A stretch of DNA of 64,000 bases. Origin: Verrucomicrobiia bacterium. Lineage in GTDB: Bacteria; Verrucomicrobiota; Verrucomicrobiia; Limisphaerales; UBA11358. The DNA lies in NCBI GenBank assembly GCA_036510395.1, contig DATCDZ010000152.1, positions 4,325 to 68,324 of the forward strand, in the 5' to 3' direction. Below, piece by piece: positions 1 through 64,000 of this stretch. Numbering within the stretch: the stretch's first letter is position 1; every line of letters starts with the position of its first letter. A program made the translations under genes and the position numbers. A model generated the notes under the pieces. That model ran no database searches. It was not told where the DNA came from and worked only from the letters and a program-made list of their open reading frames with translations.

Positions 1-2648
1 TCGGCAACATTGGTCAGCATGTTGTTAGGCCCAAATTTGAAAGTGCGCCCCTGACGCTCTTGAAGAACAAACGCGCCATTGGTTTTGGCGAGTGTCATTG
101 TGCAATTTGCGGGTGGCGTGAAGGAACCGTCCGGTTGTTTGGTAAATTGAAGTGTATCGTTTCCAAGATTGACCGACACGGCGTTGTTGATGAGTTGGTC
201 AACGCCCCACTTGGCGATGAGCGCCGTGACCATCCAGTTCTTCGCGTCAAGTGTGCCAGTGTTGGTATAGAGATTGAGGGCTGCATAGGTGGCAACGATC
301 ATCGGGGCCATCTGTTGGACGGTTTCGGTGCCCAAACTGCCTTCGGGATCACTGATAGGCAGGGCATTGCAGTAGTAACTGTTCAACCAGCCCGGTCCCA
401 TGCCCGCCGGATTGGAATTAAGGCGGTCGGATGAATAGGATTGCGTCAGATTCAAGCCTCGCGGCTCCGTTCCGCCCAAAGTCAAGGCGGTGGTCGAGAA
501 TTGCAGACTTCCGTCCACCAAGTTCACCGGGTCGGCTCCAAATTGCGTCGGAATCTGCAACGTGTCGGATTGCGGATTGAAAAATGTCGGCTGGTTGTCG
601 CCGGATTCCTGCACGTAGGGCGGATTGATGGTGGCGTTTGGATTCGAGACATAACCGCCGTGGTAGCCGCCTCCGATAATCATGCCCATTGACCTACCAC
701 CGTTCGCGCTGACTCCCAATTCCACGTAGCCATCTCCCGCCCAACTGCTGGCTCCGGCAACATGGTTGGAGCCATTCTGCGGCAACAACAGGATATAACC
801 ATTGCCGATGAGACCGTCCAAGGTGCTCAATGAGGAGCCATAATTAACGAGACTATTGCGGATGTTTGGCCCGCTTGTCCAGTCGGAACTGCTGGCCAGA
901 TAGACGGGCTGCGAGTTTGAGTTGGCGATGTCGAGCATTTTCACCGTGGACGCGGCTACCAGATTGCTGTCCTGCAATTGCTCGATAATTCCATGTTCCA
1001 TCGCGCTGGCGATGTAGCTGTCCACGTCAAAGACCTGATAGCTTCGCTGAAAGTCGGCGGTGTTCGCGCCGCTGTTTGGCAGCGTGCCGGTCAGTTGTAG
1101 ATAAACGTCCACGTAATAACCGCGACCGGCTTCCTCACCCATGCGTCCAAAACGATGTTGGTTTTCCGGCAATAGTCCCCATTCCTGGCAGAGAAGCTCC
1201 TGCGCTAATTCCGTTTGAACCATCCAGCCCAAGCCCATGACATTGAGCGTCTCGGTGGTGACTTGCCGCGATGTATCCGAGTAGCCTTCGGCCCGGTAAG
1301 CGTCCAATTTCCGCTGCCGTTCTTGCAGCCAATACTGGCTCGGCTCGAACCCATACATGATGGCGTAGGATGAATTTGTGCGTTGATAGGCGTTGGTCGA
1401 ACTTAAATCAAATCCCTTCGATGGTCCGCCATCAATCGGAACTTGCAGTGTGCTGTTCCAACCGCCGCCGTAGGGATGCGTGGCGCTGAAGATGACGTTC
1501 ACTGTGTTTGAAGTTCCTGTGGCTGATGTTTGCAAGACTTCTGAATCGTCCTGCCAAAGCTGCGCCACTCCGTTGTTGGAAAATGTGAGCGAAATTCGGT
1601 CTCCTTCCAGTTGCGGCGTGAACCACGTTTGATTGGTTCCGCCGAACGTCATGGAAAATGTTCCCATGAAATTGGTCGGCTCGTTTTGCCAATTCAGTAG
1701 TGGATAAGTGCTGTTGGTATACATGGGAAATTCCAGAGACGTGCTCAATGGCAATCCGCTTGAGGACACAATCTGCTGCCCGCCGATGAGTTGAGCGTCG
1801 GTGGCATTGGGGATGTTATTGGAGATGTAGCCAAGCAGGTTGCTGTTACACGTCTGCAAATCACTTCGCACGGACGTTTCACTTAATCCGCTGACGGCAT
1901 AGCCGCCCGTATCTGTTCCGCCCGCATCGCTCAAGAGCTTGTTGGTATTGAGCATCATGGCCGAAGCCAAATCAACGCCGCTCACCGGCTCGCTCACCTT
2001 GAAGGCCGGGTCGAGGTAATAGTTGGTGCCGCCCACGCTCAAATTCACCCAGATCCTTTGAAAGGCAATGGTGTTCGTGTCGCTCCCAAAAGTATACCAT
2101 GCCGGATTGCCGCGAGTGCCCATGAGGTAACTGAAAAACAAAGTCGTATTGTCCCAATTCGTATTTTGGAGACTCAATCCGAGCCAATGATGCAGGTCTT
2201 GGTGATTGGCCGGGTTGTCGTAGGGCATTTTCAACATCGCAAATTGATAGCTTGGCGAATAACCCGCCGTCCGCAATAGCGCCACCAGCAGGGCGCATTG
2301 GTCGAAATCGTTGCCGCTGCGCTCCAGCAAGGTCAACGCCGCGCCTTTCTTCGAGCCGAAATAATGCACATACCGGATTTGGTCATGCACATAATTGAAG
2401 ATGCGGGTGGGGTCATCGCCCAAGTTGCTGGCCAGCGCCTGAATATCCGGCGTGACCGCTTCCGCCACCGCCGGTCCGGTTTCATTCAAGGGACTTGCCT
2501 GAGCTTGAAAAAGAGGTTGTGCGCCGCCCGTCTCTTGTGAAGGGGCAAGGGCGTTGGTCGTTTCAGCCCAAGCCGGGTCGGTGCCTTGCGCCCGGCCAAT
2601 GCTGGAAATCGTCAGCAATCCAAAAATCAAATATCGCAATGTTTTCAT
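1..2648 (-). CDS. Secreted transglutaminase-like / RHS-family N-terminal (DUF6531-like) protein, partial (C-terminus beyond left edge)
   Basis: Absent from the ORF track because it runs off the left edge. My minus-strand translation from ATG 2648-2646 stays open to nt 3 (both ends re-checked codon by codon). MKTLRYLIFGLLTISSIGRAQG is a signal peptide. LERSGNDFDQCALLVALLRTAGY is a transglutaminase-core-like Cys motif. GADPVNLVDGSLQFSTTALTLGG...LNLTQSYSS resembles the motif preceding RHS/YD repeats. Confidence 0.7.
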   Translation of the reverse strand, partial: MKTLRYLIFGLLTISSIGRAQGTDPAWAETTNALAPSQETGGAQPLFQAQASPLNETGPAVAEAVTPDIQALASNLGDDPTRIFNYVHDQIRYVHYFGSKKGAALTLLERSGNDFDQCALLVALLRTAGYSPSYQFAMLKMPYDNPANHQDLHHWLGLSLQNTNWDNTTLFFSYLMGTRGNPAWYTFGSDTNTIAFQRIWVNLSVGGTNYYLDPAFKVSEPVSGVDLASAMMLNTNKLLSDAGGTDTGGYAVSGLSETSVRSDLQTCNSNLLGYISNNIPNATDAQLIGGQQIVSSSGLPLSTSLEFPMYTNSTYPLLNWQNEPTNFMGTFSMTFGGTNQTWFTPQLEGDRISLTFSNNGVAQLWQDDSEVLQTSATGTSNTVNVIFSATHPYGGGWNSTLQVPIDGGPSKGFDLSSTNAYQRTNSSYAIMYGFEPSQYWLQERQRKLDAYRAEGYSDTSRQVTTETLNVMGLGWMVQTELAQELLCQEWGLLPENQHRFGRMGEEAGRGYYVDVYLQLTGTLPNSGANTADFQRSYQVFDVDSYIASAMEHGIIEQLQDSNLVAASTVKMLDIANSNSQPVYLASSSDWTSGPNIRNSLVNYGSSLSTLDGLIGNGYILLLPQNGSNHVAGASSWAGDGYVELGVSANGGRSMGMIIGGGYHGGYVSNPNATINPPYVQESGDNQPTFFNPQSDTLQIPTQFGADPVNLVDGSLQFSTTALTLGGTEPRGLNLTQSYSSDRLNSNPAGMGPGWLNSYYCNALPISDPEGSLGTETVQQMAPMIVATYAALNLYTNTGTLDAKNWMVTALIAKWGVDQLINNAVSVNLGNDTLQFTKQPDGSFTPPANCTMTLAKTNGAFVLQERQGRTFKFGPNNMLTNVA

Positions 2649-2666
2649 TTGTTAATTCCTTTCCAA

Positions 2667-4136
2667 TTATTGTGAAACCGACAGCACGTTGCCTTCATTG
2701 TCCAAGTTGATGTTTCCATATCTGACGCCGGTGACCGAATCCAGCCAGTCGGCAAAGGTGTAATCGTAAGTTGAGCGCGTGCTTGGCTGCGCGAATTGGT
2801 TGACAATCGGGCTTAATCCAAGCAAAACATCCCAACCGTCGGACAAACCGTCGCCGCTGGTGTTATAGACGTTCGGATCGGATTTTGAAACCAGCAGTTC
2901 GTAAGCATCTGTCAATCCGTCGCCGTCTGAATCTTTAGGCGTCCCTAGAATCAGGAAACACGCCGTGCTTGGCAGGTTTGTCAGGGTATAGATGTTTCCG
3001 TGGTAGCCCTGTCCCATCCACGCCCAAGGCATTCCGGTTGGGCCGAATGACAGGACTGAATTTGCAAAGACATCATACGGCACGCCGTCGGAGCCTCCCT
3101 GAATTGTGAACGTCATCGCCATTCCGCCGTTGGTAACGCTGGTGGTGACATTTGTAATCCAAATATTGGTGCTGGTGATGGCGGAAACCGAGCCGACAAG
3201 CTGCAAGCCGCCCTGTCCGGTGATGGCGTCATAATAGGTCGGCGAACCGGACGGATTTGAAGGTTCGGAAACGATGTTTTCCATCGCCGTGTTCCAAGGA
3301 TTGATCTCGTAATAGGTGTAATACCAGTCAAAAATGGTTTGAACATCGTTGGAACTCAGCGGGTAATTGTAGGTGGCCACGGTGTTGAACATCCCGTGAG
3401 CCTGATTGGTTCCACTGCTCGAACTGCCAATCCAGAACCCGTTGGCCAGAACATCGGGGCCGGGATAAACCGTCACTCCGGGGCCGTTGGTGGCCAGCAC
3501 GCCGTCCAGATACAAGGCCGTATTCGTCGGCGAATATGTCAGCGCAACAAAATGGAAATAGTTGGTCGTCCATGAAATCGGGGCGGAAAGGTAGGTCGTG
3601 ATGCTGTCAGACAAGTCGTTGGTCTGTGCGGCAAAATAAATGTTGTTTCCGCCTTCATCCACAAAAATACTCCACCAGCCATAGCTGTTATCATCCGTGT
3701 AGCTGCCGACTTCAATCAGGCGTCCGTATTGGCCCAGTCCCGTTCCGCCCGCATTCGTGCTCGACCAGGATGATGGCGCGAACCAAAAAGTAACGGTGCC
3801 TGAATCAACCGTCAGGTTTGTGGTTCCGTCATTTTCATAGACGTTATATTGCAACCAAGCCGGGACATTGGTGTCCACGACGAGGGATGAGCCGTTGCCA
3901 AGATGTGAGTAGTTTAGGTTGGTGAACGAAACCGGCGCGTAGCCGGCGTCGCTTGTCCAGTTGGTACTGTCATAAAATGACCACGAATCCAGCGGCGCGT
4001 TTGTCGGCCCATATCCACCGCCGCCGGATGGCGGCACTTGTGCATGAGCCGTCCCTGCCAGAGAATAGAGCAGCATTGCAGGGATGATCAGCCGGATTAA
4101 CTGATAGTTCAATTTAATGTGATTAACAGTTTTCAT
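2667..4136 (-). CDS. Secreted LamG/ConA-like lectin-domain protein with C-terminal Asp-rich (TSP3-like) repeats
   Basis: 489-aa ORF with an N-terminal hydrophobic signal (LIIPAMLLYSLAGTAHA). LamG-like pattern: GTVTFWFAPSSW...YFHFVALTYSPTNTALYLDGVL...GFWIGS. C-terminal DSDGDGLTDAYE and SGDGLSDGWD repeats. It stops 18 nt upstream of the start of feature 1 on the same strand. Confidence 0.75.
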   Translation of the reverse strand: MKTVNHIKLNYQLIRLIIPAMLLYSLAGTAHAQVPPSGGGGYGPTNAPLDSWSFYDSTNWTSDAGYAPVSFTNLNYSHLGNGSSLVVDTNVPAWLQYNVYENDGTTNLTVDSGTVTFWFAPSSWSSTNAGGTGLGQYGRLIEVGSYTDDNSYGWWSIFVDEGGNNIYFAAQTNDLSDSITTYLSAPISWTTNYFHFVALTYSPTNTALYLDGVLATNGPGVTVYPGPDVLANGFWIGSSSSGTNQAHGMFNTVATYNYPLSSNDVQTIFDWYYTYYEINPWNTAMENIVSEPSNPSGSPTYYDAITGQGGLQLVGSVSAITSTNIWITNVTTSVTNGGMAMTFTIQGGSDGVPYDVFANSVLSFGPTGMPWAWMGQGYHGNIYTLTNLPSTACFLILGTPKDSDGDGLTDAYELLVSKSDPNVYNTSGDGLSDGWDVLLGLSPIVNQFAQPSTRSTYDYTFADWLDSVTGVRYGNINLDNEGNVLSVSQ

Positions 4137-4302
4137 AGATTACCTTTTGGAAGTTGGCTCCCCTTTTGCACCCGCAGCGTGGCTGGATTCGCCAGATTCA
4201 TCTGACCATAAAATCTTGCAACATGAGTCCCCGTTGAGTCCAGAGGTTTTCTGTGACTTTGAGGAAACATTTACCCGACAATTATTATAGCAATGTATCC
4301 CG

Positions 4303-4581
4303 TTGTCAATCATCTTTCCCCATGAGTTCAAAATTCGCGTCTGGCACGCTTCGGGGGTGGCGAAAAAAACACTCCAGTTCAACATCCGCATGTCCGAGGA
4401 ACAGCGCACGGAATTGGAAGCCATGTGCCGCCGCCGCCGCCGTCCGTTGAGCTTCCAAGTGGAACATCTGATTGCCTTGGCTAAACTGCTCATTGAATTT
4501 TGCGATGGCAACGATGATCTGGAAATTGCGCGTGAACGGCTGGCCGCTGCCAAAAAGCGTTTGCCAAAAAAGGGCAGTTGA
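4303..4581 (+). CDS. Ribbon-helix-helix (CopG/MobC-like) DNA-binding protein; probable true start GTG 4357
   Basis: KKTLQFNIRMSEEQRTELEAMCRRRRRPLSFQVEHLIALA fits the strand-helix-helix pattern of RHH proteins. The competing antisense ORF 4140-4658 has no recognisable features. Confidence 0.45.
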   Translation: MSIIFPHEFKIRVWHASGVAKKTLQFNIRMSEEQRTELEAMCRRRRRPLSFQVEHLIALAKLLIEFCDGNDDLEIARERLAAAKKRLPKKGS

Positions 4582-4654
4582 ATCGCAACTGAAACATTTC
4601 GCCCACACCTTTCTAAAAAGTGCGCTTCCCGATTAAATTGTTGGAATAGGTTGG

Positions 4655-5077
4655 TCATGCCGTTGCGGTTTCTTCGACGAGGGAAAGAATGCGGGAAAGG
4701 AAATCCTGCGTGTCAAATGGCTTCTCAATGAAATCCGCTGCACCAAGGTCAAGGCCACGCTGCTGATTTTCAATACTGGCATTTCCGGCCACAAATACAA
4801 TTGGTGTTTCCGCGAGGCGGGGGATTTGCCTCAAACGCGTGAACAGGTCGAACCCACTGCTGCCGGGCATTTCAAGGTCAAGGGTGATTAAATCGAACAC
4901 TTGCGTTTGAGCCAGACGCAAAGCTTTTTCGGCATCCAAAGCTCCTTGTGTTTCGCAACCGGCTCGTGTCAGCAGAAATCGCATCATCGTCACCACGGCC
5001 ATTTGGTCGTCCACCACCAGAATTTTCGCTTTAGCTGTCATAAACCCGTGTCGTGAAGATTTGTTATCAGTTTTCAA
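4655..5077 (-). CDS. Stand-alone CheY-like receiver-domain response regulator
   Basis: KILVVDD...FDLITLDLEMPGSSG...PIVFVAG...ADFIEKPF. The probable start is ATG at 5041 (MTAKAKILVVDD). Confidence 0.85.
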   Translation of the reverse strand: MKTDNKSSRHGFMTAKAKILVVDDQMAVVTMMRFLLTRAGCETQGALDAEKALRLAQTQVFDLITLDLEMPGSSGFDLFTRLRQIPRLAETPIVFVAGNASIENQQRGLDLGAADFIEKPFDTQDFLSRILSLVEETATA

Positions 5078-5143
5078 ATCGAAGTCAACACTGTTCTCTT
5101 AAAAGAACAGAAGTTTCCGGCACTGACCTAGCCTTTAATCTGG

Positions 5144-5449
5144 ATGACTGCTCCGCTCAATCTCGTCGGCCCCCAGGTGCGGCGATTTCGCATCAAGAAA
5201 CATTGCACGCAGGAAGCACTGGCGGCCAAGCTGCAAGTCGAGGGCTGGGATGTCAGCCGCGAATCGCTGGCCAAGCTGGAATCGCAATTCCGCCGGGTGC
5301 CGGATTGCGAATTGCTGTTTCTGGCCAAAGTTCTCGGTGTCGAGGTCATGGATTTATTTCCGGCCAAACCGGATTTGAAAAAACTCGACCCGGCGTTGCG
5401 CCTGAAAGTGTCCACCAAATTTCCCCGCCGCAAGTCCCGCCGTTCGTAG
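5144..5449 (+). CDS. XRE-family helix-turn-helix transcriptional regulator
   Basis: VGPQVRRFRIKKHCTQEALAAKLQVEGWDVSRESLAKLESQFRRVPDCELLFLAKVLGVEVMDLF is a typical HTH_3/Cro-C1 pattern. Confidence 0.8.
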   Translation: MTAPLNLVGPQVRRFRIKKHCTQEALAAKLQVEGWDVSRESLAKLESQFRRVPDCELLFLAKVLGVEVMDLFPAKPDLKKLDPALRLKVSTKFPRRKSRRS

Positions 5450-5519
5450 GCGATGATTTTCTGGGTTCCGATTTCTTCCTGTTTCCCCCCCGCGCTCATT
5501 TGGCTGGCGCGGCTGCGCT

Positions 5520-5543
5520 CCTGAAAACAAGAGTGTTTTCAGG
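5520..5543. terminator. Hairpin between convergent genes (possible bidirectional terminator)
   Basis: Perfect 9-bp stem CCTGAAAAC / GTTTTCAGG with a 6-nt loop, lying between the 5449 stop (+) and the 5580 stop (-). No U-tract. Confidence 0.35.
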
Positions 5544-5579
5544 AACCTTGGATTCGCTTGGGGAAAGGGATGCGGCAAA

Positions 5580-6548
5580 CTATTTTGCCGGGTTGTTGGT
5601 GGCTTGCGCCTGATTTTCACCGTCCGGAAGCAAGTGCCGGATTTGTTTTTGGGAGACGCTGCTGCGAAAGAAAATACAGCCATTATTTTGTCCGTTGACC
5701 TGACGCATATCAGCGGCGTAAGCGCCTTCAATCACCAGCACAAATCCCGGTGGACTGGCAAAGCTGTCATTTTGCGTCGGCAACACTTTGATGGGAATTT
5801 GGGCAACGGCCAGCATGTGAAACGCCACCTGATTGAATTGCATGACCTGCGCCATGTCATCAATTTGGATGGCCATTTTGCGGTCGTAGCGGGCGGCAAG
5901 CTCCAAACTAATCAGGCAGGCAATGAGAAGAGCCGCCCCCATGCTCCAAAAAAAACTGGTGGTCCAAGCGGTTTTCCAAATTCGTTTCGTCCATTCGGAC
6001 TTGGCTTCATCGGCGGCATCCTGAATTTTCTCCAGCGTTGGCATGACCTTCCAAGCCAGATCGTTTGTATGCTGCACGAACGGCGCGATGATTTTCTGGT
6101 TGATGCCGGATTGAATCGAGTTTTGAATCCCCTGCACGATGGCCTTGGTGTCCACCTGTGCGCCAAGATTTTTCATCGTCAATTCAATGGCCGCAATGGT
6201 TTCATCGCATTTTTCTTGGGTTGCGCGGCAAAGCTCGTCGGTCTTTTCGGCGTGATCCGTGATGTTGGCATCGCGGGTTTCAATCGTTTTGGCGAGCAAA
6301 CTAACTTCGTCGCGCAGTTCCTGAAAGGTCGCCAGCGAATCGGCGTTGGCCGAAATCATCCGGGCGGGGATGCGTTCGGCGTAATGGGCATACACGTCCA
6401 GCACGAGAAAAAGCTGGCTAAAAAACTGCGTGCTGTCGCCGTCGGCGAAGCGATAATAAACCGCCCGCGCCAGCTCCCGCTTTTCAGCGGGATAGGCGGC
6501 AAGCATTTCTTCAAACAATTCGGATTCGGGCATAACATCTCCTTTCAA
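5580..6548 (-). CDS. Hypothetical coiled-coil protein with one central TM segment (third gene of the ParA-like operon)
   Basis: 322-aa ORF whose start overlaps the upstream stop by 4 nt. The N-terminal half is helical and acidic; the hydrophobic segment is TTSFFWSMGAALLIACLISL. I recognise no family. Confidence 0.6.
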   Translation of the reverse strand: MKGDVMPESELFEEMLAAYPAEKRELARAVYYRFADGDSTQFFSQLFLVLDVYAHYAERIPARMISANADSLATFQELRDEVSLLAKTIETRDANITDHAEKTDELCRATQEKCDETIAAIELTMKNLGAQVDTKAIVQGIQNSIQSGINQKIIAPFVQHTNDLAWKVMPTLEKIQDAADEAKSEWTKRIWKTAWTTSFFWSMGAALLIACLISLELAARYDRKMAIQIDDMAQVMQFNQVAFHMLAVAQIPIKVLPTQNDSFASPPGFVLVIEGAYAADMRQVNGQNNGCIFFRSSVSQKQIRHLLPDGENQAQATNNPAK

Positions 6549-7372
6549 TTCGTGAGATTCACTTTCGCGCCGCGCTTGGCTGAAAATGGTTCGCCGATGG
6601 GCGGCGCGGTTTTAGGTTTGATGGTGGCCGCTTCAACGGCGGGCAACAGCTTGGCGGCAATCTGGTCGTATTGATTGAACATGGTGGCGAGCCAGTCCTG
6701 CAACACGCCCCGCGCCATGATGTCGAGGCCGAGCGAGTCGTTGCCGATGGCTTCATTGAACGGGATGCCGCGCTGATGGTCGGCCTCTAACTTCGCCAGC
6801 CGAAGCTTCACAAATTCCGACAGCACCGGCACGGTGATGGTCACTGCACCGCAGTCGAGCAATTCCTTTTCCATCGGGCTGTTGTCAAACATTCTGGTTT
6901 TGGATGCCCGCGCCGGATTACGGACAATGACATAATCCACCTGCCTGCCGCAGAACTGGCAGACGGCGGCAAGATTGGTCATCACGTCCAAGTCATCGAA
7001 TGGAAACACCATGAGCGTGATGCCGATGTTCTGCGTGGCGGCGATGTCAAAGAAATGCGTGGCCGATAACGCCTTCATCAGTTGCGCGTCCAGATGCGCC
7101 CGTGGGTCAATCAGGGTGACGGGTTGGGCGGTCGTCTTTCGCAGAATCAAAATGAGTTCGTCCAAGTCTTCGGCCTGGCCGTTTAGCGGTATGAGTTTGA
7201 CCTGGCCGGGGAATAATCGGGACAGAGTGCGGTTGTCGCCGTCCAGATCAAATCCCTGCCACGGGAGGCCACGTTGGTTAAGCCAGCACGCGCGGGCGGT
7301 GGCTTCGATGCTTTTGCCCATGTTACCTTTGGCCTGCATGGGCAGAATCAGGCGATGTTTTATAGTTTTCAT
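6545..7372 (-). CDS. ParA/MinD-superfamily P-loop ATPase (plasmid TraL/MobD-like)
   Basis: Deviant Walker A near the N-terminus (PMQAKGNMGKS), a size of 275 aa, and 4-nt overlaps with both neighbouring genes. Confidence 0.65.
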   Translation of the reverse strand: MKTIKHRLILPMQAKGNMGKSIEATARACWLNQRGLPWQGFDLDGDNRTLSRLFPGQVKLIPLNGQAEDLDELILILRKTTAQPVTLIDPRAHLDAQLMKALSATHFFDIAATQNIGITLMVFPFDDLDVMTNLAAVCQFCGRQVDYVIVRNPARASKTRMFDNSPMEKELLDCGAVTITVPVLSEFVKLRLAKLEADHQRGIPFNEAIGNDSLGLDIMARGVLQDWLATMFNQYDQIAAKLLPAVEAATIKPKTAPPIGEPFSAKRGAKVNLTN

Positions 7373-7716
7373 ATTGGGAGGTTATTGAACTGATATGGAT
7401 TATCTGTTTTGGTTGTTGTTGTTGCTGCCTGCGCCGGCGTCGGTGCCGATGCAGATGGATTCACCGTGTCCGGCTGTGCCGTCACCGCTTCGTTTTCCCA
7501 ATGAGACTGCGCCTGACGTTTCAGGTAGCGCCGGTAGAACTGGTGCAATCCCTGAAACGTGATGACGCAATCCTTTTCGGTGCGCAGCCGGGCGGCGATT
7601 TCCTGCCACGTTCGGCGCTGCTGGCGTTGCTCGCGGATAAACTCCGCGAACGCTTCGAGGCGGCTGCGATAAGCGCGTCCGCCGCCACGCCGTTTAATTT
7701 TGATTTCCGAATCCAT
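7369..7716 (-). CDS. Small basic putative DNA-binding protein (first gene of the operon divergent from the relaxase operon)
   Basis: 115 aa. The Arg-rich N-terminus RRGGGRAYRSRLEAFAEFIREQRQQRRTWQEIAARL is HTH-like. It sits next to the GTTGAA iteron array. Confidence 0.5.
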   Translation of the reverse strand: MDSEIKIKRRGGGRAYRSRLEAFAEFIREQRQQRRTWQEIAARLRTEKDCVITFQGLHQFYRRYLKRQAQSHWENEAVTAQPDTVNPSASAPTPAQAATTTTKTDNPYQFNNLPI

Positions 7717-7750
7717 TCGCCACCAGTTTAGGCCAGCCGATGGCGGTTGC

Positions 7751-7795
7751 GTTAGCGAGTAGTGGGCGGGTTAAGCAGGAAAGTGGGCGAGTTAA
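7751..7795 (-). promoter_or_regulatory. Element-specific conserved box (full copy 7751-7773 plus half copy 7782-7795) upstream of the 7716 operon
   Basis: Read in the gene direction: TTAACTCGCCCACT-n7-TTAACCCGCCCACTACTCGCTAAC, ending 34 nt before the ATG. The 23-nt core is identical to 14060-14082 and near-identical to 9631-9649. Confidence 0.55.
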
Positions 7796-7815
7796 ACGCG
7801 ATAGCGTTTTTACCT

Positions 7816-7916
7816 GTTGAAAGGCGTTGAATCGCCGGGTTGAAACCGGTTGAACGGTGTTGAACCGTGACGTTGAAAGGTGTTGAATCGCGTTGAATTC
7901 ATCAACGCTTTTCAAC
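7816..7916. repeat. Iteron array: 8 direct GTTGAA repeats plus inverted copies
   Basis: GTTGAA starts at 7816, 7826, 7839, 7849, 7859, 7872, 7882 and 7892 (spacing 10/13/10/10/13/10/10 nt). TTCAAC follows at 7911, with a GTTGAT-type inverted variant at 7902-7907. The sub-repeat GTTGAAAGG(C/T)GTTGAATCGC occurs twice. Confidence 0.85.
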
Positions 7917-8230
7917 GCAATTTTTCATGGCGTCCGGCGCGCAACCGAGAACCTACGATTTTTCGTAGGGGTGGGGCGTCCACCTTTTAAGCTGACGAAT
8001 AGGAAGCTAAACAATTGATTAAATACCGGGCGATTAGCGTTGAATCGGAATGTTGCAAATGAATTACCACCATGATGAATTTCAGTCGGATGCAACTGAA
8101 ACGGATGATTTAGGAATCACGTTTGGGAAAGATTGAACCGGCATACGTTTCAAAACCGATGATAATTTCTTAACGGGAATTGGTGATGAAAATTCAACCC
8201 GTATATCAGCATTGATTACCGTCAGCACTG

Positions 8231-8301
8231 AATGGCCGTTTCAGAAACCGGAGCGAAACGAAACGGATGAGCAGAGGAGCGCGGTTTTTGAAACGGCCAT
8301 T
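8231..8301. repeat. 20-bp inverted repeat (19/20 match) with a 31-nt spacer
   Basis: AATGGCCGTTTCAGAAACCG (8231-8250) pairs with CGGTTTTTGAAACGGCCATT (8282-8301). Confidence 0.8.
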
Positions 8302-8332
8302 GAGTGCGTCACCGGATAGGTTTGAATCACGC

Positions 8333-8408
8333 GGCGTTTAGTCTGTCCGGTTTCCGAGAGCCGCAGGAAAGCCGAACAGTCTAAACGCCGTTGCCGCATA
8401 TTGTGGAT
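8333..8408 (+). other. Candidate oriT core: imperfect hairpin followed by a nic-like GCATATTGTGGAT
   Basis: GGCGTTTAGTCTGT (8333-8346) pairs with ACAGTCTAAACGCC (8376-8389) at 13/14 positions. GCATATTGTGGAT lies 6 nt downstream (8396-8408). As I recall, the R388/TrwC nic region is GGTGCGTATTGTCT/AT just 3' of a hairpin. The resemblance is weak. Confidence 0.3.
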
Positions 8409-8464
8409 TGTGTTTCAGAGCGATTCTGAATTCAAAAATTCAGGCAGGCTCGCCGATGGGTTAC

Positions 8465-8943
8465 GGGAAAGGATGGGGCAAGCGGTGACTGAATTCTGCC
8501 GGAAATCCAAGCCAAAAGCCTTTTTCATTTTGTTCCAAAATGGAACGAAGCTGCCCAGGCAATCTGGAAAAATACTGCCAATGGTGACATTCGTTTTTGC
8601 AAAGTTTGCAGGAGCGGAGCCGGTTGTTCCGCGAGAATGTCAGCCGAAAAAATAAACCAACGTGACGCATGAAAAATAAATCCGAAAAATGGCGGCAGAC
8701 TGGCCGATGGTTTTTGGGGAAAGGACGGAGCCATGAACGGCCAAATTCCGCCGGGAATGAATGCCGCAAGTGCTTTTCACTTTGTTTCATTTTGAAACAA
8801 TTACCACTGCCTGTTCTGCCAGAATGGTTCCATGAATTTATATTTCGACCAAGTTGCGGGAAAGGATTGGGTCAGGCGGTCGTTGAATTCCGCCGTGAAT
8901 CCAGACCGGAAAAAAAATTCATTTTGTTCATGGGGTGAACAAA
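8465..8943 (+). repeat. Three dispersed ~85-nt U-repeats (8465-8546, 8717-8800, 8858-8943), each ending in a hairpin
   Basis: Shared skeleton: GGGAAAGGA..GG...AATTC.GCCG.GAAT...TTTCA.TTTGTT-hairpin. The terminal hairpins are GTTCC-aaaat-GGAAC, (TT)GTTTC-atttt-GAAAC(AA) and (TTT)GTTCA-tgggg-TGAAC(AAA). Confidence 0.8.
8608..8710 (+). repeat. V-repeat copy 1 (paralogue of the leader and first codons of the 9183 gene)
   Basis: GCAGGAGCGGAGCCGGTTGTTCCGCGAGAATGTCAGCCGAAAAAATAAACC..GTGACGCATGAAAAATAAA...CTGGCCGATGG aligns with 9117-9222. It contains the hairpin GCGGA-n9-TCCGC followed by a GAGAAT -10-like hexamer. Confidence 0.75.
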
Positions 8944-9116
8944 GCGGCTTCGCCAATCCGATAAGATGCCGCCAAATAACAGCCATGAAAAATGACAGCC
9001 AAAAAAATCATTGTGGCAAAAGTGGTGGCTTCATCCTGTGTGTTTTCCGCACTGGATCGCCCGCAAACTCTGCCAAAGTGGGAGCCGTTGGGAAAATTCG
9101 AGTTGTGCAATGGGCT

Positions 9117-9222
9117 GCACAAGCGGAGCCGGAATTTCCGCTAGAATGTCTGCCGGAAACATAAATAAACCGTAGGTGACGTATGAATAATGAAGCGCCA
9201 AACAACCTCGCTGGCCGGATGG
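9117..9222 (+). repeat. V-repeat copy 2 = probable promoter/leader and 5' end of the 9183 gene
   Basis: GCACAAGCGGAGCCGGAATTTCCGCTAGAATGTCTGCCGGAAACATAAATAAACC..GTGACGTATGAATAATGAA...CTGGCCGGATGG. It has the same GCGGA-n9-TCCGC hairpin and a TAGAAT hexamer. Confidence 0.75.
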
Positions 9223-9605
9223 AAAAAGAGATTCGCGTCAAGCCTGGAAAAAATAAAGAAGCAGCAGAACAGCGAGCCAGTGCCGTTTATGTGCTCAACA
9301 ACGAACTCAAGGCGATCTTGAATCTGAACCGGCCACCGGCGCGTTTGAACACGGCGCAGACCGCCGCCTACCTCGGCTTCAAACCGCATGACATCCCGGT
9401 GCTGGCCGCGCGGGGATTCCTCAAGCCGTTGGGCGACCCGATGCCCAACAGCGATAAATACTATGCGCGGGCAAGGGTGCTGGAACGGTTGGACGATGAG
9501 GAATGGCTGTCACTGGCAACAGCGGCCTTGAGCCAGCATTGGCAGAAGAAAAACGCCAGCAAAACCAAAAAGCGGAATGGTCATGCCCGGCCAGTTAAAA
9601 AATGA
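9183..9605 (+). CDS. Helix-turn-helix (excisionase/MerR-like) protein, putative relaxosome accessory factor
   Basis: LNTAQTAAYLGFKPHDIPVLAARGFLKPLG resembles excisionase-family HTH_17 proteins. It lies immediately upstream of the relaxase on the same strand and has a basic C-terminal tail. Confidence 0.6.
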   Translation: MNNEAPNNLAGRMEKEIRVKPGKNKEAAEQRASAVYVLNNELKAILNLNRPPARLNTAQTAAYLGFKPHDIPVLAARGFLKPLGDPMPNSDKYYARARVLERLDDEEWLSLATAALSQHWQKKNASKTKKRNGHARPVKK

Positions 9606-9630
9606 ACTATTCGGTTTAACCACGACCAAC

Positions 9631-9649
9631 TCGCCCACTACCCGCTAAC
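9631..9649 (+). promoter_or_regulatory. Element-specific conserved box upstream of the relaxase gene
   Basis: TCGCCCACTACCCGCTAAC ends 33 nt before ATG 9683. It has the same orientation relative to its gene as the copies at 7751 and 14060. A degenerate upstream half-site is TTAACCACGACC. Confidence 0.55.
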
Positions 9650-9682
9650 GCGGGAAATGCGTTTTGATTTACGCTGGCGGCC

Positions 9683-12649
9683 ATGCTTGCACCGAAAGCC
9701 CAATACAACCCGGTTGACGCCAAAAAGTATTTCAAGGAACACCTGGCGGTCGGCGATTATTATGCCGAGGGGCAGACCGTTCCCGGCCAATGGATCGGCA
9801 AGGACGCGGAAGATTTGGGCTTGTCCGGCGTAACCACCACCGATGAGTTTGTCCGGCTCTGCGACAATCTCCATCCGCAAACCGGCGAACGGCTGACACT
9901 CCGGCAAAAAACCACGCGGATTGAAAAGGGGATTGATGGCGAAGAACGGCAAGCCGCCAATCGCCGGGTTTTTTACGATTTCACTTTTTCCCCGCCCAAA
10001 TCGGTTTCCATTGCCGCGCTGGTCGGCAACGACGCTCGGATTGTCGAGGCGCATGAGCAGGCCGTGACGGTGGCCATGCACCAGTTGCAAACCTTCGCGG
10101 CAACGCGCGTGCGGAAAAACGATGAATGCACGGACCGGCATACAGGCAACCTCGTGGCCGCGATGTTCCGGCATGACACCTCGCGCGCTTTAGACCCGCA
10201 TCTGCATACGCATTGCATCGTGTTCAACGCCACGTTTGACGCGGTGGAAAAGCAATGGAAGGCATTGCAGAACCATGAAATGTTCGCCGCGCAAAAATTT
10301 GTCGAGAATGTTTATTACCATGAACTCACGCGCGAAATGGTGAAGTGCGGCTATCAGATTGAAAACAAACCGCGCGGCGATTTTGAAATCAAGGGCGTCG
10401 CGTCGGAACTGATTGACAGGTTTTCCAAGCGGCACCGGGAGATTGACCGGAAAACCAGGGAACTGCTGGCGCGTGAACCGGAAAAGGCGGGCGACAACAT
10501 TGCGGCGATTCGGGAGAACATCGCGCACAAGGACCGGCCACGGAAAATCCGGGACATCGGTTTGGAAAAATTGCAAACGCTGTGGGACGGCCAGATGACA
10601 GCGGGCGAAAGGGCTTCGCTGGATGGGCTGACGGTGAAGCCGTCCGTCGCGCCCGTTTCCAGCGAGAAGATTTGCGAGCAGGCCGTGACGTGGGCGGAGC
10701 AACACCTGTTTGAACGTCATTCCATCGTCCATGAGCATGAACTGTGGCGGCACGCGCTGGAACGCGTCAGAGGGCAGGACGTTTTACTGGCGGACATTCA
10801 GGCCGTCACTCAAAAACGCGGCTATCTGCACTTCGACGAGCATCCCGGCAAGGTTTCCACGCGGGAGCATCTTGAACGTGAAATGGAAATTGTCCAGAAG
10901 GCCAAAGAGGGGATTGGCGAATGTCATCCGCTGGTCTGGCAACCGAAGCCCTTCAATCCCATGTTGGATGGGGAACAGCGCGAAGCCCTCGCCGCGCTGG
11001 TTTCCAATCGTAACCGGGTCGCGGTCTTTCGTGGCGGTGCCGGCACGGGCAAAAGTTTCGTGCTGCGCGAGCTGGTCGGGCAAATCCGCGACGGCGGGCG
11101 CGGCGTAGTCGTCCTCGCGCCGCAACGCCAGCAAGTGCTGGACATGGAACGGGACGGCTTTCCGTCGCCGCTGACGGTTGCCAGTTTTCTGCAAAAGAAA
11201 GAACTCCAAGAGGGAACGGTGGTGATCGTGGACGAGGCCGGGCAGATTGGGGGCAAGCCGATGTTGGAACTGCTCCGGCTGGTTTCTGAACGCAATGCGC
11301 GGCTGATTTTGTCGGGGGACACGCGCCAGCATGGGGCGGTTGAGGCGGGGGACGCGCTGCGGGCGATTGAAAAACATTCCGGCGTCTCGCCAGTGGAATT
11401 GACCAACATCCGCCGCCAGAATCCGGCGCTGGCGAAGTCAATCGAGGAGCGCAAGCATATCAAGGAATACCGTCAGGCCGTCGAGGCAGCGCGTGACGGC
11501 AAGTTCGCGGAATCGTTTGCACGGCTGGACAAATTGAAAGCGATTGAGTCCTGCACGCTGGCCGACAAGCATGAAAAGCTGACGGCGCGTTATCTGCAAC
11601 TGGTGAAAGATCATCAGTCCACCGTGGTCGTCTCGCAAAGCTGGAATGAGATTCACCAGGTCAACGACGCGATTCGTGTTGCGCTTAAAAATGAAAAGCT
11701 CGTCGGCGAAGCGGAAACCACGGTCACGGCATTTCAGCCGGTGGATTTGACGGAAGCGCAAAAGCGCGATGTCCGTTCTTATGATGCCAATACGGTGCTG
11801 GTGTTCAATCGTGACGTGCGCGGGTTCAAGGCCGGTGAATCGGCGCGGTTGAAATTGATTACCGACACGCATTTGCTGGTGGAAACGGACACGCGCATCG
11901 TCCCCATTTCCTTCAAGCAGTTGGACAAGCTGACGGCCTGCCAGCGCAAGGAATTGGCTTTGGCCGCTGGCGACAAGCTGCAACTCAAGGCGAATGGCCG
12001 CAGCGTGGAAAACCGCAAGCTGGTCAACGGCGAACTGGTCACGGTCAAGGCGGTCCAGCCTGACGGCCGCATTGCACTGGCGGATGGCAGGGTCTTGGAT
12101 AAAAACTTCCGGCAGTTCGTCCGGGGCTACGCCATCACGTCCTATGCGTCACAAGGCAAGTCGGTGGAACACGTTTTGTTTTCGGATTCGGCGGCGAAGG
12201 CCGCGACGAACCAGCAGCAATGGTATGTCACGATTTCGCGCGGCAAAAAGGGGATTCATATTTTCACCACGGACAAGGAGCAGTTGCGGGAGAACATCAC
12301 GCGCAGCGGGGATCGCCCATCGGTGGTGGATGTGCTGATGGCACATTACCGGAAACATGATTCGTTTTTTCGCATGATTGAACGGAGTTGGGGAACGCGG
12401 CTGGCGCTCACCATGACCAACAGCAAACGCGCCAGAGAATTTCGCGCGCTGCGCCAGCGGCAAAACCAAAGTCAGGCGCAAGCGCAAACTGAAACGATCA
12501 AGCAAACGGTTGAATCCAATGAGCCGCGCCAGCAACCCGTCCAGCCACCGGCGCAAAGCCACATGGCTGAAACCACGGAGCCGAAAATCAAGCCGCACCT
12601 GATTTTCCCGGAAGTCCCGAAAAAACAGTCGCGCGGTTACAGGCCGTGA
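9683..12649 (+). CDS. MobF-family relaxase (TrwC/TraI-like) fused to a RecD-like helicase
   Basis: N-terminus: DAKKYFKEHLAVGDYYAEG...GQWIGKDAEDLGLSG. Histidine triad: HDTSRALDPHLHTHCIVFNATF. Walker A: FRGGAGTGKS, with LILSGDTRQHGAVEAG. C-terminal helicase motif: ITSYASQGKSVEHVL...YVTISRGKKGIHIFT. Confidence 0.9.
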   Translation: MLAPKAQYNPVDAKKYFKEHLAVGDYYAEGQTVPGQWIGKDAEDLGLSGVTTTDEFVRLCDNLHPQTGERLTLRQKTTRIEKGIDGEERQAANRRVFYDFTFSPPKSVSIAALVGNDARIVEAHEQAVTVAMHQLQTFAATRVRKNDECTDRHTGNLVAAMFRHDTSRALDPHLHTHCIVFNATFDAVEKQWKALQNHEMFAAQKFVENVYYHELTREMVKCGYQIENKPRGDFEIKGVASELIDRFSKRHREIDRKTRELLAREPEKAGDNIAAIRENIAHKDRPRKIRDIGLEKLQTLWDGQMTAGERASLDGLTVKPSVAPVSSEKICEQAVTWAEQHLFERHSIVHEHELWRHALERVRGQDVLLADIQAVTQKRGYLHFDEHPGKVSTREHLEREMEIVQKAKEGIGECHPLVWQPKPFNPMLDGEQREALAALVSNRNRVAVFRGGAGTGKSFVLRELVGQIRDGGRGVVVLAPQRQQVLDMERDGFPSPLTVASFLQKKELQEGTVVIVDEAGQIGGKPMLELLRLVSERNARLILSGDTRQHGAVEAGDALRAIEKHSGVSPVELTNIRRQNPALAKSIEERKHIKEYRQAVEAARDGKFAESFARLDKLKAIESCTLADKHEKLTARYLQLVKDHQSTVVVSQSWNEIHQVNDAIRVALKNEKLVGEAETTVTAFQPVDLTEAQKRDVRSYDANTVLVFNRDVRGFKAGESARLKLITDTHLLVETDTRIVPISFKQLDKLTACQRKELALAAGDKLQLKANGRSVENRKLVNGELVTVKAVQPDGRIALADGRVLDKNFRQFVRGYAITSYASQGKSVEHVLFSDSAAKAATNQQQWYVTISRGKKGIHIFTTDKEQLRENITRSGDRPSVVDVLMAHYRKHDSFFRMIERSWGTRLALTMTNSKRAREFRALRQRQNQSQAQAQTETIKQTVESNEPRQQPVQPPAQSHMAETTEPKIKPHLIFPEVPKKQSRGYRP

Positions 12650-12656
12650 ACGGCGG

Positions 12657-12950
12657 TCAGTCCAGCGGGTAATCGTCGTGGTCATAATAGTCCGGCGGTT
12701 CCCACAACGGCGGGGCAAACGGTGGTGGTGGTGGCGTTCCCGGCAATTGAATGAAAATCGCTGGCCGGACGTGGGACATGGGTTTTCCTCTCTTTGGTCG
12801 CAATGCGCCGCATAATACCCACACCAAAAGAGCCAGCAAAAGATAGATGGCTCCGATGAGAAAATAGAGCGCATGGTCGTGAACGAATCCGTCAAGGTGT
12901 TTCAATCCCGACGTTTCCAGTTCGAGTGCCTTAATTTGCCAAGGTTGCAT
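12657..12950 (-). CDS. Small membrane protein with a Pro-rich acidic tail (hypothetical)
   Basis: Preferred start is ATG 12950, preceded by GGAGGA (12955-12960) directly after the integrase stop. TM segment: YFLIGAIYLLLALLVWVLCGAL. Tail: PPPPPFAPPLWEPPDYYDHDDYPLD. The track start at 13007 would overlap the integrase. Confidence 0.5.
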   Translation of the reverse strand: MQPWQIKALELETSGLKHLDGFVHDHALYFLIGAIYLLLALLVWVLCGALRPKRGKPMSHVRPAIFIQLPGTPPPPPFAPPLWEPPDYYDHDDYPLD

Positions 12951-12960
12951 GGTGTCCTCC

Positions 12961-14034
12961 TTATGCGGCAACGGCTTTCGCCGCTGGTTCGGGGTTGTGG
13001 CTTCCAATAATCACCTTCTGTTGCCGCTCGTATTCGCTCAAGGAAGGCATTTCCACCGGCGCTTTGCGGGAATAGGCCCGCGTCATGGCCTTGCTGTTGT
13101 GGCCAAGATTCACCTGGGCATACCGTTCGGGATAGCCCGCCGTTTTTGCCCGTTCTGCCCACGCGTAACGGTAGCTGTGCAGCGAGACGCCTTTGATGCC
13201 AAGTCCATCGCAGCGTTGTTTGAACTCCGTGGCGCGGTCACCAGAGCGCACGGTTCGCATATATGGAAACAAGGGGCCGCTCCCCGGCAAGTCGCGCAGG
13301 ATTTCCGCCATGTCTTCATCAAAACGCATGATGGCAATCGAGCCGGTCTTCTGGCGCGCATAGCTGATGACGTGGTGTTCCCAATCAACGTCCTCGGCGT
13401 TCAAGCCCGCCAGATCGGATTGCGATGCGCCCAAGTGCCACGCCAGTTTGTAGAACGCCTTGCGTTCGGGATTGTTCTCGCGGGCGACGATGGCCAGATG
13501 TTCCGCCAGCGTGATGCCGCGCTTCTCTTTGAACTCGACGGCGGGCCACTGGCGTTTCGGCACCAGCGGCCACGGCAGCCAGTTCATGTCCACGCAGAAA
13601 TTGTGCAACCGCCGGAGATAAACATTCGTCGAGACGGTTCCCATTTGCAGGACTTTCAGAATCGCTTCGCCCTTGCTTTCGATGATGACCTGCGGCAAGA
13701 GCATCGCCAGTGCCTTGTCCTTCGCGGCGGTTTTCCAGCGATGTTGATTCGCTCCCTGCTTGGTGCCAATCAACGACTCAATGGCGTTCTGCCATGTCCG
13801 CGTGGTCAAGCCCGTGTCCGAACCGGCCAGATACGCCTTGGCGATTTGCAGGTTAAGAACGGGCTGGCGTTCGGAGTTGTTCTTGGCCGCGACAACCTGC
13901 TTGGCATCGTCCTCATTGGCCGTGCCGAGACTGGTGCGCTTGCCGGTGCTGGTGTCCACGCAATAAAACTTATTGCCCCGGATACCACGACGAATTAAGC
14001 GATAACGTGTTTTCATAGTATTACGCAATCGCAA
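12961..14034 (-). CDS. int: Tyrosine recombinase / phage-type integrase
   Basis: C-terminal catalytic region: GVSLHSYRYAWAERA...NLGHNSKAMTRAYSR. The likely true start is ATG 14016 (MKTRYRLIRRG), since 14034 is a TTG. It lies 155 nt from the tRNA-Cys 3' end. Confidence 0.9.
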   Translation of the reverse strand: MRLRNTMKTRYRLIRRGIRGNKFYCVDTSTGKRTSLGTANEDDAKQVVAAKNNSERQPVLNLQIAKAYLAGSDTGLTTRTWQNAIESLIGTKQGANQHRWKTAAKDKALAMLLPQVIIESKGEAILKVLQMGTVSTNVYLRRLHNFCVDMNWLPWPLVPKRQWPAVEFKEKRGITLAEHLAIVARENNPERKAFYKLAWHLGASQSDLAGLNAEDVDWEHHVISYARQKTGSIAIMRFDEDMAEILRDLPGSGPLFPYMRTVRSGDRATEFKQRCDGLGIKGVSLHSYRYAWAERAKTAGYPERYAQVNLGHNSKAMTRAYSRKAPVEMPSLSEYERQQKVIIGSHNPEPAAKAVAA

Positions 14035-14059
14035 GAATAACTGAAGCCGGTTCCGCAGA

Positions 14060-14082
14060 GTTAGCGAGTAGTGGGCGGGTTA
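14060..14082 (-). promoter_or_regulatory. Element-specific conserved box upstream of the integrase
   Basis: GTTAGCGAGTAGTGGGCGGGTTA is identical over 23 nt to 7751-7773. In the gene direction it is TAACCCGCCCACTACTCGCTAAC, ending 43 nt before ATG 14016. Confidence 0.55.
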
Positions 14083-14188
14083 GTGCCGGTTACGCTAGAT
14101 TCTAACGGAGTAGATAAACTGGTGTCCGTTCTGGTGTCCTTTGACACCCTCGCACCTCTTAAACCATTGCTGCAATAACAGTTAGGAA

Positions 14189-14263
14189 TGGAGGCGGGAG
14201 TCGGAATCGAACCGACGAATGCAGCTTTTGCAGAGCCGTGCCTTACCACTTGGCTACCCCGCC
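14189..14263 (-). tRNA. tRNA-Cys (anticodon GCA), CCA encoded
   Basis: The reverse complement GGCGGGGTAGCCAAGTGGTAAGGCACGGCTCTGCAAAAGCTGCATTCGTCGGTTCGATTCCGACTCCCGCCTCCA folds by hand into a cloverleaf. It has a 7-bp acceptor stem, anticodon loop CUGCAAA and T-arm GTCGG-TTCGATT-CCGAC. Confidence 0.93.
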
Positions 14264-14328
14264 ACAGGGATTGTGAGTTTAATTTTCTTTCGCGTCCGAA
14301 TCAAGCTAAGTTTCGGCTCGACCACTTC

Positions 14329-15456
14329 TCAACCGCCAGAACCCAGTTCATGCCGCCGCCGCCAAAGTTCCTGCGGCTTGATGATGCCGCACGGCGTAAT
14401 AATTCCGGTGATCAATTCAGCCGGCGTCACGTCGAAACCCGGATTGCACGCCCTGCTCGATGGATTTGCCACACGCACATACCGGCGTAAATTCTGACTT
14501 CGGACTTTGGACTTCGGACTTTCAACAATGCCCCACGCGCCGAGAACTTCGCTTTCGCTTCGCTCTTCAATTGGAATGTCGAAACCCTGTTTTAGATTCC
14601 AGTCAATTGTTGAAAGCGGGATGGCTACATAAAACGGAATTTTGTGCCGCGCGGCCAGAACCGCCTTTGTATAAGTGCCGATTTTGTTGGTGACTTCGCC
14701 GGTGCGGCCGAGCGTGCGGTCGCTGCCGACGATGACCAAGTCAATCTCACCGCGTTGCATCAAATGTCCGGCGGCGTTGTCAGCAATGATTTGATGTGAA
14801 ATTTTTTGCTGCGCGAGTTCCCAAGCCGTCAAAGTTGCGCCTTGCGAACGCGGACGGGTTTCGTCGCAGAAGACATGGAACTTTTTGCCCTGCGCCTGCG
14901 CGGCATACATCGGCGCGATGGCGGTGCCGATGTCCACGAACGCCAGCCAGCCGGCGTTGCAATGCGTGAGAATCTTCATGCCGTTGCGGATCAGCTTCGC
15001 GCCGTGTTTGCCAATTTCTTCGCAATGACGGACATCTTCGTTCGCAAATTCCTCGGCGGCGGCAAGCGCGAGCGATTTCTTTTCTTCAACGGTTTTGCCG
15101 CGCGCCATTTCGCGGCGAACGTCGTTCATTGCGTTCACGGGATCAACCGCCGTCGGCCGTGCGGCTTTCAAAGTTTGAAAAACAATTTCGACGTGCGCTG
15201 AAAATTTCTTCAAATCATTTCCGTGAAAAGCCAGCGCGCCCTGCGCGAGGCCGTAAGCCGCCGTCGCGCCGATCGCACCTGCGCCGCGCACAATCATGTC
15301 GCGGATTGCCGCCGCCGTTTCCTTGAAACTTTTCGCGGGGACAATTTTGAATTCGTGCGGCAGCAATCTTTGTTCGATGAACAAAACGGAATTGCGCGCC
15401 CGGTCAAATGTGACAGTGCGGAAATGCTGCGTGCGTCCGTGGACGGTGATGTTCAT
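14329..15456 (-). CDS. mtnA: S-methyl-5-thioribose-1-phosphate isomerase (eIF-2B alpha/beta/delta family)
   Basis: FIEQRLLPHEF...IRDMIVRGAGAIGATAAYG...VGSDRTLGRTGEVTNKIGTY...NPGFDVTPAELITGIIT. Confidence 0.85.
   Translation of the reverse strand: MNITVHGRTQHFRTVTFDRARNSVLFIEQRLLPHEFKIVPAKSFKETAAAIRDMIVRGAGAIGATAAYGLAQGALAFHGNDLKKFSAHVEIVFQTLKAARPTAVDPVNAMNDVRREMARGKTVEEKKSLALAAAEEFANEDVRHCEEIGKHGAKLIRNGMKILTHCNAGWLAFVDIGTAIAPMYAAQAQGKKFHVFCDETRPRSQGATLTAWELAQQKISHQIIADNAAGHLMQRGEIDLVIVGSDRTLGRTGEVTNKIGTYTKAVLAARHKIPFYVAIPLSTIDWNLKQGFDIPIEERSESEVLGAWGIVESPKSKVRSQNLRRYVRVANPSSRACNPGFDVTPAELITGIITPCGIIKPQELWRRRHELGSGG
14496..14522. repeat. Heptanucleotide tandem array (AGTCCRA type) in frame inside mtnA
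   Basis: GACTTCGGACTTTGGACTTCGGACTTT is translated as ESPKSKVRSQ on the gene strand. The same heptamer family forms the intergenic hairpin at 29542-29629. Confidence 0.7.
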
Positions 15457-15548
15457 TAAAAAATAAAACCGCGAATAGACACTAATTCACACGAATATTC
15501 TTGAGCCGGGGAATTTCCCGTTTGTTTGAGTCCATTCGTGGTTAAAAA

Positions 15549-15965
15549 TCACCGGACAGTGGCTTTCATCCGCCGGATTTTTTCCTTGAGGTTGCCGTAG
15601 GCCGGCTGCTGACGGAATTTTTTCAGGTCCGGATCCCTGGCGAGCCACGCGAAATCGCGGTAGCCGAGGCTCAACGCTTTTTCCAGCGCGAACGCGGCGC
15701 GGTCGAACTGGCCGGTGAGCGAGTAGCTGCACGCGAGGTTGTAAAACACGAGCGGACTTTCGGGTTCGAGCCGCGCGAGGCGTTCGTCCACGTCCAAGCC
15801 CTCGCTGAAGCGCCCGCGTTGCGTGTAGTGGTCGCCGAGCAACTGGAGGGCGTCCACATAATTCGGATCGCGGCGGACGATTCCCTCCATGAATTCAATC
15901 CGCGTGTCGAGGTCGCGCTGGCTGGCGCGGCTTGTGCTTTTTCTGCTGCTGCTTTTTAACGGCAT
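15549..15965 (-). CDS. TPR-repeat protein
   Basis: 138 aa with TPR-like helices: ALQLLGDHYTQRGRFSEG...VFYNLACSYSLTGQFDRAAFALEKAL. Confidence 0.65.
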   Translation of the reverse strand: MPLKSSSRKSTSRASQRDLDTRIEFMEGIVRRDPNYVDALQLLGDHYTQRGRFSEGLDVDERLARLEPESPLVFYNLACSYSLTGQFDRAAFALEKALSLGYRDFAWLARDPDLKKFRQQPAYGNLKEKIRRMKATVR

Positions 15966-16077
15966 ACGACACGGCGAAATTGGAGAACCCGCGCCGCCAA
16001 GTCAAGCGGCGGAATGTGAAAAACTTTTTGTGGCGTTGCGCGGCGCGTTGTGCAAAATGAAAACAGCTTCATTCAGC

Positions 16078-17097
16078 ATGAATAATATGAAATGTTTTGT
16101 TACCGGCGCTTCCGGCTTCATCGGCTCGAATCTCGTCCACGAACTTGTCGCGCACGGGCACAGCGTGAAGGCGCTGGTGCGCGCGGGAAGCAATCTGAGC
16201 GGACTCGACGGCACGCACGCCCAACTCGTCACGGGCGACGTGCTGGACCGCAAACTGCTAGAACGCGAGGTTGACGGCTGCGACTGGTGCTTTCACACGG
16301 CGGCGATTTATCAATTGTGGATGCCAGATTACGCACCGATGTATGAGGCCAACGTCGAGGGCACGCGCAACGTCCTCGAAGCCGCCGGCAAAGCCGGTTG
16401 CATCCGCACTGTTTATACCAGCACCGTCGGCTGCATCGGCTTGCCGAAGGAAAAAGACGGAAAAATCGTTCCGGCCAACGAAGGCGAAAAGGTTTCCGAA
16501 GGGGACATGACGAACGATTACAAACGCTCGAAATTCCGCGCGGAAGGCGTGGCGATTGATTTGTTCCGGAAAAGAGGTTTGCCCATCGTCATCGTCAATC
16601 CGTCCGCGCCCGTCGGCCCGCGCGACGCGAAACCGACGCCGACCGGCCAGATCATCGTGGATTATTTGAACCGGAAACTGCCGGCGTATCTGGAGACCGG
16701 GCTGAATTGGGTTCACGTCCGCGACGTTGCCGCCGGGCACATTCTTGCGGCTGAAAAAGGCGTCATCGGCGAGCGCTATATCCTGGGCAATATGCAGGGC
16801 AATTGGACGATGGAAGAAACGCTCGCCGCGCTGCAAGAGATCACCGGCATCGCCGCGCCGAAGACAAAAATTCCGCACTGGGTCGCGCTCGTCGCCGCAC
16901 ACGTCAACGAGGGCACTTCCTTCTTCACGAAAAATCCGCCCAAGGCGCCGCTCGCGGGCGTCCGCATGGCGAAGGAAAAAATGTGGTTCAATCCCGCAAA
17001 GGCCGTCCGCGAACTCGGCCTGCCGCAAACGCCCCCCAAACAGGCCTTCGCCGACGCCGTCGAATGGTTTCGCAAGAACGGGTATGCGAATAAATAA
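16078..17097 (+). CDS. NAD-dependent epimerase/dehydratase (HpnA / dihydroflavonol-reductase-like)
   Basis: Start chosen at MNNMKCFVTGASGFIGSNLV (Rossmann GxxGxxG). The track start 15889 overlaps the convergent TPR gene. Confidence 0.8.
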   Translation: MNNMKCFVTGASGFIGSNLVHELVAHGHSVKALVRAGSNLSGLDGTHAQLVTGDVLDRKLLEREVDGCDWCFHTAAIYQLWMPDYAPMYEANVEGTRNVLEAAGKAGCIRTVYTSTVGCIGLPKEKDGKIVPANEGEKVSEGDMTNDYKRSKFRAEGVAIDLFRKRGLPIVIVNPSAPVGPRDAKPTPTGQIIVDYLNRKLPAYLETGLNWVHVRDVAAGHILAAEKGVIGERYILGNMQGNWTMEETLAALQEITGIAAPKTKIPHWVALVAAHVNEGTSFFTKNPPKAPLAGVRMAKEKMWFNPAKAVRELGLPQTPPKQAFADAVEWFRKNGYANK

Positions 17098-17129
17098 AAG
17101 GCGTAATTTTCATCCGTGGCTGAATAAAC

Positions 17130-17192
17130 TCATCGCTCATCGCCCGCCAGTTTCCGCGCCGCCAGGATTTTTTGCGACGGCTTGCAAATCCA
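17130..17192 (-). pseudogene. Displaced duplicate of the last ~20 codons of tgt
   Basis: The minus-strand reading WICKPSQKILAARKLAGDER* compares with the tgt C-terminus NYKPSQKILAARKAASNER*. The DNA core GCCGCCAGGATTTTTTGCGA(C/A)GGCTTG is shared with 17788-17850. Confidence 0.7.
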
Positions 17193-17222
17193 GCCAATCC
17201 GGTGCATGATTCAAACAGCCGA

Positions 17223-17465
17223 ATGAAAGCGATTGCAAATCAAAAAAGTGTGTTGAGCGGACACATCGTGGCCGACCGGGAAATTCTCGGCGGCGAACCG
17301 GTGTTTCGCGGGACGCGCGTGCCAGTCGCGTCGCTGTTCGAGCATCTGGAAAGCGATTGTTTGCTGGACGAATTTCTTGAAAACTTTCCGACCGTCAGCC
17401 GCGCCGCAGCGGTGGCCGTGCTCATGGGCGCGCAGGAATTGACGCTCGAAAGGGCGCGTCGGTGA
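17223..17465 (+). CDS. DUF433-type antitoxin-like protein
   Basis: HIVADREILGGEPVFRGTRVPVASLFEHLESDCLLDEFLENFPTVS is the typical DUF433 pattern. Its stop overlaps the GTG of the next ORF (GTGA). Confidence 0.75.
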   Translation: MKAIANQKSVLSGHIVADREILGGEPVFRGTRVPVASLFEHLESDCLLDEFLENFPTVSRAAAVAVLMGAQELTLERARR

Positions 17466-17784
17466 AAGTGCTGGTGGACGAGTGCGTGCCGTTGAAACTG
17501 GTGCGTCTGCTCACCAGCCACAATTTCAGCACGCGCAGCAAAAAGGCTGGGATGGTTTCAGCAATGGAAAACTTCTCGCGCAAGCCGAGCCGGAATTTGA
17601 TCTGTTCCTGACCAGTGACCGCAACTTGCAGTATCAGCAAAATCTCAAAGGCCGGAAAATTGCGATCCTGCTTTTGTCCACAAATCACTGGCCGACTTTG
17701 AAAAAACACGTTGAATTGGTCCAAGCTGCGCTGGACAAAATTTCTTCGGGCGAATTTGCGCGCGTAGAAATTCCGAAGAATTAA
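17462..17784 (+). pseudogene. DUF5615 (PIN-like) toxin-like gene with a -1 frame break at an A5 run
   Basis: Frame A from GTG 17462 reads VKVLVDECVPLKLVRLLTSHNFSTRSKK. Frame B continues GWDGFSNGKLLAQAEPEFDLFLTSDRNLQYQQNLKGRKIAILLL. The join lies at AAAAA 17540-17544, and one extra A would restore a single ORF. Confidence 0.7.
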
Positions 17785-17787
17785 ATT

Positions 17788-18933
17788 TCATCGTTCATTA
17801 CTCGCCGCTTTCCTTGCCGCCAGGATTTTTTGCGAAGGCTTGTAGTTGGCGATGAAGTTGCGGTGGTAATCCGCGAACGTCCCCGCCGCGATCGCCGCGC
17901 GCACTTCGGTCATCACTTTCAGATACAGGTGCGAGTTGTGGACGCTCACCATGCGCAGGCCGAGGATTTCATTCGCGCGCAGCAGATGGCGCAGATACGC
18001 GCGCGTGAACGTGCGGCACGCATAACATTCGCAGCCTTCCTCGATCGGGCCGAAATCCGTCTTGTAACTCGCGCCCTTGAGACCGAACGCGCCAGTGTGC
18101 GTGACCGCCGTGCCGGTGCGCGCGATGCGCGTGGGCAGCACGCAGTCGAACATGTCCACGCCGCGCGCGATCAGCTCGACCATCTGCGCGGGCGTGCCGA
18201 GACCCATCGCGTAACGCGCTTTTTTTTCCGGCAAAAATGGGACGGCCAGTTCAATCGCCTTGAACATTTCCGGTTCCGGTTCGCCGACGCTCACGCCGCC
18301 GATGGCGTAACCGTCAAATTCCATTTCCACGAGCGCCTTGGCGCATTGCTCGCGCAACGCGGCGTCGCTGCCGCCCTGGACGATGCCGAAAACTTTCTGG
18401 CCGTCGGCGCGCGGCTGCTCGCGACATTCGCGCGCCCAGCGGATGGTGCGTTCGACGGCGAGGCGCTGCTCCTTCGCGGGCGCGTCGTGCGGCGGACATT
18501 CGTCGAACACCATCGCGATGTCCGAGCCGAGCACGCGCTGGATTTCCATGGATTCCTTCGGCCCGATAAATAAAAGCGAGCCGTCAAGGTGGGAACGGAA
18601 TTCCACGCCGTGTTCTTTTACTTTGCGAATTTTTGCAAGGCTGAAAACCTGGAAGCCGCCGCTGTCGGTGAGAATCGGCTTTTCCCAATTCATGAATTTG
18701 TGCAGGCCGCCGGCGGCGCGAATGATGTCGAGTCCGGGACGGAGGTTCAGATGGTAAGTGTTGCCGAGAATGATCTGCGTGCCCATCTCGTGAAGTTCAC
18801 GCGGGTCGAGCGCCTTGACGCTGGCCTGCGTGCCGACGGGCATGAACACGGGCGTCTCGATGACACCGCGCGTCGTGGTCAATCTGCCGAGGCGCGCTTT
18901 GGTATGCGAGTCGGTTTTGAGGAGTTCAAACAT
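17788..18933 (-). CDS. tgt: tRNA-guanine transglycosylase (queuine tRNA-ribosyltransferase)
   Basis: ARLGRLTTTRGVIETPVFMPVGTQASVKAL...ILGNTYHL...LTDSGGFQVFSL...CECYACRTFTRAYLRHL. Confidence 0.93.
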   Translation of the reverse strand: MFELLKTDSHTKARLGRLTTTRGVIETPVFMPVGTQASVKALDPRELHEMGTQIILGNTYHLNLRPGLDIIRAAGGLHKFMNWEKPILTDSGGFQVFSLAKIRKVKEHGVEFRSHLDGSLLFIGPKESMEIQRVLGSDIAMVFDECPPHDAPAKEQRLAVERTIRWARECREQPRADGQKVFGIVQGGSDAALREQCAKALVEMEFDGYAIGGVSVGEPEPEMFKAIELAVPFLPEKKARYAMGLGTPAQMVELIARGVDMFDCVLPTRIARTGTAVTHTGAFGLKGASYKTDFGPIEEGCECYACRTFTRAYLRHLLRANEILGLRMVSVHNSHLYLKVMTEVRAAIAAGTFADYHRNFIANYKPSQKILAARKAASNER

Positions 18934-18934
18934 T

Positions 18935-19327
18935 TCAGTAATTCAAAACCGGCACGCCGCCCCAGCGAATGATTTTTTTATCGCGCGTGACCAGCGTGAG
19001 CCGGTGAACAATCGCCGCAGCAACGATCAATTGATCGGCAGGATCAGTCGTGGTCAAACCGGCGGCGGCAAGTTTGCAGGATTCGTCGGCGATTTCAGGT
19101 GTGATTGCCAAAATGATTAGATTTTCCGAAAGCGAATCGTGCATCCATTGCAACGGTGAACGGTCAAGAGGCAATTTTTGATATTCAACAGCCTTGCAGA
19201 TTTCCCAAAACGAAATATCTAATAGAAACAAAGGTGTTTCAGGTTCCATTAAAAATTTATGACGCAAAGAAATTTTGTCAGCGGATGAAATAGTTTTCTA
19301 TGCATTGGCATCAAGCAGATGGCTCAT
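18935..19327 (-). pseudogene. VapC-like PIN-domain toxin with an in-frame TAG at codon 10
   Basis: ATG 19327 overlaps the antitoxin stop (ATGA). The reading is MSHLLDANA-TAG(19300-19298)-KTISSADKISLRHKFLMEPETPLFLLDISFWEI...DPADQLIVAAAIVHRLTLVTRDKKI in a single frame. Confidence 0.7.
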
Positions 19328-19581
19328 TGCGTGGCTTTCCATTTCACATCCGGCCTGCCCAAATCTTTCAAAATGGAGCCGCGCGTCGCGCCATAAAGCG
19401 CGCCGGTTTGATTTTTTTTGGAAAGGATGTATTCCGATTTGCCGCGACGAATCGTGACTTTCTCGCCACGGTCGGCGGCGGAAAAAACCCGTTCTGGCGA
19501 ACGATAAAGAGCTGTCGCGGTTGCAGTCATCAGATAAACAGTATGATTGAACTGTTGCCGTGTCAATTGCAAGTCCGGCAA
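19324..19581 (-). CDS. Phd/YefM-like antitoxin
   Basis: TATALYRSPERVFSAADRGEKVTIRRGKSEYILS. The probable start is the internal ATG 19530 (MTATATAL). Confidence 0.6.
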   Translation of the reverse strand: MPDLQLTRQQFNHTVYLMTATATALYRSPERVFSAADRGEKVTIRRGKSEYILSKKNQTGALYGATRGSILKDLGRPDVKWKATQ

Positions 19582-19622
19582 AACGAAACATCCACGAACA
19601 GATCGGCGGCGATTTTTTCAAA

Positions 19623-20027
19623 TTACGGCTGGCTCGTGATTTTCTGCCAGTTGATTCCCTGCGTTCCGGCGAAAATCGCGAACGCCTTTTCATTCTGGAT
19701 CAGTACGGCGCGCACGACGCTCGAATCGTCCGCCCGGCCAAATTCAAGCTGGCTCTCGGGCAGGATGCTCGTTTTCTTGTGCGCGTAAAGCAGCGCGAAC
19801 ACCGCCTGCGCGACCGCCGCGTAAGGCAGCTCCTTGTAGTCGCCGCCGACGGCGTCTTCTACCGCGTCGGCGAGAAATTCAAGCTGGTCCACAAGGTGCG
19901 GAAATTTCGGCGCGCTGATCTGGGTGAATTCCAGTTTCCATTGCGGCAGTTGGCGCAGGACTTTTTCGGCGATGGACGGCGTGATGCCGGTTGAGCCGTT
20001 GTTGACGAACTTTGCGATTTCGGACAT
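19623..20027 (-). CDS. Hypothetical protein
   Basis: 134-aa ORF with protein-like composition. I recognise no family. Confidence 0.45.
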   Translation of the reverse strand: MSEIAKFVNNGSTGITPSIAEKVLRQLPQWKLEFTQISAPKFPHLVDQLEFLADAVEDAVGGDYKELPYAAVAQAVFALLYAHKKTSILPESQLEFGRADDSSVVRAVLIQNEKAFAIFAGTQGINWQKITSQP

Positions 20028-20121
20028 GGCGGCAATGTAGGGAAAGTCCCGGGCCGGCGAAAGTCAAATCGCCGGAGGAATCACGCTTCCATTCGACGCG
20101 AATTTCTTTTACGAATAGCGC

Positions 20122-21003
20122 GTGCAAGATTTGATCGCCAAAGCCGGAACGCTCCTCGAAGCGCTGCCGTATATCCAAAAGTTCAGCGGCGCGACCTTCG
20201 TCGTCAAATACGGCGGCAGTTTCATGGACTCGCCCGACGCCGAAATCCGCAACGGCGTCGCGCGCGACATCGTGTTTCTCGAAGCCGTCGAAATCAATCC
20301 CGTCATCGTCCACGGCGGCGGCAAGGCGATCACGCGCGCGATGGAACAGGCCGGTTTAATCGCGAATTTTATTCAAGGCCAGCGCGTCACCGACGAAGCC
20401 ACGGCAAAAATAGTGGACGACGTTTTGTCGCGCGAAATCAATCCAGACATCGTCGCAACAATCAATTCACTCGGCGGCGCGGCCGTCGGATTTTCCGGCG
20501 CGGACATTTTCAAATGCAAAAAATTGCTGCTTCACGACAGGGATAATCCCAGCAAAAAAATTGACATCGGCTACGTAGGCGAAGTCATCGAAGTCAACGT
20601 CGCGCCGCTCAAGGAATCCATCTGGTGCGGCCACACGCCCGTCATCAGCCCGACCGCGCGCGGCGAGGACGGAAAGATTTACAACTGCAACGCCGACATC
20701 GCCGCCGCGATGTGCGCGATCGCGCTCAACGCGAAACGGCTCGTTTTCTTGAGCGACGTTCCAGGACTGATGCGCGACCCGAAAAATGCTTCCACCGTCA
20801 TCGCGCATTTGCAAACAAATGAAGTGGACGGTCTGAAAAAATCCGGCGTGATTGACAAGGGCATGATTCCGAAAGTGGACAGCGCCGTCGCCGCCATCAA
20901 ATCCGGCGTGGAAAAAGTTTCCTTCGTAGACGGTTGCGTGCCGCATTCCGTCCTGCTGGAGATTTTCACGGACAAGGGAAACGGGACGGAAATTGTTTTG
21001 TGA
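20122..21003 (+). CDS. argB: Acetylglutamate kinase
   Basis: LPYIQKFSGATFVVKYGGSFM...VIVHGGGKAI...YNCNADIAAA. Confidence 0.9.
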   Translation: MQDLIAKAGTLLEALPYIQKFSGATFVVKYGGSFMDSPDAEIRNGVARDIVFLEAVEINPVIVHGGGKAITRAMEQAGLIANFIQGQRVTDEATAKIVDDVLSREINPDIVATINSLGGAAVGFSGADIFKCKKLLLHDRDNPSKKIDIGYVGEVIEVNVAPLKESIWCGHTPVISPTARGEDGKIYNCNADIAAAMCAIALNAKRLVFLSDVPGLMRDPKNASTVIAHLQTNEVDGLKKSGVIDKGMIPKVDSAVAAIKSGVEKVSFVDGCVPHSVLLEIFTDKGNGTEIVL

Positions 21004-21024
21004 TTTGCGATTTACGATTTACGA
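21004..21024. repeat. Heptanucleotide tandem array TTTRCGA x3 (argB-argD spacer)
   Basis: TTTGCGA TTTACGA TTTACGA. Confidence 0.7.
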
Positions 21025-21040
21025 TTCACCCGAATTGCAG

Positions 21041-22387
21041 ATGAAAGAAATTTTTCCAACACCGCCGCCGCTCGTGCAAAACCAGTTCGAGTCCGTGCGC
21101 GAATTGTTTTCCAAAAACGTCGTGCCCAGCTACGGCCGTTTTGATTTGGCGTTGAGCCACGGCAACGGCAGTTACGTCTTTGATGTCGCGGGCAAACGTT
21201 ATCTCGACCTCGGCGGCGGCATCGCCGTGAATTGTCTCGGCCACGCGCATCCGGCGATTTTGGAAGCGCTGAACGACCAAGCCAAAAAACTCATTCACGT
21301 TTCCAATTTGTATTACACCCAGCCGCAGGGAAAACTCGCGGCGGAAATCGTAAAACGCATCGGCGCGGGCAAAGTTTTTTTCTGCAACAGCGGCGCGGAG
21401 GCGAACGAAGGGCTTTTCAAAGCCGCGCGCAAATTCGGCCACGACGAGGGACGGTTTGAAATCCTGACCGCGACAAATTCTTTTCACGGACGGACGCTCG
21501 GCGGCATCGCCGCGACCGGCCAGGACAAGGTCAAAAAAGGTTTTGAGCCGATGACGCCGGGTTTCCGACATATTCCGTTCAACGATCTGGCAGCGGCGCG
21601 CAACGCGATTTCGCCCGCGACGGTTGCGATCATGATCGAAGGCGTGCAGGGCGAGGGCGGCGTCACGCCCGCGGCGCCGGAGTATTTGCTCGGCCTGCGC
21701 GCATTGTGCGACGAGAAAAAACTGCTGCTGTTCATGGACGCTGTGCAAGACGGACATTATCGCACTGGAAAATTTCAGAGCTTCCAGCGGATTTTGGAAA
21801 ATGTAGGACAGGCGTCGCGCCTGTCTCAAACTTCAAATAAAGAAAACGGAGACAGGCGCGACGCCTGTCCTACGGAATTTCTGCCAGACGGCCTTTCGAT
21901 GGCCAAGTCGCTCGGCGGCGGATTTCCGATGGGCGCGTTCTGGATGCGTGAACCGTTTCAAGATTTGCTCGGCGCGGGAACGCATGGCACGACTTACGGC
22001 GGCACGCCGCTCGCCTGCGCTGTTGCGCTGAAAATTCTTTCGGTCATCGAATCGGAAAAACTCGATGAACAGGCGCGCCAGCTCGGCGAGTGGATTTTGA
22101 GCGAATTGAAGCGGTTCGCGGAAATTTATCCGACCGTCGTCAAAAACGCGCGCGGCGTGGGCTTAATGCTCGGACTTGAACTGCAAGAAAAAGAAAAAAT
22201 TCCCAAATTTACCGCCAGCGAAAAATCGGCGGCCATCCAATTTACGAACCGTTTGCACGCGCTCGGCGTCATGGTGATTCCCGCAGGCAATCAAACGATC
22301 CGTTTGCTGCCGCCGCTGAATTTGAAGCCGCAGGAAGCGGGCGAAGGCATTTCCAAAATCGAGGAAGTCGTCAAATCGCTCGCGTGA
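21041..22387 (+). CDS. argD: Acetylornithine aminotransferase (class-III PLP enzyme) carrying an in-frame palindromic insert
   Basis: YGRFDLALSHGNGSYVFDVAGKRYLDLGGGIAVNCLGHAHP...FFCNSGAEANE...FHGRTLGG...DAVQ...AKSLGGGFPMGA. Start chosen at MKEIF. Confidence 0.88.
   Translation: MKEIFPTPPPLVQNQFESVRELFSKNVVPSYGRFDLALSHGNGSYVFDVAGKRYLDLGGGIAVNCLGHAHPAILEALNDQAKKLIHVSNLYYTQPQGKLAAEIVKRIGAGKVFFCNSGAEANEGLFKAARKFGHDEGRFEILTATNSFHGRTLGGIAATGQDKVKKGFEPMTPGFRHIPFNDLAAARNAISPATVAIMIEGVQGEGGVTPAAPEYLLGLRALCDEKKLLLFMDAVQDGHYRTGKFQSFQRILENVGQASRLSQTSNKENGDRRDACPTEFLPDGLSMAKSLGGGFPMGAFWMREPFQDLLGAGTHGTTYGGTPLACAVALKILSVIESEKLDEQARQLGEWILSELKRFAEIYPTVVKNARGVGLMLGLELQEKEKIPKFTASEKSAAIQFTNRLHALGVMVIPAGNQTIRLLPPLNLKPQEAGEGISKIEEVVKSLA
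21803..21873. repeat. Nested palindromic element (GTAGGA...TCCTAC family) inside argD
   Basis: Perfect 25-nt arms GTAGGACAGGCGTCGCGCCTGTCTC / GAGACAGGCGCGACGCCTGTCCTAC around a 21-nt loop. Each arm is itself a hairpin, GACAGGCG-TCG-CGCCTGTC. Confidence 0.9.
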
Positions 22388-22397
22388 TTCTGATTTT

Positions 22398-23027
22398 ATG
22401 ACTCCCGCCGCGCACAAACATTTGTCGAAACGCGATCCGGTGATGCGCCGGCTCATCCGCGAGCACGGCCAATGCGATCTCGCGCCGGAAAAACGCCCTC
22501 CATTTCAATCGCTCGTGATGGCCGTCGCGCACCAACAGCTCAACGGCATGGCGGCGAATACGATTCTGACGCGGTTCAAAAAGCTGTTTCCCGGCAGAAA
22601 GTTTCCGCGCCCGGAAGATTTGGCAAATGTGACGGACGAACAAATCCGCGCGTGCGGATTTTCCTTCGCAAAAATAAAATCCATCCGCGACATTGCAGAA
22701 AAAGCCCTGTCCGGCGTGATTCCAAGTTCACGTCAGATTGTGGAATTGCCTGACGACGAAATCGTGGCGCGGCTGATGGAAGTCCGCGGCGTCGGTCGCT
22801 GGACGGTCGAGATGCTTTTGATTTTTCAACTCGAGCGCGCAGACGTTTTGCCGGCCGACGATTTCGGAGTCCGCAGCGGATTTCGCATTGCCTACAAACA
22901 GCGCGAAATGCCGACGGTGAAAGAACTGCTCGCGTTCGGCGAAAAATGGAAGCCGCACCGCACGACGGCGGCGTGGTTTCTCTGGTGCGCGGCGGACGCG
23001 GCGAAAACAACGAAGAAAAAGAAGTGA
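22398..23027 (+). CDS. HhH-GPD DNA glycosylase (AlkA / 3-methyladenine glycosylase II-like)
   Basis: LMEVRGVGRWTVEMLLIFQLERADVLPADDFGVRSG. Confidence 0.75.
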   Translation: MTPAAHKHLSKRDPVMRRLIREHGQCDLAPEKRPPFQSLVMAVAHQQLNGMAANTILTRFKKLFPGRKFPRPEDLANVTDEQIRACGFSFAKIKSIRDIAEKALSGVIPSSRQIVELPDDEIVARLMEVRGVGRWTVEMLLIFQLERADVLPADDFGVRSGFRIAYKQREMPTVKELLAFGEKWKPHRTTAAWFLWCAADAAKTTKKKK

Positions 23028-23087
23028 CGCCACGACGGTCTTGCGTTAATAAATTCCTTTGGGCGGAATTCCCGAAATTTTTGAAAC

Positions 23088-23987
23088 GTGAAAAATCTGT
23101 TGTCATTGGAAAAATTGCCGGGCGCGGACATGGAGAAAATCCTGCGCGACGCCGCGATTTTCAAGCGGGAGCGGGCGCGGCTGGATCGCAAGCCGCTGGC
23201 CGGGCAGACATGGGCATTGATTTTCAGCAAATCCTCGACGCGCACACGGGTTTCGTTCGAGGTCGGCATCCGCGAACTCGGCGGGCAGGCGATGTTTCTC
23301 AACGCGAACGACATCCAGCTTGGACGGGGCGAGCCGATCAAGGACACCGCGCGAGTTTTGGGCCGCATGATCCACGGCGCGGTCATCCGCACGTTCGCGC
23401 AAACCGACGTCGAGGTGTTCGCGGAATTTTCAAAACTTCCGACCATCAACGCGCTGACCGACGACGAGCATCCGTGCCAGATTCTCGCGGACATTTTCAC
23501 GTTCAAGGAATTGCGCGGGCCGATTTCCGGCAAGGTCGTGACGTTCGTCGGCGACGGCGCGTGCAACGTGCCGGTGTCGTGGATTTTTGCCGCCGCGAAA
23601 CTCGGATTTGAATTAAGAATTGCCGCGCCGAAACAATTTCAGCCGTCCGCTGAAATTCTGGAACGCGCGGGCGGAAAAATCATTTGCACCGAGGATTTGA
23701 AAGCCGCCGTGAAGGGCGCAGATTTGCTTTACACGGACGTTTGGGTTTCGATGGGCAAGGAAAGCGAGTCAGCCGAGCGCTTAAAAATCTTGGCCGGCTA
23801 TCAAATCAATCGAAAGCTCGTGAAGCTCGCAAAGGCCGACGCGCTGGTGATGCACTGCCTGCCCGCGTATCGCGGCAAGGAAATTGACGGGGAAACTTTT
23901 GAGGCGAACGCGGACACGATTTTCACGCAGGCCGAAAACCGGCTTCACGTGCAGAAGGCGATTTTGAACTGGGCGGTTTCAACTTGA
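23088..23987 (+). CDS. argF: Ornithine carbamoyltransferase
   Basis: FSKSSTRTRVSFEVG...DDEHPCQILAD...HCLPAYRGKEI. Confidence 0.92.
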   Translation: MKNLLSLEKLPGADMEKILRDAAIFKRERARLDRKPLAGQTWALIFSKSSTRTRVSFEVGIRELGGQAMFLNANDIQLGRGEPIKDTARVLGRMIHGAVIRTFAQTDVEVFAEFSKLPTINALTDDEHPCQILADIFTFKELRGPISGKVVTFVGDGACNVPVSWIFAAAKLGFELRIAAPKQFQPSAEILERAGGKIICTEDLKAAVKGADLLYTDVWVSMGKESESAERLKILAGYQINRKLVKLAKADALVMHCLPAYRGKEIDGETFEANADTIFTQAENRLHVQKAILNWAVST

Positions 23988-23997
23988 AGCAAAGATT

Positions 23998-24321
23998 ATG
24001 AGCGCGCAAAGCAACATCTACCGTCATGTTGTGTTCTTCAAATTTCATGACCGGACCGGCAAGGAAACGGTGGACGCAATCGTGGAAGCCTTCCGCGTGC
24101 TGTGCGCCGGACTTCCATTTGTAAAAAGTTTTGAATGGGGGCGAAATTCCAGCCCGGAAAACCTTGACGAAGGCTTCACCCATTGTTTCATCGTGACCTT
24201 CGGGAGCGCAAAAGACCGTGACGCTTACCTGCCGCATCCTGCGCATCAGTCCTTCTGTAAAACTCATCTTGATCCAAATCTGGAAAAAGTTTGCGTGATT
24301 GATTACACACCGAACGACTGA
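23998..24321 (+). CDS. Dabb (stress-responsive A/B barrel) family protein
   Basis: YRHVVFFKFHD...FEWGRNSSPENLDEGFTHCFIVTFGSAKDRDAYLPHPAH. Confidence 0.75.
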   Translation: MSAQSNIYRHVVFFKFHDRTGKETVDAIVEAFRVLCAGLPFVKSFEWGRNSSPENLDEGFTHCFIVTFGSAKDRDAYLPHPAHQSFCKTHLDPNLEKVCVIDYTPND

Positions 24322-24348
24322 CCGCTTGAAATTCCGGCCGTCAGGTGC

Positions 24349-25152
24349 CTATGAAAATTGCCGCAGATATTTCAACGCGACTTTCAAATCTTTCGGCCAT
24401 TCGCTTTTGATGGTCACGGTTTCGTTCGTGACGGGATGCGAGAACTGCAATTCTTCCGAGTGCAGCGCGACGCGGGAAATCAGCGGGCGCTCTTCGCGGC
24501 CGGGTTTCAGCCGGTAATCTTTTTTCAGCCGCGAGAGCCACAGGAATTTTCCGCCGTAAAGTTCGTCGCCGACGATCTTCAAATTGACGTGGCTGGCGTG
24601 GACGCGGATTTGGTGCGTGCGGTTCAGAAGCGGCTCGCATTTCAGCAGGGCGTAGCCGTGGCGCGGGAAATTCTCCAGCACTTCAAACTTCGTCTGCGAC
24701 TGCTTGCCATTCGTTGAATCAACGCGCATCAGGCCGGGCGTGACGGGATGCGGCGCGATTTTGGCGTCCACTTCAAATTGGGTTTCCAGCGGTTCGCCGC
24801 GAACGAGCGCGATGTATTTTTCCGACACTTTTTGCGAGCTGAACAGATTGGCGAGCGCGACGAACGCCGGTTTGCTTTTGGCGAGCAGCATCACGCCGCT
24901 GGTTTCGGCGTCGAGGCTGTGCGCGTGGTCCAAATAATCGAGATTGCGTTCGCGCGCCCACGGCTTTTTGTCCGCGATTCCGGCGTGAAGCAGCTTCATC
25001 AAATCCGGACGGTCCGGGCTGGCGATTTCGGGCGAAACCAAAAGTCCGGCGGGTTTGTCGAGCGCGAGGAGAAATTCATCTTCAAACAGGACCGGAATTT
25101 CCCAGAACTCGCGCGTGGCTGGCGAAGAAAGTTTGATGGCCGTGTTCGACAC
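24349..25152 (-). CDS. RluA-family pseudouridine synthase
   Basis: LALDKPAGLLV...HSLDAETSGVMLLAK...RTHQIRVH. Confidence 0.8.
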   Translation of the reverse strand: MSNTAIKLSSPATREFWEIPVLFEDEFLLALDKPAGLLVSPEIASPDRPDLMKLLHAGIADKKPWARERNLDYLDHAHSLDAETSGVMLLAKSKPAFVALANLFSSQKVSEKYIALVRGEPLETQFEVDAKIAPHPVTPGLMRVDSTNGKQSQTKFEVLENFPRHGYALLKCEPLLNRTHQIRVHASHVNLKIVGDELYGGKFLWLSRLKKDYRLKPGREERPLISRVALHSEELQFSHPVTNETVTIKSEWPKDLKVALKYLRQFS

Positions 25153-25154
25153 GG

Positions 25155-26822
25155 CTATTGGGCGGGCGCGGCGCCGCTGGCGGCCTCCTGCTTATAGACC
25201 GGCGTGTCGCGCAATTGGCGGTTGGCCTCGGTCTGCAGCCAGATGTCAAAGCCTTCGTTTTCGCGCTGGCTTTGGAGTTTGGCGGTGAATTTCGGAAGGT
25301 CGGATTTCATGGCCGGCTGGTCAATGGGCAGATGCGACTGCACATAAATGACAAAGCCGCCGTCGTCCGTCTCCTCAAACCTGCTTGTGTGTCCGACCGG
25401 CGTGGAAAATGCCGCCTGCTTGAGCTGCGTCAGGTCGTTGGTGTGGTCGCCGAGTTCGGGCAGTTTCTCCGTGTCGAGCGAGAATGGCGGCAGCGGCAGC
25501 GGCTGCAAACCGGCGGCTTTGCATTCTGTGGCGAAACTTTTTCCGAGCGCACTTCCGACCGCCAGCTTGATGACAAAATTTGTCCCGGCGCTTTGCGCAA
25601 GCAGGGTGGCTTCGTGAATCTGGAAATCATCCGTGACGCGGGCGCGGATTTCTTCGAGCGGCGGAATTGTGGTTGGCAGTTGCCGTGTGAGCGCGATGAC
25701 ATAGACGGCGTTAAGGCCGGCGATCGGCCCGGCGAACGGCTCGTCGGGCGTCAGCGCAAACGCGTCCTTGGTGAAGCCTTCGGGCGCGACGAACTCGTCC
25801 GGGCCGAATTGGCCGCCGAACGGCGCGGTGTTGCGGACGGTCAACCCCTTCTGTTTGGCAACGGTGGCGAGATCCGCAGGTTTGGGCTTGTCCGGATTGA
25901 GTCCGAATACGGCGGTGGCGAATTCATTCGCCTGCACGCGTGCGTCCGCCAGTGCGCGTTGATGGACGCCCTCCTCGCGAATTTTGGATTTTGCCTCGTC
26001 AGGCGTTTTGGCATCTGGAAAGGCCTCGGCACCGTGTTCGCGGTAAAAATTGTCAACGATTTCATCCAGGTTGGTAAGCTCCGTTTTTGCTTTTGCGAGA
26101 TAGTTCGTCACTTCAAACGTGACGTAGCTGACCTGCACGCGGTCGGGCAGGCGGTAGGCGGCGAGGTAGTTCGTGTAGAATTGCGCGACGGCTGCCGGCG
26201 TGGTCTTGACCTGCGACAGGTAATTTGAAGCGGAAAAGAAGACGATTTGCGCGGAGTTTTCCCGGTGTTCGCGCTCGTAATCCAGCGTGGCCTCCTGCGG
26301 CGTGACGAGCGTGGCGGACAATCCCAATGTCTGGATGAGCTGCTGGATGGTAAGGTCGTCCCGGACAAAATTTTCAAAATCGGCGGCTGTCAAACCTTTC
26401 GGCGTCAGGACTTCTTTGACAAAGTCGCTTTCCGGCATGGCCTGGCCGTTGCGCCCGAGCGAACGGAGCATTTCAATCGCCGCGCTTTCCGCCGCCTTAT
26501 CGCCGATGTATATGCCGAGGTCCTCCGCCTTTTGCGCGAGCATCATGCGCACATAAATCTCGCGGTCAATATCCGCCGGCTTCATTTTGTCCGGCCATTC
26601 GCCGTAGTGGAAATAATAGAACAGATAAAATTCGCGCTTGGATTCGGCATAATCGTCCCGCGTGATTTTCTTTCCGTAAATTGAGCCGAAGTTTTCATTG
26701 CCGGCCGCGCCGCCATTGCCCATGCGCTGGCTGGGCGAGAAGAAAAAGAGGAATGATGCGATTGTGGCGACGATGATGATGAACCACAGCCATTTCGAAT
26801 GTTTGCGAATCGTTCCGATCAT
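25155..26822 (-). CDS. PpiD/SurA-like periplasmic chaperone (membrane anchored)
   Basis: N-terminal anchor KWLWFIIIVATIASFLFFF followed by a long SurA-N-like helical region. Confidence 0.6.
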   Translation of the reverse strand: MIGTIRKHSKWLWFIIIVATIASFLFFFSPSQRMGNGGAAGNENFGSIYGKKITRDDYAESKREFYLFYYFHYGEWPDKMKPADIDREIYVRMMLAQKAEDLGIYIGDKAAESAAIEMLRSLGRNGQAMPESDFVKEVLTPKGLTAADFENFVRDDLTIQQLIQTLGLSATLVTPQEATLDYEREHRENSAQIVFFSASNYLSQVKTTPAAVAQFYTNYLAAYRLPDRVQVSYVTFEVTNYLAKAKTELTNLDEIVDNFYREHGAEAFPDAKTPDEAKSKIREEGVHQRALADARVQANEFATAVFGLNPDKPKPADLATVAKQKGLTVRNTAPFGGQFGPDEFVAPEGFTKDAFALTPDEPFAGPIAGLNAVYVIALTRQLPTTIPPLEEIRARVTDDFQIHEATLLAQSAGTNFVIKLAVGSALGKSFATECKAAGLQPLPLPPFSLDTEKLPELGDHTNDLTQLKQAAFSTPVGHTSRFEETDDGGFVIYVQSHLPIDQPAMKSDLPKFTAKLQSQRENEGFDIWLQTEANRQLRDTPVYKQEAASGAAPAQ

Positions 26823-26890
26823 ATTGGCGATATAGGAATTGTCAGCTTAACCGGCAGAAGCAACCTCGGTCAAACTAAAAGCGCGGAACT

Positions 26891-27883
26891 TCAGCCCGCC
26901 TTGAGCCACTCCGCCGCGTCCACCGCCGCGTAAGTGATGAGGATGTCCGCACCCGCCCGCCGCATCGCCAGCAGGCTTTCCAAAGTCACCGCGCGCTCGT
27001 CAATCCACCCTTTTTGCGCTGCCGCTTTAATCATCGAAAATTCCGCGCTCACGGAATACGCCGCCGTCGGATAACCGAATTCCGTTTTCACGCGATAAAT
27101 CAAATCCAGATACGCCAGCGCCGGCTTGACCATCACGATGTCCGCGCCTTCCTGGATGTCCAGCGCCACCTCGCGCAACGCCTCGCGCGCGTTCGCCGCG
27201 TCCATCTGGTAGCTGCGCCGGTCGCCGAATTGCGGCGCGGACTCGGCGGCTTCGCGAAAGGGCCCGTAAAACGCCGACGCGAACTTTGCCGCGTAGCTCA
27301 TGATCGGCATGTCGGAAAAATTATTTTTATCCAGTGCGGCGCGGATTGCCGCAACGCGCCCGTCCATCATGTCGCTCGGCGCGACGATGTCCGCGCCCGA
27401 CTCGGCGTGGCTCAAAGCCGTTTGCGCGAGAACTTTCAACGTCGGGTCGTTCAGGATTTTTCCGCGCGACACGATTCCGCAATGTCCGTGCTCCATGTAT
27501 TCACACAGGCACACGTCCGTGATGACGAGCAGCGACGGCAGTTCCTTCTTCAGCAGCCGCACCGTTTGCTGGACGATTCCATTTTTTGCGAACGCGCCGG
27601 AAGCCTTCGCATCTTTTTTATCGGGAATGCCGAAAAGCAAGACCGCCGGGACGCCGAGCTTATGGGCGCGCGCGGCCTCGCGCAGCAGTTCGTCGGGCGA
27701 AAGCTGGAAAACGCCCGGCATGGAGGCGATGGGATGGCGCAGCTTGCGCCCGGCGCGGACGAACAACGGCAGAATCAGTTGCTCCACGCCCAGCCGCGTT
27801 TCGCGGACGAGATTCCTCAACGCCGCTGACGAGCGCAAACGGCGCGGGCGGTAATTTGGAAATTGTCCGGCGTTCAAATTCAC
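26891..27883 (-). CDS. hemB: Porphobilinogen synthase (delta-aminolevulinate dehydratase)
   Basis: YRPRRLRSSAALRNLVRETRL...DVCLCEYMEHGHCG...APSDMMDGRV...MVKPALAYLD. Confidence 0.92.
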   Translation of the reverse strand: MNLNAGQFPNYRPRRLRSSAALRNLVRETRLGVEQLILPLFVRAGRKLRHPIASMPGVFQLSPDELLREAARAHKLGVPAVLLFGIPDKKDAKASGAFAKNGIVQQTVRLLKKELPSLLVITDVCLCEYMEHGHCGIVSRGKILNDPTLKVLAQTALSHAESGADIVAPSDMMDGRVAAIRAALDKNNFSDMPIMSYAAKFASAFYGPFREAAESAPQFGDRRSYQMDAANAREALREVALDIQEGADIVMVKPALAYLDLIYRVKTEFGYPTAAYSVSAEFSMIKAAAQKGWIDERAVTLESLLAMRRAGADILITYAAVDAAEWLKAG

Positions 27884-27988
27884 AAACCCATTCTAGTTTC
27901 AAATCGCGAAGTGCAAAGCCGAAAGTGCGAACGGGTTTTTAGCCACAGATTGAACACGGATGAAATACGGAATTCAAGGCGGGGATTT

Positions 27989-28939
27989 TCAACCTTTCAC
28001 CCGCAACAATTTCAACGCCGCCAGAAAATCCTCCGGCAGCGGCGCTTCAAACGTCATCAATTTTTTCCGGCGCGGATGAAAGAACGACAGTTCGCGCGCG
28101 TGCAGCATCACGCGCGGCGCGGCGTAATTCGTCAGTTCCTTCAGCCGCGCATTTTGCCGCGCGCCGTAGGTGTCGTCGCCCACGAGCGGATGGCCGATGA
28201 ACTGGAAATGCACGCGGACTTGATGCGTGCGCCCGGTGTGTATCTGCGCCTCCATCAACGTCGCCGCGTAAAGCCGTTCGAGAATCCTGTAGCTCGTGTG
28301 CGCGGCGCGGCCGGTGCTGTCGCCGCTCACGGCCATGCGTTTGCGGTGCGTGGGATGCCGCGCGATGGCGGCGTGAATTTCGGCGGTGGCGCGGCCCGGT
28401 TCGCCGCAGACGAGCGCGTGGTAAATCTTTTTTACTTCGCGCGCCGCGAATTGTTCCGAGAGCGCGAGGTGCGTCTCGTCGTTCTTGGCGACGACGAGGC
28501 AGCCGCTGGTTTCCTTGTCGAGCCGGTGGACGATGCCGGGCCGCGCCACGCCGCCGATGCCGCTCAACGAGCCTTTGCAATGATGCAGCAGCGCGTTGAC
28601 GAGCGTGTGTTCCTCGTGCCCGGCGGCGGGATGCACGACGAGTCCGGCGGGTTTGTTGACGACGAGCAGCGTTTTGTCCTCGAACAGAATGTCGAGCGGA
28701 ATTTTTTCCGGCTGCGCCTGGGCGGGCTTGGCTTCCGGCCAATGGACTTCAATTTTTTCGCTCGCGTGCGGATGATGCGTAGGCTTGACGATTTCGCCGT
28801 TGACGCGGATGTGGCCTTCTTCAATCAGCCGGTGCAGCGCGCCGCGCGAGGCGGTGGGAAATTTCTCGCAAAGGAATTTGTCGAGCCGCTCTTTCGGAAG
28901 CGATTTTTCGACGGTAAAATTTTCAGTTCGATTTTTCAT
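27989..28939 (-). CDS. rluD: 23S rRNA pseudouridine synthase RluD-type (S4 domain + RluA core)
   Basis: RLDKFL...NKPAGLVVHP...HRLDKETSGCLVVAK...GRTHQVRVH. Confidence 0.85.
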   Translation of the reverse strand: MKNRTENFTVEKSLPKERLDKFLCEKFPTASRGALHRLIEEGHIRVNGEIVKPTHHPHASEKIEVHWPEAKPAQAQPEKIPLDILFEDKTLLVVNKPAGLVVHPAAGHEEHTLVNALLHHCKGSLSGIGGVARPGIVHRLDKETSGCLVVAKNDETHLALSEQFAAREVKKIYHALVCGEPGRATAEIHAAIARHPTHRKRMAVSGDSTGRAAHTSYRILERLYAATLMEAQIHTGRTHQVRVHFQFIGHPLVGDDTYGARQNARLKELTNYAAPRVMLHARELSFFHPRRKKLMTFEAPLPEDFLAALKLLRVKG

Positions 28940-29023
28940 CCGCAGATTACACAGATTTTCGCAGATTAAATTTATGACTTGTTTTTAATCTGCGTTCATC
29001 GACGAAATCTGCGGAAAAAGTTT

Positions 29024-29539
29024 TCATTTGGATTCTGCGGATTTCGGCGCGTGTTCATTTTTCCAGGTGATGAGGAAAATCAATCCGACGCCGGTGCAAA
29101 TGGCGCTGTCGGCGATGTTGAACGCGGGGAATCCGATTTCACCGCCGCCGCGCCGGTGCATATAAAAATAAATGAAATCCACGACGGCATGGCGTCCGGG
29201 CAAAAGCCGGTCGGTGAGATTTCCAGCGATGCCGCCGAAGATGAGTCCGAACGCGATCTGCCCCGACAGCGTGTGCGAATCGAAATGGCGCCGCGTGAGA
29301 AACAGCGCGACGAGCGCGAACAGGGCGACGAGCGCGAGCGCGCCGTTGTTGCCCCGAAACAGGCTCCACGCCGCGCCGGTGTTGCCCCAGTGGACGAATT
29401 TGAAGAACCCTGGAATGATGATTTTTTCCTGAAATTCGGGCAGCGTTTCCAGAACGAGCCATTTGGTGAACTGGTCGAGCGCGAGTATGAACAGCGCGAG
29501 CACGGCGATGCGGCGGTTTGATTTCGGGAAAACAGTCAT
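29024..29539 (-). CDS. lspA: Lipoprotein signal peptidase II
   Basis: Start chosen at MTVFPKSNRRIAVLALFILALDQFTKWLV. Motifs include NTGAAWS and FNIADSAI. The longer track ORF (to 29764) reads through the heptamer hairpin. Confidence 0.85.
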   Translation of the reverse strand: MTVFPKSNRRIAVLALFILALDQFTKWLVLETLPEFQEKIIIPGFFKFVHWGNTGAAWSLFRGNNGALALVALFALVALFLTRRHFDSHTLSGQIAFGLIFGGIAGNLTDRLLPGRHAVVDFIYFYMHRRGGGEIGFPAFNIADSAICTGVGLIFLITWKNEHAPKSAESK

Positions 29540-29541
29540 TG

Positions 29542-29629
29542 AGTCCAAAGTCCGAAGTCCGAAGTCCAAAGTCAAGCCAGCCGCGCCGTTGAATTTAGGC
29601 TTTGGACTTTGGGCCTTGGACTTTAGACT
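29542..29629. repeat. Long hairpin built of heptanucleotide arrays (AGTCCRA x5 facing its complement)
   Basis: AGTCCAA AGTCCGA AGTCCGA AGTCCAA AGTCAAG ... loop ... GGCTTTGGACTTTGGGCCTTGGACTTTAGACT, between the divergent lspA and NYN genes. Confidence 0.8.
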
Positions 29630-29635
29630 GCGTTC

Positions 29636-30106
29636 ATGGCGCTCGTGCGAATCCTTGTTGACGGCTACAGCCTGTTGCACAACTGGCCGGAACTGGCGGA
29701 AGGTGCGCCGCGCCACTCCGCGCTCGCGCGGGACGAACTGGTGCAAATCCTGACGCAATATCACGATGCGACGGGCGAACCGGTCACAATTTTTTTCGAC
29801 GGTTCGGGCGCGCCGCCCAACACGCCGAAAAGCGAATCGAGCCGCGACGTGGAGGTTTTATTTTCGCGCGCGGGACAAACGGCGGACGACATGATCGAGC
29901 GCGCGGCGCATCGTTTTCAAAGTTACGGCGAAGTCCTCGTCGTGACGGACGACCATGCGGAGCGCGACATGGTAAGCGGGTTTGGCGGGTCGGTGGCGAG
30001 CTGCGCGAATTTCATCTGCATGATCGGCGGGGCGCTGGCGGAACTGAAGGACGAGTTGAAGAACCACAACCGCGCGGAGCGGAACCGTTTTAACCGGTCG
30101 CGCTGA
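29636..30106 (+). CDS. YacP/Rae1-like NYN-domain ribonuclease
   Basis: ILVDGYSLLHNWPEL...VTIFFDG...VEVLFSRAGQTADDMIE...VLVVTDDHAE parallels B. subtilis YacP. Confidence 0.8.
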   Translation: MALVRILVDGYSLLHNWPELAEGAPRHSALARDELVQILTQYHDATGEPVTIFFDGSGAPPNTPKSESSRDVEVLFSRAGQTADDMIERAAHRFQSYGEVLVVTDDHAERDMVSGFGGSVASCANFICMIGGALAELKDELKNHNRAERNRFNRSR

Positions 30107-30116
30107 AGCAACGCCA

Positions 30117-31226
30117 ATGGAAAAACAGAAACATCCCGGCCATTCATTTTTGCGCGGGCGGATTTTCGCCGCGCTGCTTGCGGGAATTTTTTTAATTCCG
30201 GCGGCGCGCGCCCAGACGGACGAGCGGCGGCCGGTCGAAAATCGTTTCCTGCTCATTTTCGACACTTCGGCGGACATGAAAAAGCGCGTGACGGCGGAGC
30301 AGAAAACGCTGGACAATCTTTTCCTGACGAGCTTTATCGGGCAGTTGCAGTCGGGCGACAGCATCGGCGTGTGGGCGTTCGACAAGGATTTGCGGACGGA
30401 TCAGTTCCCGTTGCAATACTGGTTGCCATCCGAGGCGGCGACGATCGCGGCAGACATCAATTCATTCGTTGAAAAACAGCATTATGCCAATGACACCAGC
30501 TTTGGCTCCTTGCAGCCGTGGCTGAACGAAGTCGTAACGAATTCGGAACGGCTGACGGTGCTGATTTTTTTTGACGGCGAAACCGCGGTCAGCGGGACGC
30601 CGTATGACGACAAGATCAATCCCATTCTCCAGCGGCGGCAGGCTGAACAAAAAAAGGCGCGCCAGCCGTTTGTCATCGTGCTCCGCGCGCAATTGGGGCA
30701 ATACATCGGATGCACGCTGGATTTCCCCCCCACGCCGTTGAGTTTTCCCGATTTCCCGCCGCTGCCGCCGCCGCCCGCGCCGCCCGCGCCGCCCATTCAA
30801 CCGCCGCCCGCGCCTCCGAAGCGAGTTGTCATGCAGTCAATCATCATGATCAACACAAACTCGGAGGCAAAGCCGCCGCCTGCGCCGCCCGCGCCGAAAT
30901 TGGAGATGACCAATTCGCCATTGCCCGTCGCGCTGACAAATCCGGTTCCAGAAACCAACGCCGTCTCCGCCCCGGAAATAATTTCAACGGCAGAAACAAA
31001 TTTGGCTGCGGAAACCAGCGCCGTCTTTGCCCCGGATAAAATCCCGGCGGCAGAAACCAATGCATCGGCGTTGCCGCCGGAAAAATCCGGGCTGGGCGGC
31101 GGCGGCGCGCTGGCAATTGGCGTCGCGCTTTTGGTCGCGGCGGGTGGATTGACAGCATTTATTCTGCGCCGTTCGCGCCAATCCGGCCACGCCAGCCTCA
31201 TCACGCGCTCGATGAGGAAAAAATAA
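30117..31226 (+). CDS. Secreted VWA-like protein with a Pro-rich linker and C-terminal TM anchor
   Basis: Signal peptide (AALLAGIFLIPAARA). FLLIFDTSADM is MIDAS-like. Linker: PPLPPPPAPPAPPIQPPPAPP. C-terminus: GGALAIGVALLVAAGGLTAFIL. Confidence 0.55.
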   Translation: MEKQKHPGHSFLRGRIFAALLAGIFLIPAARAQTDERRPVENRFLLIFDTSADMKKRVTAEQKTLDNLFLTSFIGQLQSGDSIGVWAFDKDLRTDQFPLQYWLPSEAATIAADINSFVEKQHYANDTSFGSLQPWLNEVVTNSERLTVLIFFDGETAVSGTPYDDKINPILQRRQAEQKKARQPFVIVLRAQLGQYIGCTLDFPPTPLSFPDFPPLPPPPAPPAPPIQPPPAPPKRVVMQSIIMINTNSEAKPPPAPPAPKLEMTNSPLPVALTNPVPETNAVSAPEIISTAETNLAAETSAVFAPDKIPAAETNASALPPEKSGLGGGGALAIGVALLVAAGGLTAFILRRSRQSGHASLITRSMRKK

Positions 31227-31270
31227 TTTACGGCGTGACTTTTTGCCGCGCGCGTGGAAAAATCCGCGCC

Positions 31271-31981
31271 ATGAAAGCAATGATTTTTGTCTGCGCCCTT
31301 GGAATCGCCGCGAGTTTCGCGCTGGTTTCATGCACCCAAACCGACCAGACTGCAACCAATAATCCGCCGCAGGACAAAACGCCGGCGTCCGTCGCGGCAG
31401 GATTTGATGATCCCGCCAAGCTCACCGAGAAGGCGCCGGAAACTTTCAAGGCGCAGTTCGACACGACCAAGGGCAAGTTCACCGTTGAAGTCGCCCGCTC
31501 GCTCGCGCCCAACGGCGCGGACCGTTTTTACAATTTGGTCAAGTCCGGCTATTTCACGGACATCGCCTTCTTTCGCGTGATTCCCGGCTTCATGGTTCAA
31601 TTCGGAATTCATGGCGATCCCGCAGTTTCCGCAAAATGGCGTGACGCAAACATCACCGACGATCCGGTCAAGGGCAGCAACACACGCGGCACAATCACCT
31701 TCGCCACCGCAGGCCCCAACACGCGCACCACACAGTTGTTCATCAACTTCGGAAACAACACCGGCCTCGACGGGCAGGGCTTCGCACCTTTCGGCAATGT
31801 GATTGAAGGCATGGACGTGGTGGCCAAAATCAATAGCGAATATGGCGAAGGTTCTCCGAACGGTCGCGGGCCAGATCAGCAGCGCATCCAAATGGAAGGC
31901 AATGCTTACTTGAAAAAAGATTTTCCGAACCTCGATTACATCAAGTCCGCAACCATCCTTCCCGCCGATTCCGTAAAATAA
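31271..31981 (+). CDS. Cyclophilin-type peptidyl-prolyl isomerase, lipoprotein
   Basis: MKAMIFVCALGIAASFALVSC is a lipobox. Cyclophilin core: FFRVIPGFMVQFG...GTITFATAGPNTRTTQLFIN. Confidence 0.85.
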   Translation: MKAMIFVCALGIAASFALVSCTQTDQTATNNPPQDKTPASVAAGFDDPAKLTEKAPETFKAQFDTTKGKFTVEVARSLAPNGADRFYNLVKSGYFTDIAFFRVIPGFMVQFGIHGDPAVSAKWRDANITDDPVKGSNTRGTITFATAGPNTRTTQLFINFGNNTGLDGQGFAPFGNVIEGMDVVAKINSEYGEGSPNGRGPDQQRIQMEGNAYLKKDFPNLDYIKSATILPADSVK

Positions 31982-32000
31982 TTTCCAAATCAAATCATTT

Positions 32001-32579
32001 ATGAGCGAACTCGCAGTCATCAGCACCACCGAAGGCGACATGGTCGTCGAATTCTGGCCGGACGTCGCGCCCGGCCACGTCGAGAATTTCAAGAAACTCG
32101 CGCAAACTGGATTTTACGACGGCACGGCATTTCATCGCGTCATCAAAGGCTTCATGATCCAAGGTGGCGACCCGCTGACGAAGGACGCAGGCAAGGAACA
32201 CGCCTGGGGCACCGGCGGCTCCGGCCACACGATCAAGGCCGAGTTCAACGACAAGGCCCACGTTCGCGGCGTCCTCTCGATGGCGCGCTCCAACGATCCC
32301 AATTCCGCCGGCTCGCAATTTTTCATCTGCCACGGCGACCCGCGTTTTCTCGACCGCCAATACACCGCATTCGGCAGGCTCATCAAAGGCGACGACGTTC
32401 TCGAAAAAATCGCCACCACGCCAACGCATTCCGGCGACCGGCCCGTCAAACGCGTGGGCGTCACCAGCGTAAAAATTGTTCCGGCGCATAGCTCGCGCTC
32501 ATCCGCTTCGGATTGCTCAACAAATCCTGTGTGCCGATGCAAACGAGACAATCGTGCGCGTGCGAATCGCTTTTGTTGA
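32001..32579 (+). CDS. ppiB: Cytoplasmic cyclophilin PPIase with an abnormal ~35-aa C-terminal read-through
   Basis: FHRVIKGFMIQGGDP...SMARSNDPNSAGSQFFI. Homology ends near ...VTSVKIV (~32480). The ORF continues to 32579, antisense to the dnaE fragment. Confidence 0.8.
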   Translation: MSELAVISTTEGDMVVEFWPDVAPGHVENFKKLAQTGFYDGTAFHRVIKGFMIQGGDPLTKDAGKEHAWGTGGSGHTIKAEFNDKAHVRGVLSMARSNDPNSAGSQFFICHGDPRFLDRQYTAFGRLIKGDDVLEKIATTPTHSGDRPVKRVGVTSVKIVPAHSSRSSASDCSTNPVCRCKRDNRARANRFC

Positions 32580-33231
32580 TGTAATGAACGTCGTTCGTCG
32601 CGACGAGCTTCAGGCCAAATTCCTTCGACCATTTGATCAAAAAATTGTTGACCTTCGCCTGTTCGGGAATGCCGTGGTTTTGCAGTTCGAGGAAAAAATT
32701 TTCCGCGCCGAGCGTCTGCTTGAAAAAGTCCACGGCGTCGCGCGCCTTGTCCAGCTGGTCTTTCATGATCCAGTCAGGAATCTCACTGGCGAGGCAGCCG
32801 GACATCGCGATCAACCCTTCGCTGTGCGCGGCGAGGATTTCCTTGTCAATGCGCGGCTTGTAATAATAGCCCTCCAGATGCGCGGCGGTCGTGAGCTTGA
32901 TGAGATTTTTGTAGCCGGCTTCGTCCTTCGCGAGCAAACCGAGATGATGATAAACATCGCGTGTGCCGCCGCCGCCGCCACCGCCGGATTTTTTTTCCAA
33001 TCGCGAGCCGGGCGCGACGTAAACTTCGCAGCCGATGATGGGTTTGATGCCCTTCGCACGCGCGGTCTGGTAAAATTCAATCGCGCCATGCATCGCGCCG
33101 TGGTCGGTGATGGCGAGCGAGGAAAATTTCAGTTCGTGCGCCTTGTCCACGAGCCGGTCAAGACGGCATGCGCCATCGAGCAATGAATACTCGGTGTGCA
33201 GATGAAGATGAACAAAATCGGCGTGCGACAT
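32461..33231 (-). pseudogene. dnaE: DNA polymerase III alpha (DnaE) N-terminal PHP-domain fragment (256 aa of an expected ~1150)
   Basis: FVHLHLHTEYSLLDGACRLDRLVDKA...LAITDHGAMHGAIEFY...GIKPIIGCE...FLELQNHG...VATNDVHYINKSDSHAHDCLVCI...NPKRMSASYAPEQFLRW*. No DnaE-like sequence follows in any frame. Confidence 0.7.
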
Positions 33232-33318
33232 GAAAATAATTTAACTTCTAATCGCCGGGAGACCAAGCTTCAGAAGTAAAATTTTTATGAACTGGCGGAT
33301 TTCCGGCGAATTTGAAGC

Positions 33319-34338
33319 TCACGTCGTCGCTAAAATATTTTCCAGCGCGGCAAAGACTTGTTCCGGTGAAATTCCGGCCATGCAATGGCGCGGGCTGGTG
33401 CAAAAATGGGAGGCGTCGTCGCAGGTGCATTTTGGTCTCTGGATGACGCGGTGTTGCGCGCCGACTGGACGCCAGCGTGTCGGCGACGTGGATCCGAACA
33501 GCCCGATGGTCGGCACGCCCAGCCCGGCGGCGAAATGCATCGGGCCGGTGTCGTTGGAAATGCAGGCGCTGGCGCGCTTGATTACAGCCAGCAGCGTGGC
33601 GAGATTCGTGGGCGGCAGCGCGATGATTTCAGGAACAAGATTTTTCAACTCCTGCAACAGCGCCATTTCGCGCGGATTGGCGCCCATGGTGAAAATTAAT
33701 TTGAAGCCGGCGGTTGTGGCCATCCGATGAAACGCCGCCCAGTGGCCGGACGGCCATTCTTTTTTCGCCATATTTGAACCGATGTGGCAAATGACGGCTC
33801 CATCCGGCAAATTTTTTCCCGCCGCCGCCGCATCCCATTCGGAACTGGTGTGCAATCGGATGTTGATGTCCGATTCAGGCGGCGGCTGGATGCCCCAAGG
33901 CGACAAGAAATCCAGCAGACGCGTAGTTTCATGGCAATCCTGGCGGGTGAGCGGCGGGACATATTGAGTGCAACAAAAACGGCGGCCAACAAAACCTTTT
34001 TCGTAAAGCGGAGCAAGCCTTTCGCGCGCGCCGCACAGGAGGCTCATGATCGCCCCGCGATCGTTGCCGCCAAAATCAACCGAACGGTCAAACCGTTCCG
34101 CCCGCAACGCGCGGATGACCGGCCAGCTCTGTTTGAAAAGTGCGCGTCCGCGAACGCGTGGGATCAGCCAAAGCCGTGTGATGGAGGGTTCGTTTTGCAA
34201 AAGCGGCCCGACCGATTCCGGCGCGAGGACGTGCAGCGCGCAACCGGGATAATGCCGCCGGATCGCCTGAAGCGCGGGAATCATCATCACCGCATCGCCC
34301 AAGGATTTGAACTGGATGGCGAGGATTTTTTCGGGCAT
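33319..34338 (-). CDS. Glycosyltransferase family 9 (heptosyltransferase-like)
   Basis: ILAIQFKSLGDAVMMIPALQAIRRHYP...NDTGPMHFAAGLGVPTIGLFG. Confidence 0.85.
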   Translation of the reverse strand: MPEKILAIQFKSLGDAVMMIPALQAIRRHYPGCALHVLAPESVGPLLQNEPSITRLWLIPRVRGRALFKQSWPVIRALRAERFDRSVDFGGNDRGAIMSLLCGARERLAPLYEKGFVGRRFCCTQYVPPLTRQDCHETTRLLDFLSPWGIQPPPESDINIRLHTSSEWDAAAAGKNLPDGAVICHIGSNMAKKEWPSGHWAAFHRMATTAGFKLIFTMGANPREMALLQELKNLVPEIIALPPTNLATLLAVIKRASACISNDTGPMHFAAGLGVPTIGLFGSTSPTRWRPVGAQHRVIQRPKCTCDDASHFCTSPRHCMAGISPEQVFAALENILATT

Positions 34339-34414
34339 TTGGAAAATGAATTTAAATTATTGCCCAAGACGAAAAAAACAGCCGGTCGAAACCCGGCTGG
34401 TGATTCCAAAAAAG

Positions 34415-35878
34415 CTATTTCTTTTTTTTGAAGTCTTTGCCAAGACGCGCAGCCAGTTTTTTATGCGGCTTGAAACGCGCGTCAATCACCGGACCCAAAA
34501 TGGATGCAAACTTGCGCCGCGACGCGTTCAATTCCCAAAGCAAAGACGGACGGATGAACCCGATCTCGACCGCGTCCTGCACTTCTTTCCATGTGACATA
34601 GCCGGAGTCCAGCGCCTCGCGCAAATGGCCGGCCCAAAGCGCGCCGTTGCGGTTCTTCCGGCTTACCCACGGCTGCGTGTGCATGTCCGTGTAATGGATC
34701 AAATTTGTTTTGCCGGGCGCATATTCTTCCAGTGAATTCCATTCCGGCGGCAACGCGGCGCGGACGGTGTCTGCCGGTTCCAGGCAAACTTCCTTCATCA
34801 ATTGATCGTAATTATAGCGGCCTTCGTCCAGCCCGCGCACGATTTCGTTCAAGTCCCATTTCAAGCGCGAACAATCCAGCAAAAGCACGGCGAATTGTTT
34901 CGGGCGTTTCGGATCGGACGTGGCGCAATGCAGCACGGTCGCGCCGTTAAAAGGCCGGTCCCATAAATCCTGGAAATTCCGCAGCACGAGCATGTCTGCA
35001 TCCAGATAAACCGCGCGTCCGCGATAGCCAGCCAGTTTTGGAATGGCAAAACGACTGAATGAAAAACCTGTTCGCGGCTGGTTTTTCGGATCTTTGGGCA
35101 TCGGAGTTTTCACATGAAGCATATGGTCGAACACGACCGGCAGCGCGCAATGTTTCAAAACGGAAAATTCCAGCACGTGCGCGCCGAGCAACTGGCTTTC
35201 GTCCGTGCCGATGAAAATGCGCACGGGCGTTTCGCTCGTGAGCGGCGCAAAATCAATCCCGTGCCGCCGCACCGTCGAGATCATTCCGTCAAACTGGAGG
35301 TCGAAAGTATTGTGGCCGTTGGCGAGGCGCGTTTTGTCGTCGAGGTCTTTGAATTGCGGCGCGTAGGCGCTGCCGCCGTCCACGCCGAGCGTGCGGATGG
35401 ATTTCGCGCCGGCCGCCGCCAGCAGGCTGATCATCACTTCCGCGCTGAAATAGCCATTTGGAATTTTTGGCGAACCGGTCTCCTGCTGTTCCGAGGAGGC
35501 AAAGTTATACCACACAAGCCGGTTCTCGCGGTCGAGCTTTTTGAGAATTGGAAATTCGTCGAAAAAAGTTTCGAGCGGACGTTTTGCCGCCTCGTGCTTG
35601 ACGTGCGGATAGCGAGGCATCAAAAGAAATCTGGCGTTGCGGTCAATCGCCTCCGCGCAATCGCCCACGACATCAATGTCAATGACGCTGGCCACTTCAA
35701 CGGGCATTTCGCGGACGACGTGGTTGAGCGATAATTTGCGAAACGCGCCCAAGTCAAATTCATTCCTGCGATCCAGTGACAGGCCTTTGCCCAAGACAAG
35801 CCATGAGCCTTTGCCACCGTTGATTTCCGACCACCACTGTTTTAATTCTTTCATAATTGGTTTGCCGCTCAAATTCAA
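34415..35878 (-). CDS. Two-domain protein: unknown N-terminal domain + GT8-like glycosyltransferase
   Basis: The C-terminal half has RIFIGTDESQ...AVYLDADMLV (DxD)...NLIHYTDMHTQPW. I recognise no family for the N-terminal ~215 aa. Confidence 0.65.
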   Translation of the reverse strand: MNLSGKPIMKELKQWWSEINGGKGSWLVLGKGLSLDRRNEFDLGAFRKLSLNHVVREMPVEVASVIDIDVVGDCAEAIDRNARFLLMPRYPHVKHEAAKRPLETFFDEFPILKKLDRENRLVWYNFASSEQQETGSPKIPNGYFSAEVMISLLAAAGAKSIRTLGVDGGSAYAPQFKDLDDKTRLANGHNTFDLQFDGMISTVRRHGIDFAPLTSETPVRIFIGTDESQLLGAHVLEFSVLKHCALPVVFDHMLHVKTPMPKDPKNQPRTGFSFSRFAIPKLAGYRGRAVYLDADMLVLRNFQDLWDRPFNGATVLHCATSDPKRPKQFAVLLLDCSRLKWDLNEIVRGLDEGRYNYDQLMKEVCLEPADTVRAALPPEWNSLEEYAPGKTNLIHYTDMHTQPWVSRKNRNGALWAGHLREALDSGYVTWKEVQDAVEIGFIRPSLLWELNASRRKFASILGPVIDARFKPHKKLAARLGKDFKKKK

Positions 35879-35993
35879 GCTGCTGCCTGCTGCCGCGCAA
35901 TGACATTTGATCTACCCCTGAAAATTCTGCAATTCTTGCCCGACGGATCACGGCGCTTAATGCCAACTCCGGCCAAATTAGGCAAGGCGATAA

Positions 35994-37067
35994 ATGATTG
36001 CGCTTCGCCGGCTGCCTTTGATTTTTTGCTCGACTTGTTTCCTTCAAGCATCCAAAAGTGGCGTTTTAATTGTGATCGGTTGGAAGCCATTTTCGTGGGA
36101 TTCAAATACTGCCAGCGCGCGCCTGCGCTGCTTCGTGCCATGCGCGCAGCTCAAGCAGGCCGGCTGGCCTTGCGAGCTTTTTGAAATTTCTCGTTTGAAC
36201 GATTACAAGTTGGTTGTCTTCCAAAAAGCCTACACAACGGAAGACATAGGGCTGGCCCGGCAACTCAAGGCGCGCAAGGCAAAAATCGTCTTCGACCTGT
36301 GCGACAATCATTTTTATCGAATGACCCACCAGCCTAATCGCGCCGAAGAACTCCACCGCCTTGAACAGATGGTTGAACTGGCCGACATGGTTTCGGTTTC
36401 GACATCCGAACTGGCGAAACTGATCCCTCAAAAAACGACGGCCGTGATTGACGACGCCATGGAAGATTTTTCCGAAAACGGATTGCGAAATTTTTTCATC
36501 CGTAAATTCGGCCTTTGGCATCATCGTTTTTCCAAGTGCGTGCGGCTGGTCTGGTTTGGAACCGCAGGATCCGAAGATCCGCCGTTCGGTTTAATAAACC
36601 TTGCGGCGATCGTCTCGGAACTGAACGAGTTGAATGTTTCAATGCCCGTTTCCTTGACAGTCCTGAGCAATTCCAAAGACAAATTTGAGAAGCAGATTCG
36701 CGATGTAAAATTTCCGGTGCGCTTTTACAAATGGAACAGGGATTCCTTCCGCGCCATTTTTCAACAGCATGACGTTTGCCTGCTGCCGATTTCCAAAAAT
36801 CCTTTCACTGTTTGCAAAACCAACAATCGTTTGTTGCTGTCGCTGCGCTTGGGCATTCCGGTCGTGGCGGATAAAATCCCAAGCTACGAAGAATTTTCCG
36901 GTTTTGTTCCCTTCGGTGACTGGCAAAAGAATATCCGCGCTTACATTGAAAATCCTGAATCAGGCCGCGCGTCTGTCAAAAATGCCCAGGCTTATATCCA
37001 AAACAAGTATCACGATAAGCGCACGGTCCAACAATGGTCTGATCTGCTCGGTTCAATGCTGTATTGA
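35994..37067 (+). CDS. Putative glycosyltransferase (GT1/GT4-like C-terminal half)
   Basis: The only + strand gene of the cluster. ...HDVCLLPISKNPFTVCKTNNRLLLSLRLGIPVVADKIPSYEEF. The start is uncertain. Confidence 0.5.
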   Translation: MIALRRLPLIFCSTCFLQASKSGVLIVIGWKPFSWDSNTASARLRCFVPCAQLKQAGWPCELFEISRLNDYKLVVFQKAYTTEDIGLARQLKARKAKIVFDLCDNHFYRMTHQPNRAEELHRLEQMVELADMVSVSTSELAKLIPQKTTAVIDDAMEDFSENGLRNFFIRKFGLWHHRFSKCVRLVWFGTAGSEDPPFGLINLAAIVSELNELNVSMPVSLTVLSNSKDKFEKQIRDVKFPVRFYKWNRDSFRAIFQQHDVCLLPISKNPFTVCKTNNRLLLSLRLGIPVVADKIPSYEEFSGFVPFGDWQKNIRAYIENPESGRASVKNAQAYIQNKYHDKRTVQQWSDLLGSMLY

Positions 37068-37077
37068 TCGTCACTGG

Positions 37078-37872
37078 TCAGATCGGGCTTTTTTGTGAAG
37101 GCCGGTCCAGTCCCATTTTTCTCGAAATGTCGCCGTTATCAATGAAATCGGGCTGGTTCAATTGCCTGCACAAACCGGCGAATTCTTCCGCGCAGTCGCC
37201 GATGCGCAGAAACGGCGTCGCGCTCAACAAATTGATTTTGCGTTCGCGCAACGCCTCCCGGATTTCGCGCAAGCCTTCGTAATATTCACGGTAGCGCACA
37301 TTCGGATCGTTGCCGGCCCATAAAGTGTGCTGTGCGTGCGCGTGATGATTGTCCGCCAGCGGGGCATTGTCGCAACCGACGAGGATGATGTTTTTCGCGC
37401 CCATGTTCGTCGCCAGATTCACCGCCGACTGCGAAATCGAACTCCAAAGATAAAGATAATTTTCAACCGGTCTGCGAAGCCAGTCCAGATTGCGCCCGGC
37501 CACGCTGGCCTGCCCTTGGATCAGGCTCTCCTTGTTCTCGGGCCGCACAAAATCAAAATAGTAGAATCGCGCTGCGTGGGTTTCGGCAAATTTTCTTTGT
37601 TTGGGCGTGGTGAACTTGATGTATTTTGTGATCCACACGATTTCTTCGCGTGATTCGCCCGTCAGAAATTCAGGGATGTTCAGTTCGGGGCGAATCGTGA
37701 TGCCGTATTTGACGGGCAACATTTGCCACGCCTGGTTCAGCCCGATGGTTATTTTGTCCTCCAGAAACGAAAGCGGGAAGACGCGCAAACTCGTGCCTGT
37801 GCCGACCACATATATGTCCGCGCCCTTGTGCGCACCGTAGAGTTGGCTGACGTAATTCATGGCACGAATCAA
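37078..37872 (-). CDS. DUF115/MptE-like (motility-accessory-factor-like) putative glycosyltransferase
   Basis: GADIYVVGTGTSL...AKNIILVGCD. Confidence 0.5.
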   Translation of the reverse strand: MIRAMNYVSQLYGAHKGADIYVVGTGTSLRVFPLSFLEDKITIGLNQAWQMLPVKYGITIRPELNIPEFLTGESREEIVWITKYIKFTTPKQRKFAETHAARFYYFDFVRPENKESLIQGQASVAGRNLDWLRRPVENYLYLWSSISQSAVNLATNMGAKNIILVGCDNAPLADNHHAHAQHTLWAGNDPNVRYREYYEGLREIREALRERKINLLSATPFLRIGDCAEEFAGLCRQLNQPDFIDNGDISRKMGLDRPSQKSPI

Positions 37873-38750
37873 CTTTTCTGCAAAAGATCAAGCACATCAG
37901 GCCGCACATGTTGTTTTTGCATTTCGTCCTTCAAGAAATCCTCCGTGAAAACTTTGTTGTCCAGACATTCCTTCATCAGATTGATGCAAAAACGCTCCTG
38001 ATTTGAATCGGGATGCTTGAGGTATTTTTCTTCCGTCTGCACCGGCGCTTTTTTGGCGGGCGAAAGCCAGCTCCAAAAGCCGCGCCTGGCCGGTGCGGTG
38101 CGGTAATTCATGTTGTAATCCACAGGCAAACCGGTTTTCCACGGCTGCGTCGAGCGCTCTGTGTTGTGCAGCAATTTGGTTTTTTCGTTGAGCGTGTCGA
38201 AATGGTTCCATTCCTCTTCCAATTCCAAAATGGTGTTCGGGTCTTCGTCGCGCAAAAAAATCCAGTCGCCGTAATCCAGCTTGTGCGCGAACAACCGGTC
38301 AATTTTTTTGTTCCAGTCCCAATGCGGCAGTTGCCCGCAATCCAGCAGCATGGCGCTGGTCGCGTAATAAGGTTTTCCATTGTCCGATTTGATGAGGCGG
38401 CAGACGATTTTTTTTCCGCCCATGTCGCGGTTCAGCAATTCCCAAACGTCAGCCACGGCGAAAATGTCCGGGTCGAGCACCAGTGCGCGTCCTTGAAAAC
38501 CCATTTCCTGCGGCGGCAGAAAACGGATCAGGCTGAACGATTGCAGGTCGCGGTTGTTCCAGGTCACGACGGCGCCTTTGCGGATGTAAGTCTCGCTCTG
38601 ACGTTTGGTCAGGTGCGGATAATCTACCAGATTCAGGATACGCACGTCAAACTTCTCGTTGTTCCGCGAGGCTTTGCGAAGCGAATACTCCGACATTTTC
38701 GCGCCGATCATTTGAACGGGATTCGTATGAATGAACACGGTCGGTTTCAT
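37869..38750 (-). CDS. Nucleotide-diphospho-sugar transferase (GT8-like)
   Basis: RALVLDPDIF...LLHNTERSTQPW parallels the GT8-like domain of 34415-35878. Confidence 0.55.
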   Translation of the reverse strand: MKPTVFIHTNPVQMIGAKMSEYSLRKASRNNEKFDVRILNLVDYPHLTKRQSETYIRKGAVVTWNNRDLQSFSLIRFLPPQEMGFQGRALVLDPDIFAVADVWELLNRDMGGKKIVCRLIKSDNGKPYYATSAMLLDCGQLPHWDWNKKIDRLFAHKLDYGDWIFLRDEDPNTILELEEEWNHFDTLNEKTKLLHNTERSTQPWKTGLPVDYNMNYRTAPARRGFWSWLSPAKKAPVQTEEKYLKHPDSNQERFCINLMKECLDNKVFTEDFLKDEMQKQHVRPDVLDLLQKS

Positions 38751-38782
38751 GGATTGACTTTATTCGGCGTCTTCCGCCGCCG

Positions 38783-38842
38783 TCAATGCTTTTGCGCGAT
38801 GACGTAAGAAAATTTATTTTGGCGGCGATGAAGCAACGCCAG
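38783..38842 (-). pseudogene. Duplicated, internally deleted copy of the 3' end of methyltransferase gene 39547-40515
   Basis: TCAATGCTTTTGCGCGATGACGTAAGAAAATTTATTTTGGCGGCGATGAAGCAACGCCAG aligns with 39547-39621 except for indels. Confidence 0.7.
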
Positions 38843-38843
38843 A

Positions 38844-39533
38844 TCAAGCGGTCTTGGGCTTTTTGGTGCCGACGAGGTTGATCATGCTGGGCACCAGCAA
38901 ATATGGGGCGCGAGTGAACATTCGTGGCGGCGGCCCTATCGGCGAGACTGACGGCGGCGGACGGACTTTCGATTCCTCAGACGTTATAGATCCGCGATAG
39001 ACAACGAATTGATTTGGATCTTCATCAAAACCGGCACTTTCTCCGAAGGCATTGGAGGTGATGCTGTTCAATTCTTTTGCAAAATCAAAATCCGGGAAAA
39101 GGTATTTGAGTCCGGCCGGCGTGAACCGCCAGAAATCATTCGGATATCCATGAAACCGCCATGTAAAAGGCGCGGAAAGAAAGAGCGTGCCGCCCGGTTT
39201 GGTGATACGCGTCAGATTCTGCGCGAACTTGAATATGTTGTCCACATGCTCAATGACGCTGCAACAGATGATCGCCCCGAACTCCCGCCCCAGCTTCTCA
39301 CGAACAACTGAAAAATCCGCCGTGAAATCAACCACCATGTCCACATTGTTCCCCTCCGACATATCCACGCCAACATATTCCAAGCCGTCGAACAGGCTTC
39401 GATAACCAATCGCCGATTTGGTGGCGTAATGGCGCGAACCGATTTCGAGGATTGGAGGATTTGCCAGGTGTCGGTTGGTTCGCACCCATTCGAGTTGGTT
39501 TTTATCGCCCATCGCGCTGTTTGTTTTCCACAA
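38844..39533 (-). CDS. Class I SAM-dependent methyltransferase
   Basis: ILEIGSRHY...VGVDM...FGAIICCSVIEHV...PGGTLFLSAP. Confidence 0.75.
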   Translation of the reverse strand: MWKTNSAMGDKNQLEWVRTNRHLANPPILEIGSRHYATKSAIGYRSLFDGLEYVGVDMSEGNNVDMVVDFTADFSVVREKLGREFGAIICCSVIEHVDNIFKFAQNLTRITKPGGTLFLSAPFTWRFHGYPNDFWRFTPAGLKYLFPDFDFAKELNSITSNAFGESAGFDEDPNQFVVYRGSITSEESKVRPPPSVSPIGPPPRMFTRAPYLLVPSMINLVGTKKPKTA

Positions 39534-39546
39534 CCCTGCATCCGTG

Positions 39547-40515
39547 TCAACACTTTTGCGCGATGACGTGATAACGGTCGCATAAATTTATTTTGGCGGC
39601 GATGAAGCATGGCAGCGCCAGCACGGCGACGCCAAGCGGCGCGTCAACGAGACTGGGGATTTTTTCGTGCTTCATCCAGCCCATATCTGCGAGCAAAAAT
39701 CCCGCGCTGCGAGCGACGTCCTTCGTGACGAATTCCGGAAAAATTTCAACGGATTGAAAACCGGCCTTCTTCAGGCAATCCGCGACGAGCTGCGGCGAAA
39801 ATAAAATGATGTGCCGCGGACAATCCAAGCCCAGCCAGCGGCTGCCGAAAAGCCGGCTGCCCAAACCTGCGGGGTTAGGCGTGGCCAGATGCAACCTGCC
39901 GCCGGGCTTCAATTTACGGAATAAATGTTGCAGCACGTCGGCCGGATCGTAAAGGTGTTCGATGACATGATTCATCCGCACCAGCGTCAGCGATTCGTCA
40001 GGAATTTCCCGCCACAATTTTTCGCCGGCGATTAAACCGCCATGCCCGGCAGCCTTGACTTTTTCGACAACGGATTCGGAAAAATCCACGCCGATGGTCC
40101 GCCAGCCTTTGTGTTTTGCTGTGCCAAGAAATTTTTCCGAGCCGCAGCCATAGTCGAGAAAAACGGAATATCCACGCGGCGGTTGATAAAGCGCTTTCAG
40201 GCGATGCCGCAGCTTGCGCGTTCCGGAGTTCAACAATTTGCCAGTCGCCTTGCGAAAAAATCCCGGCGTGGCCGTTTGTTTCCATTTTTGATATGGCCCG
40301 TAGTCGGACGGATAAAATTTTGAGATCTCCGCCGGGGCTGGCGGCGCGGCCTGGAAACACGCGCCGCACGCGCCGCAGCGCAAATAAATAAATTCATCAT
40401 CGGTGATGCGCAGCAGGCGGTCGCGACCGCGCGTCCAGAAAGAACAGTCGCAGGCGTGGCATACCGGGCAGCAGGATTGAGAAGAAAACGGCAGTTTATT
40501 CATAGATGGATTCAT
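39547..40515 (-). CDS. SAM-dependent methyltransferase with N-terminal Cys4 zinc ribbon
   Basis: CPVCHACDC...CGACGACF; FLDYGCGSEKF...VGVDFS...RMNHVIEHLYDP...PGGRLHLATPN. Confidence 0.75.
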   Translation of the reverse strand: MNPSMNKLPFSSQSCCPVCHACDCSFWTRGRDRLLRITDDEFIYLRCGACGACFQAAPPAPAEISKFYPSDYGPYQKWKQTATPGFFRKATGKLLNSGTRKLRHRLKALYQPPRGYSVFLDYGCGSEKFLGTAKHKGWRTIGVDFSESVVEKVKAAGHGGLIAGEKLWREIPDESLTLVRMNHVIEHLYDPADVLQHLFRKLKPGGRLHLATPNPAGLGSRLFGSRWLGLDCPRHIILFSPQLVADCLKKAGFQSVEIFPEFVTKDVARSAGFLLADMGWMKHEKIPSLVDAPLGVAVLALPCFIAAKINLCDRYHVIAQKC

Positions 40516-41508
40516 CCGCTTGCGCGCATTTATTCAAAGGGACAGTTTGTGGGCGCGACATATTTCCTGAGGAACTCCACAATTTTTTACATCGGTTAAT
40601 TTTGTGCTTGATCCAGAAGATGGCATGCCAGCCTGAACCCAGCATCTGCTTCATTTCCGCAAGGGTGGCGCTCGTTTTCGCGGCGGGCAATCTTCGGAGC
40701 GCATGGATTTGGGCAAAGAGCATCTGTCGTGTGGTCATTTTCCGCAGCCATGGTTTGGCGAAATATTCTTCCAGCAATTGTAAGCTCTCGTTTTTCGTGT
40801 GGCCTCTTTTTTGATTGAATCTGGTCTGCTGCATTGCGTGCTGGCGGAACGCGCAGAGCGTCTCGGCGAGATAGCCGAATTTTCCGTTCTCCAGCAGATG
40901 AAACCACATCTCCATATCCACAAACTGGCTGTAACGCGAGTCATATCCGCGCGCGTCCTGCGGATTTCGGAACATCACGAGCGTCGGTTCACCAATCAAA
41001 TTTGCAGGACGCTCCAGGCAGCGCACGATGATTTTTTTTCCGTCCCACACTCCATCTTGAAAATAGTTCCGAGTCTCAATCACCCGCGAGTGCGCATCAA
41101 TCACTTCCGAAGCGGACGCGACCAGTGAGATGGCAGGATCGCTTTCCATCAGGCCGGCCATTTGGCTGATGGCCGAAGATGAGAGCAGTTTGTCATCGCC
41201 GAAAATAAATTTAACGTATTCTCCGCGCGCCTGTGACAGGCACCAGTTCCAGTTTTGCACCATGCCGAGATTCGCCGGATGAACGTGAAAGCGAATGCGG
41301 TTGTCCTTGGCGGCGTAGCGGGCAATTACCTCGGCGGAATTGTCCGTCGAACAGTCATCGCTGATGAGCAATTCGAAATCCTGATAATCCTGTCCGAGGA
41401 TGGATTCAATCGCCTCCGGCAAATACCGCGCATAATTATATGTCGGAATCAGGACGCTGGCTTTTGGGGCTATCATAGGACGTTTCTCGTTGGACAAATG
41501 CGCGTTCG

Positions 41509-41512
<4 letters not shown>
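40496..41512 (-). CDS. Glycosyltransferase family 2
   Basis: ASVLIPTYNYARYLPEAIESILGQDYQDFELLISDDCSTDNS. Confidence 0.85.
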
Positions 41513-43332
<1,820 letters not shown>

Positions 43333-43386
43333 GGTTTCGGCAATTATGCGCGCACACGCCGAGCAAGGCGAGCAGTTTGTCGGCCT

Positions 43387-44268
43387 TCAGCGGACAAGGC
43401 GGTAATGTTTTTTGTTGAACCGCAGCCCGAACCATTGCTCGAGTCTCAACATGACGCGGTGTTTTTTTTCGCGCGAAGTCAGCTTGTGATCCGGGTCGGC
43501 CTGAAAAATCCCGTCCGCCTTTGGCAGCCATTTCTGCACGGCTTTTGGATGCGTGCCTTCAAATAATTTGAGCGTGGCCGGATCAATTTGCGCGTAGTCA
43601 ACGGACGCCGAAGGCTTCAAATTTTTCTCCCAGTATTTTCCGATGGCGGAAACTTTCAGGTTCATCTGTGCCTCGCTCCGCGCCCAGCCGTAATGATAAA
43701 CCGTCGCGCCCGTGTGCGCCGCGCGCGGATGGCGCGATTTTTTGTGTCCGGCAAGCACGTTGAAAAAAAGCGCCTCGGACGACCACGCGGGAATCGTATT
43801 GCGGATGATCCGCACCTCGCTGCGATACCAGCGCGGCGACCACGCGAAGGTGTTCACGTTGCCGTAAAAATGCAGGTAGTCGAACGCCAGCGCCTCGACA
43901 CGTCCGTCATCCAGATATTTTTCCATCGCCGCGCGGATTTTCGGCAGGTCATTTTCGTGGATGACCTCGTCGGCTTCGAGGTAAAACGCCCAGTCGCCAG
44001 TGCAATTGAACAGCGCGATGGATTTTTGCTGGCCATAGACAAAACCGCCCACGCTGTAATCGCCGCGCAGCCGTTCGTTCCATTGCGTCGGAATAATGCG
44101 GATTTTCGGATCGCCAATTTCCAGCAGCAATTTTTCCGTGTCATCGTCACACGGGCCGAGCGCGACGACAAATTCATCCACCAGCGGCAAAATGGAGCGG
44201 ATGGATTCGGCGAACGGATAGCCGAGCTTCCGCCCGTTCCGCAAAAATGTGAAGCCGCTGATTTTCAT
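43387..44268 (-). CDS. Glycosyltransferase family 2-like
   Basis: ISGFTFLRNGRKLGYPFAESIRSILPLVDEFVVALGPCDDDT...YLEADEV. Confidence 0.65.
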   Translation of the reverse strand: MKISGFTFLRNGRKLGYPFAESIRSILPLVDEFVVALGPCDDDTEKLLLEIGDPKIRIIPTQWNERLRGDYSVGGFVYGQQKSIALFNCTGDWAFYLEADEVIHENDLPKIRAAMEKYLDDGRVEALAFDYLHFYGNVNTFAWSPRWYRSEVRIIRNTIPAWSSEALFFNVLAGHKKSRHPRAAHTGATVYHYGWARSEAQMNLKVSAIGKYWEKNLKPSASVDYAQIDPATLKLFEGTHPKAVQKWLPKADGIFQADPDHKLTSREKKHRVMLRLEQWFGLRFNKKHYRLVR

Positions 44269-44293
44269 TCGCAGGTTTTTTTCATCGCGCGGT

Positions 44294-45109
44294 TCAATGG
44301 TAGTAATAACGGATTTTCCCCGCCACGCGCAATTCCAGCAGCGTGTGTCCGTGCCACAGCCGCTCGAAAATTTTTCGCCAGTTGCCGGCCGTTTTCCGGC
44401 GGATCCGGTTCCAGCGCCGCTGCGCCCAGTTGATTTTCCATTTCCTGCGAAAATATCCGACCGTTTCCGCGCGCGTCGAGCCGCGCGCAGTTTTGAGAGC
44501 CTTCTGCGTCACGCTGCCAAAATGATGGATGTAGGTGCAGCCGCTGACGGCCATCTTGATGCCCGCTTTTTGCGCCCGCCAGAAAAAATCCGTGTCCTCG
44601 TTCCCGCCCTTGTTGAAATTCTCGTCAAAATTCCCAATCACCTCGAACACACTTCGCGCGACCATGAAGCAAACGCCAGAGGCGGTTCCGCGCCGTTGCA
44701 CGGCCTTCATGCTGGCGACATATTCGTGGGCGTAAAGGGACAGGTCATAATCCAGATCGCCCTCGCCCATGCCCGGACTTGCGATGTCCACGCCGTTTTT
44801 TTCCGCGAAATTCAAGAGGCTTTCCAGCCAGCCGGCCGGCACGACCGTGTCATTGTTGAGAAAAACCGTCCACTTCGTTTTGCCGGCCTCAAAACCCTGG
44901 TTCCACGCGGCTGAACACGCACGGTTTTCAGGATTGTGAATCACGCACAACTTCGGTCGCGTCGCCAGAAATTCCGCCGTCCCGTCCGTCGAGGCGTTGT
45001 TGATGACGACAATCATCGAATCGTTGCAGCCCGCCGCGTTGAGGCTTTCAAGGCACTGCCGCGTGAAATGCAGTTGGTTAAAGACAGGAATGACGATGGT
45101 GACGTCCAT
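44294..45109 (-). CDS. Glycosyltransferase family 2
   Basis: VTIVIPVFNQLHFTRQCLESL...VINNASTDGT...FLNNDTVV. Confidence 0.8.
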   Translation of the reverse strand: MDVTIVIPVFNQLHFTRQCLESLNAAGCNDSMIVVINNASTDGTAEFLATRPKLCVIHNPENRACSAAWNQGFEAGKTKWTVFLNNDTVVPAGWLESLLNFAEKNGVDIASPGMGEGDLDYDLSLYAHEYVASMKAVQRRGTASGVCFMVARSVFEVIGNFDENFNKGGNEDTDFFWRAQKAGIKMAVSGCTYIHHFGSVTQKALKTARGSTRAETVGYFRRKWKINWAQRRWNRIRRKTAGNWRKIFERLWHGHTLLELRVAGKIRYYYH

Positions 45110-45126
45110 GATTTTTCAGTGGGGGC

Positions 45127-45429
45127 TTAATCGCCCAGCAATTTTTTCAAATGCTCGCGCGCAGCGGTCTCGCGTTTGTTCGTCTCCGATTTTGGCGGCC
45201 AGTTGCGGCGGATGAAATCAAAATACTCGCAGAAATTTCCAGCGGCCTTTTCCAGAACCGGCTCCGCGCGACGCTCGCGGCATTGCTGCGCGATGCGCGG
45301 ATCGTAATGCGTGCAATTCAGGCAGACGCGCAGATCCGCGCGGCATTTCATGCACGTCTCGCCGCGCCCCGGCTGGCCGCCCAGCGTCCAGGGTTCGCCG
45401 CAATTGTGGCAATGACGGGTCATTTGCAT
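45127..45429 (-). CDS. Small Cys-rich zinc-ribbon protein
   Basis: CHNCGEPW...CMKCRADLRVCLNCTHY...QCRE...FCEYF. Confidence 0.55.
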   Translation of the reverse strand: MQMTRHCHNCGEPWTLGGQPGRGETCMKCRADLRVCLNCTHYDPRIAQQCRERRAEPVLEKAAGNFCEYFDFIRRNWPPKSETNKRETAAREHLKKLLGD

Positions 45430-45456
45430 TTACGATTTGTGATTTACGATTTACGA
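45423..45456. repeat. Heptanucleotide tandem array TTTRYGA (about 5 units)
   Basis: TTTGCA TTTACGA TTTGTGA TTTACGA TTTACGA. It overlaps the start codon region of 45127-45429. Confidence 0.7.
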
Positions 45457-45492
45457 TTGTGCCTGGAAAAGCAATCTCATCGTGCATTAAGA

Positions 45493-46065
45493 ATGAAGAT
45501 CGGATTATTTGGCGGCACGTTCGACCCGGTTCACATCGGCCATCTGCTCGTCGCGCAGGCGGCGGTGGAAGAACTCGGGTTGGACAGATTGTTTTTTGTT
45601 CCCGCCGCTCAATCGCCGTTCAAATCTGAAAATCAAATTGCGCCGGCGCAAATCCGTCTGCAACTGCTCCGGCTCGCGCTCGTCGGAAAAGTAAATTGCG
45701 AAATTGACGGGCAGGAAATCCGGCGCGGTGGAATTTCCTATTCAATTGAAACCTTGCGCGACTACGCAAAGCGATTTCCGGCGGCAAAACTTTTTTATCT
45801 CATCGGCGCGGACAACATTTCGAAATTGAACGAATGGCGTGAAGTGGATGAACTGGCAACGCTCGCGGAATTTGTGGCCGTTCCGCGACCGGGAGAATCA
45901 CAGGCGCCATTTCCGAAACCATTTCGCGGGAAAATTTTGATAGGTTTTCCAATTGAAATTTCCTCGTCGCAAATCCGCGCCCGCGTCAAAGCCAATCTGC
46001 CGATTGAAAATCTCGTGCCGCCGTTCGTGGCCGGCGCAATTTATTCGGCCAAACTTTACATTTGA
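45493..46065 (+). CDS. nadD: Nicotinate-nucleotide adenylyltransferase
   Basis: MKIGLFGGTFDPVHIGHL...ISYSIETL...YLIGADN. The track start at 45151 is an upstream extension. Confidence 0.88.
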   Translation: MKIGLFGGTFDPVHIGHLLVAQAAVEELGLDRLFFVPAAQSPFKSENQIAPAQIRLQLLRLALVGKVNCEIDGQEIRRGGISYSIETLRDYAKRFPAAKLFYLIGADNISKLNEWREVDELATLAEFVAVPRPGESQAPFPKPFRGKILIGFPIEISSSQIRARVKANLPIENLVPPFVAGAIYSAKLYI

Positions 46066-46117
46066 ATTTTATCCGTGTTCATCCGTGCCCATCTGTGGTT
46101 AAATTCTTCAGGTAACT

Positions 46118-46531
46118 ATGGATTCAAAAAAACTGGCGCAGCTTTGCCGCGATTTCGCGGAGAACAAAAAAGCGGAGAACATCGTCATACTCGACGTGCG
46201 CGATCTGTCGTCCGTGACGGATTATTTTGTGATCGCGTCCGGCACGAGCGAACCGCATTTGCGCGCCATCGTGGACGAGATCACCGACCGGCTGCGCGAC
46301 GAGCATGATCTGCGCCCGCTGCGCAAGGACGGCTCGATGCAGGGCGCGTGGGTGATCCTGGATTTTTTCGACGTGATTGTCCACGTCATGCGCTCGGACG
46401 CGCGCGAGCGTTACGACATGGAAGGACTTTGGGGCGACGCGGCGCGGGTGAAGTCGAAGAGCAAACCGGCCAAAATAAAATTAAACAACCGTCAAGCTTC
46501 GAAGAAGCGAATTAGGAAACCCGGAAAATAG
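46118..46531 (+). CDS. rsfS: Ribosome silencing factor RsfS (iojap)
   Basis: KKAENIVILDVRDLSSVTDYFVIASGTSEPHLRAI...WVILDFFDVIVHVM. Confidence 0.88.
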   Translation: MDSKKLAQLCRDFAENKKAENIVILDVRDLSSVTDYFVIASGTSEPHLRAIVDEITDRLRDEHDLRPLRKDGSMQGAWVILDFFDVIVHVMRSDARERYDMEGLWGDAARVKSKSKPAKIKLNNRQASKKRIRKPGK

Positions 46532-46562
46532 GAATCAGAAATCCGAGTTGGTTTCAGATTCT

Positions 46563-46913
46563 TTATTTTACTCTCAACCAAATACTCAGAAACAACAAAA
46601 CGCTGGCAACGACGATCAAATACGAAAGCCAATAAAATTTGCGATTTAAGTTTGGAAGTTCGCGCGGGCCAAAAGTCCAAAAGCGGTGTTGCCGGTAAAG
46701 CGGTAATCGCGCAAAGAAAAGCAGAAAAATTCCCAAAGAGCCTATTCCTAACGCGACATAGAATAAAATAAGTGCGCTTTCAGTTTTGAGAAAGTTCAAC
46801 AATAAGAGTAAGCAAGTCGCCCCAACCGCAATTATTGGAAGAATGAGATCAAACTTGAACAATGCAGCCAAGTCTGCTGGAAAATTCCAATCTGATTTTT
46901 TCTGTTTATTCAC
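46563..46913 (-). CDS. Hypothetical 3-TM membrane protein (AT-rich orphan)
   Basis: 116 aa with three hydrophobic segments. The DNA is visibly more AT-rich than the flanks. Confidence 0.45.
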   Translation of the reverse strand: MNKQKKSDWNFPADLAALFKFDLILPIIAVGATCLLLLLNFLKTESALILFYVALGIGSLGIFLLFFARLPLYRQHRFWTFGPRELPNLNRKFYWLSYLIVVASVLLFLSIWLRVK

Positions 46914-46921
46914 GATCTTTT

Positions 46922-47227
46922 CTATTGAGCCTTTTGCGGGATTTCATTTGACGCCTTCACCATTTCATTCACGAGCTTTTTGAAATCTTCCAGACCAGTT
47001 GAAGGAATAATAATCGTGTCGCGCCGTCCGCCGACGTCCTCGGTGATGCGCAAAAATCGTCCGCGCGGGTTTTCCTTGAGCGTGAGGACGAAAGTTTTGC
47101 GCTCAATCTGAATCGTCTCGGATTTCAGCGTGTCCTCCAGCACCTGCGGCTTGGGCTGGCCGTAACCTTGACTCTGGCCTTGATAAGGCCGCCGTCCGAA
47201 TGGTGATGGTCGTTCGTTTGAGATCAT
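46922..47227 (-). CDS. PUR-alpha-like nucleic-acid-binding protein (DUF3276-type)
   Basis: LKSETIQIERKTFVLTLKENPRGRFLRITEDVGGRRDTIIIP matches the PUR repeat pattern (compare eukaryotic ...[23 protein letters not shown]). Confidence 0.7.
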   Translation of the reverse strand: MISNERPSPFGRRPYQGQSQGYGQPKPQVLEDTLKSETIQIERKTFVLTLKENPRGRFLRITEDVGGRRDTIIIPSTGLEDFKKLVNEMVKASNEIPQKAQ

Positions 47228-47295
47228 GGTCTGCTGCGAGTTTCCCAGCTAAACCGAAAATCCGTCGGCAACGGCAATTTGTCAACTGGCAAAAT

Positions 47296-48654
47296 TCATA
47301 AAATATTCGCAGCAAGTTCCGCCAGTTCCGAGCGCTCGCCTTTCTGCAATTCGATGTGCGCGGCGATGGCCTGGTCGCGGAAACGGCTGACGATGTAATT
47401 GAATCCGTTCGACGACGAGTCCACATACGGATTGTCAATCTGATACGGATCGCCGGTGAAAATGATTTTCGTCCCGTTGCCGACGCGAGTGATGATGGTC
47501 TTGGCCTCGAGCGGCGTCAGGTTTTGCGCCTCGTCAATGACCATGAACTGGTTGGCGATGCTGCGACCGCGGATGTAACTCAACGCCTCGACGACAATCG
47601 CGCCGCTTCGCATGAGGTCGCCACTGCGGCGATGGTCGTGGCCCATGTTGAGGTCGCTCAACATTTCGAGCGCGTCATGGATCGGCTGCATCCACGGCGC
47701 GAGTTTTTCCTCAAGCGAACCCGGAAGAAAGCCAAGTTCCTTGCCCATGGAAATGGTCGGGCGCGCGACGACGAGCCGGCGGAATTCGCGGTCGAGCACG
47801 GTGCGTTTCAATCCGGCGGCCATCGCCATCAAAGTTTTTCCCGTGCCGGCCTTGCCCATGAGCGTGACGAGCTTGACGCGGTCGTCGAGCAGCGCGTCGA
47901 AGGCGTAATGCTGCTCGCGGTTGCGCGGCTTGATTCCCCAGACGCCTTCGCGGCAGTCAATGATCGGAATCAATTTCGTTCCCGTCGCGTCAACTTTCGT
48001 GAGCGCGGCTTTTTTGGGATTCGTTTCGTCGGTGAGCGTGCAGAATTCGTTCGGAAAATATTTTTTGCCGCCGGGAATTTCCAGTTCGCCGTTGGCGCGG
48101 AACGCGGCGATTTTTTCCGTGCTGACGGACATCTCAATCATGCCGGTGTAAAGGTCCTGGATGTGGACGCGGTCGTTCTCATAATCCTCGGCCTGCAAAC
48201 CGAGCGCATCGGCCTTGATTCGCAAATTGATGTCCTTTGAAACTAGAATCGCCGGATTTTTAGGCTGAGTTTTTTGGATTCCGGAGGCGAGCGCGAGAAT
48301 GCGGTTGTCCACGCTGTTGCCGTTCAAGATGTGGCTGTCGCCGTTGCCGTTTCCATTCTTTTGAAACGCGACTTTCAGCTTTCCGCCGTTCGGCAGGTTC
48401 ACGCCTTCGCTCAAGCTGCCTTCGCCGCGAAAGCCGTCGAGCATCCGCGAAACCTGCCGCGCATTCTGTCCAAGTTCGCTGGACTCGCGCTTGAAGCGGT
48501 CAATCTCCTCGATGACTTCGATGGGAATCACGACGTGATTGTCCGCGAAATTGAGGAGCGAGTTGGGGTCGTGAAGAAGGACGTTGGTGTCGAGTATGTA
48601 ATTTTTCACTTGGGCAGTTGATCGAATTTGATTGTCGCCATGCGGCGATGCCAT
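47296..48654 (-). CDS. PIN-PhoH2 (YlaK-like) ATPase
   Basis: YILDTNVLLHDPNSL...VIPIEVIEEID (PIN); GKAGTGKTLMA...VIDEAQN (PhoH). A likelier start is GTG 48609, overlapping the upstream stop (GTGA). Confidence 0.85.
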   Translation of the reverse strand: MASPHGDNQIRSTAQVKNYILDTNVLLHDPNSLLNFADNHVVIPIEVIEEIDRFKRESSELGQNARQVSRMLDGFRGEGSLSEGVNLPNGGKLKVAFQKNGNGNGDSHILNGNSVDNRILALASGIQKTQPKNPAILVSKDINLRIKADALGLQAEDYENDRVHIQDLYTGMIEMSVSTEKIAAFRANGELEIPGGKKYFPNEFCTLTDETNPKKAALTKVDATGTKLIPIIDCREGVWGIKPRNREQHYAFDALLDDRVKLVTLMGKAGTGKTLMAMAAGLKRTVLDREFRRLVVARPTISMGKELGFLPGSLEEKLAPWMQPIHDALEMLSDLNMGHDHRRSGDLMRSGAIVVEALSYIRGRSIANQFMVIDEAQNLTPLEAKTIITRVGNGTKIIFTGDPYQIDNPYVDSSSNGFNYIVSRFRDQAIAAHIELQKGERSELAELAANIL

Positions 48655-49274
48655 TTCTGGATTTGTTTGTGGCGCGCGGGCAGTTTGTAATGGCCGGAGT
48701 AGAGAAAATTTCCGAGCATCCCGAACAAATCAAAATCCACAAAATGAGGCCGGTCATCGAGCAGATAATCTTGGTGCGTCAAAATGATTTCAAACGGAAT
48801 CAGCAATTCTTCCAGCCGCTTGAGCCAGGTTTTTTGATCCTTGCGCCATTGCTCGATGCAGCCGCGCCCGAATTTCCGTTCCTTGAACCGCAAGAATTGC
48901 AACTGCTCCGCCGCCGGGACATTTTCCTTCCAATAAATGTCGTTGAGCCGGAACGTCGCTCCTTCAATCTCGCTTTCGATGAAACGCCAGAGGACGGATT
49001 GCACGCCGCGCCATTGCTTCGGAAAAAGGCCAAGTTCCAATTCTTCATCAAGATATTTGGCGATGACCTGCGAATCGTCGGCGACTTCAAAAATCACATT
49101 TTTACCATCGCGAATGATCGGCACGCCATAATAACGCTGCTTCGTGAGTTTCCAGATCAGCGAGCGATCCTGATTCGGGATGTTTGTGATTTTGAAGGGC
49201 GCTCCGGAAAATTCAAGGATGCGCCGCTGGACAATGCAGAACGGACTCCACGGAAATTGAATCAATTCAATCAT
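48606..49274 (-). CDS. Glutathione S-transferase / glutaredoxin-fold protein
   Basis: IELIQFPWSPFCIVQRRILEF...YYGVPIIRDG is a thioredoxin-fold N-domain, followed by a helical C-domain. Confidence 0.6.
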   Translation of the reverse strand: MIELIQFPWSPFCIVQRRILEFSGAPFKITNIPNQDRSLIWKLTKQRYYGVPIIRDGKNVIFEVADDSQVIAKYLDEELELGLFPKQWRGVQSVLWRFIESEIEGATFRLNDIYWKENVPAAEQLQFLRFKERKFGRGCIEQWRKDQKTWLKRLEELLIPFEIILTHQDYLLDDRPHFVDFDLFGMLGNFLYSGHYKLPARHKQIQKWHRRMATIKFDQLPK

Positions 49275-49381
49275 TTCAAAAAATCGTCGCCGACCGATGC
49301 GTGCAATTTAAGACCCGTCCGCGGACGTGACAAGTGCAAACACCGCTTTACACAAAATTGTAACAGCGTTAGATTCGCCAC

Positions 49382-50050
49382 ATGGCTGAATACGACGCGA
49401 CCGAGTTTATTGACACCGATTTTCAAGCGCACAAGTCGCCGTCACCTTTTGCGCCGACCAACGACCCGCTCCGCGCGCCCACGCGCGAGGACGTGGACCG
49501 CAAAGTTGTCGAGGCGCAGCAAAAACTCGCCGAGCTGAAGCGCGCGCAGGAAGATTTGGAACGCGAACGCGCCTCGCTCGAGGAATTGCGCCGCCGCCAA
49601 TTGGAATTTCAAAACGGCCGCCAGGAAATGGTTCACAACCTCACGCGCGGACTCGGTTTGCTCGAAGAAGCCGAATTCAATGCGCGCCGCGATTCCGAGC
49701 AAATGATTAAAACGCTCGCCGATTTCCGTGGTGCGCTTGAAAAAATCCAAAATGTCCGCGACGAAACGTGGACGAAGGAAAATTTCCAGATGGAATTGAC
49801 CCGCGCGCTGACTGTTGTTGAAAACGCGCGCATGGAATGGAATTCCGCGCGCCTGAAACTGCCCGCGCTCGCCGGCGAAACCGCGCAGAAAAAATCCGAG
49901 GCCGAATCCGCGCCGCAGCCGGCCGTTTCACCGTTCGCCAATTTAAGTTTCGGCGAACTCTGCAAAATCGGCCTTGCAATGACATGGCCGCTCTTAATCG
50001 TGGCGTTGGTTGCTCTCGGCATATTTATCGCAATCCTGTTACGCCGGTGA
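49382..50050 (+). CDS. Hypothetical coiled-coil protein with C-terminal TM anchor
   Basis: QQKLAELKRAQEDLERERASLEELRRRQ...; C-terminus IGLAMTWPLLIVALVALGIFIAILL. Confidence 0.55.
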   Translation: MAEYDATEFIDTDFQAHKSPSPFAPTNDPLRAPTREDVDRKVVEAQQKLAELKRAQEDLERERASLEELRRRQLEFQNGRQEMVHNLTRGLGLLEEAEFNARRDSEQMIKTLADFRGALEKIQNVRDETWTKENFQMELTRALTVVENARMEWNSARLKLPALAGETAQKKSEAESAPQPAVSPFANLSFGELCKIGLAMTWPLLIVALVALGIFIAILLRR

Positions 50051-50052
50051 AA

Positions 50053-50154
50053 TTTTTGATTTACAATTTATGATTTATGATTTGGCAAAAGTCGCCCGCG
50101 CTTGGAAAAAATCATCAATCGTAAATCATCAATCGTAAATCATCAATCGTAAAT
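50053..50154. repeat. Long hairpin of heptamer arrays (TTTNNRA x5 facing 3 perfect 14-nt units AATCATCAATCGTA)
   Basis: Left arm TTTTTGA TTTACAA TTTATGA TTTATGA TTTGGCA. The right arm is 50110-50151, three exact 14-mers that read TTTACGA/TTGATGA on the other strand. Confidence 0.85.
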
Positions 50155-50164
50155 TGTTTGTCGT

Positions 50165-50716
50165 ATGGCGTTCGCGAAAAAAAAGGTGAATCCGGCTGAC
50201 TTGATTTCCGCCCGCGCCCGCGCGCTCAACGACCAGATTTCCTCGCTCGAATCCGAGATCAAAAAACTAGACGGCCAGTTGCAAGGCTCGTCCGCGAAAC
50301 CAAAACTGCGCTCGACGACAATTCCCCACGGCCCGACCGTTTCGCGAAAAATTGAAAATCCGCCGTCGGTGGGGCGAGCGTCCTCGCGAGCCGAGAAACC
50401 AATTTCTCACGAGCCGGTTTTTGAAGAGGTGAACGCAAAATCATTCCAGCCTGAAACTGACCCGCGCGACCGCTACAACCATCTCGGCGTTCGCAAATAT
50501 GACCTGCCCGCGCTGTGGCATCGCCTGTGCAATTATTTCCGCGGCCCGACAACGAGCAACCCGCGCCTCGTGAGTTATCTCGCCGCCGGCGGAGTCCACG
50601 GCCTGCGCCCGATGCGCTACGAAAAACGGATTGCGCGCAGGCGGTTCATTGTTCTTGCAGCCGCATTGTTTCTGCTGTTGCTTGGCACGCTGTTGGTCTG
50701 GCTTCACGGCCATTGA
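50165..50716 (+). CDS. Hypothetical protein with N-terminal coiled coil and C-terminal TM anchor
   Basis: LNDQISSLESEIKKLDGQLQ...; RRFIVLAAALFLLLLGTLLVWL. Confidence 0.5.
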   Translation: MAFAKKKVNPADLISARARALNDQISSLESEIKKLDGQLQGSSAKPKLRSTTIPHGPTVSRKIENPPSVGRASSRAEKPISHEPVFEEVNAKSFQPETDPRDRYNHLGVRKYDLPALWHRLCNYFRGPTTSNPRLVSYLAAGGVHGLRPMRYEKRIARRRFIVLAAALFLLLLGTLLVWLHGH

Positions 50717-50729
50717 ATCGTTGAATCAC

Positions 50730-51263
50730 ATGAAAAATAAACTTGTCGAACTGCCGATCTCCACGCCAGACGGAATTTTCCTCGCGCACTATTCCGAAAA
50801 AGGTCTGGTCGAAATTGATTGGCCAAACACGAATCGTAGGAGACGAAGTAACGAGTCTCGAATTTCTTCAGCTTCCAGCGAATTAGTTAGAGACTCCTCA
50901 CGTCGTCTCCTACAAATTAAAAAGTGGCATCGCGCGACTGAAACGGCGTTGAAAAAAATTCTTGCCGGGAAAAAATCGAAGCTGCCCCCGCTCGACTGGA
51001 AGGGCAAAACGGATTTTCAAAAATCCGTCTGGCGGCAGATGCTGAAAATTCCCGCCGGCAGGACGAAAAGCTACGGCGAAATCGCAACGGCAATTGGCAA
51101 TCCCAAGGCCGTCCGCGCGGTGGGTGGCGCGTGCGGGGCGAATCCGGTTCCGGTTTTGGTTCCGTGCCATCGCGTTCTGGCCGCGAACAAAAAACTCGGC
51201 GGCTTCGGCGGCGGATTGGATTGGAAACGCAGTTTGCTCAAGCGCGAAGGAATAAAAATGTAA
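50730..51263 (+). CDS. ogt: Methylated-DNA-protein-cysteine methyltransferase carrying an in-frame palindromic insert
   Basis: TDFQKSVWRQMLKIPAGRTKSYGEIA...VLVPCHRVL...GGFGGGLDWK. Start chosen at MKNKLVEL. Confidence 0.85.
   Translation: MKNKLVELPISTPDGIFLAHYSEKGLVEIDWPNTNRRRRSNESRISSASSELVRDSSRRLLQIKKWHRATETALKKILAGKKSKLPPLDWKGKTDFQKSVWRQMLKIPAGRTKSYGEIATAIGNPKAVRAVGGACGANPVPVLVPCHRVLAANKKLGGFGGGLDWKRSLLKREGIKM
50836..50913. repeat. Palindromic element (GTAGGA...TCCTAC family) inside ogt, 78 nt
   Basis: GTAGGAGACGAAGTAACGAGTCTC - 30-nt loop - GAGACTCCTCACGTCGTCTCCTAC, with arms 21/24 complementary. It shares the GTAGGA / GTCTC / GAGAC / TCCTAC landmarks with the argD element. Confidence 0.85.
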
Positions 51264-51283
51264 CGTCAGATTGTTAGTCCACT

Positions 51284-51763
51284 ATGTTTGTCATTCGCCA
51301 TATTTTAGCCTTTGCGTTGCTGCTCATATTGGGTTTAGTCCTTGCTTTGTTGGTTATATCGGCGGGTCGGTTTCACTATGAGAGCGTGACATTGACTTTC
51401 CAGAAACCCGTTGATGTTTCTCCAAATTTGCCAGCGTCACTTACCAATGCCGTTCTTTTTGTAAAAGTTTTTGAACCGAGCGACCCTCTAGCTACAAATT
51501 ACGCAAGTTGGCGTGGCAGTCGCAGTTTGAATTTTCCTGGCGGTTCTTCCGGTTCATCTGTCATTGGAACAAATGAGAAATGGGATGAAGATCGATTGAT
51601 TGCCATCAACGCCGAAGGATTTGAAATGCTTTTCACCAAAAGATGGAGATGGGCTGGTCTGGGTCAAAAAATACACAACGAGACAAATGTCATTCTGTTT
51701 CGTTATGGACAAATTACCGAAACAAACACTTTAGGACGAAGGATTGTTGGAAAATTCAAGTGA
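51284..51763 (+). CDS. Hypothetical membrane-anchored protein (AT-rich orphan)
   Basis: N-terminal TM segment ILAFALLLILGLVLALLVI. No family recognised. AT-rich relative to the flanks. Confidence 0.45.
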   Translation: MFVIRHILAFALLLILGLVLALLVISAGRFHYESVTLTFQKPVDVSPNLPASLTNAVLFVKVFEPSDPLATNYASWRGSRSLNFPGGSSGSSVIGTNEKWDEDRLIAINAEGFEMLFTKRWRWAGLGQKIHNETNVILFRYGQITETNTLGRRIVGKFK

Positions 51764-51789
51764 CTTAATTCTGTTTTAGAACATAAAAA

Positions 51790-52421
51790 TTATTCCGCCG
51801 TCAGCCGGATGATTTCGCGCAGCGGCGTCTGCGGTTTGAATTTCACGAGGCGTTCCAGTTTTGTTTTGGGGAGCGCAACCGTCCCGGTTGCCGTTCGGTG
51901 CGTCCCGCGTCGAACACGCACGTGATGGCGCATACAAATTGAAATCAGTTCGCCGTCGAAGATGCCAGTGGCGGGACGCCGTTGGCTGCGACCGGACGGT
52001 CGCGCTCCCCATTTCAATTTGTTTCCGCCGTTACTTTGATAATTTCGCGAAGCATTGTGCGTGGATGGAATTGAACAAACCGTTCCAGTCTTTTCACGAG
52101 CGGCTTGTGCGGCATATCGTCAAGGGCCGCCGGAACACGACGCGAACTGTCAACGGAAAAGCCGAGTCGCTGGTTTTTCCGACGAACGCCTTCGTTCATT
52201 CCGTTCACGCCAGTCTCAACTGCGTGGATTCCCACACGGATGTCAAAGACCTTGTTCACGATCCGCTCGGTCCGCCGGATTGCATGGCGACGCGCCTGGC
52301 GCATTAGTCCCAGCCTATGAATTTGATTTTTGAATCGGCGGATCCTGCGGCTCATTTTTTTATTGCGCGCCTTGCGACAAAGATTTAACTTGGAATTAAC
52401 GAATATGTCGAACGCTGCCAA
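51790..52421 (-). other. Two tandem Arg-rich ORFs (51790-52017, 52014-52421) sharing a conserved C-terminal ~24 aa; nature unclear
   Basis: ...KLERLVKFKPQTPLREIIRLTAE* versus ...KRLERFVQFHPRTMLREIIKVTAETN*. The upstream parts are unrelated and no family is recognised. Confidence 0.3.
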
Positions 52422-52623
52422 AGAATCGTCATCGGCGAACGATTTGCTGAAGAATTCCTCGCTCTACCGCGAGTTTCAGGCCGAGCGCGAGGAAATCCTC
52501 CGGCACAAGTGGATCGAGTCGGAAAAGGCCGGTCGCGACATCGGCTTCGAGCAGGCGCTGACGGATTGGATCATCAGGCACCGCTCAAGCTGGCGCAAAA
52601 ACCGCCAGTCCACGGCGAGTTGA
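52405..52623 (+). CDS. Small conserved hypothetical protein
   Basis: YREFQAEREEILRHKWIESEKAGRDIGFEQALTDWIIRHRSSWR. I recognise the KW.ESEKAG.DIG motif as recurrent in small bacterial proteins but cannot name the family. Confidence 0.5.
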   Translation: MSNAAKESSSANDLLKNSSLYREFQAEREEILRHKWIESEKAGRDIGFEQALTDWIIRHRSSWRKNRQSTAS

Positions 52624-52762
52624 ACTAAAAATTTGTTCCTTTAACGCCGCCCTGCGAGGTGGCAAAGGAAAATATGAACGCGAAATTGCCAAAGACGAAC
52701 TGTCTCGTGAGAGTAGTTTGTCTTTATTTTTTCCACCCGCCCGTGCCGGCGACGACGAAAAC

Positions 52763-52880
52763 CTCCAAGCTCCAACCTCCAAGCTCCAGAGAATCATCAA
52801 ATTCCAATCACCAACAATTGAAGGTTGATGCTTGGAGCTTCTCTGGATGTTGGGTGTTGGATGTTGGAGCTTCTTATTTT
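52763..52880 (+). promoter_or_regulatory. Structured pyrR leader: heptamer arrays with alternative pairings, a UCCAGAGA motif and a U-tract (candidate PyrR attenuator)
   Basis: CTCCAAG CTCCAAC CTCCAAG CTCCAGA GAAUC... faces ...CTTGGAGCTTCTCTGG and GGATGTT GGGTGTT GGATGTT GGAGCTT CTTATTTTT, 5 nt before ATG 52885. Confidence 0.35.
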
Positions 52881-52884
52881 TCCC

Positions 52885-53409
52885 ATGTCTGAAGCCACCG
52901 TCATCCTCGACGCGAATGCGATTGGCCGCGCGCTCACGCGCACCGCGCATGAGATCGCCGAGCGGAATGAAAATTCCGTTGAGGTCGTGCTGATCGGAAT
53001 TCCCGAAGGCGGCGTGCCGCTCGCGCAACGGCTGGGGAAAATTCTTTCGGAAATTTGGAAAATTTCCGTGCCGATTGGCAGTCTCGACGTTTCCATGCAC
53101 CGCGATGATCTGGACCAGCGTGCCGCGCCAAAAATTCATCCGACGAAAATTCCTTTCGACGTGAACGGAAAAATCGTCGTGCTGGTGGACGATGTTTTGT
53201 TCAGCGGCCGCACGATTCGCGCCGCGCTGGACGCGCTGAATGATTTTGGCCGACCAATGAAAATTCAACTGGCGGTGTTGATTGACCGCGGCCATCGCGA
53301 CTTGCCGATTAAGGCGGATTTCGTCGGGAAAAACGTGCCGACCGCTGCGAATGAAAAAGTCCACGTCCGCATCGGCGAAAAAGACGAAGTGATTTTAGAA
53401 CGAAAATGA
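52885..53409 (+). CDS. pyrR: Bifunctional pyr operon regulator / uracil phosphoribosyltransferase
   Basis: [13 protein letters not shown]...[19 protein letters not shown]...[23 protein letters not shown]. Confidence 0.9.
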
Positions 53410-54347
53410 GTTGGAACAAAAAACATCTGCTCGACATCGAATCGCTCACGGCGGACGAAATCGTCACCGTGCTCGACACTGCGCGCGCGTTCAAGGCCGT
53501 CGGTGAACGTGCGATCAAAAAAGTTCCGGCACTGCGCGGAAAAACGGTCGTGAACCTGTTCATCGAGCCGTCCACGCGCACGCGCATCAGCTTTGAACTG
53601 GCGGCACAACGGTTGACCGCCGACATCGTGAATTTTTCCGCCGACGCATCGTCGTTCAAAAAAGGCGAAACTTTGAAGGACACGGCAAAAAATCTCGAGG
53701 CGCTTAATGCCGATTTCATCATCATCCGCCACAGCGCGAGCGGTGCGCCGCATTTTCTGTCGCGCGTCGTGAACGCCAGCATCATCAACGCCGGCGACGG
53801 CGCACACGAGCATCCGACGCAGGCGCTGCTCGACGCGTTCACCATCCGCGAGCACAAGAAAAAAATCGTCGGATTGAACGTCACGATCCTCGGCGACATC
53901 CTTTACAGCCGCGTCGCCCGCTCGAACATCTGGGCGCTGACGAAACTTGGCGCCAAGGTTACGTTGTGCGGCCCGTCCACGCTCGTGCCGAAAACTTTCG
54001 AGCAGATGGGCTGCCGCGTGACGCACGAAGTTGACGAGGCGATTCGCGACGCCGACATCATTCATTTGCTCCGCATCCAGCATGAGCGCCAGCGCAAGAC
54101 GATGTTCCCGAGCATCGGCGAATACACGACGCTTTTTGGCTTGAACAAAGCGCGACTCGCGAAAACAAAATCCGACGCGCTCATCATGCATCCCGGCCCG
54201 ATCAACCGTGGCGTGGAAATTGACAGTGAAATCGCGGATTGCAGTCGCTCGTTGATTTTGGAACAAGTGACGAACGGCCTCGCCGTGCGCATGGCGGTAT
54301 TATTTTTGCTGAACGGCGGCAAAGGCCCGCAGGAAGTGGCGACTTGA
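53406..54347 (+). CDS. pyrB: Aspartate carbamoyltransferase catalytic subunit
   Basis: [17 protein letters not shown]...[10 protein letters not shown]...[13 protein letters not shown]. Confidence 0.92.
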
Positions 54348-54356
54348 AATGAAAAT

Positions 54357-54770
54357 ATGGAAATACTAAACATATGTCCGTTTGATCCGACAATTAAAGC
54401 AAATCGTCAGGTGTTTAACTACATTAAGAACCTCCACGCTCATTCAGATTTTTCGCAAGCGTTGATTAAATCGTTAAAGCCATGCGGGGATGTCCAAATT
54501 TTCTCGCCTGACCATCGTGCTTGTCGCTACCTGACCGTTTCGACCCAAGGCATAATTTTTGGTTTAGCTCTTGGAATGGATACCATTGCTTTTAGGTTGA
54601 ACAAGCAAATGAAAGAAATAGCCCTTGAAACCGGAGCAAAGGCATTTCCGCAATGTGGGGAAGACTGGGTTAATCTGTGGCCGTCTCGATGCGATTGGCC
54701 AAAAGTTGATTACGAATTTTGGGCACTGAAAGCCTACCTCAACATTCGCGAGTCGGTGGGATTGGCCTGA
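54357..54770 (+). CDS. Hypothetical protein (AT-rich orphan directly after pyrB)
   Basis: 137-aa ORF. No family recognised. The composition differs from the flanks. Confidence 0.4.
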   Translation: MEILNICPFDPTIKANRQVFNYIKNLHAHSDFSQALIKSLKPCGDVQIFSPDHRACRYLTVSTQGIIFGLALGMDTIAFRLNKQMKEIALETGAKAFPQCGEDWVNLWPSRCDWPKVDYEFWALKAYLNIRESVGLA

Positions 54771-54838
54771 TTCAATTTTTTCTTAAATCAAATCCCAATC
54801 GGATGCCATGCGGTTTTGAATTCCACCGTGTCGAGAAT

Positions 54839-55654
54839 CTAATACGGGTCTTCCACTTTCGCAGAGAACCAATCGGCTGCGGCGTGGTTTGAATAACGCT
54901 TGAGATTTGTCGCGACGCCAGCTTGCAACTTCGCGCTGATTTCAAAATCACCCGTGCCGTCCACAATCGCGTTCACGTCCATGTGCGTGGCGATGTGCGG
55001 GACGAGTTCGGCGCGCTTGCCGATCAAAATATTTATTACGCCGCCGGGCAAATCACTCGTCGCCAGAATTTCGGCGAACGTCGCGGCGGGGAGCGGAAAT
55101 TTTTCTGACGCGACGACAATCGCCGTGTTCCCGCTCAAAACCACCGGCGCGACCAGTGAAACAAGCGCGAGCAATGATGGTTCGTCCGGCGCTAGCACCA
55201 CGACCAAGCCCGTCGCTTCCGCCGTGGTGAAATTAAAATGCGGCGACGCGACCGGATTCACGCTGCCGAACACTTGCGGGTATTTGTCTGTCCAGCCCGC
55301 GAAATAAACAAGCCGGTCAATCGTGAGCGTCACTTCGCGTTTCGCTTTCGCCGCGCTGACGCCGGTTGAACGCGCAATCTCATTGACTAATTCGTTCGCG
55401 CGGTTTTGCAGCATTTCGGCGGCGCGATATAAAATTTGTCCGCGATTGTAAGCGCTCGCTTTATTCCAGCCTTCAAATGCCGCGCGCGCGGCGACAACGG
55501 CATCGCGAAAATCTTTGCGCGAGGCGTGCGCATAATTATCAAGCTGCGCGCCCTTCGCGGATTTCGCGGGCAGGCAGCGTCCGCTCTCGCTGCGCGGAAA
55601 TTTTCCTCCGATGTAAAGCTTGTAGGTTTTTTTTACGTCGAGTCGCGCGCTCAT
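54839..55654 (-). CDS. Aldehyde-dehydrogenase-family protein, N-terminal/NAD-binding portion only (271 aa)
   Basis: KTYKLYIGGKFPRSESGR...AFEGWNK...RGQILYRAAEML. No catalytic Cys/Glu region follows, so it is possibly truncated. Confidence 0.55.
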   Translation of the reverse strand: MSARLDVKKTYKLYIGGKFPRSESGRCLPAKSAKGAQLDNYAHASRKDFRDAVVAARAAFEGWNKASAYNRGQILYRAAEMLQNRANELVNEIARSTGVSAAKAKREVTLTIDRLVYFAGWTDKYPQVFGSVNPVASPHFNFTTAEATGLVVVLAPDEPSLLALVSLVAPVVLSGNTAIVVASEKFPLPAATFAEILATSDLPGGVINILIGKRAELVPHIATHMDVNAIVDGTGDFEISAKLQAGVATNLKRYSNHAAADWFSAKVEDPY

Positions 55655-55658
55655 AAAA

Positions 55659-55865
55659 TCATTTCTTTTTCCACGGCCAGATGATCTGGACCGCGCCGTA
55701 GAGCGCGAGCGCGATGCCGCCGATGTAAAAATACATCGCCCGGTTTGTCGGCGTGCCTGTGAAAATGTTTTTGACCTGCGAGTCGAGTGATTGCGCCATG
55801 TTGTGTCCCCACACGAGAAGCATGATGCCGATGGCCAGCGCGATGATTCCGATGATTCGTTGCAT
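55659..55865 (-). CDS. DUF3185-like small membrane protein
   Basis: MQRIIGIIALAIGIMLLVWGHNMAQSL...FTGTPTNRAMYFYIGGIALALYGAVQII. Confidence 0.6.
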   Translation of the reverse strand: MQRIIGIIALAIGIMLLVWGHNMAQSLDSQVKNIFTGTPTNRAMYFYIGGIALALYGAVQIIWPWKKK

Positions 55866-55988
55866 GGTGAACCAGCCTATCCGCCGCCATGAATTTCGCA
55901 AAGGCAAAATTATTTTCCGGCCGGAACGAATTTCCTGATCCTTTTTCCCCGCGTTTTACGCACTGTTGAATGAAAGGAAAAAACATTT

Positions 55989-56768
55989 ATGAAAAACACA
56001 AAAACAATGGTGGCCGGCCTCGCAATCCTTGCAGCGGTTACGGTGGCGATAATCGTCAAACAACAATTCCCGACGGTCAAAGATTCGTATTTCAAGCCGG
56101 ACTTCGACAATTTGCGGCGCGTGCCGTCGGGAATCGTGGCCGTCCGTCCGACGCATTCCACAGAATCCATCGGCGACCCGGTCCGAAATATGTTCGAGCA
56201 AGGTTCTCTGGCGCGCACGGTGGGACGCAACGTGACGCTGCGCGACCTCATTGCCGAAGCTTACGATTGCGAACCGAGATTGGTCGTGCTGCCGCCGAAT
56301 GCCTCGAAAAGCGGCTTCGATTTTCTGGTCACGGTGCCGGCAGATGTGCAACAACATTTGCAATCGGCCATCGCGAAAAAACTTGGCTATGTGGTGCGGC
56401 AGGAATCGCGGGACATGGAAGTCCTGAAGTTGAAGATCACGGACGCGAGCCTGCCCGGCCTCACGGCCAGCCCCGAAGGCGAAAGCGAAAGCATCCAATA
56501 CAAGGACGGCAAATTATATTTCACGCACAAGACATTGAAAATGCTGGTGGACGGATTGCAGGACGGGCTTGCGCAGCCGGTGCTGGACGAGACCGGGCTC
56601 ACGGGACGCTACAATTTCTCGATGGCCTGGAGCGGAGCCGCCCAGGAAAAAATGCGTGGCGGCGGATTCGATCTGGACGGCGTGCAAAAAGTCCTCAACG
56701 GCCTGGGACTCGAATTGGAACCGGGCACAGAGCAGATGAACGTCTTCGTTGTCGGGAAAACGCGCTGA
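55989..56768 (+). CDS. TIGR03435-family (DUF3738-like) protein, N-terminally anchored
   Basis: VLDETGLTGRYNFSMAW...LGLELEP...MNVFVVGK. Confidence 0.6.
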   Translation: MKNTKTMVAGLAILAAVTVAIIVKQQFPTVKDSYFKPDFDNLRRVPSGIVAVRPTHSTESIGDPVRNMFEQGSLARTVGRNVTLRDLIAEAYDCEPRLVVLPPNASKSGFDFLVTVPADVQQHLQSAIAKKLGYVVRQESRDMEVLKLKITDASLPGLTASPEGESESIQYKDGKLYFTHKTLKMLVDGLQDGLAQPVLDETGLTGRYNFSMAWSGAAQEKMRGGGFDLDGVQKVLNGLGLELEPGTEQMNVFVVGKTR

Positions 56769-56829
56769 CCCAAATGTTGCAAAGGCCGCATGATTTCCAC
56801 ATCATCCGGCCAATCAACGAAAGGATTTT

Positions 56830-57078
56830 ATGAACGAATTCAAATTTTCCTGCCCGCAATGCCAGCAGCATTTGCAATGCGACGAGCAATTCTCCGGCCG
56901 CGAAATCCAATGCCCTGGCTGCCATCATTTGATCCGCATTCCGACGATTCCCGGCAGAACGGTGGAATACAAACCGGAATCGGGAAAAACGTGGGCGACA
57001 TTTGTGCCGCCGGGAAATGCCGCGCCGCCAAAAAACCTTTCCGTCAAAAAAGACAATCCAGAACCGCCGTCCAAATGA
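56830..57078 (+). CDS. Small zinc-ribbon protein
   Basis: FSCPQCQQHLQCDEQFSGREIQCPGCHHLIRIP. Its stop overlaps the kinase ATG (ATGA). Confidence 0.6.
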   Translation: MNEFKFSCPQCQQHLQCDEQFSGREIQCPGCHHLIRIPTIPGRTVEYKPESGKTWATFVPPGNAAPPKNLSVKKDNPEPPSK

Positions 57079-59197
57079 ACGAACCGTCCAATCGCGAGGA
57101 AGTGATTTTTGAAGCGGCGTTGAAATTGCCGGTCGAACAGCGCGCGGATTATTTGCAAAAAACGTGCGGCGACGACGCGGCGTTGCGCGTGCGAATCGAA
57201 GGATTGCTGAAAGCGTATCAGGACGCGGGCGGTTTTATGGAAGAACCGGCGGCGCGCAAAACAATTATGCTTTCGCTTTCGCCGTCACCGGACGAAAAAC
57301 CCGGCGACAGAATTGGCCGCTATAAATTGCTCCAGCAAATCGGCGAAGGCGGCTGCGGCGTGGTTTATATGCCGAGCAGGAAGAACCGGTCAGCCGTCGC
57401 GTCGCGCTCAAGGTCATCAAGCTGGGCATGGACACGAAAAGCGTCATCGCGCGATTCGAGGCGGAACGTCAGGCGCTGGCGATGATGGATCATCCGAACA
57501 TCGCAAAAGTTTTGGACGCGGGAGCGACGGAAACGGGCCGTCCGTTTTTCGTGATGGAACTGGTGCGCGGAATCAAAATCACGGATTACTGCGACCAAAA
57601 TAAATTGTCCACGCGCGAGCGGCTCGGATTGTTCATCCAGGTTTGCAACGCCATCCAGCACGCGCATCAAAAAGGAATCATTCATCGCGACATCAAGCCG
57701 TCGAACATTCTCGCGACGGCGCACGACGGTTTGCCGGTTCCGAAGGTCATTGATTTCGGGATTGCGAAGGCGACGCAAGGACGCCTGACCGACCAGACGC
57801 TGTTCACCGCGTTCGAGCAATTCATCGGCACGCCCGCTTACATGAGTCCCGAACAGGCGGAAATGAGCGGCCTCGACATTGATACGCGCAGCGACATTTA
57901 CGCGCTCGGCGTCTTGCTTTACGAATTGCTCACGGGGCGCACGCCGTTCGATGCGAAGGAACTATTGCAATCGGGAATTGACGAAATGCGCCGGACGATC
58001 CGCGAGAAAGAACCGGCGCGGCCTTCGACGCGGTTGAGCACGATGCTCGATGCCGATTTGATCGCCGTCGCGCAACGCCGCCAGTCGGAAGCGCCGAAAT
58101 TGATCCACATGATGAGCGGCGACCTGGATTGGATCGTGATGAAGGCGCTGGAAAAAGACCGCACCCGCCGTTACGAAACCGCGAACGGCCTCGCGGCGGA
58201 CGTTCAGCGTCATTTGAGCAACGAGCCGGTCATGGCGCGTCCGCCGAGCACGATTTATCGTTTTCAAAAATTGGTGCGCCGGAACAAAACAATTTTCGCC
58301 ACGGCAAGCGTGGGCGTGGCGGCGCTGGTCATCGGTTTGATTCTTTCGTTGTATTTGTTTGTGCAGGAAAAATCCGCGCTGAAACGTGTAATAGCCGCCG
58401 AGCAGGCGGAAAAGCAACTGCGCGAACAGGCGGAACAAAGCGCGGCGTGGAGCCAGGAAGTCGCCCGCGCCGGATTGCTGTTGATGAACGGACAATACGG
58501 CAAATCAGAGATGATTCTGCGCGACATCCCACCGCACGCGACGATAGTTCCGTTTTACAACGTCTTCGGCAGCATTCACGCGCGGCGCGGGGAATGGCCG
58601 CAGGCGTTGACGAACTGGAACCTCGTCGTCCGATACGCTCCTGACGATCACGTCGGCTATATGTATCTCGCGCCGCTGTTCTTGCAACTCGACGACGTGG
58701 CGGGCTACAAAAATTGCCGCGCGCAAATGCTCCAGCATTTCGGCAACACGTCCGACCCGCGCATTGCCGAACGGACGGTCAAAGCCAGTTTGATTCTTCC
58801 GGCGACACCGGATGAAATGACTGTCATTGCGAGGTTGGCCGACGTCGCCGCGAGCGTTGAAACCAACGCCGACGGATGGGACTTCAATTTGTTTGCGAAA
58901 GGTTTTGCCGAATATCGCCAGGGCAATCCTGCCAAGGCGGCGGAACTTTTGAAGCAAGTCATAACGCTCGATCCGGGGTCATCCTGTCGCGCCGAGACGT
59001 TCCTCGTTTTGGCCATGACGCAGGCCCGGCTCGGCCAGTCCGCAGACAGCCGCGAATCCATGGCCAAGGCAATGGACGTTGTTGACAATTCCTTGCGCAA
59101 AGAAGGTCACCTCGAGGACGATTGGAACGATTGGATTATCATCCACGTTTTGTTGCGCGAGGCGACGGCATTGATCCCGGACGCCGGAAAAATTTAA
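57075..59197 (+). pseudogene. Ser/Thr protein kinase (TM + C-terminal TPR-like domain) interrupted by a 1-nt frameshift between the Gly-loop and the catalytic Lys
   Basis: Frame 0 reads ...[21 protein letters not shown] (ending at 57371). Frame -1 continues [17 protein letters not shown]...[10 protein letters not shown]...DFGIAK...[17 protein letters not shown] would need to be ATGGCCGAG. Confidence 0.75.
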
Positions 59198-59215
59198 TCG
59201 CGAACAATCCGGCAA

Positions 59216-59791
59216 ATGAGCGACGTCACACGCATTCTTCAATCCATGGAAACCGGCGATGCCAAAGCCGCCGATGAATTGCTTCCGTTGGTTTATGCGG
59301 AATTGCGCAAGCTCGCCGCCGCAAAGATGGCGAACGAATCGCCGAACCAGACTTTGCAGCCGACCGCGCTGGTGCATGAGGCGTGGCTGCGCCTCACCGG
59401 AAATGAAAACGTGCAATGGAACGGGCGCGCGCATTTTTTTGGCGCGGCTGCCGAGGCGATGCGGCGAATTCTCATTGACAACGCCCGGCGCAAACGCGCA
59501 TTGCGTCACGGCGGCGGCCAGCAACGGCTCGATGTTGACGAGATTGAAATCGCTGCGCCCGAAAAGGAGGACGAACTGCTCGCCATGAACGAAGCGCTGG
59601 AAAAATTTGCGGCCGTTGACAGACAAAAAGCGGAACTGGTGAAGCTGCGTTATTTCACCGGCCTGACGATTGAAGAAGCCGCCGGAATTCTCTGCATTTC
59701 CGTCCCGACCGCCAAGCGCTGGTGGACTTTCGCGCGCGCGTGGCTTTATCAACAAATCCAAAACGGCAGTGCCGCGCATGGCCGTGATTGA
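59216..59791 (+). CDS. ECF-type RNA polymerase sigma factor (TIGR02999-like, kinase-associated group)
   Basis: LLPLVYAELRKLAAAKMANESPNQTLQPTALVHEAWLRL...LRYFTGLTIEEAAGILCISVPTAKRWW. Confidence 0.85.
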   Translation: MSDVTRILQSMETGDAKAADELLPLVYAELRKLAAAKMANESPNQTLQPTALVHEAWLRLTGNENVQWNGRAHFFGAAAEAMRRILIDNARRKRALRHGGGQQRLDVDEIEIAAPEKEDELLAMNEALEKFAAVDRQKAELVKLRYFTGLTIEEAAGILCISVPTAKRWWTFARAWLYQQIQNGSAAHGRD

Positions 59792-60105
59792 AATTCAATC
59801 CAGCCTGCAATACGCCGCCAGGCTGAATTGTTTGCGAGCTTTTTCGTGGAGAACGCTTGCGGGCACGGCTTCGAGCAGGTCAAGGTAGTCGTTTAATCTT
59901 CCATTTCCTCGCGCAGGGAACCGGTTTGTTTGAGCACGGTTTTGAGCCAGCGCGCCCGCAAGGAGAACTTGAGCATATAAATTATGGTGGAATCCACGGA
60001 ATGATCGGAGAGTGTCTTTATCGTATCTGCCAAGTGGTTTTTGTTGGGTTTTGGTGAAATGAAGTCCGGCCAAATGCGCGAACTTCACGCGCGACGCGTG
60101 AAATT

Positions 60106-61677
60106 TTAATGCCCCGCCGCCATCGGCTTTTTGGCGTATTGCACGCGTTTGAACAGGAAAATGAGGGGAATGCCGCACAGCGCGAGCAGGCCGAACAAAT
60201 AAAAATTATCCACGAACGCCCACAGGTGCGCCTGCTGGTCCAGCAGCGAATAAACGGCGTTGTAAGCCTGCCGCATCGCGGTCACGGGATCGGTCTGATG
60301 CCCAAGCACGCTTTTGGCGACGACGATCTGGCGCGCGAACACCGGGTCGGTCGCCGTCAAATGCCCGACCATCAGCGCCTGGTGTGTCTGCGCGCCGCGG
60401 GCGAGCATCGTGGTGACGAACGCGATGCCGATGCTGCCGCCGAGGTTGCGCATGAGGTTGTAAAGGCCGCTGGCATTCCCGATTTGCGCCTGTCCGAGCT
60501 GGCTCATCGTCGTCGTCGTCAGCGGCACAAAAATAAAACTGATGGCCATGCCGTTGATGACGCTCGGCCAGACGACGCTTCTCATTCCCACTTGCAGGTT
60601 GATGTCGCTCAACATGAACGACGAGAGCGCGAGCATTGAGAAGCCGAAGCAGAGCATCCAGCGCATCCGGAGTTTTCCGACCAGCCGGCCGACAATGAAG
60701 GTCGTGAAGAACGCCGCCACGCCGCGCGGCGCGAGTGCGTAACCGGCTTGCAGGGCCGGATAGCCCATCAGCGTTTGCAGGAACAGCGGCAATTGCGCGG
60801 TTGTGCCGTAAAGAATCGCGGCCAGCGACGTCATCAAAACCAGGCCGATGGTGAAATTCCGGTTCTTGAAAACGCGCAAATCCACGAGCGGATGATCGCT
60901 TTGAAATTCCCACCAGATGAAGGTGAAAAAAGCCATGACTGAAGCCACCGTGAACCAGCGCACCCATTCCGCGCCGAACCAGTCGGCTTCCTGTCCCTTG
61001 TCCAGGACGATCTGCATCGTCGCCAGCCACACGGCCAGCAGGCCAAACCCGATGTAATCAATCGTCGCTTGGACGTCGCGCTTGATGTAAGGCGGATCCT
61101 CGACGACCCACTTCGCCATCAGCACGGCAAAAATTCCCACCGGCACGTTGATGTAGAAAATCCAGCGCCACGAATAGCTGTCGGTGATCCAGCCGCCGAT
61201 CACCGGCCCCAGGACTGGCGCGACGACCACGCCCTGCGCAAACGCCGCCATCGCCACGCCGCGTTTCTGCGGCGGGAAACTTTCCAGCATGATCGCCTGC
61301 GCGATCGGCACCATCGCGCCGCCGCCGATGCCCTGAAAAATCCGCGCCAGAATCAGAGTCGGCAGGCTCCACGCCAGTCCGCACAGCACGGACGCGAACG
61401 TGAACAGCATGATGCAGGTGAGCAGGACGCGTTTGCGGCCGAAATAATTTCCCAGCCAGCCGGTCATCGGCAGCACGATGGCGTTGGCGACCAGGTAGCT
61501 TGTCAGCACCCATGTCGCCTCCTCCGGCGTCGCCGACAAACTGCCCGCGATGTGCGGCAGCGCGATGTTGGCGATGGACGTGTCCAGCACTTCCATGAAC
61601 ACCGCCATCATCACGGTGAGCGTGATGAGCCACGGATTGTGGCGCGGATGCCAGATTTGTTGCGGTGCTTCGGCCAT
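60106..61677 (-). CDS. MFS transporter, DHA2 (EmrB/QacA, 14-TMS) family
   Basis: FMEVLDTSIANIALPHIAGSL...GWLGNYFGRKRVLL...RIFQGIGGGAM. Confidence 0.88.
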   Translation of the reverse strand: MAEAPQQIWHPRHNPWLITLTVMMAVFMEVLDTSIANIALPHIAGSLSATPEEATWVLTSYLVANAIVLPMTGWLGNYFGRKRVLLTCIMLFTFASVLCGLAWSLPTLILARIFQGIGGGAMVPIAQAIMLESFPPQKRGVAMAAFAQGVVVAPVLGPVIGGWITDSYSWRWIFYINVPVGIFAVLMAKWVVEDPPYIKRDVQATIDYIGFGLLAVWLATMQIVLDKGQEADWFGAEWVRWFTVASVMAFFTFIWWEFQSDHPLVDLRVFKNRNFTIGLVLMTSLAAILYGTTAQLPLFLQTLMGYPALQAGYALAPRGVAAFFTTFIVGRLVGKLRMRWMLCFGFSMLALSSFMLSDINLQVGMRSVVWPSVINGMAISFIFVPLTTTTMSQLGQAQIGNASGLYNLMRNLGGSIGIAFVTTMLARGAQTHQALMVGHLTATDPVFARQIVVAKSVLGHQTDPVTAMRQAYNAVYSLLDQQAHLWAFVDNFYLFGLLALCGIPLIFLFKRVQYAKKPMAAGH

Positions 61678-61777
61678 AAAAACCGGCGGAACAATACTTC
61701 ATTCCGGCGCTGCTGCAAAATTTGATTTTTGGCCGCCGGCATTTGCGAAGATTCCGCCGATGGGTTACGCTCCCGCC

Positions 61778-62425
61778 ATGAGAACCAAGCTGATGTCCGT
61801 CTCATCGGGAATTATTATCCTGTCCGCCGCCGGGTTGTGGCTGCGAGCCGACGAGGTGGAAATGCAAAACGGCGACCGCTATTTCGGCAAGGTGCTGTCC
61901 GTCTCCGCCGATTCTGTGACGCTGGACAGCGAAGTGCTGGGCAAAATAAACTTGCCGCGCAAAAATGTGGCGGGCCTCGCTTTCGGCACGAACGCCTCCG
62001 CGCCGAAAGCGGCCAGTGTCGCGACTGTTTCCGCGCCGACGAATCTTCCAACCGCCGCGTCACCGTCTGCCGTGGCGGGGACCAACGCGGATTTGTCCGC
62101 CGCAATCCGCAGTCTGGTCGCGGACACGAATTTAACCGGGAACATCCGCGATCAAATGCTCGCCGGCAGTCCCGAGGCGACGGCCAAATACGGGGCGATG
62201 GTCAGCGGCCTGTTGAGCGGGAGCATGAGCATGGACGACCTGCGGCGCGAAGCGCAGTCGGACGCCGACCAGTTGCGGGCGCTCAAGCGCGACCTCGGCC
62301 CCGATGCCGGCGATTCGCTGGACGGTTATCTGGACGTGCTGGACGATTTTCTCCAGGAATCAGACCCCGCTGTCGATCCGACGAACTCCAACGCCGCGAC
62401 TAAAATTAAAGTTCAAAACCATTGA
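61778..62425 (+). CDS. Secreted hypothetical protein
   Basis: Start chosen at MRTKLMSVSSGIIILSAAGLWLRA (signal peptide). Ala/Ser-rich middle region. Confidence 0.5.
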   Translation: MRTKLMSVSSGIIILSAAGLWLRADEVEMQNGDRYFGKVLSVSADSVTLDSEVLGKINLPRKNVAGLAFGTNASAPKAASVATVSAPTNLPTAASPSAVAGTNADLSAAIRSLVADTNLTGNIRDQMLAGSPEATAKYGAMVSGLLSGSMSMDDLRREAQSDADQLRALKRDLGPDAGDSLDGYLDVLDDFLQESDPAVDPTNSNAATKIKVQNH

Positions 62426-62508
62426 TCCGCGCCCGGCTGCAAGATTCCGGCTTTTCCGGCGCTGCATTCTTCGGGAAAACCTTGACGCGCGCCCGTCGTC
62501 GCGTTGAA

Positions 62509-63240
62509 ATGCAGCCGAACTCCAACCCTCAACCAAATAAAATTATGGCCGTCCCCACCCAACTGACCACCAGCGTGCAAAATGAAACCTTCGGCGGCGT
62601 CACCTATCACATCGAAGGTGAACTGGTGCCGGCGTTGCACCTGGAATTAAGCAACACCGGCGTTTATTTCGAGCATCACATTTTGCTCTGGAAAGACCCG
62701 GCGGTGCAGGTCGCGCTGCACCCGATGAAGGGCGCGTTCAAGCGGATGCTCGCCGGAATGCCGTTCCTGCTGACCGGCGCGAACGGTCCGGGGCGCATCG
62801 CGTTCAGCCGCGACGGCGCGGGCCACGTTTTCGGGCTGCATTTGAAGCCCGGCGACAGCGTGGACGTGCGCGAACATCAATGGCTCGCGGCGACCAACAA
62901 CGTGGAATACAACTTCACGCGCGTGCGCGGCGCGGCGAACATGCTGCTCGGCGGCACGGGATTTTTCATTGACACATTTTCGTGCCCGGCGCGCGAAGGC
63001 ATTTTGTGGCTGCACGGCTTTGGAAATGTTTTTGAAGTGACGCTCGCGCCGGGCGAGGCGATTGACGTCGAGCCGGGCGGCTGGATTTACAAGGAGCGCA
63101 CCGTGCAGATGCAGACGATGTTCCAGAAACTTTCGACCGGCCTGTTCGCCAGCGGGGGACAAATCGTCTGGAACCGGTTCACCGGGCCGGGAAAGATCGC
63201 GCTGCAAACGATGTATTGCCACATGGAAGGCGGCGAGTAG
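62509..63240 (+). CDS. AIM24/TIGR00266-family protein
   Basis: YHIEGELVPALHLEL...GEAIDVEPGGWIYKERTVQMQT... has the typical length and beta-rich pattern. Confidence 0.6.
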   Translation: MQPNSNPQPNKIMAVPTQLTTSVQNETFGGVTYHIEGELVPALHLELSNTGVYFEHHILLWKDPAVQVALHPMKGAFKRMLAGMPFLLTGANGPGRIAFSRDGAGHVFGLHLKPGDSVDVREHQWLAATNNVEYNFTRVRGAANMLLGGTGFFIDTFSCPAREGILWLHGFGNVFEVTLAPGEAIDVEPGGWIYKERTVQMQTMFQKLSTGLFASGGQIVWNRFTGPGKIALQTMYCHMEGGE

Positions 63241-63287
63241 ATCCGTGGCCAGCGGTTCAAAACCGGGTTAGCTGGTCTTAAATCTCC

Positions 63288-63349
63288 GTAAGAGACGGCG
63301 TAAGTAGTCTCATTCTAAAATTTGTGAGCCTCGTCACCTCGACTCCTGC
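63288..63349. repeat. Decayed intergenic copy of the GTAGGA...TCCTAC element family
   Basis: The left arm GTAAGAGACGGCGTAAGTAGTCTC matches the ogt left arm at 19/24. The right arm GAGCCTCGTCACCTCGACTCCTGC matches the ogt right arm at 19/24. The two arms are only ~14/24 complementary to each other. Confidence 0.6.
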
Positions 63350-63361
63350 GACTCGGACAAT

Positions 63362-63430
63362 TTATTTTGGTTTCAATTGCGGGAACAAAATCACATTGCG
63401 GATGCTTTCCTGGCCGAGGAGCATCATGCA
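63362..63430 (-). pseudogene. Isolated 3'-terminal remnant of a class-IIb aminoacyl-tRNA synthetase gene (LysRS-like)
   Basis: CMMLLGQESIRNVILFPQLKPK* resembles LysRS C-termini (...DRL.MLLT...IRDVILFP..R). The upstream sequence in that frame is not synthetase-like. Confidence 0.5.
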
Positions 63431-63533
63431 TACCTTCGGCGTGCGTCGGTGAAATGACCAGCGCGGACTTGCCAGCCTTTGGCTTTTCCAAGTCGGCAAG
63501 GGAATCAACACGATGATAAACACAATGTGTTCA

Positions 63534-63983
63534 TCATTTCCGGCGCAAGGCTTCGTCCAATTTATCCACGATGGATTTCAGCAGCGCCAGGATGACGGGC
63601 TGGGCGTCCATAGTGGGGCGAATTTTTTTTGGCGCGGTGTTGGCGGCTTTCAGAAACCCTCCCAGCAGCGCCAGCATCATGCCGGGCTGCGGGCTGCCCT
63701 GCAAAAATGACTGCAGCTTTTCCTGAGTTCCAACCATGACGCAGGACTCGATCTGGCGCAGGTTGGCCACGAAGGTTTGATCGAGTTCGGAAAAGTTGAT
63801 CTCCGGCGCGCGGCAACCGCAGGGCACCAGCGCAAACCAGGTTTGCAGCAGAAACGGAATGGCAAAGCAAAAATCACTTTCCGTCAGGCCGTCCAGCGTC
63901 AGTTTCCCGGCATCCTGCAAAAGCGTGGCGCCGCTGGCGACAAGTTCATTTTCCGCCGCCGCCGCCGTATCAAACAAATCCAT
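63534..63983 (-). CDS. Hypothetical protein
   Basis: 149-aa ORF. No family recognised. Confidence 0.4.
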   Translation of the reverse strand: MDLFDTAAAAENELVASGATLLQDAGKLTLDGLTESDFCFAIPFLLQTWFALVPCGCRAPEINFSELDQTFVANLRQIESCVMVGTQEKLQSFLQGSPQPGMMLALLGGFLKAANTAPKKIRPTMDAQPVILALLKSIVDKLDEALRRK

Positions 63984-64000
63984 AGCCGCTTGTAGCCGGT

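Follow-up and report, generated by a model that had tools for sequence, protein, structure and literature searches.

A probable in-frame dimer of GTAG-tagged REPs in a variable loop of a verrucomicrobial acetylornithine aminotransferase

The argD gene in the window (the whole stretch of 64,000 nucleotides of a Verrucomicrobiia contig that was analysed) carries a palindromic element of 71 nt at positions 21803..21873 (+). We consider this element, with a probability of about 0.8, to be a non-autonomous dimer of GTAG-tagged REPs of a RAYT-associated family that resides in a length-tolerant loop of ArgD and is translated and tolerated in frame.

Structure of the palindromic element

The element is a REP doublet, a head-to-head dimer of GTAG-tagged REPs similar to a REPIN. 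The left REP (21803..21827, +) consists of the GTAG head at 21803-21806, the hairpin GACAGGCG-TCG-CGCCTGTC at 21807-21825 and a final TC; an A-rich spacer of 21 nt (AAACTTCAAATAAAGAAAACG; 21828..21848, +) follows, and the right REP (21849..21873, -) is an inverted copy of the left unit, with its hairpin at 21851-21869 and its GTAG head at 21873-21870. The two arms, GTAGGACAGGCGTCGCGCCTGTCTC (21803-21827) and GAGACAGGCGCGACGCCTGTCCTAC (21849-21873), have 25 nt each and are 100% complementary across the 21-nt gap; the chance expectation of such a 25-mer in the window is 0.00. Each arm contains a perfect hairpin of its own (8-bp stem, 3-nt loop), and the unpaired GTAG tags abut both hairpins and are outermost in the doublet. 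This is the perfect nested palindrome that a sequence-only reading of the same DNA had described, down to the A-rich spacer and the hairpin in each arm. Folding as single-stranded DNA predicts -9.2 kcal/mol for the left hairpin, -9.1 kcal/mol for the right hairpin and -34.3 kcal/mol for the whole 71 nt, and the minimum free energy structure of the doublet is the long hairpin.

No target-site duplication is present beside the arms (flanks ...GGAAAAT on the left, GGAATTT... on the right), and its absence fits the chemistry of IS200/RAYT-type enzymes. Long perfect terminal inverted repeats and a small size are also features of a classical TIR-type MITE derived from an insertion sequence with a DDE transposase, but the missing target-site duplication speaks against such an origin, as does the fact that each arm is a GTAG-tagged hairpin which is also found as singletons and in tandem arrays; we regard a MITE as very improbable. 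Within the 64-kb window there is neither a second copy of the element or any other GTAG-headed hairpin nor a Y1/RAYT homologue. A search for terminators found nothing terminator-like at the element on the sense strand, and the two terminator-like matches on the minus strand are within chance (3 found versus 4.0 in shuffles). An Rfam scan of the element returned only generic eukaryotic miRNA precursors, which were discarded as meaningless, all being under their gathering scores (20-36 bits versus 50-268).

The host gene and its reading frame

The gene argD (21041..22387, +) encodes an acetylornithine aminotransferase of 448 amino acids plus stop, with an in-frame TTG at 20993 as alternative start; from either start, the open reading frame crosses the palindrome without a stop codon, as had been read from the letters. 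The protein scores 393.7 bits with NCBIfam PRK01278 (NF002325; cut-off 372) and is slightly under the cut-off of TIGR00707 (403.3 versus 410.05), with the match broken in two at the insert. The gene belongs to an argB-argD-HhH-GPD glycosylase-argF cluster and the nearest named relatives of its product are proteins from Limisphaerales/Verrucomicrobiae MAGs. The identical 448-aa protein (P0001) is present in three independent metagenome assemblies, and thus the palindrome is no assembly artefact. A sequencing or assembly error (palindromic chimera) is excluded by these three assemblies together with the homologous alleles in many other metagenomes, and is about as improbable as the MITE. Compared with the related locus L120, the flanks of the element within argD diverge by 18% at the amino acid level against 44% at 4-fold sites, a ratio that indicates purifying selection.

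The frame GTA-GGA-CAG-GCG... sidesteps the TAG within the GTAG tag and yields the peptide VGQASRLS...DRRDACPT; the REP-encoded additions are hydrophilic (VGQASRLSQTSNKENGDRRDACPT). The variable loop segment comprises the 27 codons E253-E279 (ENVGQASRLSQTSNKENGDRRDACPTE; 21797..21877, +), delimited codon by codon on relatives' DNA loci and by a protein alignment of 120 relatives, and lies between ...FQRIL and FLPDGLSMAK. Solved ArgD/AstC structures cover only residues 28-250 and 281-444, and leave about 27 residues unmatched. K289 in ...LSMAKSLGGGFP (codon 21905..21907, +), the lysine that presumably forms the Schiff base with PLP, is 10 residues past the final codon of the insert, in agreement with the earlier placement of the segment close to this lysine. 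The alignment shows no variation at A288 and K289, and the segment around them matches the TTAK motif of the solved ArgD/AstC structures; a catalytic role of K289 in the window ArgD is therefore probable by homology. The variability in loop length and the alignment to solved structures suggest that the loop is surface-exposed; an AF2 model made from 49 close homologues was unusable (mean pLDDT 44.6). The segment is presumably present in the mature enzyme and harmless.

Loop alleles in related argD genes

The distance between the RTG motif and the catalytic AK differs between ArgD proteins: it is 17 amino acids in 85 of 100 distant representatives (the modal value, among those with parsable motifs), 25-28 amino acids in the wider verrucomicrobial clade (50-66% identity), which has a variable 8-residue loop, and 44 amino acids in the window protein. 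This gradation indicates that the segment is derived and not ancestral. Among the 120 closest proteins (78-100% identity), about half are 427 aa long, with the short loop RILENVPGGEKFLPDG, and the remaining ones have unrelated peptides at exactly the position of the short loop.

At the DNA level, alleles were typed codon by codon in 74 loci of relatives and then in five more. The short ENVPGGEK allele (GAA AAT GTT CCC GGC GGC GAA AAA, 24 nt) is present in 46 of the 74 loci. The longer alleles have between 33 and 120 nt and are all multiples of 3. The palindromic alleles all begin at one and the same codon of the loop and represent at least six families (GTAGGACAGGCG..., GTGGGACAGGCTTCCAGCCTGTC..., GGGAGGGTCGGCG..., GTGTTGCCGGC..., GTAGCGCAGGCG... 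and GTAGCGCAGGCTT...), while other lineages have in-frame heptanucleotide tandem repeats at the loop, for example (CCGAACT)n.

The variable segment of the window has 81 nt versus 24 nt in the short allele, a net gain of 57 nt (19 aa), and the 71-nt palindrome itself is no multiple of 3. PGG codons are kept in no filled allele. With a gain of 57 nt rather than 71 nt, and with the PGGEK codons replaced, the window allele is not the product of a clean insertion into the short allele. An insertion event that left clear junctions or a target-site duplication was rejected for the whole set, as the junctions vary from type to type and the PGGEK codons are missing throughout. The core of the sequence-only reading holds, with two refinements: the window ArgD exceeds canonical ArgDs by the roughly 27 residues that it had counted, those unmatched by solved structures, but exceeds its closest relatives by 19 only; and a palindromic repeat does reside in frame, but not as a clean insertion into the known short allele. 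The boundaries that orthologues set are nucleotides 21797-21877.

That the loop is ancestral, or functional at the protein level (for example in regulation or interaction) with the palindromic DNA being incidental, is largely refuted by these data. In favour of such a loop, the wider verrucomicrobial clade already has 8 additional residues at this position in comparison to canonical ArgDs, so that the region is evolutionarily plastic. Against it, neither distant orthologues nor the majority of close ones have the segment. The different types of insert have in common the hairpin-doublet architecture of their DNA and encode unrelated peptides. In type A, residues encoded by the REPs are conserved and residues encoded by the spacer vary freely, the reverse of what constraint on a protein loop would produce, and the same DNA unit is also found between genes and in unrelated genes (see below).

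Recent turnover at the loop

A bootstrapped neighbour-joining tree of argD, constructed with the loop masked, has well-supported clades with mixed loop states. The window-type doublet occurs in three separate supported clades. L190, with a type C doublet, pairs with L191, with the 24-nt loop, at 100% support, and L126 and L136, which have doublets of two different families, are nested among four ENVPGGEK alleles with 91-100% support. L190 and L191 are 95% identical across 1,170 nt and, in a sliding window, 93% identical beside the loop site; L126, L136 and L147 are 94-96% identical and have three different loop states.

In sliding windows, none of L190, L126 and L136 becomes more similar around the site to other carriers of its own type, and the idea that these filled alleles were brought in on long tracts of recombination (more than about 60 nt) was rejected. 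High identity in combination with different loop states and no local peak indicates that turnover at this codon is recent and local; it may have occurred by repeated site-specific insertion, by replacement of one REP by another or by very short conversion tracts. Carrier L139 has a second type-C doublet in its flank, a resident copy of the matching family, and in L128 and L178 copies of the window type are located close to empty argD genes.

Conservation of single hairpins

The arms of the window element and of L120 are identical at 50 of 50 positions and the spacers differ at 7 positions, in genes that differ at 43.6% of 165 four-fold sites and at 21% of all flanking coding nucleotides. Perfect arms had earlier been taken to imply recent insertion or active maintenance, and this is borne out by arms that are identical in an allele with 44% divergence at synonymous sites. 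L119 has the layout of the window element and a homologous spacer, and in each of its hairpins the closing pair and the loop have changed with pairing kept. Within a set of eight type-C alleles, one hairpin has two stem pairs in which both partners have changed (6 cells, reached in 0 of 500 shuffles). The long arm-to-arm helix, on the other hand, has no compensatory change and loses pairing exactly at the columns at which the small hairpins covary; the 25-bp stem was thus rejected as the conserved unit, and by covariation the unit that is conserved is the single REP hairpin. Its conservation may be due to selection, to re-insertion or to concerted evolution with the REPs elsewhere in the genome.

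Selection is the core of a further explanation, in which the doublet is a domesticated REP rather than a passenger and serves a nucleic-acid function in the transcript or DNA of argB-argD-(glycosylase)-argF. Such a function could be mRNA stabilisation or processing (in RNA, the perfect stem of 25 bp would be a substrate of the RNase III type), a translational pause ahead of the active-site strand, or the binding of a protein. The identity of the arms at saturating synonymous divergence, the compensatory double changes that keep each small hairpin and the presence of at least six doublet families at one codon all argue in this direction, and so does the predicted RNA fold of the 83-nt region, which is very stable (-57.7 kcal/mol, z = -13). 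However, about 60% of the typed relatives (those 46 of 74 with the short allele) have no hairpin at all, some of them in genes 94-95% identical to carriers; the long stem lacks covariation, the sense strand lacks a terminator-like tail, and recent re-insertion or gene conversion with the genomic REP pool could equally produce identical arms. Moreover, arm conservation recurs in an unrelated gene: in the orthologous DUF5107-TPR genes of L045 and L114, which differ at 51% of four-fold sites, an arm is 25/25 identical and is read in the same frame. On the one side this adds a second case of conserved arms, but on the other it ties the conservation to the REP family rather than to argD. Taken together, selection for a function in the arg transcript appears quite unlikely to us, and a tolerated, translated REP dimer remains the preferred reading.

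Distribution of the repeat and its association with RAYT genes

One genome per prokaryotic species was scanned for the 20-base core GTAGGACAGGCG-NNN-CGCCTGTC, and the core was found in at least 118 stretches of other genomes. The hosts among the matches listed are mostly Verrucomicrobiota MAGs, with further hosts in Acidobacteriota, Cyanobacteria, Nitrospirota, Atribacterota and Planctomycetota; MAGs of relatives have many copies each, with several core-bearing contigs in each of VHDE01, CAINDV01, WYBW01 and CAWBHS01. The loop sequence has a strong polarity with respect to the tag and reads TCN in 136 of the 154 copies among the matches listed. In Verrucomicrobiota, the core forms, at many loci of MAGs, inverted doublets with common inner flanks (TCTCCATCT.../TCTCTAACTT...) and spacers of about 20-90 nt, and the unit is also found as singletons, in tandem arrays and in intergenic positions.

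RAYT-type genes flanked by the core were found in four genomes, two of them over the curated cut-off of 80 of the NCBIfam equivalog NF047646 ('REP-associated tyrosine transposase'). A Cylindrospermum (L004) has an ORF of 176 amino acids that is bracketed by two inverted REP copies and reaches 94.5 bits, and a Verrucomicrobiia MAG (L097) has a REP-flanked ORF with 92 bits; the REP-flanked ORFs of the verrucomicrobial L021 and L092 have NF047646 as best match but are under the cut-off. In L058, a DNA methyltransferase gene contains an inserted tnpA of the IS200 family, and a doublet of the window type is about 650 nt away from this tnpA. The proximity could be taken to favour a MITE, but the tnpA encodes an ordinary IS200/IS605 TnpA (72 bits, NF033573) without flanking REP and was rejected as the cognate RAYT of the doublet, and the neighbours of the repeat are of the RAYT type and not of the DDE type. 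Judged by its sequence, the window element belongs to the GTAG-tagged REP/RAYT class and not to the RPEs (Rickettsia palindromic elements).

Repeats in frame in other genes

About 40 of the 154 core copies among the matches listed are inside long open frames, and all ten intragenic copies that were examined are in ORFs with bona fide Pfam domains. Pfam domains are present on both sides of the repeat in a leucyl-tRNA synthetase (LeuRS, L074), Mfd (L048), IspG/GcpE (L095), an alpha-2-macroglobulin (L006), a peptidase U32 (L106), the DUF5107-TPR proteins of L045 and L114 and a BioA-like aminotransferase (L055); further in-frame hosts are a Reg_prop protein and an LVIVD-repeat protein. L055 was considered as a second aminotransferase with the repeat at the same site and rejected: the protein is a BioA-like paralogue and its doublet is about 10 residues further upstream, at GFGRTG, where the REP head GGTAGGACAGGC itself encodes the conserved G-R-T-G codons.

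Such residence has a published precedent. Di Nocera, De Gregorio & Rocco 2013 (BMC Genomics 14:522; PMC3733652) defined the GTAG-tagged and CGTC-tagged REP superfamilies and recorded about 70 GTAG REPs inside genes of the verrucomicrobium Opitutus terrae (their Additional file 3), in which such residence is most abundant; more than half of the intragenic repeats are dimers or groups that code for 20-30 amino acids (many dimers 15-30 aa), and the families involved are GTAG-17/18/19. In-frame GTAG-REP dimers are thus already documented for this repeat class and this phylum, and the view of the sequence-only reading that in-frame colonisation was unfamiliar for this type of element does not stand. 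In-frame residence is thus not unusual, by the intragenic core copies and by this precedent. Neither argD nor the GQAS/DACPT peptides are in the O. terrae list of that paper, and our literature search found no relevant later work on intragenic REPINs and no relevant RPE literature.

Discussion

The explanation that we propose would run as follows. A REP dimer of a RAYT-associated family settled in a loop of ArgD that tolerates insertions, probably between the helix that follows the G-x-x-R-T-G motif and the strand with the PLP-lysine, just upstream of the K289 strand. The doublet would simply be transcribed and translated, in the one family of frames that avoids the TAG of the tag, and out-of-frame or stop-bearing variants at the loop would be removed by selection; the doublet would persist because in-frame additions are tolerated there. 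RAYTs are HUH/Y1 enzymes that act on single-stranded DNA hairpins, and arrival or replacement at the loop may have been mediated by a RAYT rather than by REP-to-REP recombination or gene conversion, although, to our knowledge, RAYT-mediated mobility of REPs has in general little direct experimental support.

A bolder version is that the loop serves as a landing pad, at which different REP/RAYT families repeatedly insert site-specifically into one codon or overwrite it, perhaps with a resident hairpin or local microhomology being recognised (compare the G-R-T-G codons within the REP head in L055), or that a hairpin doublet is positively selected in the arg transcript; in either case the sites would be maintained and exchanged as units across lineages. 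We consider this version unlikely. If landing or selection did prove true, intragenic REP sites would not be rare tolerated accidents.

For the preferred reading of a tolerated dimer, too, this single orthologous in-frame site amounts to a natural experiment, with an empty allele, at least six doublet families and heptamer-repeat alleles, with three loop states among genes that are 94-96% identical and with arms that are identical across saturated synonymous divergence. It is a tractable locus to study the movement and replacement of REPs and to separate selection from concerted evolution as causes of hairpin retention, and it marks a highly insertion-tolerant loop beside the active site of a class-III aminotransferase. 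It also carries a warning for annotation: peptides of the 'GQASRLS/DRRDACPT' type in metagenomic proteins are repeat-encoded.

Comparison with known systems

The RPEs are alike in behaviour, as palindromic repeats that reside in frame in genes that stay functional; in argD, the ORF is intact, conserved motifs are kept and the flanks appear to be under purifying selection. According to the account of RPEs within PMC3733652, which cites Ogata et al. 2000 and 2002, RPE-4 and RPE-6 are CGTC-tagged and Rickettsia-specific and RPE-1 is longer. The window element has the termini GTAG/CTAC, is RAYT-associated and comes from Verrucomicrobiota, and is thus RPE-like in its behaviour but a member of another superfamily: the comparison to RPEs that was made from the sequence holds for the in-frame residence and fails for the class.

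The window element also resembles REPIN-RAYT systems (Bertels & Rainey 2011, PLoS Genet 7:e1002132; Mob Genet Elements 1:262): both have two inverted REPs with a spacer that can fold into one long hairpin, and the REP of the window element adjoins RAYT genes in other genomes. REPINs are, however, defined as extragenic, whereas the window copy is intragenic and read through by the argD ORF, and covariation here supports the single REP hairpins and not the long REPIN stem.

A further comparison is with the GTAG REPs of PMC3733652, which have an unpaired GTAG tag (or degenerate GTRG), a GC-rich stem of 6-13 bp and a loop of 2-3 nt; the window element, with its tag, 8-bp stem and 3-nt loop, has all of these dimensions. 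In O. terrae, such REPs also form head-to-head ('HH') dimers with a spacing of 20-100 bp, in frame in housekeeping genes, and the GTAG-19 peptides GTGVPPV/HGRDARAT closely parallel the peptides RTGVPPV/DRRDACPT of the present analysis. The stem differs, being GACAGGCG in the window and, as deduced from their peptides, of the CACGGGCG type in O. terrae. Their study contains no comparison of orthologous sites across lineages, and what the argD locus adds to it is an orthologous site that is free of the segment in canonical ArgDs, a single codon that is occupied by multiple REP families in relatives, and arms that are preserved while the surrounding gene diverges.

REP doublets and RAYT genes in other genomes

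At a locus from another verrucomicrobial MAG (L055:1990-2110), a REP doublet lies immediately 3' of the conserved GFGRTG motif of a BioA-like aminotransferase. The G-R-T-G codons are supplied by the REP head itself (GGT-AGG-ACA-GGC), a possible sign that head and target share microhomology. In a further genome stretch matching the REP core, L058, a C5 DNA-methyltransferase-like ORF (...FIDLFCGIGGFR...) has a doublet of the window type (41-120) directly adjoining its 5' end and appears to be broken farther downstream by an IS200/IS605 tnpA (766-1296).

The exact 20-base REP core is found in at least six phyla. The REP-flanked RAYTs of the cyanobacterium Cylindrospermum (L004) and of a verrucomicrobium (L097) share only 26% identity, and the same core flanks both. 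Conserved recognition, horizontal transfer or chance amid the great number of REP variants might each account for this. In-frame inserts derived from REPs seem to be present in RAYT genes too: in the RAYT region of Cylindrospermum (L004:3662-4192) a REP-like hairpin ends at 3957, and the protein contains the peptide ...NRRDACST..., for which GTAGAACAGGCGTCTCGCCTGTTC on the other strand codes. At two other stretches with the REP core (L021 and L092) the RAYT match is split: some 50 additional residues fall between positions ~38 and 40 of the profile.

Four contigs of 'uncultured Bifidobacteriaceae' MAGs (L019, L043, L088 and L115) carry doublets of the window REP that are of verrucomicrobial type and have the same inner flanks as the verrucomicrobial ones, which suggests that these MAGs are mis-binned or mislabelled. 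In one Acidobacteriota MAG, copies of the window REP unit do not form inverted doublets but follow one another head to tail, as tandem arrays whose period is ~25-34 nt (L054:6552-6626, L038:2306-2358, L067:2873-2923 and L011:7070-7126), and some of these arrays fall within long open frames.

Other repeats in the window and at argD of relatives

The window has a second, different inverted repeat at 8225-8307, with 26-nt arms (GCACTGAATGGCCGTTTCAGAAACCG / CGGTTTTTGAAACGGCCATTGAGTGC) that are 92% complementary and spaced by 31 nt. It has no GTAG tag, overlaps no ORF of at least 80 aa and has no further copy among the inverted repeats of the 64-kb window. An imperfect inverted repeat at 51922-52034 has 24-nt arms (83% complementary, spacing 65 nt).

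A hairpin, CCCTCTCCC-loop-GGGAGAGGG, is conserved in many argD relatives, where it lies at an equivalent position ~60-190 nt 3' of the gene (L147:4564-4588, L150:11432-11456, L154:6944-6968, L175:3583-3607, L152:2618-2641, L167:3511-3534, L135:11348-11372, L148:11361-11385 and L178:11433-11455). This hairpin is absent downstream of the window argD, where 11 nt separate the argD stop from the start of the next gene.

In the ArgD loop of some relatives, in-frame heptanucleotide tandem repeats stand where others have a palindrome, with units such as (CCGAACT)n, (CCGAATT)n or (CCGCAAT)n (L146, L194, L196, L162, L180/L181, L164 and L191; for example L196:3669-3713). These alleles are 24, 33 or 45 nt long, every length being divisible by 3, and their products are peptides of the PNSELRTPNSD type. 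Similar peptides, 'LNSQPSTLNS', are found in one Opitutus terrae entry in the list of intragenic GTAG REPs of Di Nocera (Additional file 3, PMC3733652).

Follow-up and report, generated by a model that had tools for sequence, protein, structure and literature searches.

The stretch of DNA analysed in the present work, called the window in the following, comprises 64,000 nucleotides of a contig assigned to a Verrucomicrobiia bacterium, and the genomes nearest to it are Verrucomicrobiia/Limisphaerales/Pedosphaera MAGs. By means of Tandem Repeats Finder, nine tandem arrays with a period of 7 nt were located at six loci in the window (Table 1). The genes that flank or carry them are housekeeping genes, namely lspA, yacP, argB/argD, nadD, pyrR and mtnA, and the arrays lie in spacers between divergent or co-directional genes, in one case in a 5' leader and in one in a coding loop.

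An autocorrelation scan of the window returned seven period-7 arrays and 0-1 arrays for each other period between 4 and 21, while the mean over 20 dinucleotide-preserving shuffles was 0.00 period-7 arrays. At three loci the arrays form inverted pairs, with imperfect stems of 30-41 nt and folding energies of -25 to -49 kcal mol-1; the single arrays at 21002, 45428 and 46068 fold no better than shuffles. A sequence-only reading of the same DNA had claimed heptamer arrays at at least six loci, with a constant 7-nt period, a variable unit and frequent pairing into long hairpins, and this is borne out. Its placement of the arrays needs correction, on the other hand: the array that it had listed as intergenic at 14496-14522 sits in frame within the mtnA ORF, and arrays between convergent genes, which it had described, do not occur in the window. 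It had also held that the unit differs by locus. The units do vary between loci, but GATTTAC-type units are found at four of them and AGTCCRA at two, such that unit families recur across loci and species.

Around the hairpins, a consensus scan for sigma-70 promoters gave nothing above shuffles, and the scan for intrinsic terminators reported none of the hairpins and likewise nothing above shuffles. At gathering scores the sole Rfam match is tRNA-Cys, and at E <= 1 the hairpins match only eukaryotic miRNA precursor models, i.e. generic hairpin matches.

Table 1. Repeat arrays, hairpins and predicted RNA folds in the window. TRF, Tandem Repeats Finder.
Feature	Positions	Strand	TRF unit and copies	Remark
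Array within mtnA ORF	14492-14521	-	TTCGGAC x4.3	AGTCCRA array, 4.3 units
GATTTRC array	20997-21026	+		fills the 37-nt argB/argD spacer (argB stop 21003, argD ATG 21041)
Period-7 array	21002-21026		GATTTAC x3.6	
Inverted pair, triple ATCYGYG motifs	28939-29015	-		9-10-nt spacing; fills the spacer from lspA stop to rluD start
Inverted pair, 10-nt family	28939-28970 / 28984-29015			32 nt, 78%
RNA fold	28935-29020			-31.0 kcal mol-1, z -6.1
lspA/yacP hairpin, left arm	29542-29573	.	AGTCCAA x4.6	(AGTCCRA) x4.6
lspA/yacP hairpin, loop	29574-29599	.		conserved centre AAGTCAAGCCAGCCGCG
lspA/yacP hairpin, right arm	29600-29629	.	CTTTGGA x4.3	ends TTTAGACT
Inverted pair	29542-29571 / 29600-29629			30 nt, 83% complementary, 28 nt apart
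RNA fold	29538-29636			-48.3 kcal mol-1, z -6.9
ATTTRYG array	45428-45458	.	ATTTACG x4.4	69-nt divergent spacer, 98-aa gene vs nadD
Single triple ATCYGYG element	46068-46100	+		ends GGTTAAAT; upstream of rsfS
Hairpin C, left arm	50052-50083	+	ATTTATG x4.6	imperfect TTTAYRA heptamers
Hairpin C, right arm	50109-50154	+	AAATCATCAATCGT x3.3	perfect 14-mer array
Inverted pair	50052-50082 / 50117-50147			31 nt, 84%
RNA fold	50048-50164			-25.3 kcal mol-1, z -2.6
pyrR-leader hairpin, left arm	52760-52800	+		CTCCAAS units
Period-7 array	52763-52788		CTCCAAG x3.7	
pyrR-leader hairpin, right arm	52832-52872	+		TGGAKGT units, then CTTCTTATTTTTCC, pyrR ATG 52885
Period-7 array	52844-52868		TGGATGT x3.6	
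Inverted pair	52760-52800 / 52832-52872			41 nt, 76%
RNA fold	52755-52884			-49.4 kcal mol-1, z -5.4

It is important to distinguish the heptamers from a second family of repeats in the window. The 9-10-nt arrays at 28940-29015 and 46068-46100, regarded as related to the heptamers in the sequence-only reading, are of a different kind and consist of three ATCYGYG motifs at 9-11-nt spacing. The element upstream of rsfS is conserved in L004, L005, L007, L008, L009, L015, L016 and L028. In addition, the genomes that carry the heptamer hairpins contain a REPIN-like element whose 25-nt arms are conserved.

The hairpin between lspA and yacP extends almost from one start codon to the other. Its left arm begins 2 nt from the start codon of lspA (29024-29539, minus strand), and the TTTAGACT of its right arm is located 6 nt upstream of the yacP ATG (29636), with a TAnnnT hexamer about 7 nt upstream of this ATG that is kept in all clades. 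The architecture of the hairpin is common to about two dozen related contigs, the left arm is identical in three other metagenomes and retains about 4 units in distant relatives, and the centre AAGTCAAGCCAGCCGCG is conserved in 20 loci and found at lspA/yacP alone. The spacer is 88-90% identical, to be compared with 53-61% at the 4-fold (synonymous) sites of yacP. By this measure some arrays do persist, the lspA/yacP hairpin being conserved beyond synonymous saturation, and we infer that the element is under purifying selection.

We have also considered the folding of this element. The RNA fold energies of the two strands in 60 relatives give no consistent sign (-16 to +17 kcal mol-1), and since neither strand is consistently more stable, selection at the RNA level is not demonstrated here. 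RNAalifold assigned 32 pairs to 12 hairpin-bearing lspA/yacP spacers with 0 double compensatory changes, a result by which the structure is neither proved nor refuted. The two genes are divergent, so that the two arms need not share one transcript, and the hairpin has no U-tract. The heptamer GGACUUU stands in the sense orientation upstream of both lspA and yacP. With each arm adjoining one start codon, the element would most likely be part of the promoter or leader of both genes.

Hairpin C starts 1 nt past the stop codon of the gene at 49382-50050, its right arm ends 10 nt upstream of the ATG at 50165, and it is followed by UUGUUUGU. Here, the unit-number polymorphism between strains that the sequence-only reading had anticipated is indeed present: the AAATCATCAATCGT array, which is the sole perfect array of the window, has 2, 3 or 5 copies among otherwise identical contigs. 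One contig (L087) aligns with the window over 20.5 kb with 0 mismatches, the lone indel being one 14-mer of this array, and another (L086) has two extra 14-mer units. It is the only window array at which such polymorphism was seen; those at lspA/yacP, argB/argD, nadD and pyrR are all identical in the contigs of the same population. Hairpin C is missing in all 16 syntenic relatives among the genome contigs examined and present in L129. AAATT is found on both sides of it, and the site is apparently empty in L007.

The pyrR-leader hairpin sits just 3' of the PyrR-binding site. Upstream of it, the PyrR attenuator model RF00515 matches 52634-52729 with 41.7 bits, which is below the gathering score of 54, and the pyr attenuator has its own terminator and T-tract at 52700-52733. 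The possibility that the hairpin is part of the attenuator was considered and rejected, since relatives keep the attenuator without the hairpin; the 139-nt segment 52734-52872 is missing in three relatives with 91-93% identical PyrR. The hairpin is followed by CUUCUUAUUUUUCC, and a U-rich tail is found at this hairpin only. At the pre-pyrR site the window and L174 carry different hairpins, each bordered left and right by a T-rich run, and in L171-L173 the insertion position is empty. These T-rich runs could indicate an insertion mechanism rather than in-situ growth, and they could, like the AAATT around hairpin C, equally be functional requirements or seeds of arrays. As a separate observation, the arrays mislead gene callers: the pyrR start was called within the hairpin, and ORFs were extended across arrays.

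Among the single arrays, the one in the argB/argD spacer has equal length in L089, L090 and L093. The array at 45428-45458 is flanked on its left by a conserved 98-aa gene (minus strand, 45127-45423) and on its right by nadD (plus strand, 45493), and orthologous arrays are found upstream of the 98-aa gene in L007, L012 and L014. The orientation of the array relative to this gene varies among relatives.

Heptamer arrays are also found in reading frames. The one in mtnA encodes ...ESPKSKVRSQ... in a loop insertion of 17-18 aa, and the mtnA loop of relatives carries AGTCCAA, AATTCAA, AATCCGA, AATCCGC, AATCTCA, GAAAAGC or AGATGGA arrays; the position is thus constant and the unit drifts between relatives. 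In relatives, in-frame arrays occur in priA as well, and the mtnA and priA sites are both surface loops of the protein. Length differences between coding arrays are exactly 7 aa, i.e. 3 units. In the priA hairpin, the arms are AGTCCAA/TTGGACT in L129, as compared with AGTCCAC/GTGGACT in L114 and L121.

The repeats are not limited to the window, but are present across related genomes and metagenome contigs, and the enrichment of period 7 proposed from the window is confirmed there. In 1.9 Mb from about 160 related contigs, 7 is the commonest tandem period. The 1.26 Mb from 80 related genomes contain 42 period-7 arrays, compared to 18 with period 9 and 14 with period 6, and period 7 also leads in the 0.6 Mb from 80 related metagenome contigs. 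Near relatives contain 5.9 arrays per 64 kb, as opposed to 1.15 in distant ones. The arrays have a median length of 30 nt (about 4 units), an interquartile range of 25-32 nt and a maximum of 60 nt, and their units have a GC fraction of 0.44, 41% of them containing AAA or TTT. An inverted partner within 150 nt was found for 34 of 86 arrays (about 40%), the control giving 8 of 86. Intergenic arrays number 52 of the 86, even though a crude gene caller, which over-calls coding, classed about 87% of the sequence as coding. Moreover, a start codon is found no more than 15 nt away from 25 of 43 arrays, where uniform placement would give 13. Shine-Dalgarno motifs are nearly absent in the lineage (2 of 69 genes).

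The comparisons show that the arrays arise, resize and vanish in steps of 7 or 14 nt, with gain and loss between close relatives. They show also that the units are homogenised, a change spreading to every copy of an array and in places to both arms, and that the arrays sit where they are tolerated, often taking up a short spacer between the stop or start codon of one gene and the start codon of the next. Free slippage does not, however, predict the narrow range of array lengths or the stable number of about 4 units at lspA/yacP.

The heptamers can be compared with several known systems. With the STRRs of cyanobacteria they share the 7-nt unit, the short arrays, the presence of several unit families per genome, the location in spacers and the hairpins. 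The likeness to STRRs that the sequence-only reading had pointed out holds for the 7-nt arrays and the spacer hairpins, but not for the lineage, which is Verrucomicrobiota here and heterocystous cyanobacteria there, nor for the units, as STRR1-3 (CCCCAGT, TTGGTCA and CAACAGT) give no dimer on either strand of the window. The present arrays are also short (about 4 units, at most 60 nt), inverted-paired in about 40% of the cases, and in-frame coding in mtnA and priA. For the 7-bp STRR hairpins between hupS and hupL, an effect on transcript stability or translational coupling has been proposed (PMC2670836), and an STRR inside a structural RNA gene is reported by Vioque 1997.

Heptamers are the commonest class of long SSRs, scattered phylogenetically, mostly non-coding and attributed to polymerase slippage, according to PMC4679880, which summarises Mrazek 2007. 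The present arrays resemble this class in their period-7 excess, their non-coding bias and, at one window locus, their whole-unit length changes. In the table of Huang and Mrazek 2014, triple heptamers are the sole SSR class that scores positive in several phyla, with 2.0 for Planctomycetes and 0.5 (weak) for Verrucomicrobia. That study and Mrazek, Guo and Shah 2007 give genome-level statistics only, from 4 verrucomicrobial genera, and do not treat, for this lineage, the families of units, the pairing into hairpins, the polymorphism among strains or the concerted evolution. As supposed in the sequence-only reading, our literature search returned no description for Verrucomicrobia or Pedosphaera, the survey table being the sole trace.

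Other heptamers differ in more respects, and neither TAACTGA nor ATCTTTC units were found. The TAACTGA repeats of marine Beggiatoaceae, Cyanobacteria and Bacteroidetes occur in 2-6 copies, mostly intergenic and a few nt from start codons, and a regulatory role in translation has been suggested (PMC4679880). They represent one unit genome-wide, with 169 direct sets and one inverted, whereas the present arrays belong to many unit families and are frequently paired in inverted orientation. In the 5'-UTR of hmw1A/hmw2A in H. influenzae, (ATCTTTC)n is transcribed and pairs with a downstream arm to a long imperfect hairpin, an RNase III substrate that controls expression and whose unit number varies between strains (PMC12721329). 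It is one contingency locus, in a pathogen adapted to its host, with at least 11 units and a non-repetitive G-rich right arm, whereas the arrays here have housekeeping flanks, about 4 units and repeats in both arms; an involvement of RNase III may be envisaged. Finally, GGGAATC in Xanthomonas and GGGGAYT in Nostoc form intergenic heptamer arrays between the same gene pairs across related species, with extensive variation in length and sequence (PMC4692102). Those units are G-rich and form quadruplexes, while the present ones lean towards A/T and form Watson-Crick hairpins.

On the basis of these results, a rapidly changing repeat class, whose kind is known from cyanobacteria, is here documented in a new lineage. 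We consider it probable that the arrays are simple-sequence repeats with a heptanucleotide unit, belonging to the same class as the cyanobacterial STRRs, and that they are characteristic of an uncultured Limisphaerales/Pedosphaera-type clade of Verrucomicrobiota. They would be generated by slipped-strand mispairing in the 7-nt register, and the inverted partners would originate and remain complementary through intrastrand template switching or else through selection for the hairpin. Where the arms are co-transcribed (rluD/lspA, 49382/50165 and the pyrR leader), a long RNA stem-loop would form and would influence the flanking cistrons at the level of processing, stability or translation, with the unit number setting the length of the stem. 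By analogy with the proposal for cyanobacterial STRR hairpins, the hairpins may thus function as leader or intercistronic RNA stem-loops.

A more far-reaching option is that the heptamer-array hairpins are self-maintaining elements, whose inverted partner is produced by a dedicated process or one coupled to RNA; this process would rewrite both arms in concert, hold the arrays near 30 nt and spread them, the hairpins constituting a general layer of leader and intercistronic control. It would account for units replaced in a compensatory manner in priA and at lspA/yacP and, if true, would mean that arrays enter not only spacers and leaders but also protein loops in a lineage nearly without Shine-Dalgarno motifs. 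We regard it as unlikely.

Small intergenic palindromes that can be co-transcribed are well known, as in the REP/REPIN, Correia and Rickettsia palindromic elements, the last of which insert in frame into protein-coding genes. All of these consist of a single defined sequence that is mobilised in trans and present in dispersed copies. The hairpins could in the same way be miniature mobile elements of the MITE, REPIN or Correia type that insert into spacers and protein loops, with the arrays as their terminal inverted repeats. Such an origin is consistent with the presence/absence polymorphism between close relatives, with the two hairpins at one pre-pyrR site (window and L174), where the T-rich runs resemble a target-site duplication, with the AAATT flanks of hairpin C and the apparently empty site in L007, with the in-frame copies in mtnA and priA, which recall the Rickettsia elements, and with the occurrence of a true REPIN-like element in the same genomes. 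However, blastn of each hairpin against about 2 Mb gave no full-length paralogue; the non-orthologous matches are 23-34-nt parts of arrays, which is all that the hairpins share between loci, unlike REPIN and Correia elements, and the loops are locus-specific. The arms also differ from locus to locus, length changes are whole units within an arm, the mtnA array drifts in its unit but not in its position, as fits in-situ evolution, and selection can account for the T-rich duplication (the U-tract of a terminator, the U-rich leader of a start codon). A mobile origin is therefore judged improbable.

Equally doubtful is the idea that the arrays are binding sites for a lineage-specific nucleic-acid-binding protein that sits on 7-nt steps and acts on the adjacent gene by controlling its translation or transcription, the candidates being an S1-, Csp- or CsrA-like RNA binder or a nucleoid or transcription factor. 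The same idea has been raised for the TAACTGA repeats, and CspB binds one protein per heptamer (PMC4679880). The excess of arrays adjoining start codons, the rarity of Shine-Dalgarno motifs, the sense GGA or U-tracts of several units (as in GGACUUU before lspA and yacP) and the sequence conservation of the lspA/yacP element all speak for it. Yet no single specificity fits units that change from locus to locus and, with the locus fixed, drift freely, arrays are found after stop codons and within ORFs too, and the orientation at the 98-aa gene is variable.

A function of the hairpins as intrinsic terminators or attenuator stems is very unlikely, even though the sequence-only reading had suggested a terminator role and the pyrR-leader hairpin, just 3' of the PyrR-binding site, and hairpin C are followed by CUUCUUAUUUUUCC and UUGUUUGU, respectively. 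Such a role is ill-suited to hairpins in divergent spacers: at lspA/yacP there is nothing to terminate and no U-tract. The terminator scan reports no hairpin, the pyr attenuator already has its terminator and T-tract, close relatives lack the extra pyrR-leader hairpin, and the single arrays do not fold. Chance and assembly errors can practically be dismissed as sources of the arrays, for although assemblers can collapse or expand short repeats and the window stems from a metagenome-assembled genome, the shuffles contain 0 arrays compared to 7 observed, identical arrays come from JGI and ENA assemblies made independently, the k=141 to which the names of the ENA contigs (k141_...) point is longer than any of the arrays (70 nt or less), and orthologous arrays occur in dozens of other MAGs.

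Heptanucleotide simple-sequence repeats are thus the favoured reading. Such repeats are the commonest long SSRs of bacteria, and their origin and function are still unexplained after more than 30 years of work on STRRs. The present lineage offers an independent and abundant, uncultured soil and peat group in which to study them, and its arrays are usable as strain-level markers in metagenomes. Recent change, turnover, long persistence and concerted evolution, the last even in reading frames, can be observed side by side in this group, and it is the combination of these four that makes it possible to separate a mutational by-product from a selected structure locus by locus.

The arrays that a sequence-only reading had reported were recovered both by Tandem Repeats Finder, which locates nine arrays with period 7 (3.6-6.6 copies each) across six loci of the window, and by an independent autocorrelation scan, in which period 7 gives seven arrays and each other period from 4 to 21 none or one. 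With the latter scan, 20 dinucleotide-preserving shuffles of the window yield a mean of 0.00 period-7 arrays. The proposed inverted pairing holds for three pairs, which fold better than shuffles, two of them by far: the focal lspA/yacP hairpin at -48.3 kcal/mol (z -6.9), the pyrR-leader hairpin (52760-52872) at -49.4 kcal/mol (z -5.4) and, less clearly, the weakest of the three, here called hairpin C, at -25.3 kcal/mol (z -2.6). For the arrays at 21002 and 45428, which lack a partner, folding is no better than in shuffles.

Features of the window and of related contigs (L numbers, fetched genomes or metagenomes; positions in the contig named)
Feature	Position	Strand	Remark
lspA	29024-29539	minus	
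YacP-like NYN gene (yacP)	29636-30106		
Period-7 array	14492-14521		Tandem Repeats Finder
Period-7 array	21002-21026		Tandem Repeats Finder
Period-7 arrays, pair	29542-29573 + 29600-29629		Tandem Repeats Finder
Period-7 array	45428-45458		Tandem Repeats Finder
Period-7 arrays (hairpin C)	50052-50083 + 50109-50154		Tandem Repeats Finder; latter a perfect 14-mer, 3.3 copies
Period-7 arrays, pair	52763-52788 + 52844-52868		Tandem Repeats Finder
Inverted pair	29542-29571 / 29600-29629		arms 30 nt, 83% complementary
Inverted pair	50052-50082 / 50117-50147		arms 31 nt, 84% complementary
Inverted pair	52760-52800 / 52832-52872		arms 41 nt, 76% complementary
Triple ATCYGYG element	28941-28966	minus	
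Triple ATCYGYG element	46071-46097	plus	
In-frame heptamer hairpin, putative priA	L114 1646-1720		complete; C-terminal part
In-frame heptamer hairpin, putative priA	L121 11600-11676		complete; C-terminal part
In-frame heptamer hairpin, putative priA	L129 14420-14502		complete; C-terminal part

Genes were called from Pfam, public calls on identical contigs and our own crude caller. The focal hairpin takes up nearly all of the 96-nt divergent spacer, its arms ending 2 nt from the lspA and 6 nt from the yacP start codon. The 21002 array occupies the 37-nt argB/argD spacer, the 45428 array lies in a 69-nt divergent spacer adjoining nadD, and hairpin C starts 1 nt past a stop codon and stops 10 nt short of the next ATG. 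Divergent and co-directional spacers are thus both represented, as first read, and none of the window arrays lies between convergent genes. The AGTCCRA array taken as intergenic at 14496-14522 is in fact in frame within mtnA, with the translation ESPKSKVRSQ, and falls within 17-18 extra residues not present in solved MtnA structures. With GATTTAC-type units at four loci and AGTCCRA units at two, calling the units locus-specific is only partly correct.

The nearest relatives of the window's PhoH/PIN protein (96-68% identity) are MAGs labelled Verrucomicrobiia, Limisphaerales, Pedosphaera or subdivision 3, and an identical MtnA is recorded at NCBI as Verrucomicrobiae bacterium. Seven contigs (L011, L030, L053, L054, L058, L069, L083), 74-87% identical at this protein and some with the window's gene order, are titled Bifidobacteriaceae, Bifidobacterium, Klebsiella, Chitinophaga pinensis or Akkermansia muciniphila; these labels look wrong.

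The arrays are not confined to the window, and the excess of period 7 extends to its relatives. In 1.26 Mb around the PhoH orthologue from 80 species-representative genomes there are 42 period-7 arrays against 18 of period 9 and 14 of period 6; their density per 64 kb is 5.9 across the 14 nearest genomes and 1.15 across the remaining 66. Around yacP orthologues, metagenome contigs (0.6 Mb) hold 92 against 22 of period 9, in a set that is partly ascertained, having been fetched around the yacP spacer. Leaving out that spacer, 86 arrays remain, at least 52 of which are intergenic, with about 87% of the DNA called coding; 34 of the 86 have an inverted partner within 150 nt (at least 13/16 matches), compared with 8 in a complement-only control. 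Again without that spacer, a start codon lies at most 15 nt away from 25 of 43 arrays against 13 expected, with gene starts that are approximate, being from our own caller. Unit families such as AAAGTCC, AAATCGT, AAACTTG and AACATYC recur across genomes. Over all 141 arrays of window and loci, ascertained ones included, length is narrowly peaked around 30 nt (median 30, interquartile range 25-32, maximum 60), with 75 arrays of four units, and this peak is not explained by simple slippage.

Unit-number polymorphism, suggested earlier as a check between strains, is found in the 14-mer array of hairpin C, which has two copies in L084, L085 and L087, three in the window and five in L086, with identical flanks. 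These four contigs come from other metagenomes and encode a downstream protein identical to that of the window; over 20.5 kb, L087 and the window show no mismatch, the lone indel being the copy difference. The other window arrays do not vary among same-population contigs. The spacer holding hairpin C (genes 49382/50165) is only 7-38 nt long in 14 of 16 relatives, the closest included, and longer and free of heptamer arrays in the other two; the hairpin is found in L129.

In the pyrR leader, a PyrR-binding site at 52634-52729 scores 41.7 bits (Rfam RF00515), under the gathering score of 54, and is likely a genuine pyr attenuator in Verrucomicrobia below the family cut-off. It is conserved in L054 and L171-L174 and comes with a terminator and T-tract of its own, which makes the heptamer hairpin an extra element between the attenuator and the pyrR ATG. 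A role of the hairpin as part of the attenuator was rejected, the attenuator lying upstream of it and L171-L173 (PyrR 91-93% identical) lacking the 139-nt segment, so that in these the ATG comes straight after the attenuator T-tract. The hairpin at this site in L174 is a different one, built of short units, and repeat hairpins of the nadD/rsfS spacer likewise differ between species. Public pyrR calls start at TTG/ATG within the hairpin (52825/52828-53409, 193 aa, protein P0122), the conserved start being ATG 52885 (52885-53409, 174 aa); similar over-extended calls of 193-197 aa occur in several relatives.

Such gains could also mean that the hairpins are mobile elements, a minor alternative. 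T-rich runs flank both pyrR-leader insertions (window and L174), which could reflect either duplication of the target or a functional need for such runs. However, matches at non-orthologous loci in about 2 Mb cover array parts only, and the loops are locus-specific, the lspA/yacP centre AAGTCAAGCCARCCGCG occurring nowhere else in that sequence.

Concerted change is seen in arrays within reading frames. Of 120 verrucomicrobial homologues, 26 have an MtnA loop of 38 aa and 73 one of 46-48 aa; the long loops are peptides of 7-aa period, i.e. heptamer arrays translated through three frames (SPKSKVQ, NSKFKIQ, NPKSEIR, NPQSAIR, NLKSQIS, EKRKAES and KQMEDGR in different relatives). Two forms are shorter by exactly 7 aa, or three units. 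In L114, L121 and L129, an ORF that we take, from sequence motifs, to be priA carries a hairpin whose translation reads ESTVHSPQSNVDRTDRGLKTVDF or ESKLQESKVQSPKSKDPARDTTLDF. The arms AGTCCAA/TTGGACT of L129 correspond to AGTCCAC/GTGGACT in the other two; both arms have therefore changed together.

The focal hairpin persists. About two dozen related contigs keep its architecture of about 4.5 AGTCCRA units, the same centre and about four CTTTGGA units ending TTTAGACT, and the spacer is 88-90% identical to L129, L131 and L134, with 53-61% at yacP 4-fold degenerate sites. A TAnnnT hexamer about 7 nt upstream of the yacP ATG, within the last unit where the hairpin is present, is kept in all clades and is compatible with a leaderless promoter. 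Neither strand is consistently favoured in RNA stability among relatives, and no double compensatory changes occur within the clade. The hairpin loop is exactly where L120 and L121 carry a 3.1-kb insertion (2787-5876), which contains several ORFs and has inverted ends (GGCAGTGTCCTAATTTGAAATT...).

For the hairpins, promoter and terminator consensus scans were uninformative, and Rfam gave only generic hairpin matches. SD-type motifs (GGAG/GAGG/AGGA at -20 to -4) precede 2 of 69 called window genes, compared with 7% of random 17-mers; Shine-Dalgarno sequences seem almost unused in the lineage.

Other repeats are present as well. The 9-10-nt arrays at 28940-29015 and 46068-46100, first thought related, belong to a distinct element of exactly three ATCYGYG motifs spaced 9-11 nt (mostly 10), typically ending GGTTAAA, without an Rfam match. 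The fetched loci contain 29 clusters of it, some single and others in inverted pairs, and relatives keep it at the lspA/rluD and nadD/rsfS spacers. An inverted repeat with perfect 25-nt arms, GTAGGACAGGCGTCGCGCCTGTCTC...GAGACAGGCGCGACGCCTGTCCTAC, lies in frame at 21803-21873 within argD (21041-22387); its arms are REP-like, combining GTAG with a small palindrome, and the doublet resembles a REPIN. The L093 orthologue shows 21 gap positions in alignment, about the insertion size (compared by size alone), and the arms recur with a different loop in another genome (L011 2772-2847). A second palindrome family of 63-78 nt, GTAGGAGACG...CGTCTCCTAC, lies at 50836-50913, 3' of gene 50165-50716, and at the orthologous place in L005 (7679-7756), L014 (7614-7688) and L129 (7202-7264). 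A TrwC-type relaxase/helicase (9683-12649) adjoins a gene-poor stretch with two strong, oriT-like inverted repeats (8225-8307 and 8332-8390), and tRNA-Cys (14189-14263) is close by; the region 7700-14300 is possibly a conjugative or mobilisable element that has integrated.

Across bacteria, heptamers form the most common class of long SSR, an abundance ascribed to polymerase slippage (Mrazek 2007, via PMC4679880 and PMC4692102), and a table of a 2014 survey gives triple-heptamer scores that are weakly positive for Verrucomicrobia (0.5) and higher for Planctomycetes (2.0). Cyanobacterial STRRs are 7-bp repeats with hairpins between hupS and hupL, for which transcript stabilisation or translational coupling was proposed (PMC2670836). 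Heptamer repeats near start codons have been linked to regulation in Nostoc and in Beggiatoaceae (PMC4679880). In H. influenzae, transcribed (ATCTTTC)n forms a 5'-UTR hairpin that is processed by RNase III and required for expression and repeat-number change (PMC12721329). By analogy, the hairpins described here may act as RNA stem-loops or leaders.

The likeness to STRRs drawn by the sequence-only reading is borne out by the period-7 excess and the hairpin pairing: the arrays are heptanucleotide SSRs of STRR type, probably driven by slippage, that have inverted partners unusually often and whose units evolve in concert. They include recent, polymorphic arrays as well as at least one of long standing that is under constraint. 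A literature search on Verrucomicrobia and Pedosphaera found no description of heptamer arrays, in agreement with what that reading had supposed; the class is known, and what is new is its occurrence in this lineage.

Follow-up and report, generated by a model that had tools for sequence, protein, structure and literature searches.

A dnaE gene cut down to its PHP domain at a 16-nt junction with ppiB in a Verrucomicrobiia clone: the probable scar of a recent illegitimate recombination

A 64-kb stretch of Verrucomicrobiia DNA (the whole stretch analyzed, called here the window) carries a minus-strand ORF which starts as dnaE, the gene of DNA polymerase III alpha, closes after 256 codons, and overlaps a convergent ppiB gene devoid of its usual stop. 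The locus raises the question of whether the short ORF encodes a PHP protein in its own right or is what is left of a replicase gene, and of how the two genes came to end within each other. The features involved are the following.

32461..33231, minus strand: dnaE 5' remnant, a 256-codon ORF with the native start codon and the PHP domain alone (Pfam, dnaE of relatives)
33232..33268, minus strand: native dnaE 5' leader, kept upstream of the remnant (blastn matches to contigs L007 and L008 reach 36-37 nt upstream of the start codon)
32001..32579, plus strand: ppiB, cyclophilin-type PPIase of 192 aa (PF00160, ppiB of relatives)
32487..32579, plus strand: read-through tail of ppiB, HSSRSS...NRFC, antisense to dnaE codons 218-248, with no ppiB homology
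32471..32486: putative recombination junction, the 16-nt stretch AAAAATTGTTCCGGCG, which fits both parents (ppiB K158-A162 on the plus strand, dnaE A249-F253 on the minus strand)

The minus-strand ORF had been described from the sequence alone as the N-terminus of DnaE, reduced to PHP, with no DnaE-like sequence beyond it. Both statements hold. PHP (PF02811, residues 8-186, E 2.6e-57) is the sole Pfam domain of the ORF, the domains of the polymerase core (palm/thumb PF07733, fingers PF17657, HhH PF14579, OB fold) being absent; in Pol III alpha of Thermus aquaticus (2hpi, E 2e-72) the ORF aligns with residues 5-242, and in the E. coli alpha subunit with residues 1-241. A tblastn search of the whole 64 kb with the complete DnaE of a relative found no further DnaE-like sequence. 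The ORF is made up by 253 DnaE codons, the last homologous residue being F253 (nt 32471-32473), followed by L254-R255-W256 and a stop read from antisense ppiB. Its closest N-terminal relatives are P0003 (97% identity at the protein level) and P0004 (96%), encoded by the full dnaE genes of contigs L007 and L008, respectively. The 253 residues are orthologous to those of DnaE1-type Pol III alpha (Taq 2HPI, Mtb DnaE1 7PU7/5LEW; 50% identity to Taq, TMq 0.70) and include all the canonical PHP motif residues, but the ~950 residues that make up palm, thumb, fingers, HhH and OB domains in DnaE1 are all missing. By its homologies the ORF is a DnaE1-type PHP domain by descent, predicted to be incapable of polymerase activity. 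A 988-aa ORF at 9683-12649, considered as the missing part of dnaE, was ruled out, being a TrwC relaxase/helicase.

The PPIase domain of the ppiB product is complete (PF00160, residues 6-158 vs. profile positions 3-158 of 159, E 1e-49), and the best relatives, 166 aa long, are 90-92% identical to it. PpiB is probably still functional, since the entire catalytic domain is intact. Length and C-terminus are atypical, 192 aa as opposed to proteins which in relatives are nearly always 166 aa long and end in ..VTSVKIVP[A/R]DSVK (..VKIVPxDSVK-stop); all PpiB matches cover the 192-aa query to 83-86%, the identical sequence excepted. A tail of 30 codons stands in for the usual last four codons (DSVK) and stop. 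The sequence-only reading had correctly seen that ppiB reads through antisense dnaE up to 32579 and that the two convergent ORFs overlap by 119 nt (32461-32579), but had placed the end of homology too early, near 32480 at ..VKIV, and counted some 35 extra codons; homology runs on to VKIVPA and ends with codon 162 at nt 32486.

In relatives the two genes are whole. In L007 and L008 dnaE runs full length, interrupted by frameshifts alone; neighbouring genes are split likewise, and we read the frameshifts as the mark of noisy assemblies. The DnaE stitched from L007 is 1202 aa long, and scans with it brought up dozens of dnaE genes of full length in Verrucomicrobiia and Limisphaerales (among the 80 best of over 600 genome matches, and among the matches listed for metagenomes). 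The full gene encodes about 1200 aa, with the core domains downstream of PHP. PHP lies directly upstream of the rest of dnaE in all the relatives' loci whose DNA reaches both parts, and in every such locus similarity to the window fragment stops at residue 253-254. Neither a stand-alone PHP gene nor an extended ppiB was found among the relatives examined, the 255/256-aa form being carried only by the identical clone. On these comparisons the fragment is not a conserved stand-alone PHP family, having no orthologues of that architecture, and the suggestion that relatives might encode the same PHP protein, next to a ppiB with a normal stop, finds no support: those examined have a full dnaE, and a ppiB stopping at 166 aa. 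Short proteins among the best PHP matches were examined as a possible stand-alone family and discarded. Those on long contigs, when inspected, end in out-of-frame sequence, and other genes of the same contigs are likewise split; many entries have no contig on record and resemble protein-level assemblies; none of the matches listed exceeds 1045 aa, yet DnaE proteins of 1219-1241 aa exist as non-representative cluster members.

At the nucleotide level, blastn homology to the dnaE of L007 and L008 (91.5% and 90.3%) extends from about 33268 to 32471 and then stops, and homology to the ppiB of relatives L009, L176 and L012 (88-90%) extends from 32001 to 32482-32486. The two homologies overlap at 32471-32486. 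The 16-mer found there, AAAAATTGTTCCGGCG, occurs once in the window, and translates into VKIVPA on the plus strand and APEQF(F) on the minus strand. At the corresponding site the ppiB genes of relatives read GT(A/C)AAAAT(C/T)GT(C/T)CCGGCGGAT, and the dnaE genes, reverse-complemented, AA(A/G)AA(T/C)TGTTCCGGCGCATAG. Each base of the 16-mer is present in at least one relative on the ppiB side (GTAAAAATCGTTCC in L012, CCGGCGGAT in L176) as on the dnaE side (AAAAAATTGTTC in L007; TGTTCCGGCGCATAG in L095, L170 and L113). A sequence scan of the junction revealed no mobile-element or transposon ends and no long repeats above chance, and base composition does not shift abruptly at this point. The pattern looks as expected of microhomology-mediated illegitimate recombination.

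The flanks tell where the two halves come from.

27989..31981: native ppiB neighbourhood (rluD-like, lspA, NYN/YacP, 369-aa protein, ppiA-like cyclophilin), in the same order as in L009, L012 and L176
33319..34338, minus strand: GT9 heptosyltransferase (Pfam PF01075), the native upstream neighbour of dnaE, by which the right flank is identified as the resident dnaE locus

A GT9 gene lies immediately upstream of dnaE, on the same strand, in at least 14 relatives, with a MsbA-like ABC transporter gene further up. Since the left flank is the neighbourhood of ppiB and the right flank that of dnaE, the junction by gene order joins two native loci. Synteny with relatives, in which the ppiB and dnaE loci are separate, agrees with the breakpoint supposed by the sequence-only reading.

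In our view the arrangement is likely to have been left by a recent illegitimate recombination specific to this lineage, and to be no designed gene arrangement. A crossover would have occurred within some 11-16 nt of chance microhomology, at AAAAATTGTTCCGGCG, and would have fused ppiB by its 3' end to the resident dnaE at codon ~253, so that the two genes converge. As it stands, dnaE has kept leader, start codon and the first 253 codons, and ends three codons later in antisense ppiB; ppiB has lost its last four codons and the stop, and has gained 30 codons read antisense into dnaE. Known remnants and pseudogenes made by microhomology are similar in the sharp loss of homology to both parents, the overlap of 11-16 nt, the lack of mobile-element ends, the restriction to one lineage, and the read-through of the partner gene. 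They differ in the target, which here is a normally essential, single-copy replicase gene, hit in its native place within an environmental population that is abundant. The event is of an ordinary kind, and the target unusual. The locus documents a microhomology-mediated rearrangement in an uncultured soil bacterium to a 16-nt interval. It also shows a thriving population in which a universally essential gene is disrupted in its resident copy; such cells need either another dnaE, not identical to the broken one, or have to tolerate a replicase split into proofreading and core parts.

The fragment shows no decay: the ORF is intact, the start is native, and all PHP motif residues are present. Over the 252 codons shared with L007, dN is 0.011, dS 0.39 and omega 0.028; omega is 0.087 for the L007-L008 pair. 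By a three-point decomposition, the branch leading to the window has dN ~0.0075 and dS ~0.29, equivalent to only about 4 amino-acid changes, the neutral expectation over the whole branch being well above 100. The event must therefore be recent, or the fragment still constrained; in a sample consisting of a single clone, the ORF has either been free of constraint for at most a few percent of the branch, or is under constraint to date. We infer that it is a young dnaE remnant, too recent for decay. Persistence over evolutionary time is not established by a sample of one clone.

What the product might do was assessed by residues, modelling and signals for expression. Enzymes of the DnaE1 type are thought, from the literature on Mtb DnaE1, to be active proofreaders. 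H10, H12, D19, H44, E69, H96, C146, D214 and H216, which we take to be the PHP metal ligands (assigned via the Taq and Mtb DnaE1 structures), are all kept in the fragment, and invariant in 35 relatives. The AlphaFold (AF2) model of the 256-aa protein has a mean pLDDT of 71 and a pTM of 0.71; the core, residues 22-214, is mostly confident, and residues 215-256 (pLDDT <50) are predicted to be disordered in isolation. The best structural matches of the model are DnaE PHP domains (3e0d, TMq 0.70, 50% identity). The fragment ends at a position equivalent to about residue 241 of E. coli alpha; the PHP portion in the crystallised chimeras 4gx8 and 4gx9, 270 residues long, extends ~29 residues further. 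The region scanned yielded no promoter-like site, and terminator-like hairpins are no commoner there than in shuffled sequence; with no terminator signal above chance, the convergent transcripts of ppiB and of the dnaE fragment must overlap. The PHP fragment would be a marginally stable, accidental product at best.

If the resident gene is broken, the replicase has to be made from elsewhere. Pol III alpha was present in every one of ~2000 bacterial genomes surveyed (PMC3919608), and this organism must therefore have one. In the genome collection, a scan with the stitched 1202-aa DnaE returned neither the contig of the clone nor a second piece within the 80 best of over 600 matches. In metagenomes, a scan with DnaE residues ~250-690 gave no contig from the samples of the clone among the matches listed, the best identity being 90%, and a protein search with residues 254-852 gave nothing at least 94% identical to L007 among the matches listed. 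The DnaE proteins consisting of the remainder only, when read, all start at contig ends. Among the matches listed, no partial DnaE protein with an NCBI accession lies near HEY5234021, the record of the 256-aa product, so none comes from the same MAG. P0242 and P0252, evaluated as the remainder of dnaE, were ruled out by their origin in other samples or organisms. A second copy of the dnaE 5' segment, if identical, would branch the assembly graph, yet the assemblies run through the junction without a fork, which makes such a copy unlikely; what is left is a second dnaE that is diverged or foreign, or else a 3' part that has been relocated. An intact or relocated copy would continue as ...CAATTTTT(T/C)CTGCG... 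Most likely, the replicative polymerase is encoded elsewhere by another dnaE-type gene, which is not a recent identical duplicate.

A functional split of dnaE would also meet the need for a polymerase. Under this explanation, an inversion would have separated the PHP ORF from a core of ~950 aa, the latter translated from a new start (e.g., the Met of ..SAEEMKARF..), and the products of the two distant genes would reassemble non-covalently, with no intein. In its favour, a population so abundant that it assembled from several samples has its native-locus dnaE disrupted. The split also fits both the presence of Pol III alpha in every bacterial genome surveyed (PMC3919608) and the smooth contigs, which would argue against an identical second 5' copy; leader, start codon and PHP motif residues are moreover kept, and omega is very low. 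It is nonetheless improbable. Among the proteins listed, where the PHP fragment of the clone is found from three sources, none is a stand-alone remainder with 94% or more identity to L007. The cut is off the domain boundary by the ~29 residues noted above, the C-terminal part from residue 215 on is predicted to be disordered, no intein or other device for reassembly accompanies PHP, the sole Pfam domain, and the convergent overlap with ppiB should hamper expression.

In cyanobacteria the dnaE split lies within the polymerase core, and the halves of a split intein rejoin the protein. These dnaE genes occur in more than one piece at separate loci, dnaE-n and dnaE-c (PMC3919608). The break described here is located at residue 253, inside PHP; no intein (Hint) domain is detected by Pfam, the three residues past the break are antisense ppiB, and the window contains no second piece. 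A split, if true, would be the first of a bacterial replicase not based on an intein, and would come with a free-standing DnaE-type PHP proofreader; it would bear on the autonomy of this domain as a proofreader.

The sequence-only reading had placed a deletion or recombination junction at about 32460-32480. The junction stands, as both parental homologies end within 32471-32486; a simple local deletion does not fare as well. According to this alternative, the immediate ancestor had ppiB and dnaE side by side and convergent, and lost the DNA between them by slippage on direct repeats of 16 nt. A single event would suffice, the parental microhomologies would be direct on the plus strand with dnaE already on the minus strand, and gene order downstream of both ppiB and dnaE does vary among relatives. 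A local deletion is quite unlikely all the same, since no relative examined has the two genes next to each other: a ppiB turned up at no Verrucomicrobia dnaE locus, and no dnaE within the DNA fetched downstream of ppiB in four lineages. The genes found 3' of ppiB in relatives are either birA-coaX-leuS or NUDIX-priA-DUF374-ruvA-ruvC, and none of these is in the window; the ~6 kb past its right end (contig L177) hold neither dnaE nor any of the genes which follow ppiB in relatives. Genes generally essential are included both among these (birA, coaX, leuS / priA, ruvA, ruvC) and in the 3' part of dnaE, and their loss by deletion would demand back-up copies.

An inversion or translocation between distant native loci is probably the better account of the event, ahead of a small local deletion, because ppiB and dnaE are never adjacent in the relatives examined, and because a deletion would need the loss of generally essential genes. 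Had an inversion taken place, the reciprocal junction would read, in this order, the ppiB tail in reverse complement (GAYTCNGTNAARTAA), CGCCGGAACAATTTTT and YCTGCGNAGYGCNGARGARATGAAR.

The sequence-only reading had also considered a retained PHP-only exonuclease/phosphoesterase. On this view selection would have preserved the fragment for a metal-dependent activity of its own, either as a 3'-5' exonuclease or as a phosphoesterase, which we regard as highly improbable. The PHP motif residues are all intact, and the size is close to that of free-standing PHP proteins, which count 206-287 residues (RNase AM and further phosphoesterases). Such phosphoesterases (RNase AM/YcdX; 7UG9, 9ETK, 3O0F) belong to the same fold class and are of similar length, but are remote from the model (TMq 0.43-0.47, 14-16% identity, RNase AM scoring 0.46-0.47) when compared to the PHP of DnaE (0.70, 50%). 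The low omega is explained by shared history, with ~4 non-synonymous changes on the whole branch. The fragment is moreover confined to one clone and was found in no relative examined; its C-terminal 40 residues are predicted to be unstructured, its final three codons and stop are accidental antisense ppiB, and it has no terminator and a 119-nt opposite-strand overlap with ppiB. A precedent is provided by the Actinobacterial PolX-like proteins, PHP-only derivatives of PolX1 which form a family conserved across many species (PMC12926913). They are the nearest conceptual precedent, as a polymerase was there too cut down to its PHP exonuclease domain, and differ in that the fragment described here is found in one clone only and has for its end antisense sequence acquired by accident.

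The 256-aa and 192-aa proteins recur unchanged, in the same overlapping layout, on separately assembled metagenome contigs.

JGI 3300025703: junction-bearing contig, 8.1 kb, 100% identical to the window
JGI 3300001398: junction-bearing contig, 3.4 kb, 100% identical to the window
JGI 3300001408: junction-bearing contig, 2.1 kb, 100% identical to the window
ENA ERZ27294387: junction-bearing contig, 17.6 kb, 99.7% identical to the window

The names of these contigs follow differing styles (JGI20207J14881_1006617, JGI20206J14855_1007100, Ga0208357_1004377, ENA k141_288394). Further portions of the window occur in Logan SRR3985524 and SRR3985625. All the junction-bearing contigs represent one clonal population, possibly from one site. 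The k-mers normally used by assemblers exceed 16 nt, so a false join by an identity of this length is not expected. The junction is real in the chromosome, and a chimera very unlikely, because the same junction is present in separately assembled contigs from several samples. A chimera, also named by the sequence-only reading, would have joined two unrelated contigs at a short shared sequence, and deserves next to no credence: the homology blocks do meet exactly at a common 16-mer, and the supporting contigs, all from one clonal population, may have overlapping read sets, but the junction is identical in at least four assemblies of different samples and is matched by an NCBI protein record, the 16 nt are fewer than the usual assembler k-mers, and base composition makes no abrupt change at the site.

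The ENA contig differs from the window by 35 SNPs clustered at 29832-30323 and a 3-nt indel, the remaining 12.2 kb being identical. The NCBI record of the 256-aa product, HEY5234021.1, reads 'MAG TPA: PHP domain-containing protein [Verrucomicrobiae bacterium]', and its longest contig on record measures 68,420 bp. The label 'PHP domain-containing protein' calls for caution in annotation, as the entry would correspond to a dnaE remnant.

All 35 substitutions that distinguish the window from L003 (the ENA contig k141_288394, which carries the same ppiB/dnaE junction) fall within a patch of ~490 nt (29832-30323) that lies in the NYN/YacP gene and reaches into the beginning of the gene after it. 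Outside the patch the two sequences are identical over the remaining 12.2 kb. The population is otherwise clonal, and the patch looks like a short tract of homologous recombination. Length variation was observed in the PHP domain of dnaE, at the following repeat:

32957-32985, GCC/GGC repeat, encoding the poly-Gly loop of the PHP domain (7 Gly in the window)

The repeat is one unit shorter in L003 (32965-32967 deleted), and both the length and the sequence of the loop vary greatly across relatives.

The regions flanking the junction contain a protein gene upstream of ppiA-ppiB and a large gene cluster upstream of dnaE:

30117-31226, plus strand, 369-aa protein, no Pfam family
33319-45109, glycosyltransferase, methyltransferase and ABC-transporter gene cluster

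The 369-aa protein is kept upstream of ppiA-ppiB in relatives, at 45-60% identity. It features a Pro-rich segment (PPPAPPAPP), and its gene an imperfect 60-nt tandem duplication (30936-31055). Gene content upstream of dnaE differs strongly between close relatives, and of the cluster in the window only the GT9 and ABC-transporter genes are shared with L007 and L008, the contigs of the closest dnaE relatives. The cluster resembles an LPS or O-antigen cluster, and where its GC content was profiled, at about 34.3-37.0 kb, the values are lower (0.47-0.52).

In two dnaE homology searches of the protein collection, none of the 120 matches listed per search exceeded 1045 aa. The collection does contain full-length DnaE proteins (1219-1241 aa), but in clusters whose representatives are partial sequences, and match lengths are therefore not to be equated with gene lengths. 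One protein retrieved, P0001, is a chimeric protein-level assembly with a SEEHTSELQSP.. segment, a known artefact.

A putative integrated element adjoins a tRNA gene 18 kb from the ppiB/dnaE junction, a link between the two not being evident:

9683-12649, plus strand, TrwC relaxase/helicase, 988 aa
12961-14034, minus strand, tyrosine-recombinase/integrase ORF (PF00589, E 1e-9)
14189-14263, minus strand, tRNA-Cys

The interval (9683-14263) probably holds an integrated element, either mobilisable or conjugative, with the tRNA gene next to it.

Genes that appear interrupted were found at two further sites:

54839-55654, minus strand, aldehyde-dehydrogenase ORF, 271 aa
56790-59197, Ser/Thr protein kinase in two ORFs, adjoining an ECF sigma factor

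The aldehyde-dehydrogenase ORF matches positions 15-232 of the 461 of the Pfam Aldedh profile only, and thus lacks the catalytic half. Next to it come a 137-aa ORF that has no annotation and a convergent pyrB-like gene downstream; the site may be a second truncation scar of the same genome. The kinase gene appears to be frameshifted. The first ORF (56790-57485) has the glycine loop of the kinase at its end (sequence of 11 residues omitted) and then runs out of frame, and in the second (57428-59197) the Pkinase match begins at profile position 44. The split is probably real, reflecting a pseudogene or a polymorphism, because the identical split, into 231-aa and 589-aa products, is called in L178, a contig from a separate assembly (ERZ27294331).

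Follow-up and report, generated by a model that had tools for sequence, protein, structure and literature searches.

A short gene-end remnant in a verrucomicrobial surface-glycan cluster as a probable scar of 3'-end displacement

Within the 64-kb stretch of DNA analysed here (the window), a methyltransferase gene, termed gene B, is bracketed by direct repeats of the terminus of its upstream neighbour, the methyltransferase gene A. The copy behind gene B is read here, with a probability of roughly 60%, as a non-coding scar left by 3'-end displacement. Two gene orders that occur natively in relatives appear to meet in the window at this scar, and a parallel case with several steps has been found at the tgt gene. 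The bracketing itself had been noticed in a preliminary description of this DNA and was confirmed by the alignment of the two copies.

The repeated gene end

Genes A, B, C, D and E form a glycan cluster of the LPS/O-antigen operon type in an uncultivated Verrucomicrobiae lineage, with A to D encoded on the minus strand and E on the plus strand. Gene A (39547-40515) encodes a protein with a zinc ribbon and a class I SAM methyltransferase domain (Pfam Methyltransf_23, E=1.4e-20); gene callers give a 318-aa version, and the product is identical to P0001, annotated as coming from a Verrucomicrobiae bacterium MAG. Gene B (38844-39512) encodes a second class I SAM methyltransferase of 222 aa (Pfam Methyltransf_23, E=5e-7). 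Its open reading frame reaches upstream to a TTG at 39533, and the extent given earlier, 38844-39533 (690 nt), is corrected here: the start is most likely the ATG at 39512, since homologues begin with MGD or MGN and every assembly calls the 222-aa product, and the A-B spacer is therefore taken as 34 nt (39513-39546). Behind gene B lie the repeat copy and a spacer (38751-38782), followed by gene C (37869-38750), which natively comes next after A in relatives and encodes a distantly GT8-like protein of 293 aa with no Pfam family matched, and by gene D (37078-37872), which has a weak MptE-like match and travels with C. The convergent gene E (35994-37067, 357 aa) is the conserved right-hand neighbour in both types of cluster described below.

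The first repeat copy (copy 1) is the intact coding 3' end of gene A, made up of its last 25 codons with the stop codon (39547-39621), with the tail ..LALPCFIAAKINLCDRYHVIAQKC before the stop; the C-terminal peptide is kept in orthologues in the form ..LPC....DRYH.IAQKC. These 75 nt recur on the same strand at 38783-38842 (copy 2), where 59 of 65 positions are identical in a gapped alignment (91%), including exact shared blocks of 26 nt (38810-38835, equal to 39584-39609) and 17 nt. Copy 2 has suffered two deletions, one of about 5-6 nt and one of 10 nt, and is frameshifted, yet it retains a TGA at the stop position; no gene is called there in any assembly. It starts one base past the TGA of gene B (38844-38846), directly downstream as originally reported, and its pseudo-stop is separated by 32 nt from the ATG of gene C at 38750.

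That such a resemblance could stem from chance or from an assembly artefact can practically be dismissed, and no support for either was found. The 26-mer and the 17-mer occur twice each in the window, where shuffled sequences lead one to expect 0.00 and 0.03 occurrences, and a local alignment of the 3' end of A against the 4 kb downstream scored 36.5, while shuffled queries reached 11 at most. Both copies are present in six contigs, derived from different samples and assemblers, whose sequences agree at 100% throughout the region. Since the two blocks are confined to these two places in the window, a dispersed intergenic repeat, raised in the preliminary description as a different source of the copies, is not what is seen.

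Judged from its sequence, copy 2 must be recent and far younger than the A-B junction, because it shares window-specific codons with the A end beside it and is 91% identical to that end, while orthologues match copy 1 at 69-78%. The stretch TGCTTCATCGCCGCCAAAATAAATT is common to copy 2 and the A end of the window and is present in no orthologue, and the shared 26-nt stretch is likewise missing from all of them. An old duplication kept alike by gene conversion would be another way to account for the likeness of the copies.

Gene order in relatives and a displacement model

Comparison with relatives revealed two native layouts of the cluster. In L056, gene A is followed by a 34-nt spacer, gene B and then convergent gene E, with neither a remnant nor genes C and D. 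In L001, L055 and L057, gene A is followed directly by gene C, with spacers of 62, 68 and 76 nt respectively, and in L055 gene D is then followed by convergent gene E. The latter three have no B at the site and carry a single A end each; the combination of both repeats with a missing B, which the preliminary description had regarded as contrary to an insertion, was thus found in none of them. The closest homologue of B is the L056 gene (72% identical, directly after A), and the A-B spacers of the window and L056 are of equal length, with 21 of 34 bases identical, a core of GTGGAAAAyAAA and the ATG of B at an identical offset. This common junction of A stop, 34 nt and B start indicates that A and B were a pre-existing unit, and such a native unit of A end and B in L056 is what displacement would call for. 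Copy 2 is in turn contiguous with gene C, which follows A in L001, L055 and L057. Given that L056 has A-B natively and the other three have A-C, the window resembles an A-B arrangement joined in front of an A end with C and D, that is, an L056-type left part and an L055-type right part from about codon 298 of A onwards.

These relatives are distant, with A proteins 55-62% identical at the amino acid level, and the identities of A relatives in the database jump from 62% to 100%. Close relatives exist in which tgt is 96-97% identical, but their glycan cluster is absent or unrecognisable (nearest A 62%). Within the species itself, only the order of the window was encountered, in all 6-7 contigs that encode identical copies of protein A, B, C or E. 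A sliding-window comparison of A with L001, L055, L056 and L057 gave no breakpoint signal of chimerism. A metagenome scan with gene C returned relatives of 44-57% identity only, which are informative on gene-order diversity and not on polarity, and the homologues of B in L058 and L059 lie in varied glycan contexts that are uninformative on the event.

From the two natural layouts, A-B and A-C-D, each followed by convergent E, the following model can be proposed. In the lineage of the window, a module consisting of an A end, the 34-nt spacer and B would have been joined before a resident A end with C and D. This could have occurred through homologous exchange inside gene A combined with one illegitimate joint right past the stop of B (homology-facilitated illegitimate recombination), or through a circular intermediate carrying an A end and B, integrated by a single crossover with the 3' end of A. 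By either route, A would stay intact, the operon would gain one methyltransferase, and the old A terminus would be pushed downstream to decay. The direction may have been the one just described, with B and an A end arriving, or the reverse, with C, D and an A end as the incoming part; against a firm polarity, B and E are both closest to L056, a result that fits arrival of C-D plus an A end equally well. At the joint between B and the remnant there is only a weak resemblance, TCTGG versus GCTGG. Both here and in L070 (TGA followed by CTTCATC), another genome that is discussed below, the 5' edge of the remnant falls exactly at the stop of the inserted gene, and this stop-codon precision is not obviously predicted by random illegitimate joints.

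The tgt locus and the rival explanations

The preliminary description had compared the A-B arrangement to one at tgt, and the same architecture was indeed recovered there. The functional 3' end of tgt (17788-17844, minus strand, tail KAASNER before the stop) abuts the stop of a toxin gene and recurs at 17130-17186 with 47 of 57 positions identical, the two copies bracketing a toxin-antitoxin pair on the plus strand (17223-17784; antitoxin 17223-17465, 106-aa toxin 17464-17784), whose antitoxin is a DUF433 protein (Pfam E=3.8e-15). The remnant, with the tail KLAGDER before the stop, is accompanied by 22 nt of native downstream flank (together 17108-17186, minus strand), and this segment matches the tgt end and downstream flank of L061 over 80 nt at 80% identity; L061 has its own toxin-antitoxin pair downstream of tgt, which is unrelated to that of the window. 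In the 97% relative L070, on contig Ga0334849_002440, the toxin-antitoxin pair is found at 8978-9451 with 89.9% nucleotide identity, and the junction of tgt end and toxin end at 7655-7871 (86.6% over 217 nt), there as a displaced remnant. A second, newer module (TA2) stands before this same cassette in L070, with a new tgt-end remnant and a different boundary. The left boundaries of the two successive events lie at 57 nt and about 71 nt, and therefore no fixed crossover core is involved; the junction in the window shows the microhomology CAAG. An alanine-type tgt tail adjoins the DUF433 cassette in both genomes, whereas a leucine-type tail forms the remnant of the window and the working end of L070, and the closest tgt relatives have KLASDER; the variant of the 3' tail thus moves together with the downstream cassette. 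The tgt case is easier to resolve than that of A and B and can be polarised. When the final 100 nt of each of the roughly 78 genes in the window were compared with the 4 kb downstream, gene-end duplications emerged at two only, A and tgt.

The behaviour of tgt is relevant to the choice between explanations, as 3'-end displacement is favoured because the tail variant moves with the cassette and because the two tgt events differ in boundary. The preliminary description had instead proposed insertion of B as a single-gene cassette; the target duplication of 60-75 bp might in that case have been made in place, by fill-in at a long staggered break or by template switching to B and back during replication. 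Part of this proposal holds, in that B does lie between flanking direct repeats, relatives without B have one A end, and two such cases occur in 64 kb; furthermore, a B homologue in L001 (57-60% identical) is located after gene E on the opposite strand, which implies at least one relocation of B. The part that fails is the single step: L056 shares the A-B junction without a remnant, and the remnant is young, which argues that junction and remnant did not arise from one event. The tail variant of the working tgt copy is moreover linked to the cassette and not to the resident gene, and the B insert is devoid of terminal inverted repeats, transposase and integrase, so that insertion of B alone must be considered improbable. 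A conserved motif at the junctions also failed to emerge, as the A (75 nt) and tgt (57 nt) repeats have no significant motif in common and share one 6-mer and one 7-mer, about the level of chance by a rough hand estimate. The broader suggestion of a special, recurrent insertion mechanism in this genome is accordingly not upheld, considering that neither a recombinase nor a motif was found, that the tgt boundaries vary and that the tails travel with the cassette. Decay of a second full-length A paralogue, from an order A-B-A2-C-D down to its last 60 nt, is doubtful to a comparable extent. The two internal deletions would suit ongoing deletional decay, and the 5' edge of the remnant abuts the stop of B as if deletion had reached the nearest selected sequence; nevertheless, two A copies were seen in no relative compared, and this scenario needs an unexplained earlier duplication, which makes it in effect displacement with a longer initial remnant.

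A further explanation concerns the maintenance of copy 2 whatever its origin, namely that it has been kept as a promoter or structured 5' element for gene C, and it is regarded as rather unlikely. A promoter scan predicted the site TTGACG-18-TAAAGT at 38786..38757, which takes the stop region of the remnant as its -35 hexamer just upstream of C, and TTGAC over the stop of A is kept in 5 of 5 orthologues; candidate -10 hexamers downstream of TTGACA are poor in the orthologues, however, and an internal promoter at the stop of A was rejected. Similarly, 38765-38781 is complementary to the 5' part of the remnant (38821-38842), giving a predicted hairpin with the remnant's 5' edge at its base (fold z = -2.6), and the duplex of remnant and spacer reaches -30.5 kcal/mol, shuffles giving -20.2 +/- 3.5 (fraction 0.007). 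Against a conserved RNA structure of A end and A-C spacer, significance was confined to the remnant of the window, with L057 marginal (0.05), no significance in L001, L055, L056 or copy 1, and no match to an Rfam family. The internal deletions and substitutions of copy 2 also resemble neutral decay, and the remnant itself is probably without function.

Returning to displacement, a bolder extension would be that gene 3' ends in this verrucomicrobial clade are recurrent docking sites for small circulating modules of gene end and cargo, which stack into arrays as an integrase-free analogue of integrons, and that retained gene-end fragments might act as promoters or structured leaders for displaced genes; this is a long shot. 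Features that fit it are the at least two successive events at tgt, the joints exactly at the stop of the incoming gene in 2 of 3 cases, and a scar resembling copy 2 beside a gene C homologue in L049, an unrelated bacterium from soil.

Comparison with known systems

Integrase-type islands insert at the 3' ends of tRNAs and other genes, restoring the 3' end and leaving att direct repeats. The arrangement described here is similar in that an intact target gene has its 3' end duplicated around the insert; it differs in that the B and toxin-antitoxin inserts have no recombinase at their ends, none having been found in or beside them, and in that the repeats are long and diverged. The window does contain a true island of this type next to tRNA-Cys (7751-14082). 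Its tyrosine recombinase (12961-14034), the only one among the Pfam-scanned open reading frames of the window, was rejected as the agent, since it belongs to this separate 6.3-kb element with its own unrelated 23-bp repeats. Integron cassettes are promoterless single genes that enter in one orientation and push older entries back in the array. Single genes are likewise added in one orientation here and older ones moved back, whereas attC, attI and IntI are lacking: no attC-like site was detected at the inserts, where the sole hairpin consists of A-derived sequence and spacer, neither IntI nor attI was found by the array, whose neighbours are glycan genes, and the repeats are copies of the coding end of a neighbouring gene. 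As regards transposition, neither terminal inverted repeats nor a transposase were found at the inserts; that on the B side encodes only B, and the duplication spans 60-75 nt and is diverged.

Homology-facilitated illegitimate recombination combines one homologous anchor with a single joint where a few bases are shared as microhomology, a feature that CAAG at the tgt junction would match, as CTGG at the B junction possibly would. In experiments it usually deletes recipient DNA and does not duplicate a short part of the anchor, whereas a short duplication of the anchor has been left here. Experimental demonstrations of the process during natural transformation in Acinetobacter, Streptococcus pneumoniae and Pseudomonas stutzeri are cited in PMC5361080 and PMC3240628.

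A close likeness in architecture is to rhs loci, where displacement of C-terminal (3') ends has been proposed to proceed via circular intermediates (Jackson et al. 2009, PMC2935791). In both, an intact gene and a new module are followed by a decaying fragment that repeats the 3' region of this gene in direct orientation, almost identically and with no start codon; the older module stands behind it, and repeated events can build arrays, as for tgt in L070. The anchors here, a glycan methyltransferase gene and tgt, are not polymorphic toxin genes, the displaced fragment, at just 57-75 nt, does not code for a variable toxin tip, and the cargo is a separate gene, B or the toxin-antitoxin pair, in place of a C-terminal domain with its immunity gene. 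Kirchberger et al. [quoted passage not shown] There, too, a conserved upstream gene serves as the homologous anchor and the non-homologous end is joined illegitimately, while the genes already present downstream are retained farther back, at times together with a leftover 3' piece of the displaced gene. The present case differs in that no immunity logic is evident for keeping the old module and in that no single species was seen to contain both the donor and the recipient type.

The displacement reading is supported by this published precedent for both the architecture and the two routes (PMC2935791, PMC5361080). The scar would accordingly mark a dated splice point of two surface-glycan cluster layouts, at which a second methyltransferase was added to the operon, and short 3'-end remnants of this kind can serve to detect events of this sort and to distinguish the older side from the younger. 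The findings suggest that the displacement route of polymorphic-toxin loci also reshapes ordinary operons and sets toxin-antitoxin pairs beside housekeeping genes. The type of event is already known, and the A-B locus is a new instance of it and not a new kind of mobile element.

Gene content and the repeated end of gene A

In the window, which belongs to a Verrucomicrobiae MAG lineage, four genes are transcribed in the order A, B, C, D on the minus strand: gene A (39547-40515) encodes a methyltransferase with a Zn-ribbon and a Methyltransf_23 domain, gene B (38844-39512) a class I methyltransferase of 222 aa, gene C (37869-38750) a product without a Pfam family, and gene D (37078-37872) one with only a weak match to MptE-like proteins. 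On the plus strand, gene E (35994-37067) converges on D. Since GT2, GT8 and GT9 glycosyltransferases and an MsbA-like ABC exporter flank this locus on both sides, it is an LPS or O-antigen-type cluster. The start of B is most likely the ATG at 39512, which leaves an A-B spacer of 34 nt and corrects the preliminary description. The glycan cluster (33319-45109) is hypervariable compared with relatives, and for genomes whose tgt is 96-97% identical a database of 5.8 billion proteins contains no homologue of A exceeding 62%. Across phyla, genes A to E and GT8 are found together in shuffled order; examples are the order B-A-E in Cytophagales, the order C-D-A in Nitrospirales, and locus L038 with its three tandem C paralogues.

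The last 75 nt of A (copy 1, 39547-39621) are repeated between B and C (copy 2, 38783-38842), with 59 of 65 aligned bases identical, including perfectly matching blocks of 26 and 17 nt. Through two deletions, copy 2 lacks about 5-6 nt at one place and 10 nt at another. Each block is present at just two places in the window, against an expectation of none from shuffles, and the A 3' end scored 36.5 against its downstream 4 kb, compared with at most 11 for shuffled queries. Copy 2 begins one base past the TGA of B, and its pseudo-stop lies 32 nt upstream of the ATG of C. Both copies are present, with identical sequence, in all six contigs obtained from different samples and assemblers, and an assembly artefact is therefore excluded. 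Together, these results bear out the duplication behind B that had been proposed from the sequence.

Gene order in relatives

Only distant, though still informative, comparisons are possible, as database relatives of A with identities between 62% and 100% are lacking. In three loci from other genomes, L001 (A 62% identical), L055 (57%) and L057 (55%), C directly follows A after spacers of 62, 68 and 76 nt, with one A-end copy per locus, and D comes next after C in L001 and L055. The B homologue of L001 (57-60%) lies after E on the opposite strand. The C homologue of L055 (2954-3840) gives matches in two different reading frames (at 2954-3073 and at 3067-3837) and is either a frameshifted pseudogene or the product of a sequencing error.

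A different order is seen in L056 (A 62%), where B comes after A and a convergent E after B, with C-D and the remnant (copy 2) absent from the locus. A single-nucleotide insertion close to the end of the L056 A adds 9 codons through the ancestral stop (1190-1232). The B of L056 is the closest known (72%) and begins exactly 34 nt past the ancestral A stop position, as in the window, and the two spacers have 21 of 34 bases in common, including the core GTGGAAAAyAAA. This indicates that the A-B junction already existed before the window lineage and L056 diverged. The remnant is much younger, given that the 26-nt stretch TGCTTCATCGCCGCCAAAATAAATT common to both copies is lacking in every orthologue and that orthologous A ends are only 69-78% identical to copy 1. 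The proposal that B was inserted as a cassette between repeats of the A end consequently survives in part, agreeing with the single A end of relatives in which C directly follows A, but not with the native A-B junction of L056. In sum, the window reads as two joined parts: on the left A, spacer and B in the L056 arrangement and on the right, from about codon 298 of A onward, the A-end, C, D and a convergent E in the L055 arrangement.

The arrangement at tgt and its recurrence

The companion case described at tgt was confirmed: the last 57 nt of the gene (17788-17844) recur at 17130-17186 (47/57 identical), bracketing a toxin-antitoxin (TA) pair on the opposite strand to tgt, composed of a DUF433 antitoxin (17223-17465) and a 106-aa toxin (17464-17784). 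Close tgt relatives exist, and this event can therefore be polarised. The tgt remnant and 22 nt beyond it align to the tgt end and native downstream flank of L061 (tgt 96% identical in amino acids), a flank to which the sequence past the working tgt end of the window shows no alignment; the remnant is thus the old end in its original context. L061 carries an unrelated DUF5615 pair further downstream of tgt.

In L070 (tgt 97% identical to the window in amino acids and 93.5% in nucleotides), tgt is followed by another TA pair (73 aa and 86 aa), a tgt remnant (7655-7725) beginning right at the stop codon of this newer pair's toxin, and the DUF433 cassette of the window, interrupted by an IS630-like element. 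The window (17858-17645) and L070 (7655-7871) share the same tgt-stop/toxin-stop junction, with 86.6% identity over 217 nt, and the tgt end at this junction is already a displaced remnant in L070. An Ala-type tail (KAAS[N/D]ER) adjoins the DUF433 pair in both, while a Leu-type tail is found in the window remnant (KLAGDER), the L070 working end (KLASDER) and the closest tgt relatives (also KLASDER). One codon and the shared junction thus suggest that the tail variant travels with the cassette. Site-specific insertion does not fit, as the tail follows the cassette and the left boundaries of the two events differ (57 nt and about 71 nt). A CAAG microhomology occurs at the window junction (cassette end GATTTGCAAG, tgt CTACAAGCC). 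These properties are those of an incoming module of gene-end and cargo recombining with the resident gene, with the old end pushed back.

In this clade, TA modules have docked repeatedly at the 3' end of tgt (window 17108-18933; L070 6001-9451), and this stacked array is the most notable by-product of the analysis. Upstream, a PIN-domain gene (18935-19267, minus) ends 1 nt before the tgt ATG and is preceded by an 85-aa Phd/YefM-like ORF (19324-19581), where L061 has only 75 nt between a 134-aa gene and tgt. The two genes (18935-19620) have the appearance of a further TA insertion, and no duplication was detected on their flanks.

Duplicates of a 3' end downstream of the gene were found for 2 of about 78 window genes, and the other fetched loci (417 genes, 439 kb) yielded one clear case. 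In L049 and three related loci (L045, L048, L051), the last ~65 nt of a methyltransferase gene are repeated after a gene C homologue with ~77% identity. In L049, from an unrelated soil bacterium, the end of a class I methyltransferase gene (4937-5749) recurs at 7079-7142, 188 nt past the stop of the C homologue (6001-6891), so that gene C itself is bracketed by its neighbour's 3' end. The suggested recurrence therefore stands, but not its restriction to this genome. No dedicated machinery accompanies the pattern: the B and TA inserts both lack a recombinase, an attC-like site and terminal inverted repeats. Among the window ORFs scanned against Pfam, the one tyrosine recombinase (12961-14034, minus) is part of a separate 6.3-kb integrative mobilisable element bounded by its own perfect 23-bp direct repeats GTTAGCGAGTAGTGGGCGGGTTA (7751-7773 and 14060-14082). 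This element lies close to tRNA-Cys (14189-14263, minus), some 107 nt from the 3' end of the tRNA gene, and also encodes a TrwC relaxase-helicase (9683-12649, plus), upstream of which a 55-nt direct repeat of 80% identity (8607-8661 and 9116-9170, 509 nt apart) may represent duplicated promoter or oriT-region sequence. A 14-nt tandem unit AAATCATCAATCGT is present in three to four copies at 50109-50164, apparently between genes.

Origin of the second copy

Copy 2 is most likely a real recombination scar recording the merger of two glycan-cluster layouts, and a probability of about 0.6 is assigned to its origin by 3'-end displacement. Against displacement, same-species contigs revealed no other layout, A carries no chimerism signal and microhomology at the B joint is weak. 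Moreover, in both the window and L070 the remnant directly adjoins the incoming gene's stop codon, a precision that random joints do not predict. Deletions may have trimmed it later, or selection may have acted on the remnant. It is also possible that the copies are an old duplication kept alike by gene conversion.

The remnant is frameshifted and uncalled as a gene in every assembly, and a regulatory role is possible, though rather unlikely; two features hint at one. Its 5' part (38842-38821) is predicted to pair with the spacer before C (38781-38765) in a hairpin beginning 3 nt past the stop codon of B, with arms CTGGCGTTGCTTCATCGCCGCC and GGCGGCGGAAGACGCCG (38765-38842, minus), a 39-nt loop and a duplex energy of -30.5 kcal/mol, compared with -20.2 +/- 3.5 for shuffles. 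In addition, TTGACG in the remnant stop region lies 18 nt upstream of TAAAGT, near the start of C, forming a promoter-like pair. TTGAC(A) over the A stop is kept in all five orthologues (window 39544-39552 and 38781-38786; L001, L055, L056 and L057) though the preceding codons differ. Together with a purine/A-rich motif ~17-30 nt downstream, it may serve the following gene as a promoter within the operon or as some other signal. Nonetheless, the hairpin is non-significant in the orthologous A-C junctions of L001 and L055 and marginal in that of L057, and no Rfam match was obtained.

Displacement could have proceeded through a single homologous exchange in A combined with a single illegitimate joint just past the stop of B, or through a circular molecule (A-end, spacer and B) undergoing a single crossover with the A 3' end; both routes yield the observed product equally. 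By analogy with tgt, B and an A-end would have entered an A-C-D-E genome. Alternatively, C-D and an A-end would have entered an A-B-E genome, a direction that fits the closeness of B and E to L056. The same architecture is known from rhs loci, for which C-terminal displacement via circular intermediates has been proposed (PMC2935791), and from effector-immunity arrays of the Vibrio T6SS, attributed to homology-facilitated illegitimate recombination (HFIR; PMC5361080). Sharing with these systems both its architecture and the same two proposed routes, the locus probably belongs to the known class of 3'-end displacement (HFIR-type) and does not constitute a new cassette system.
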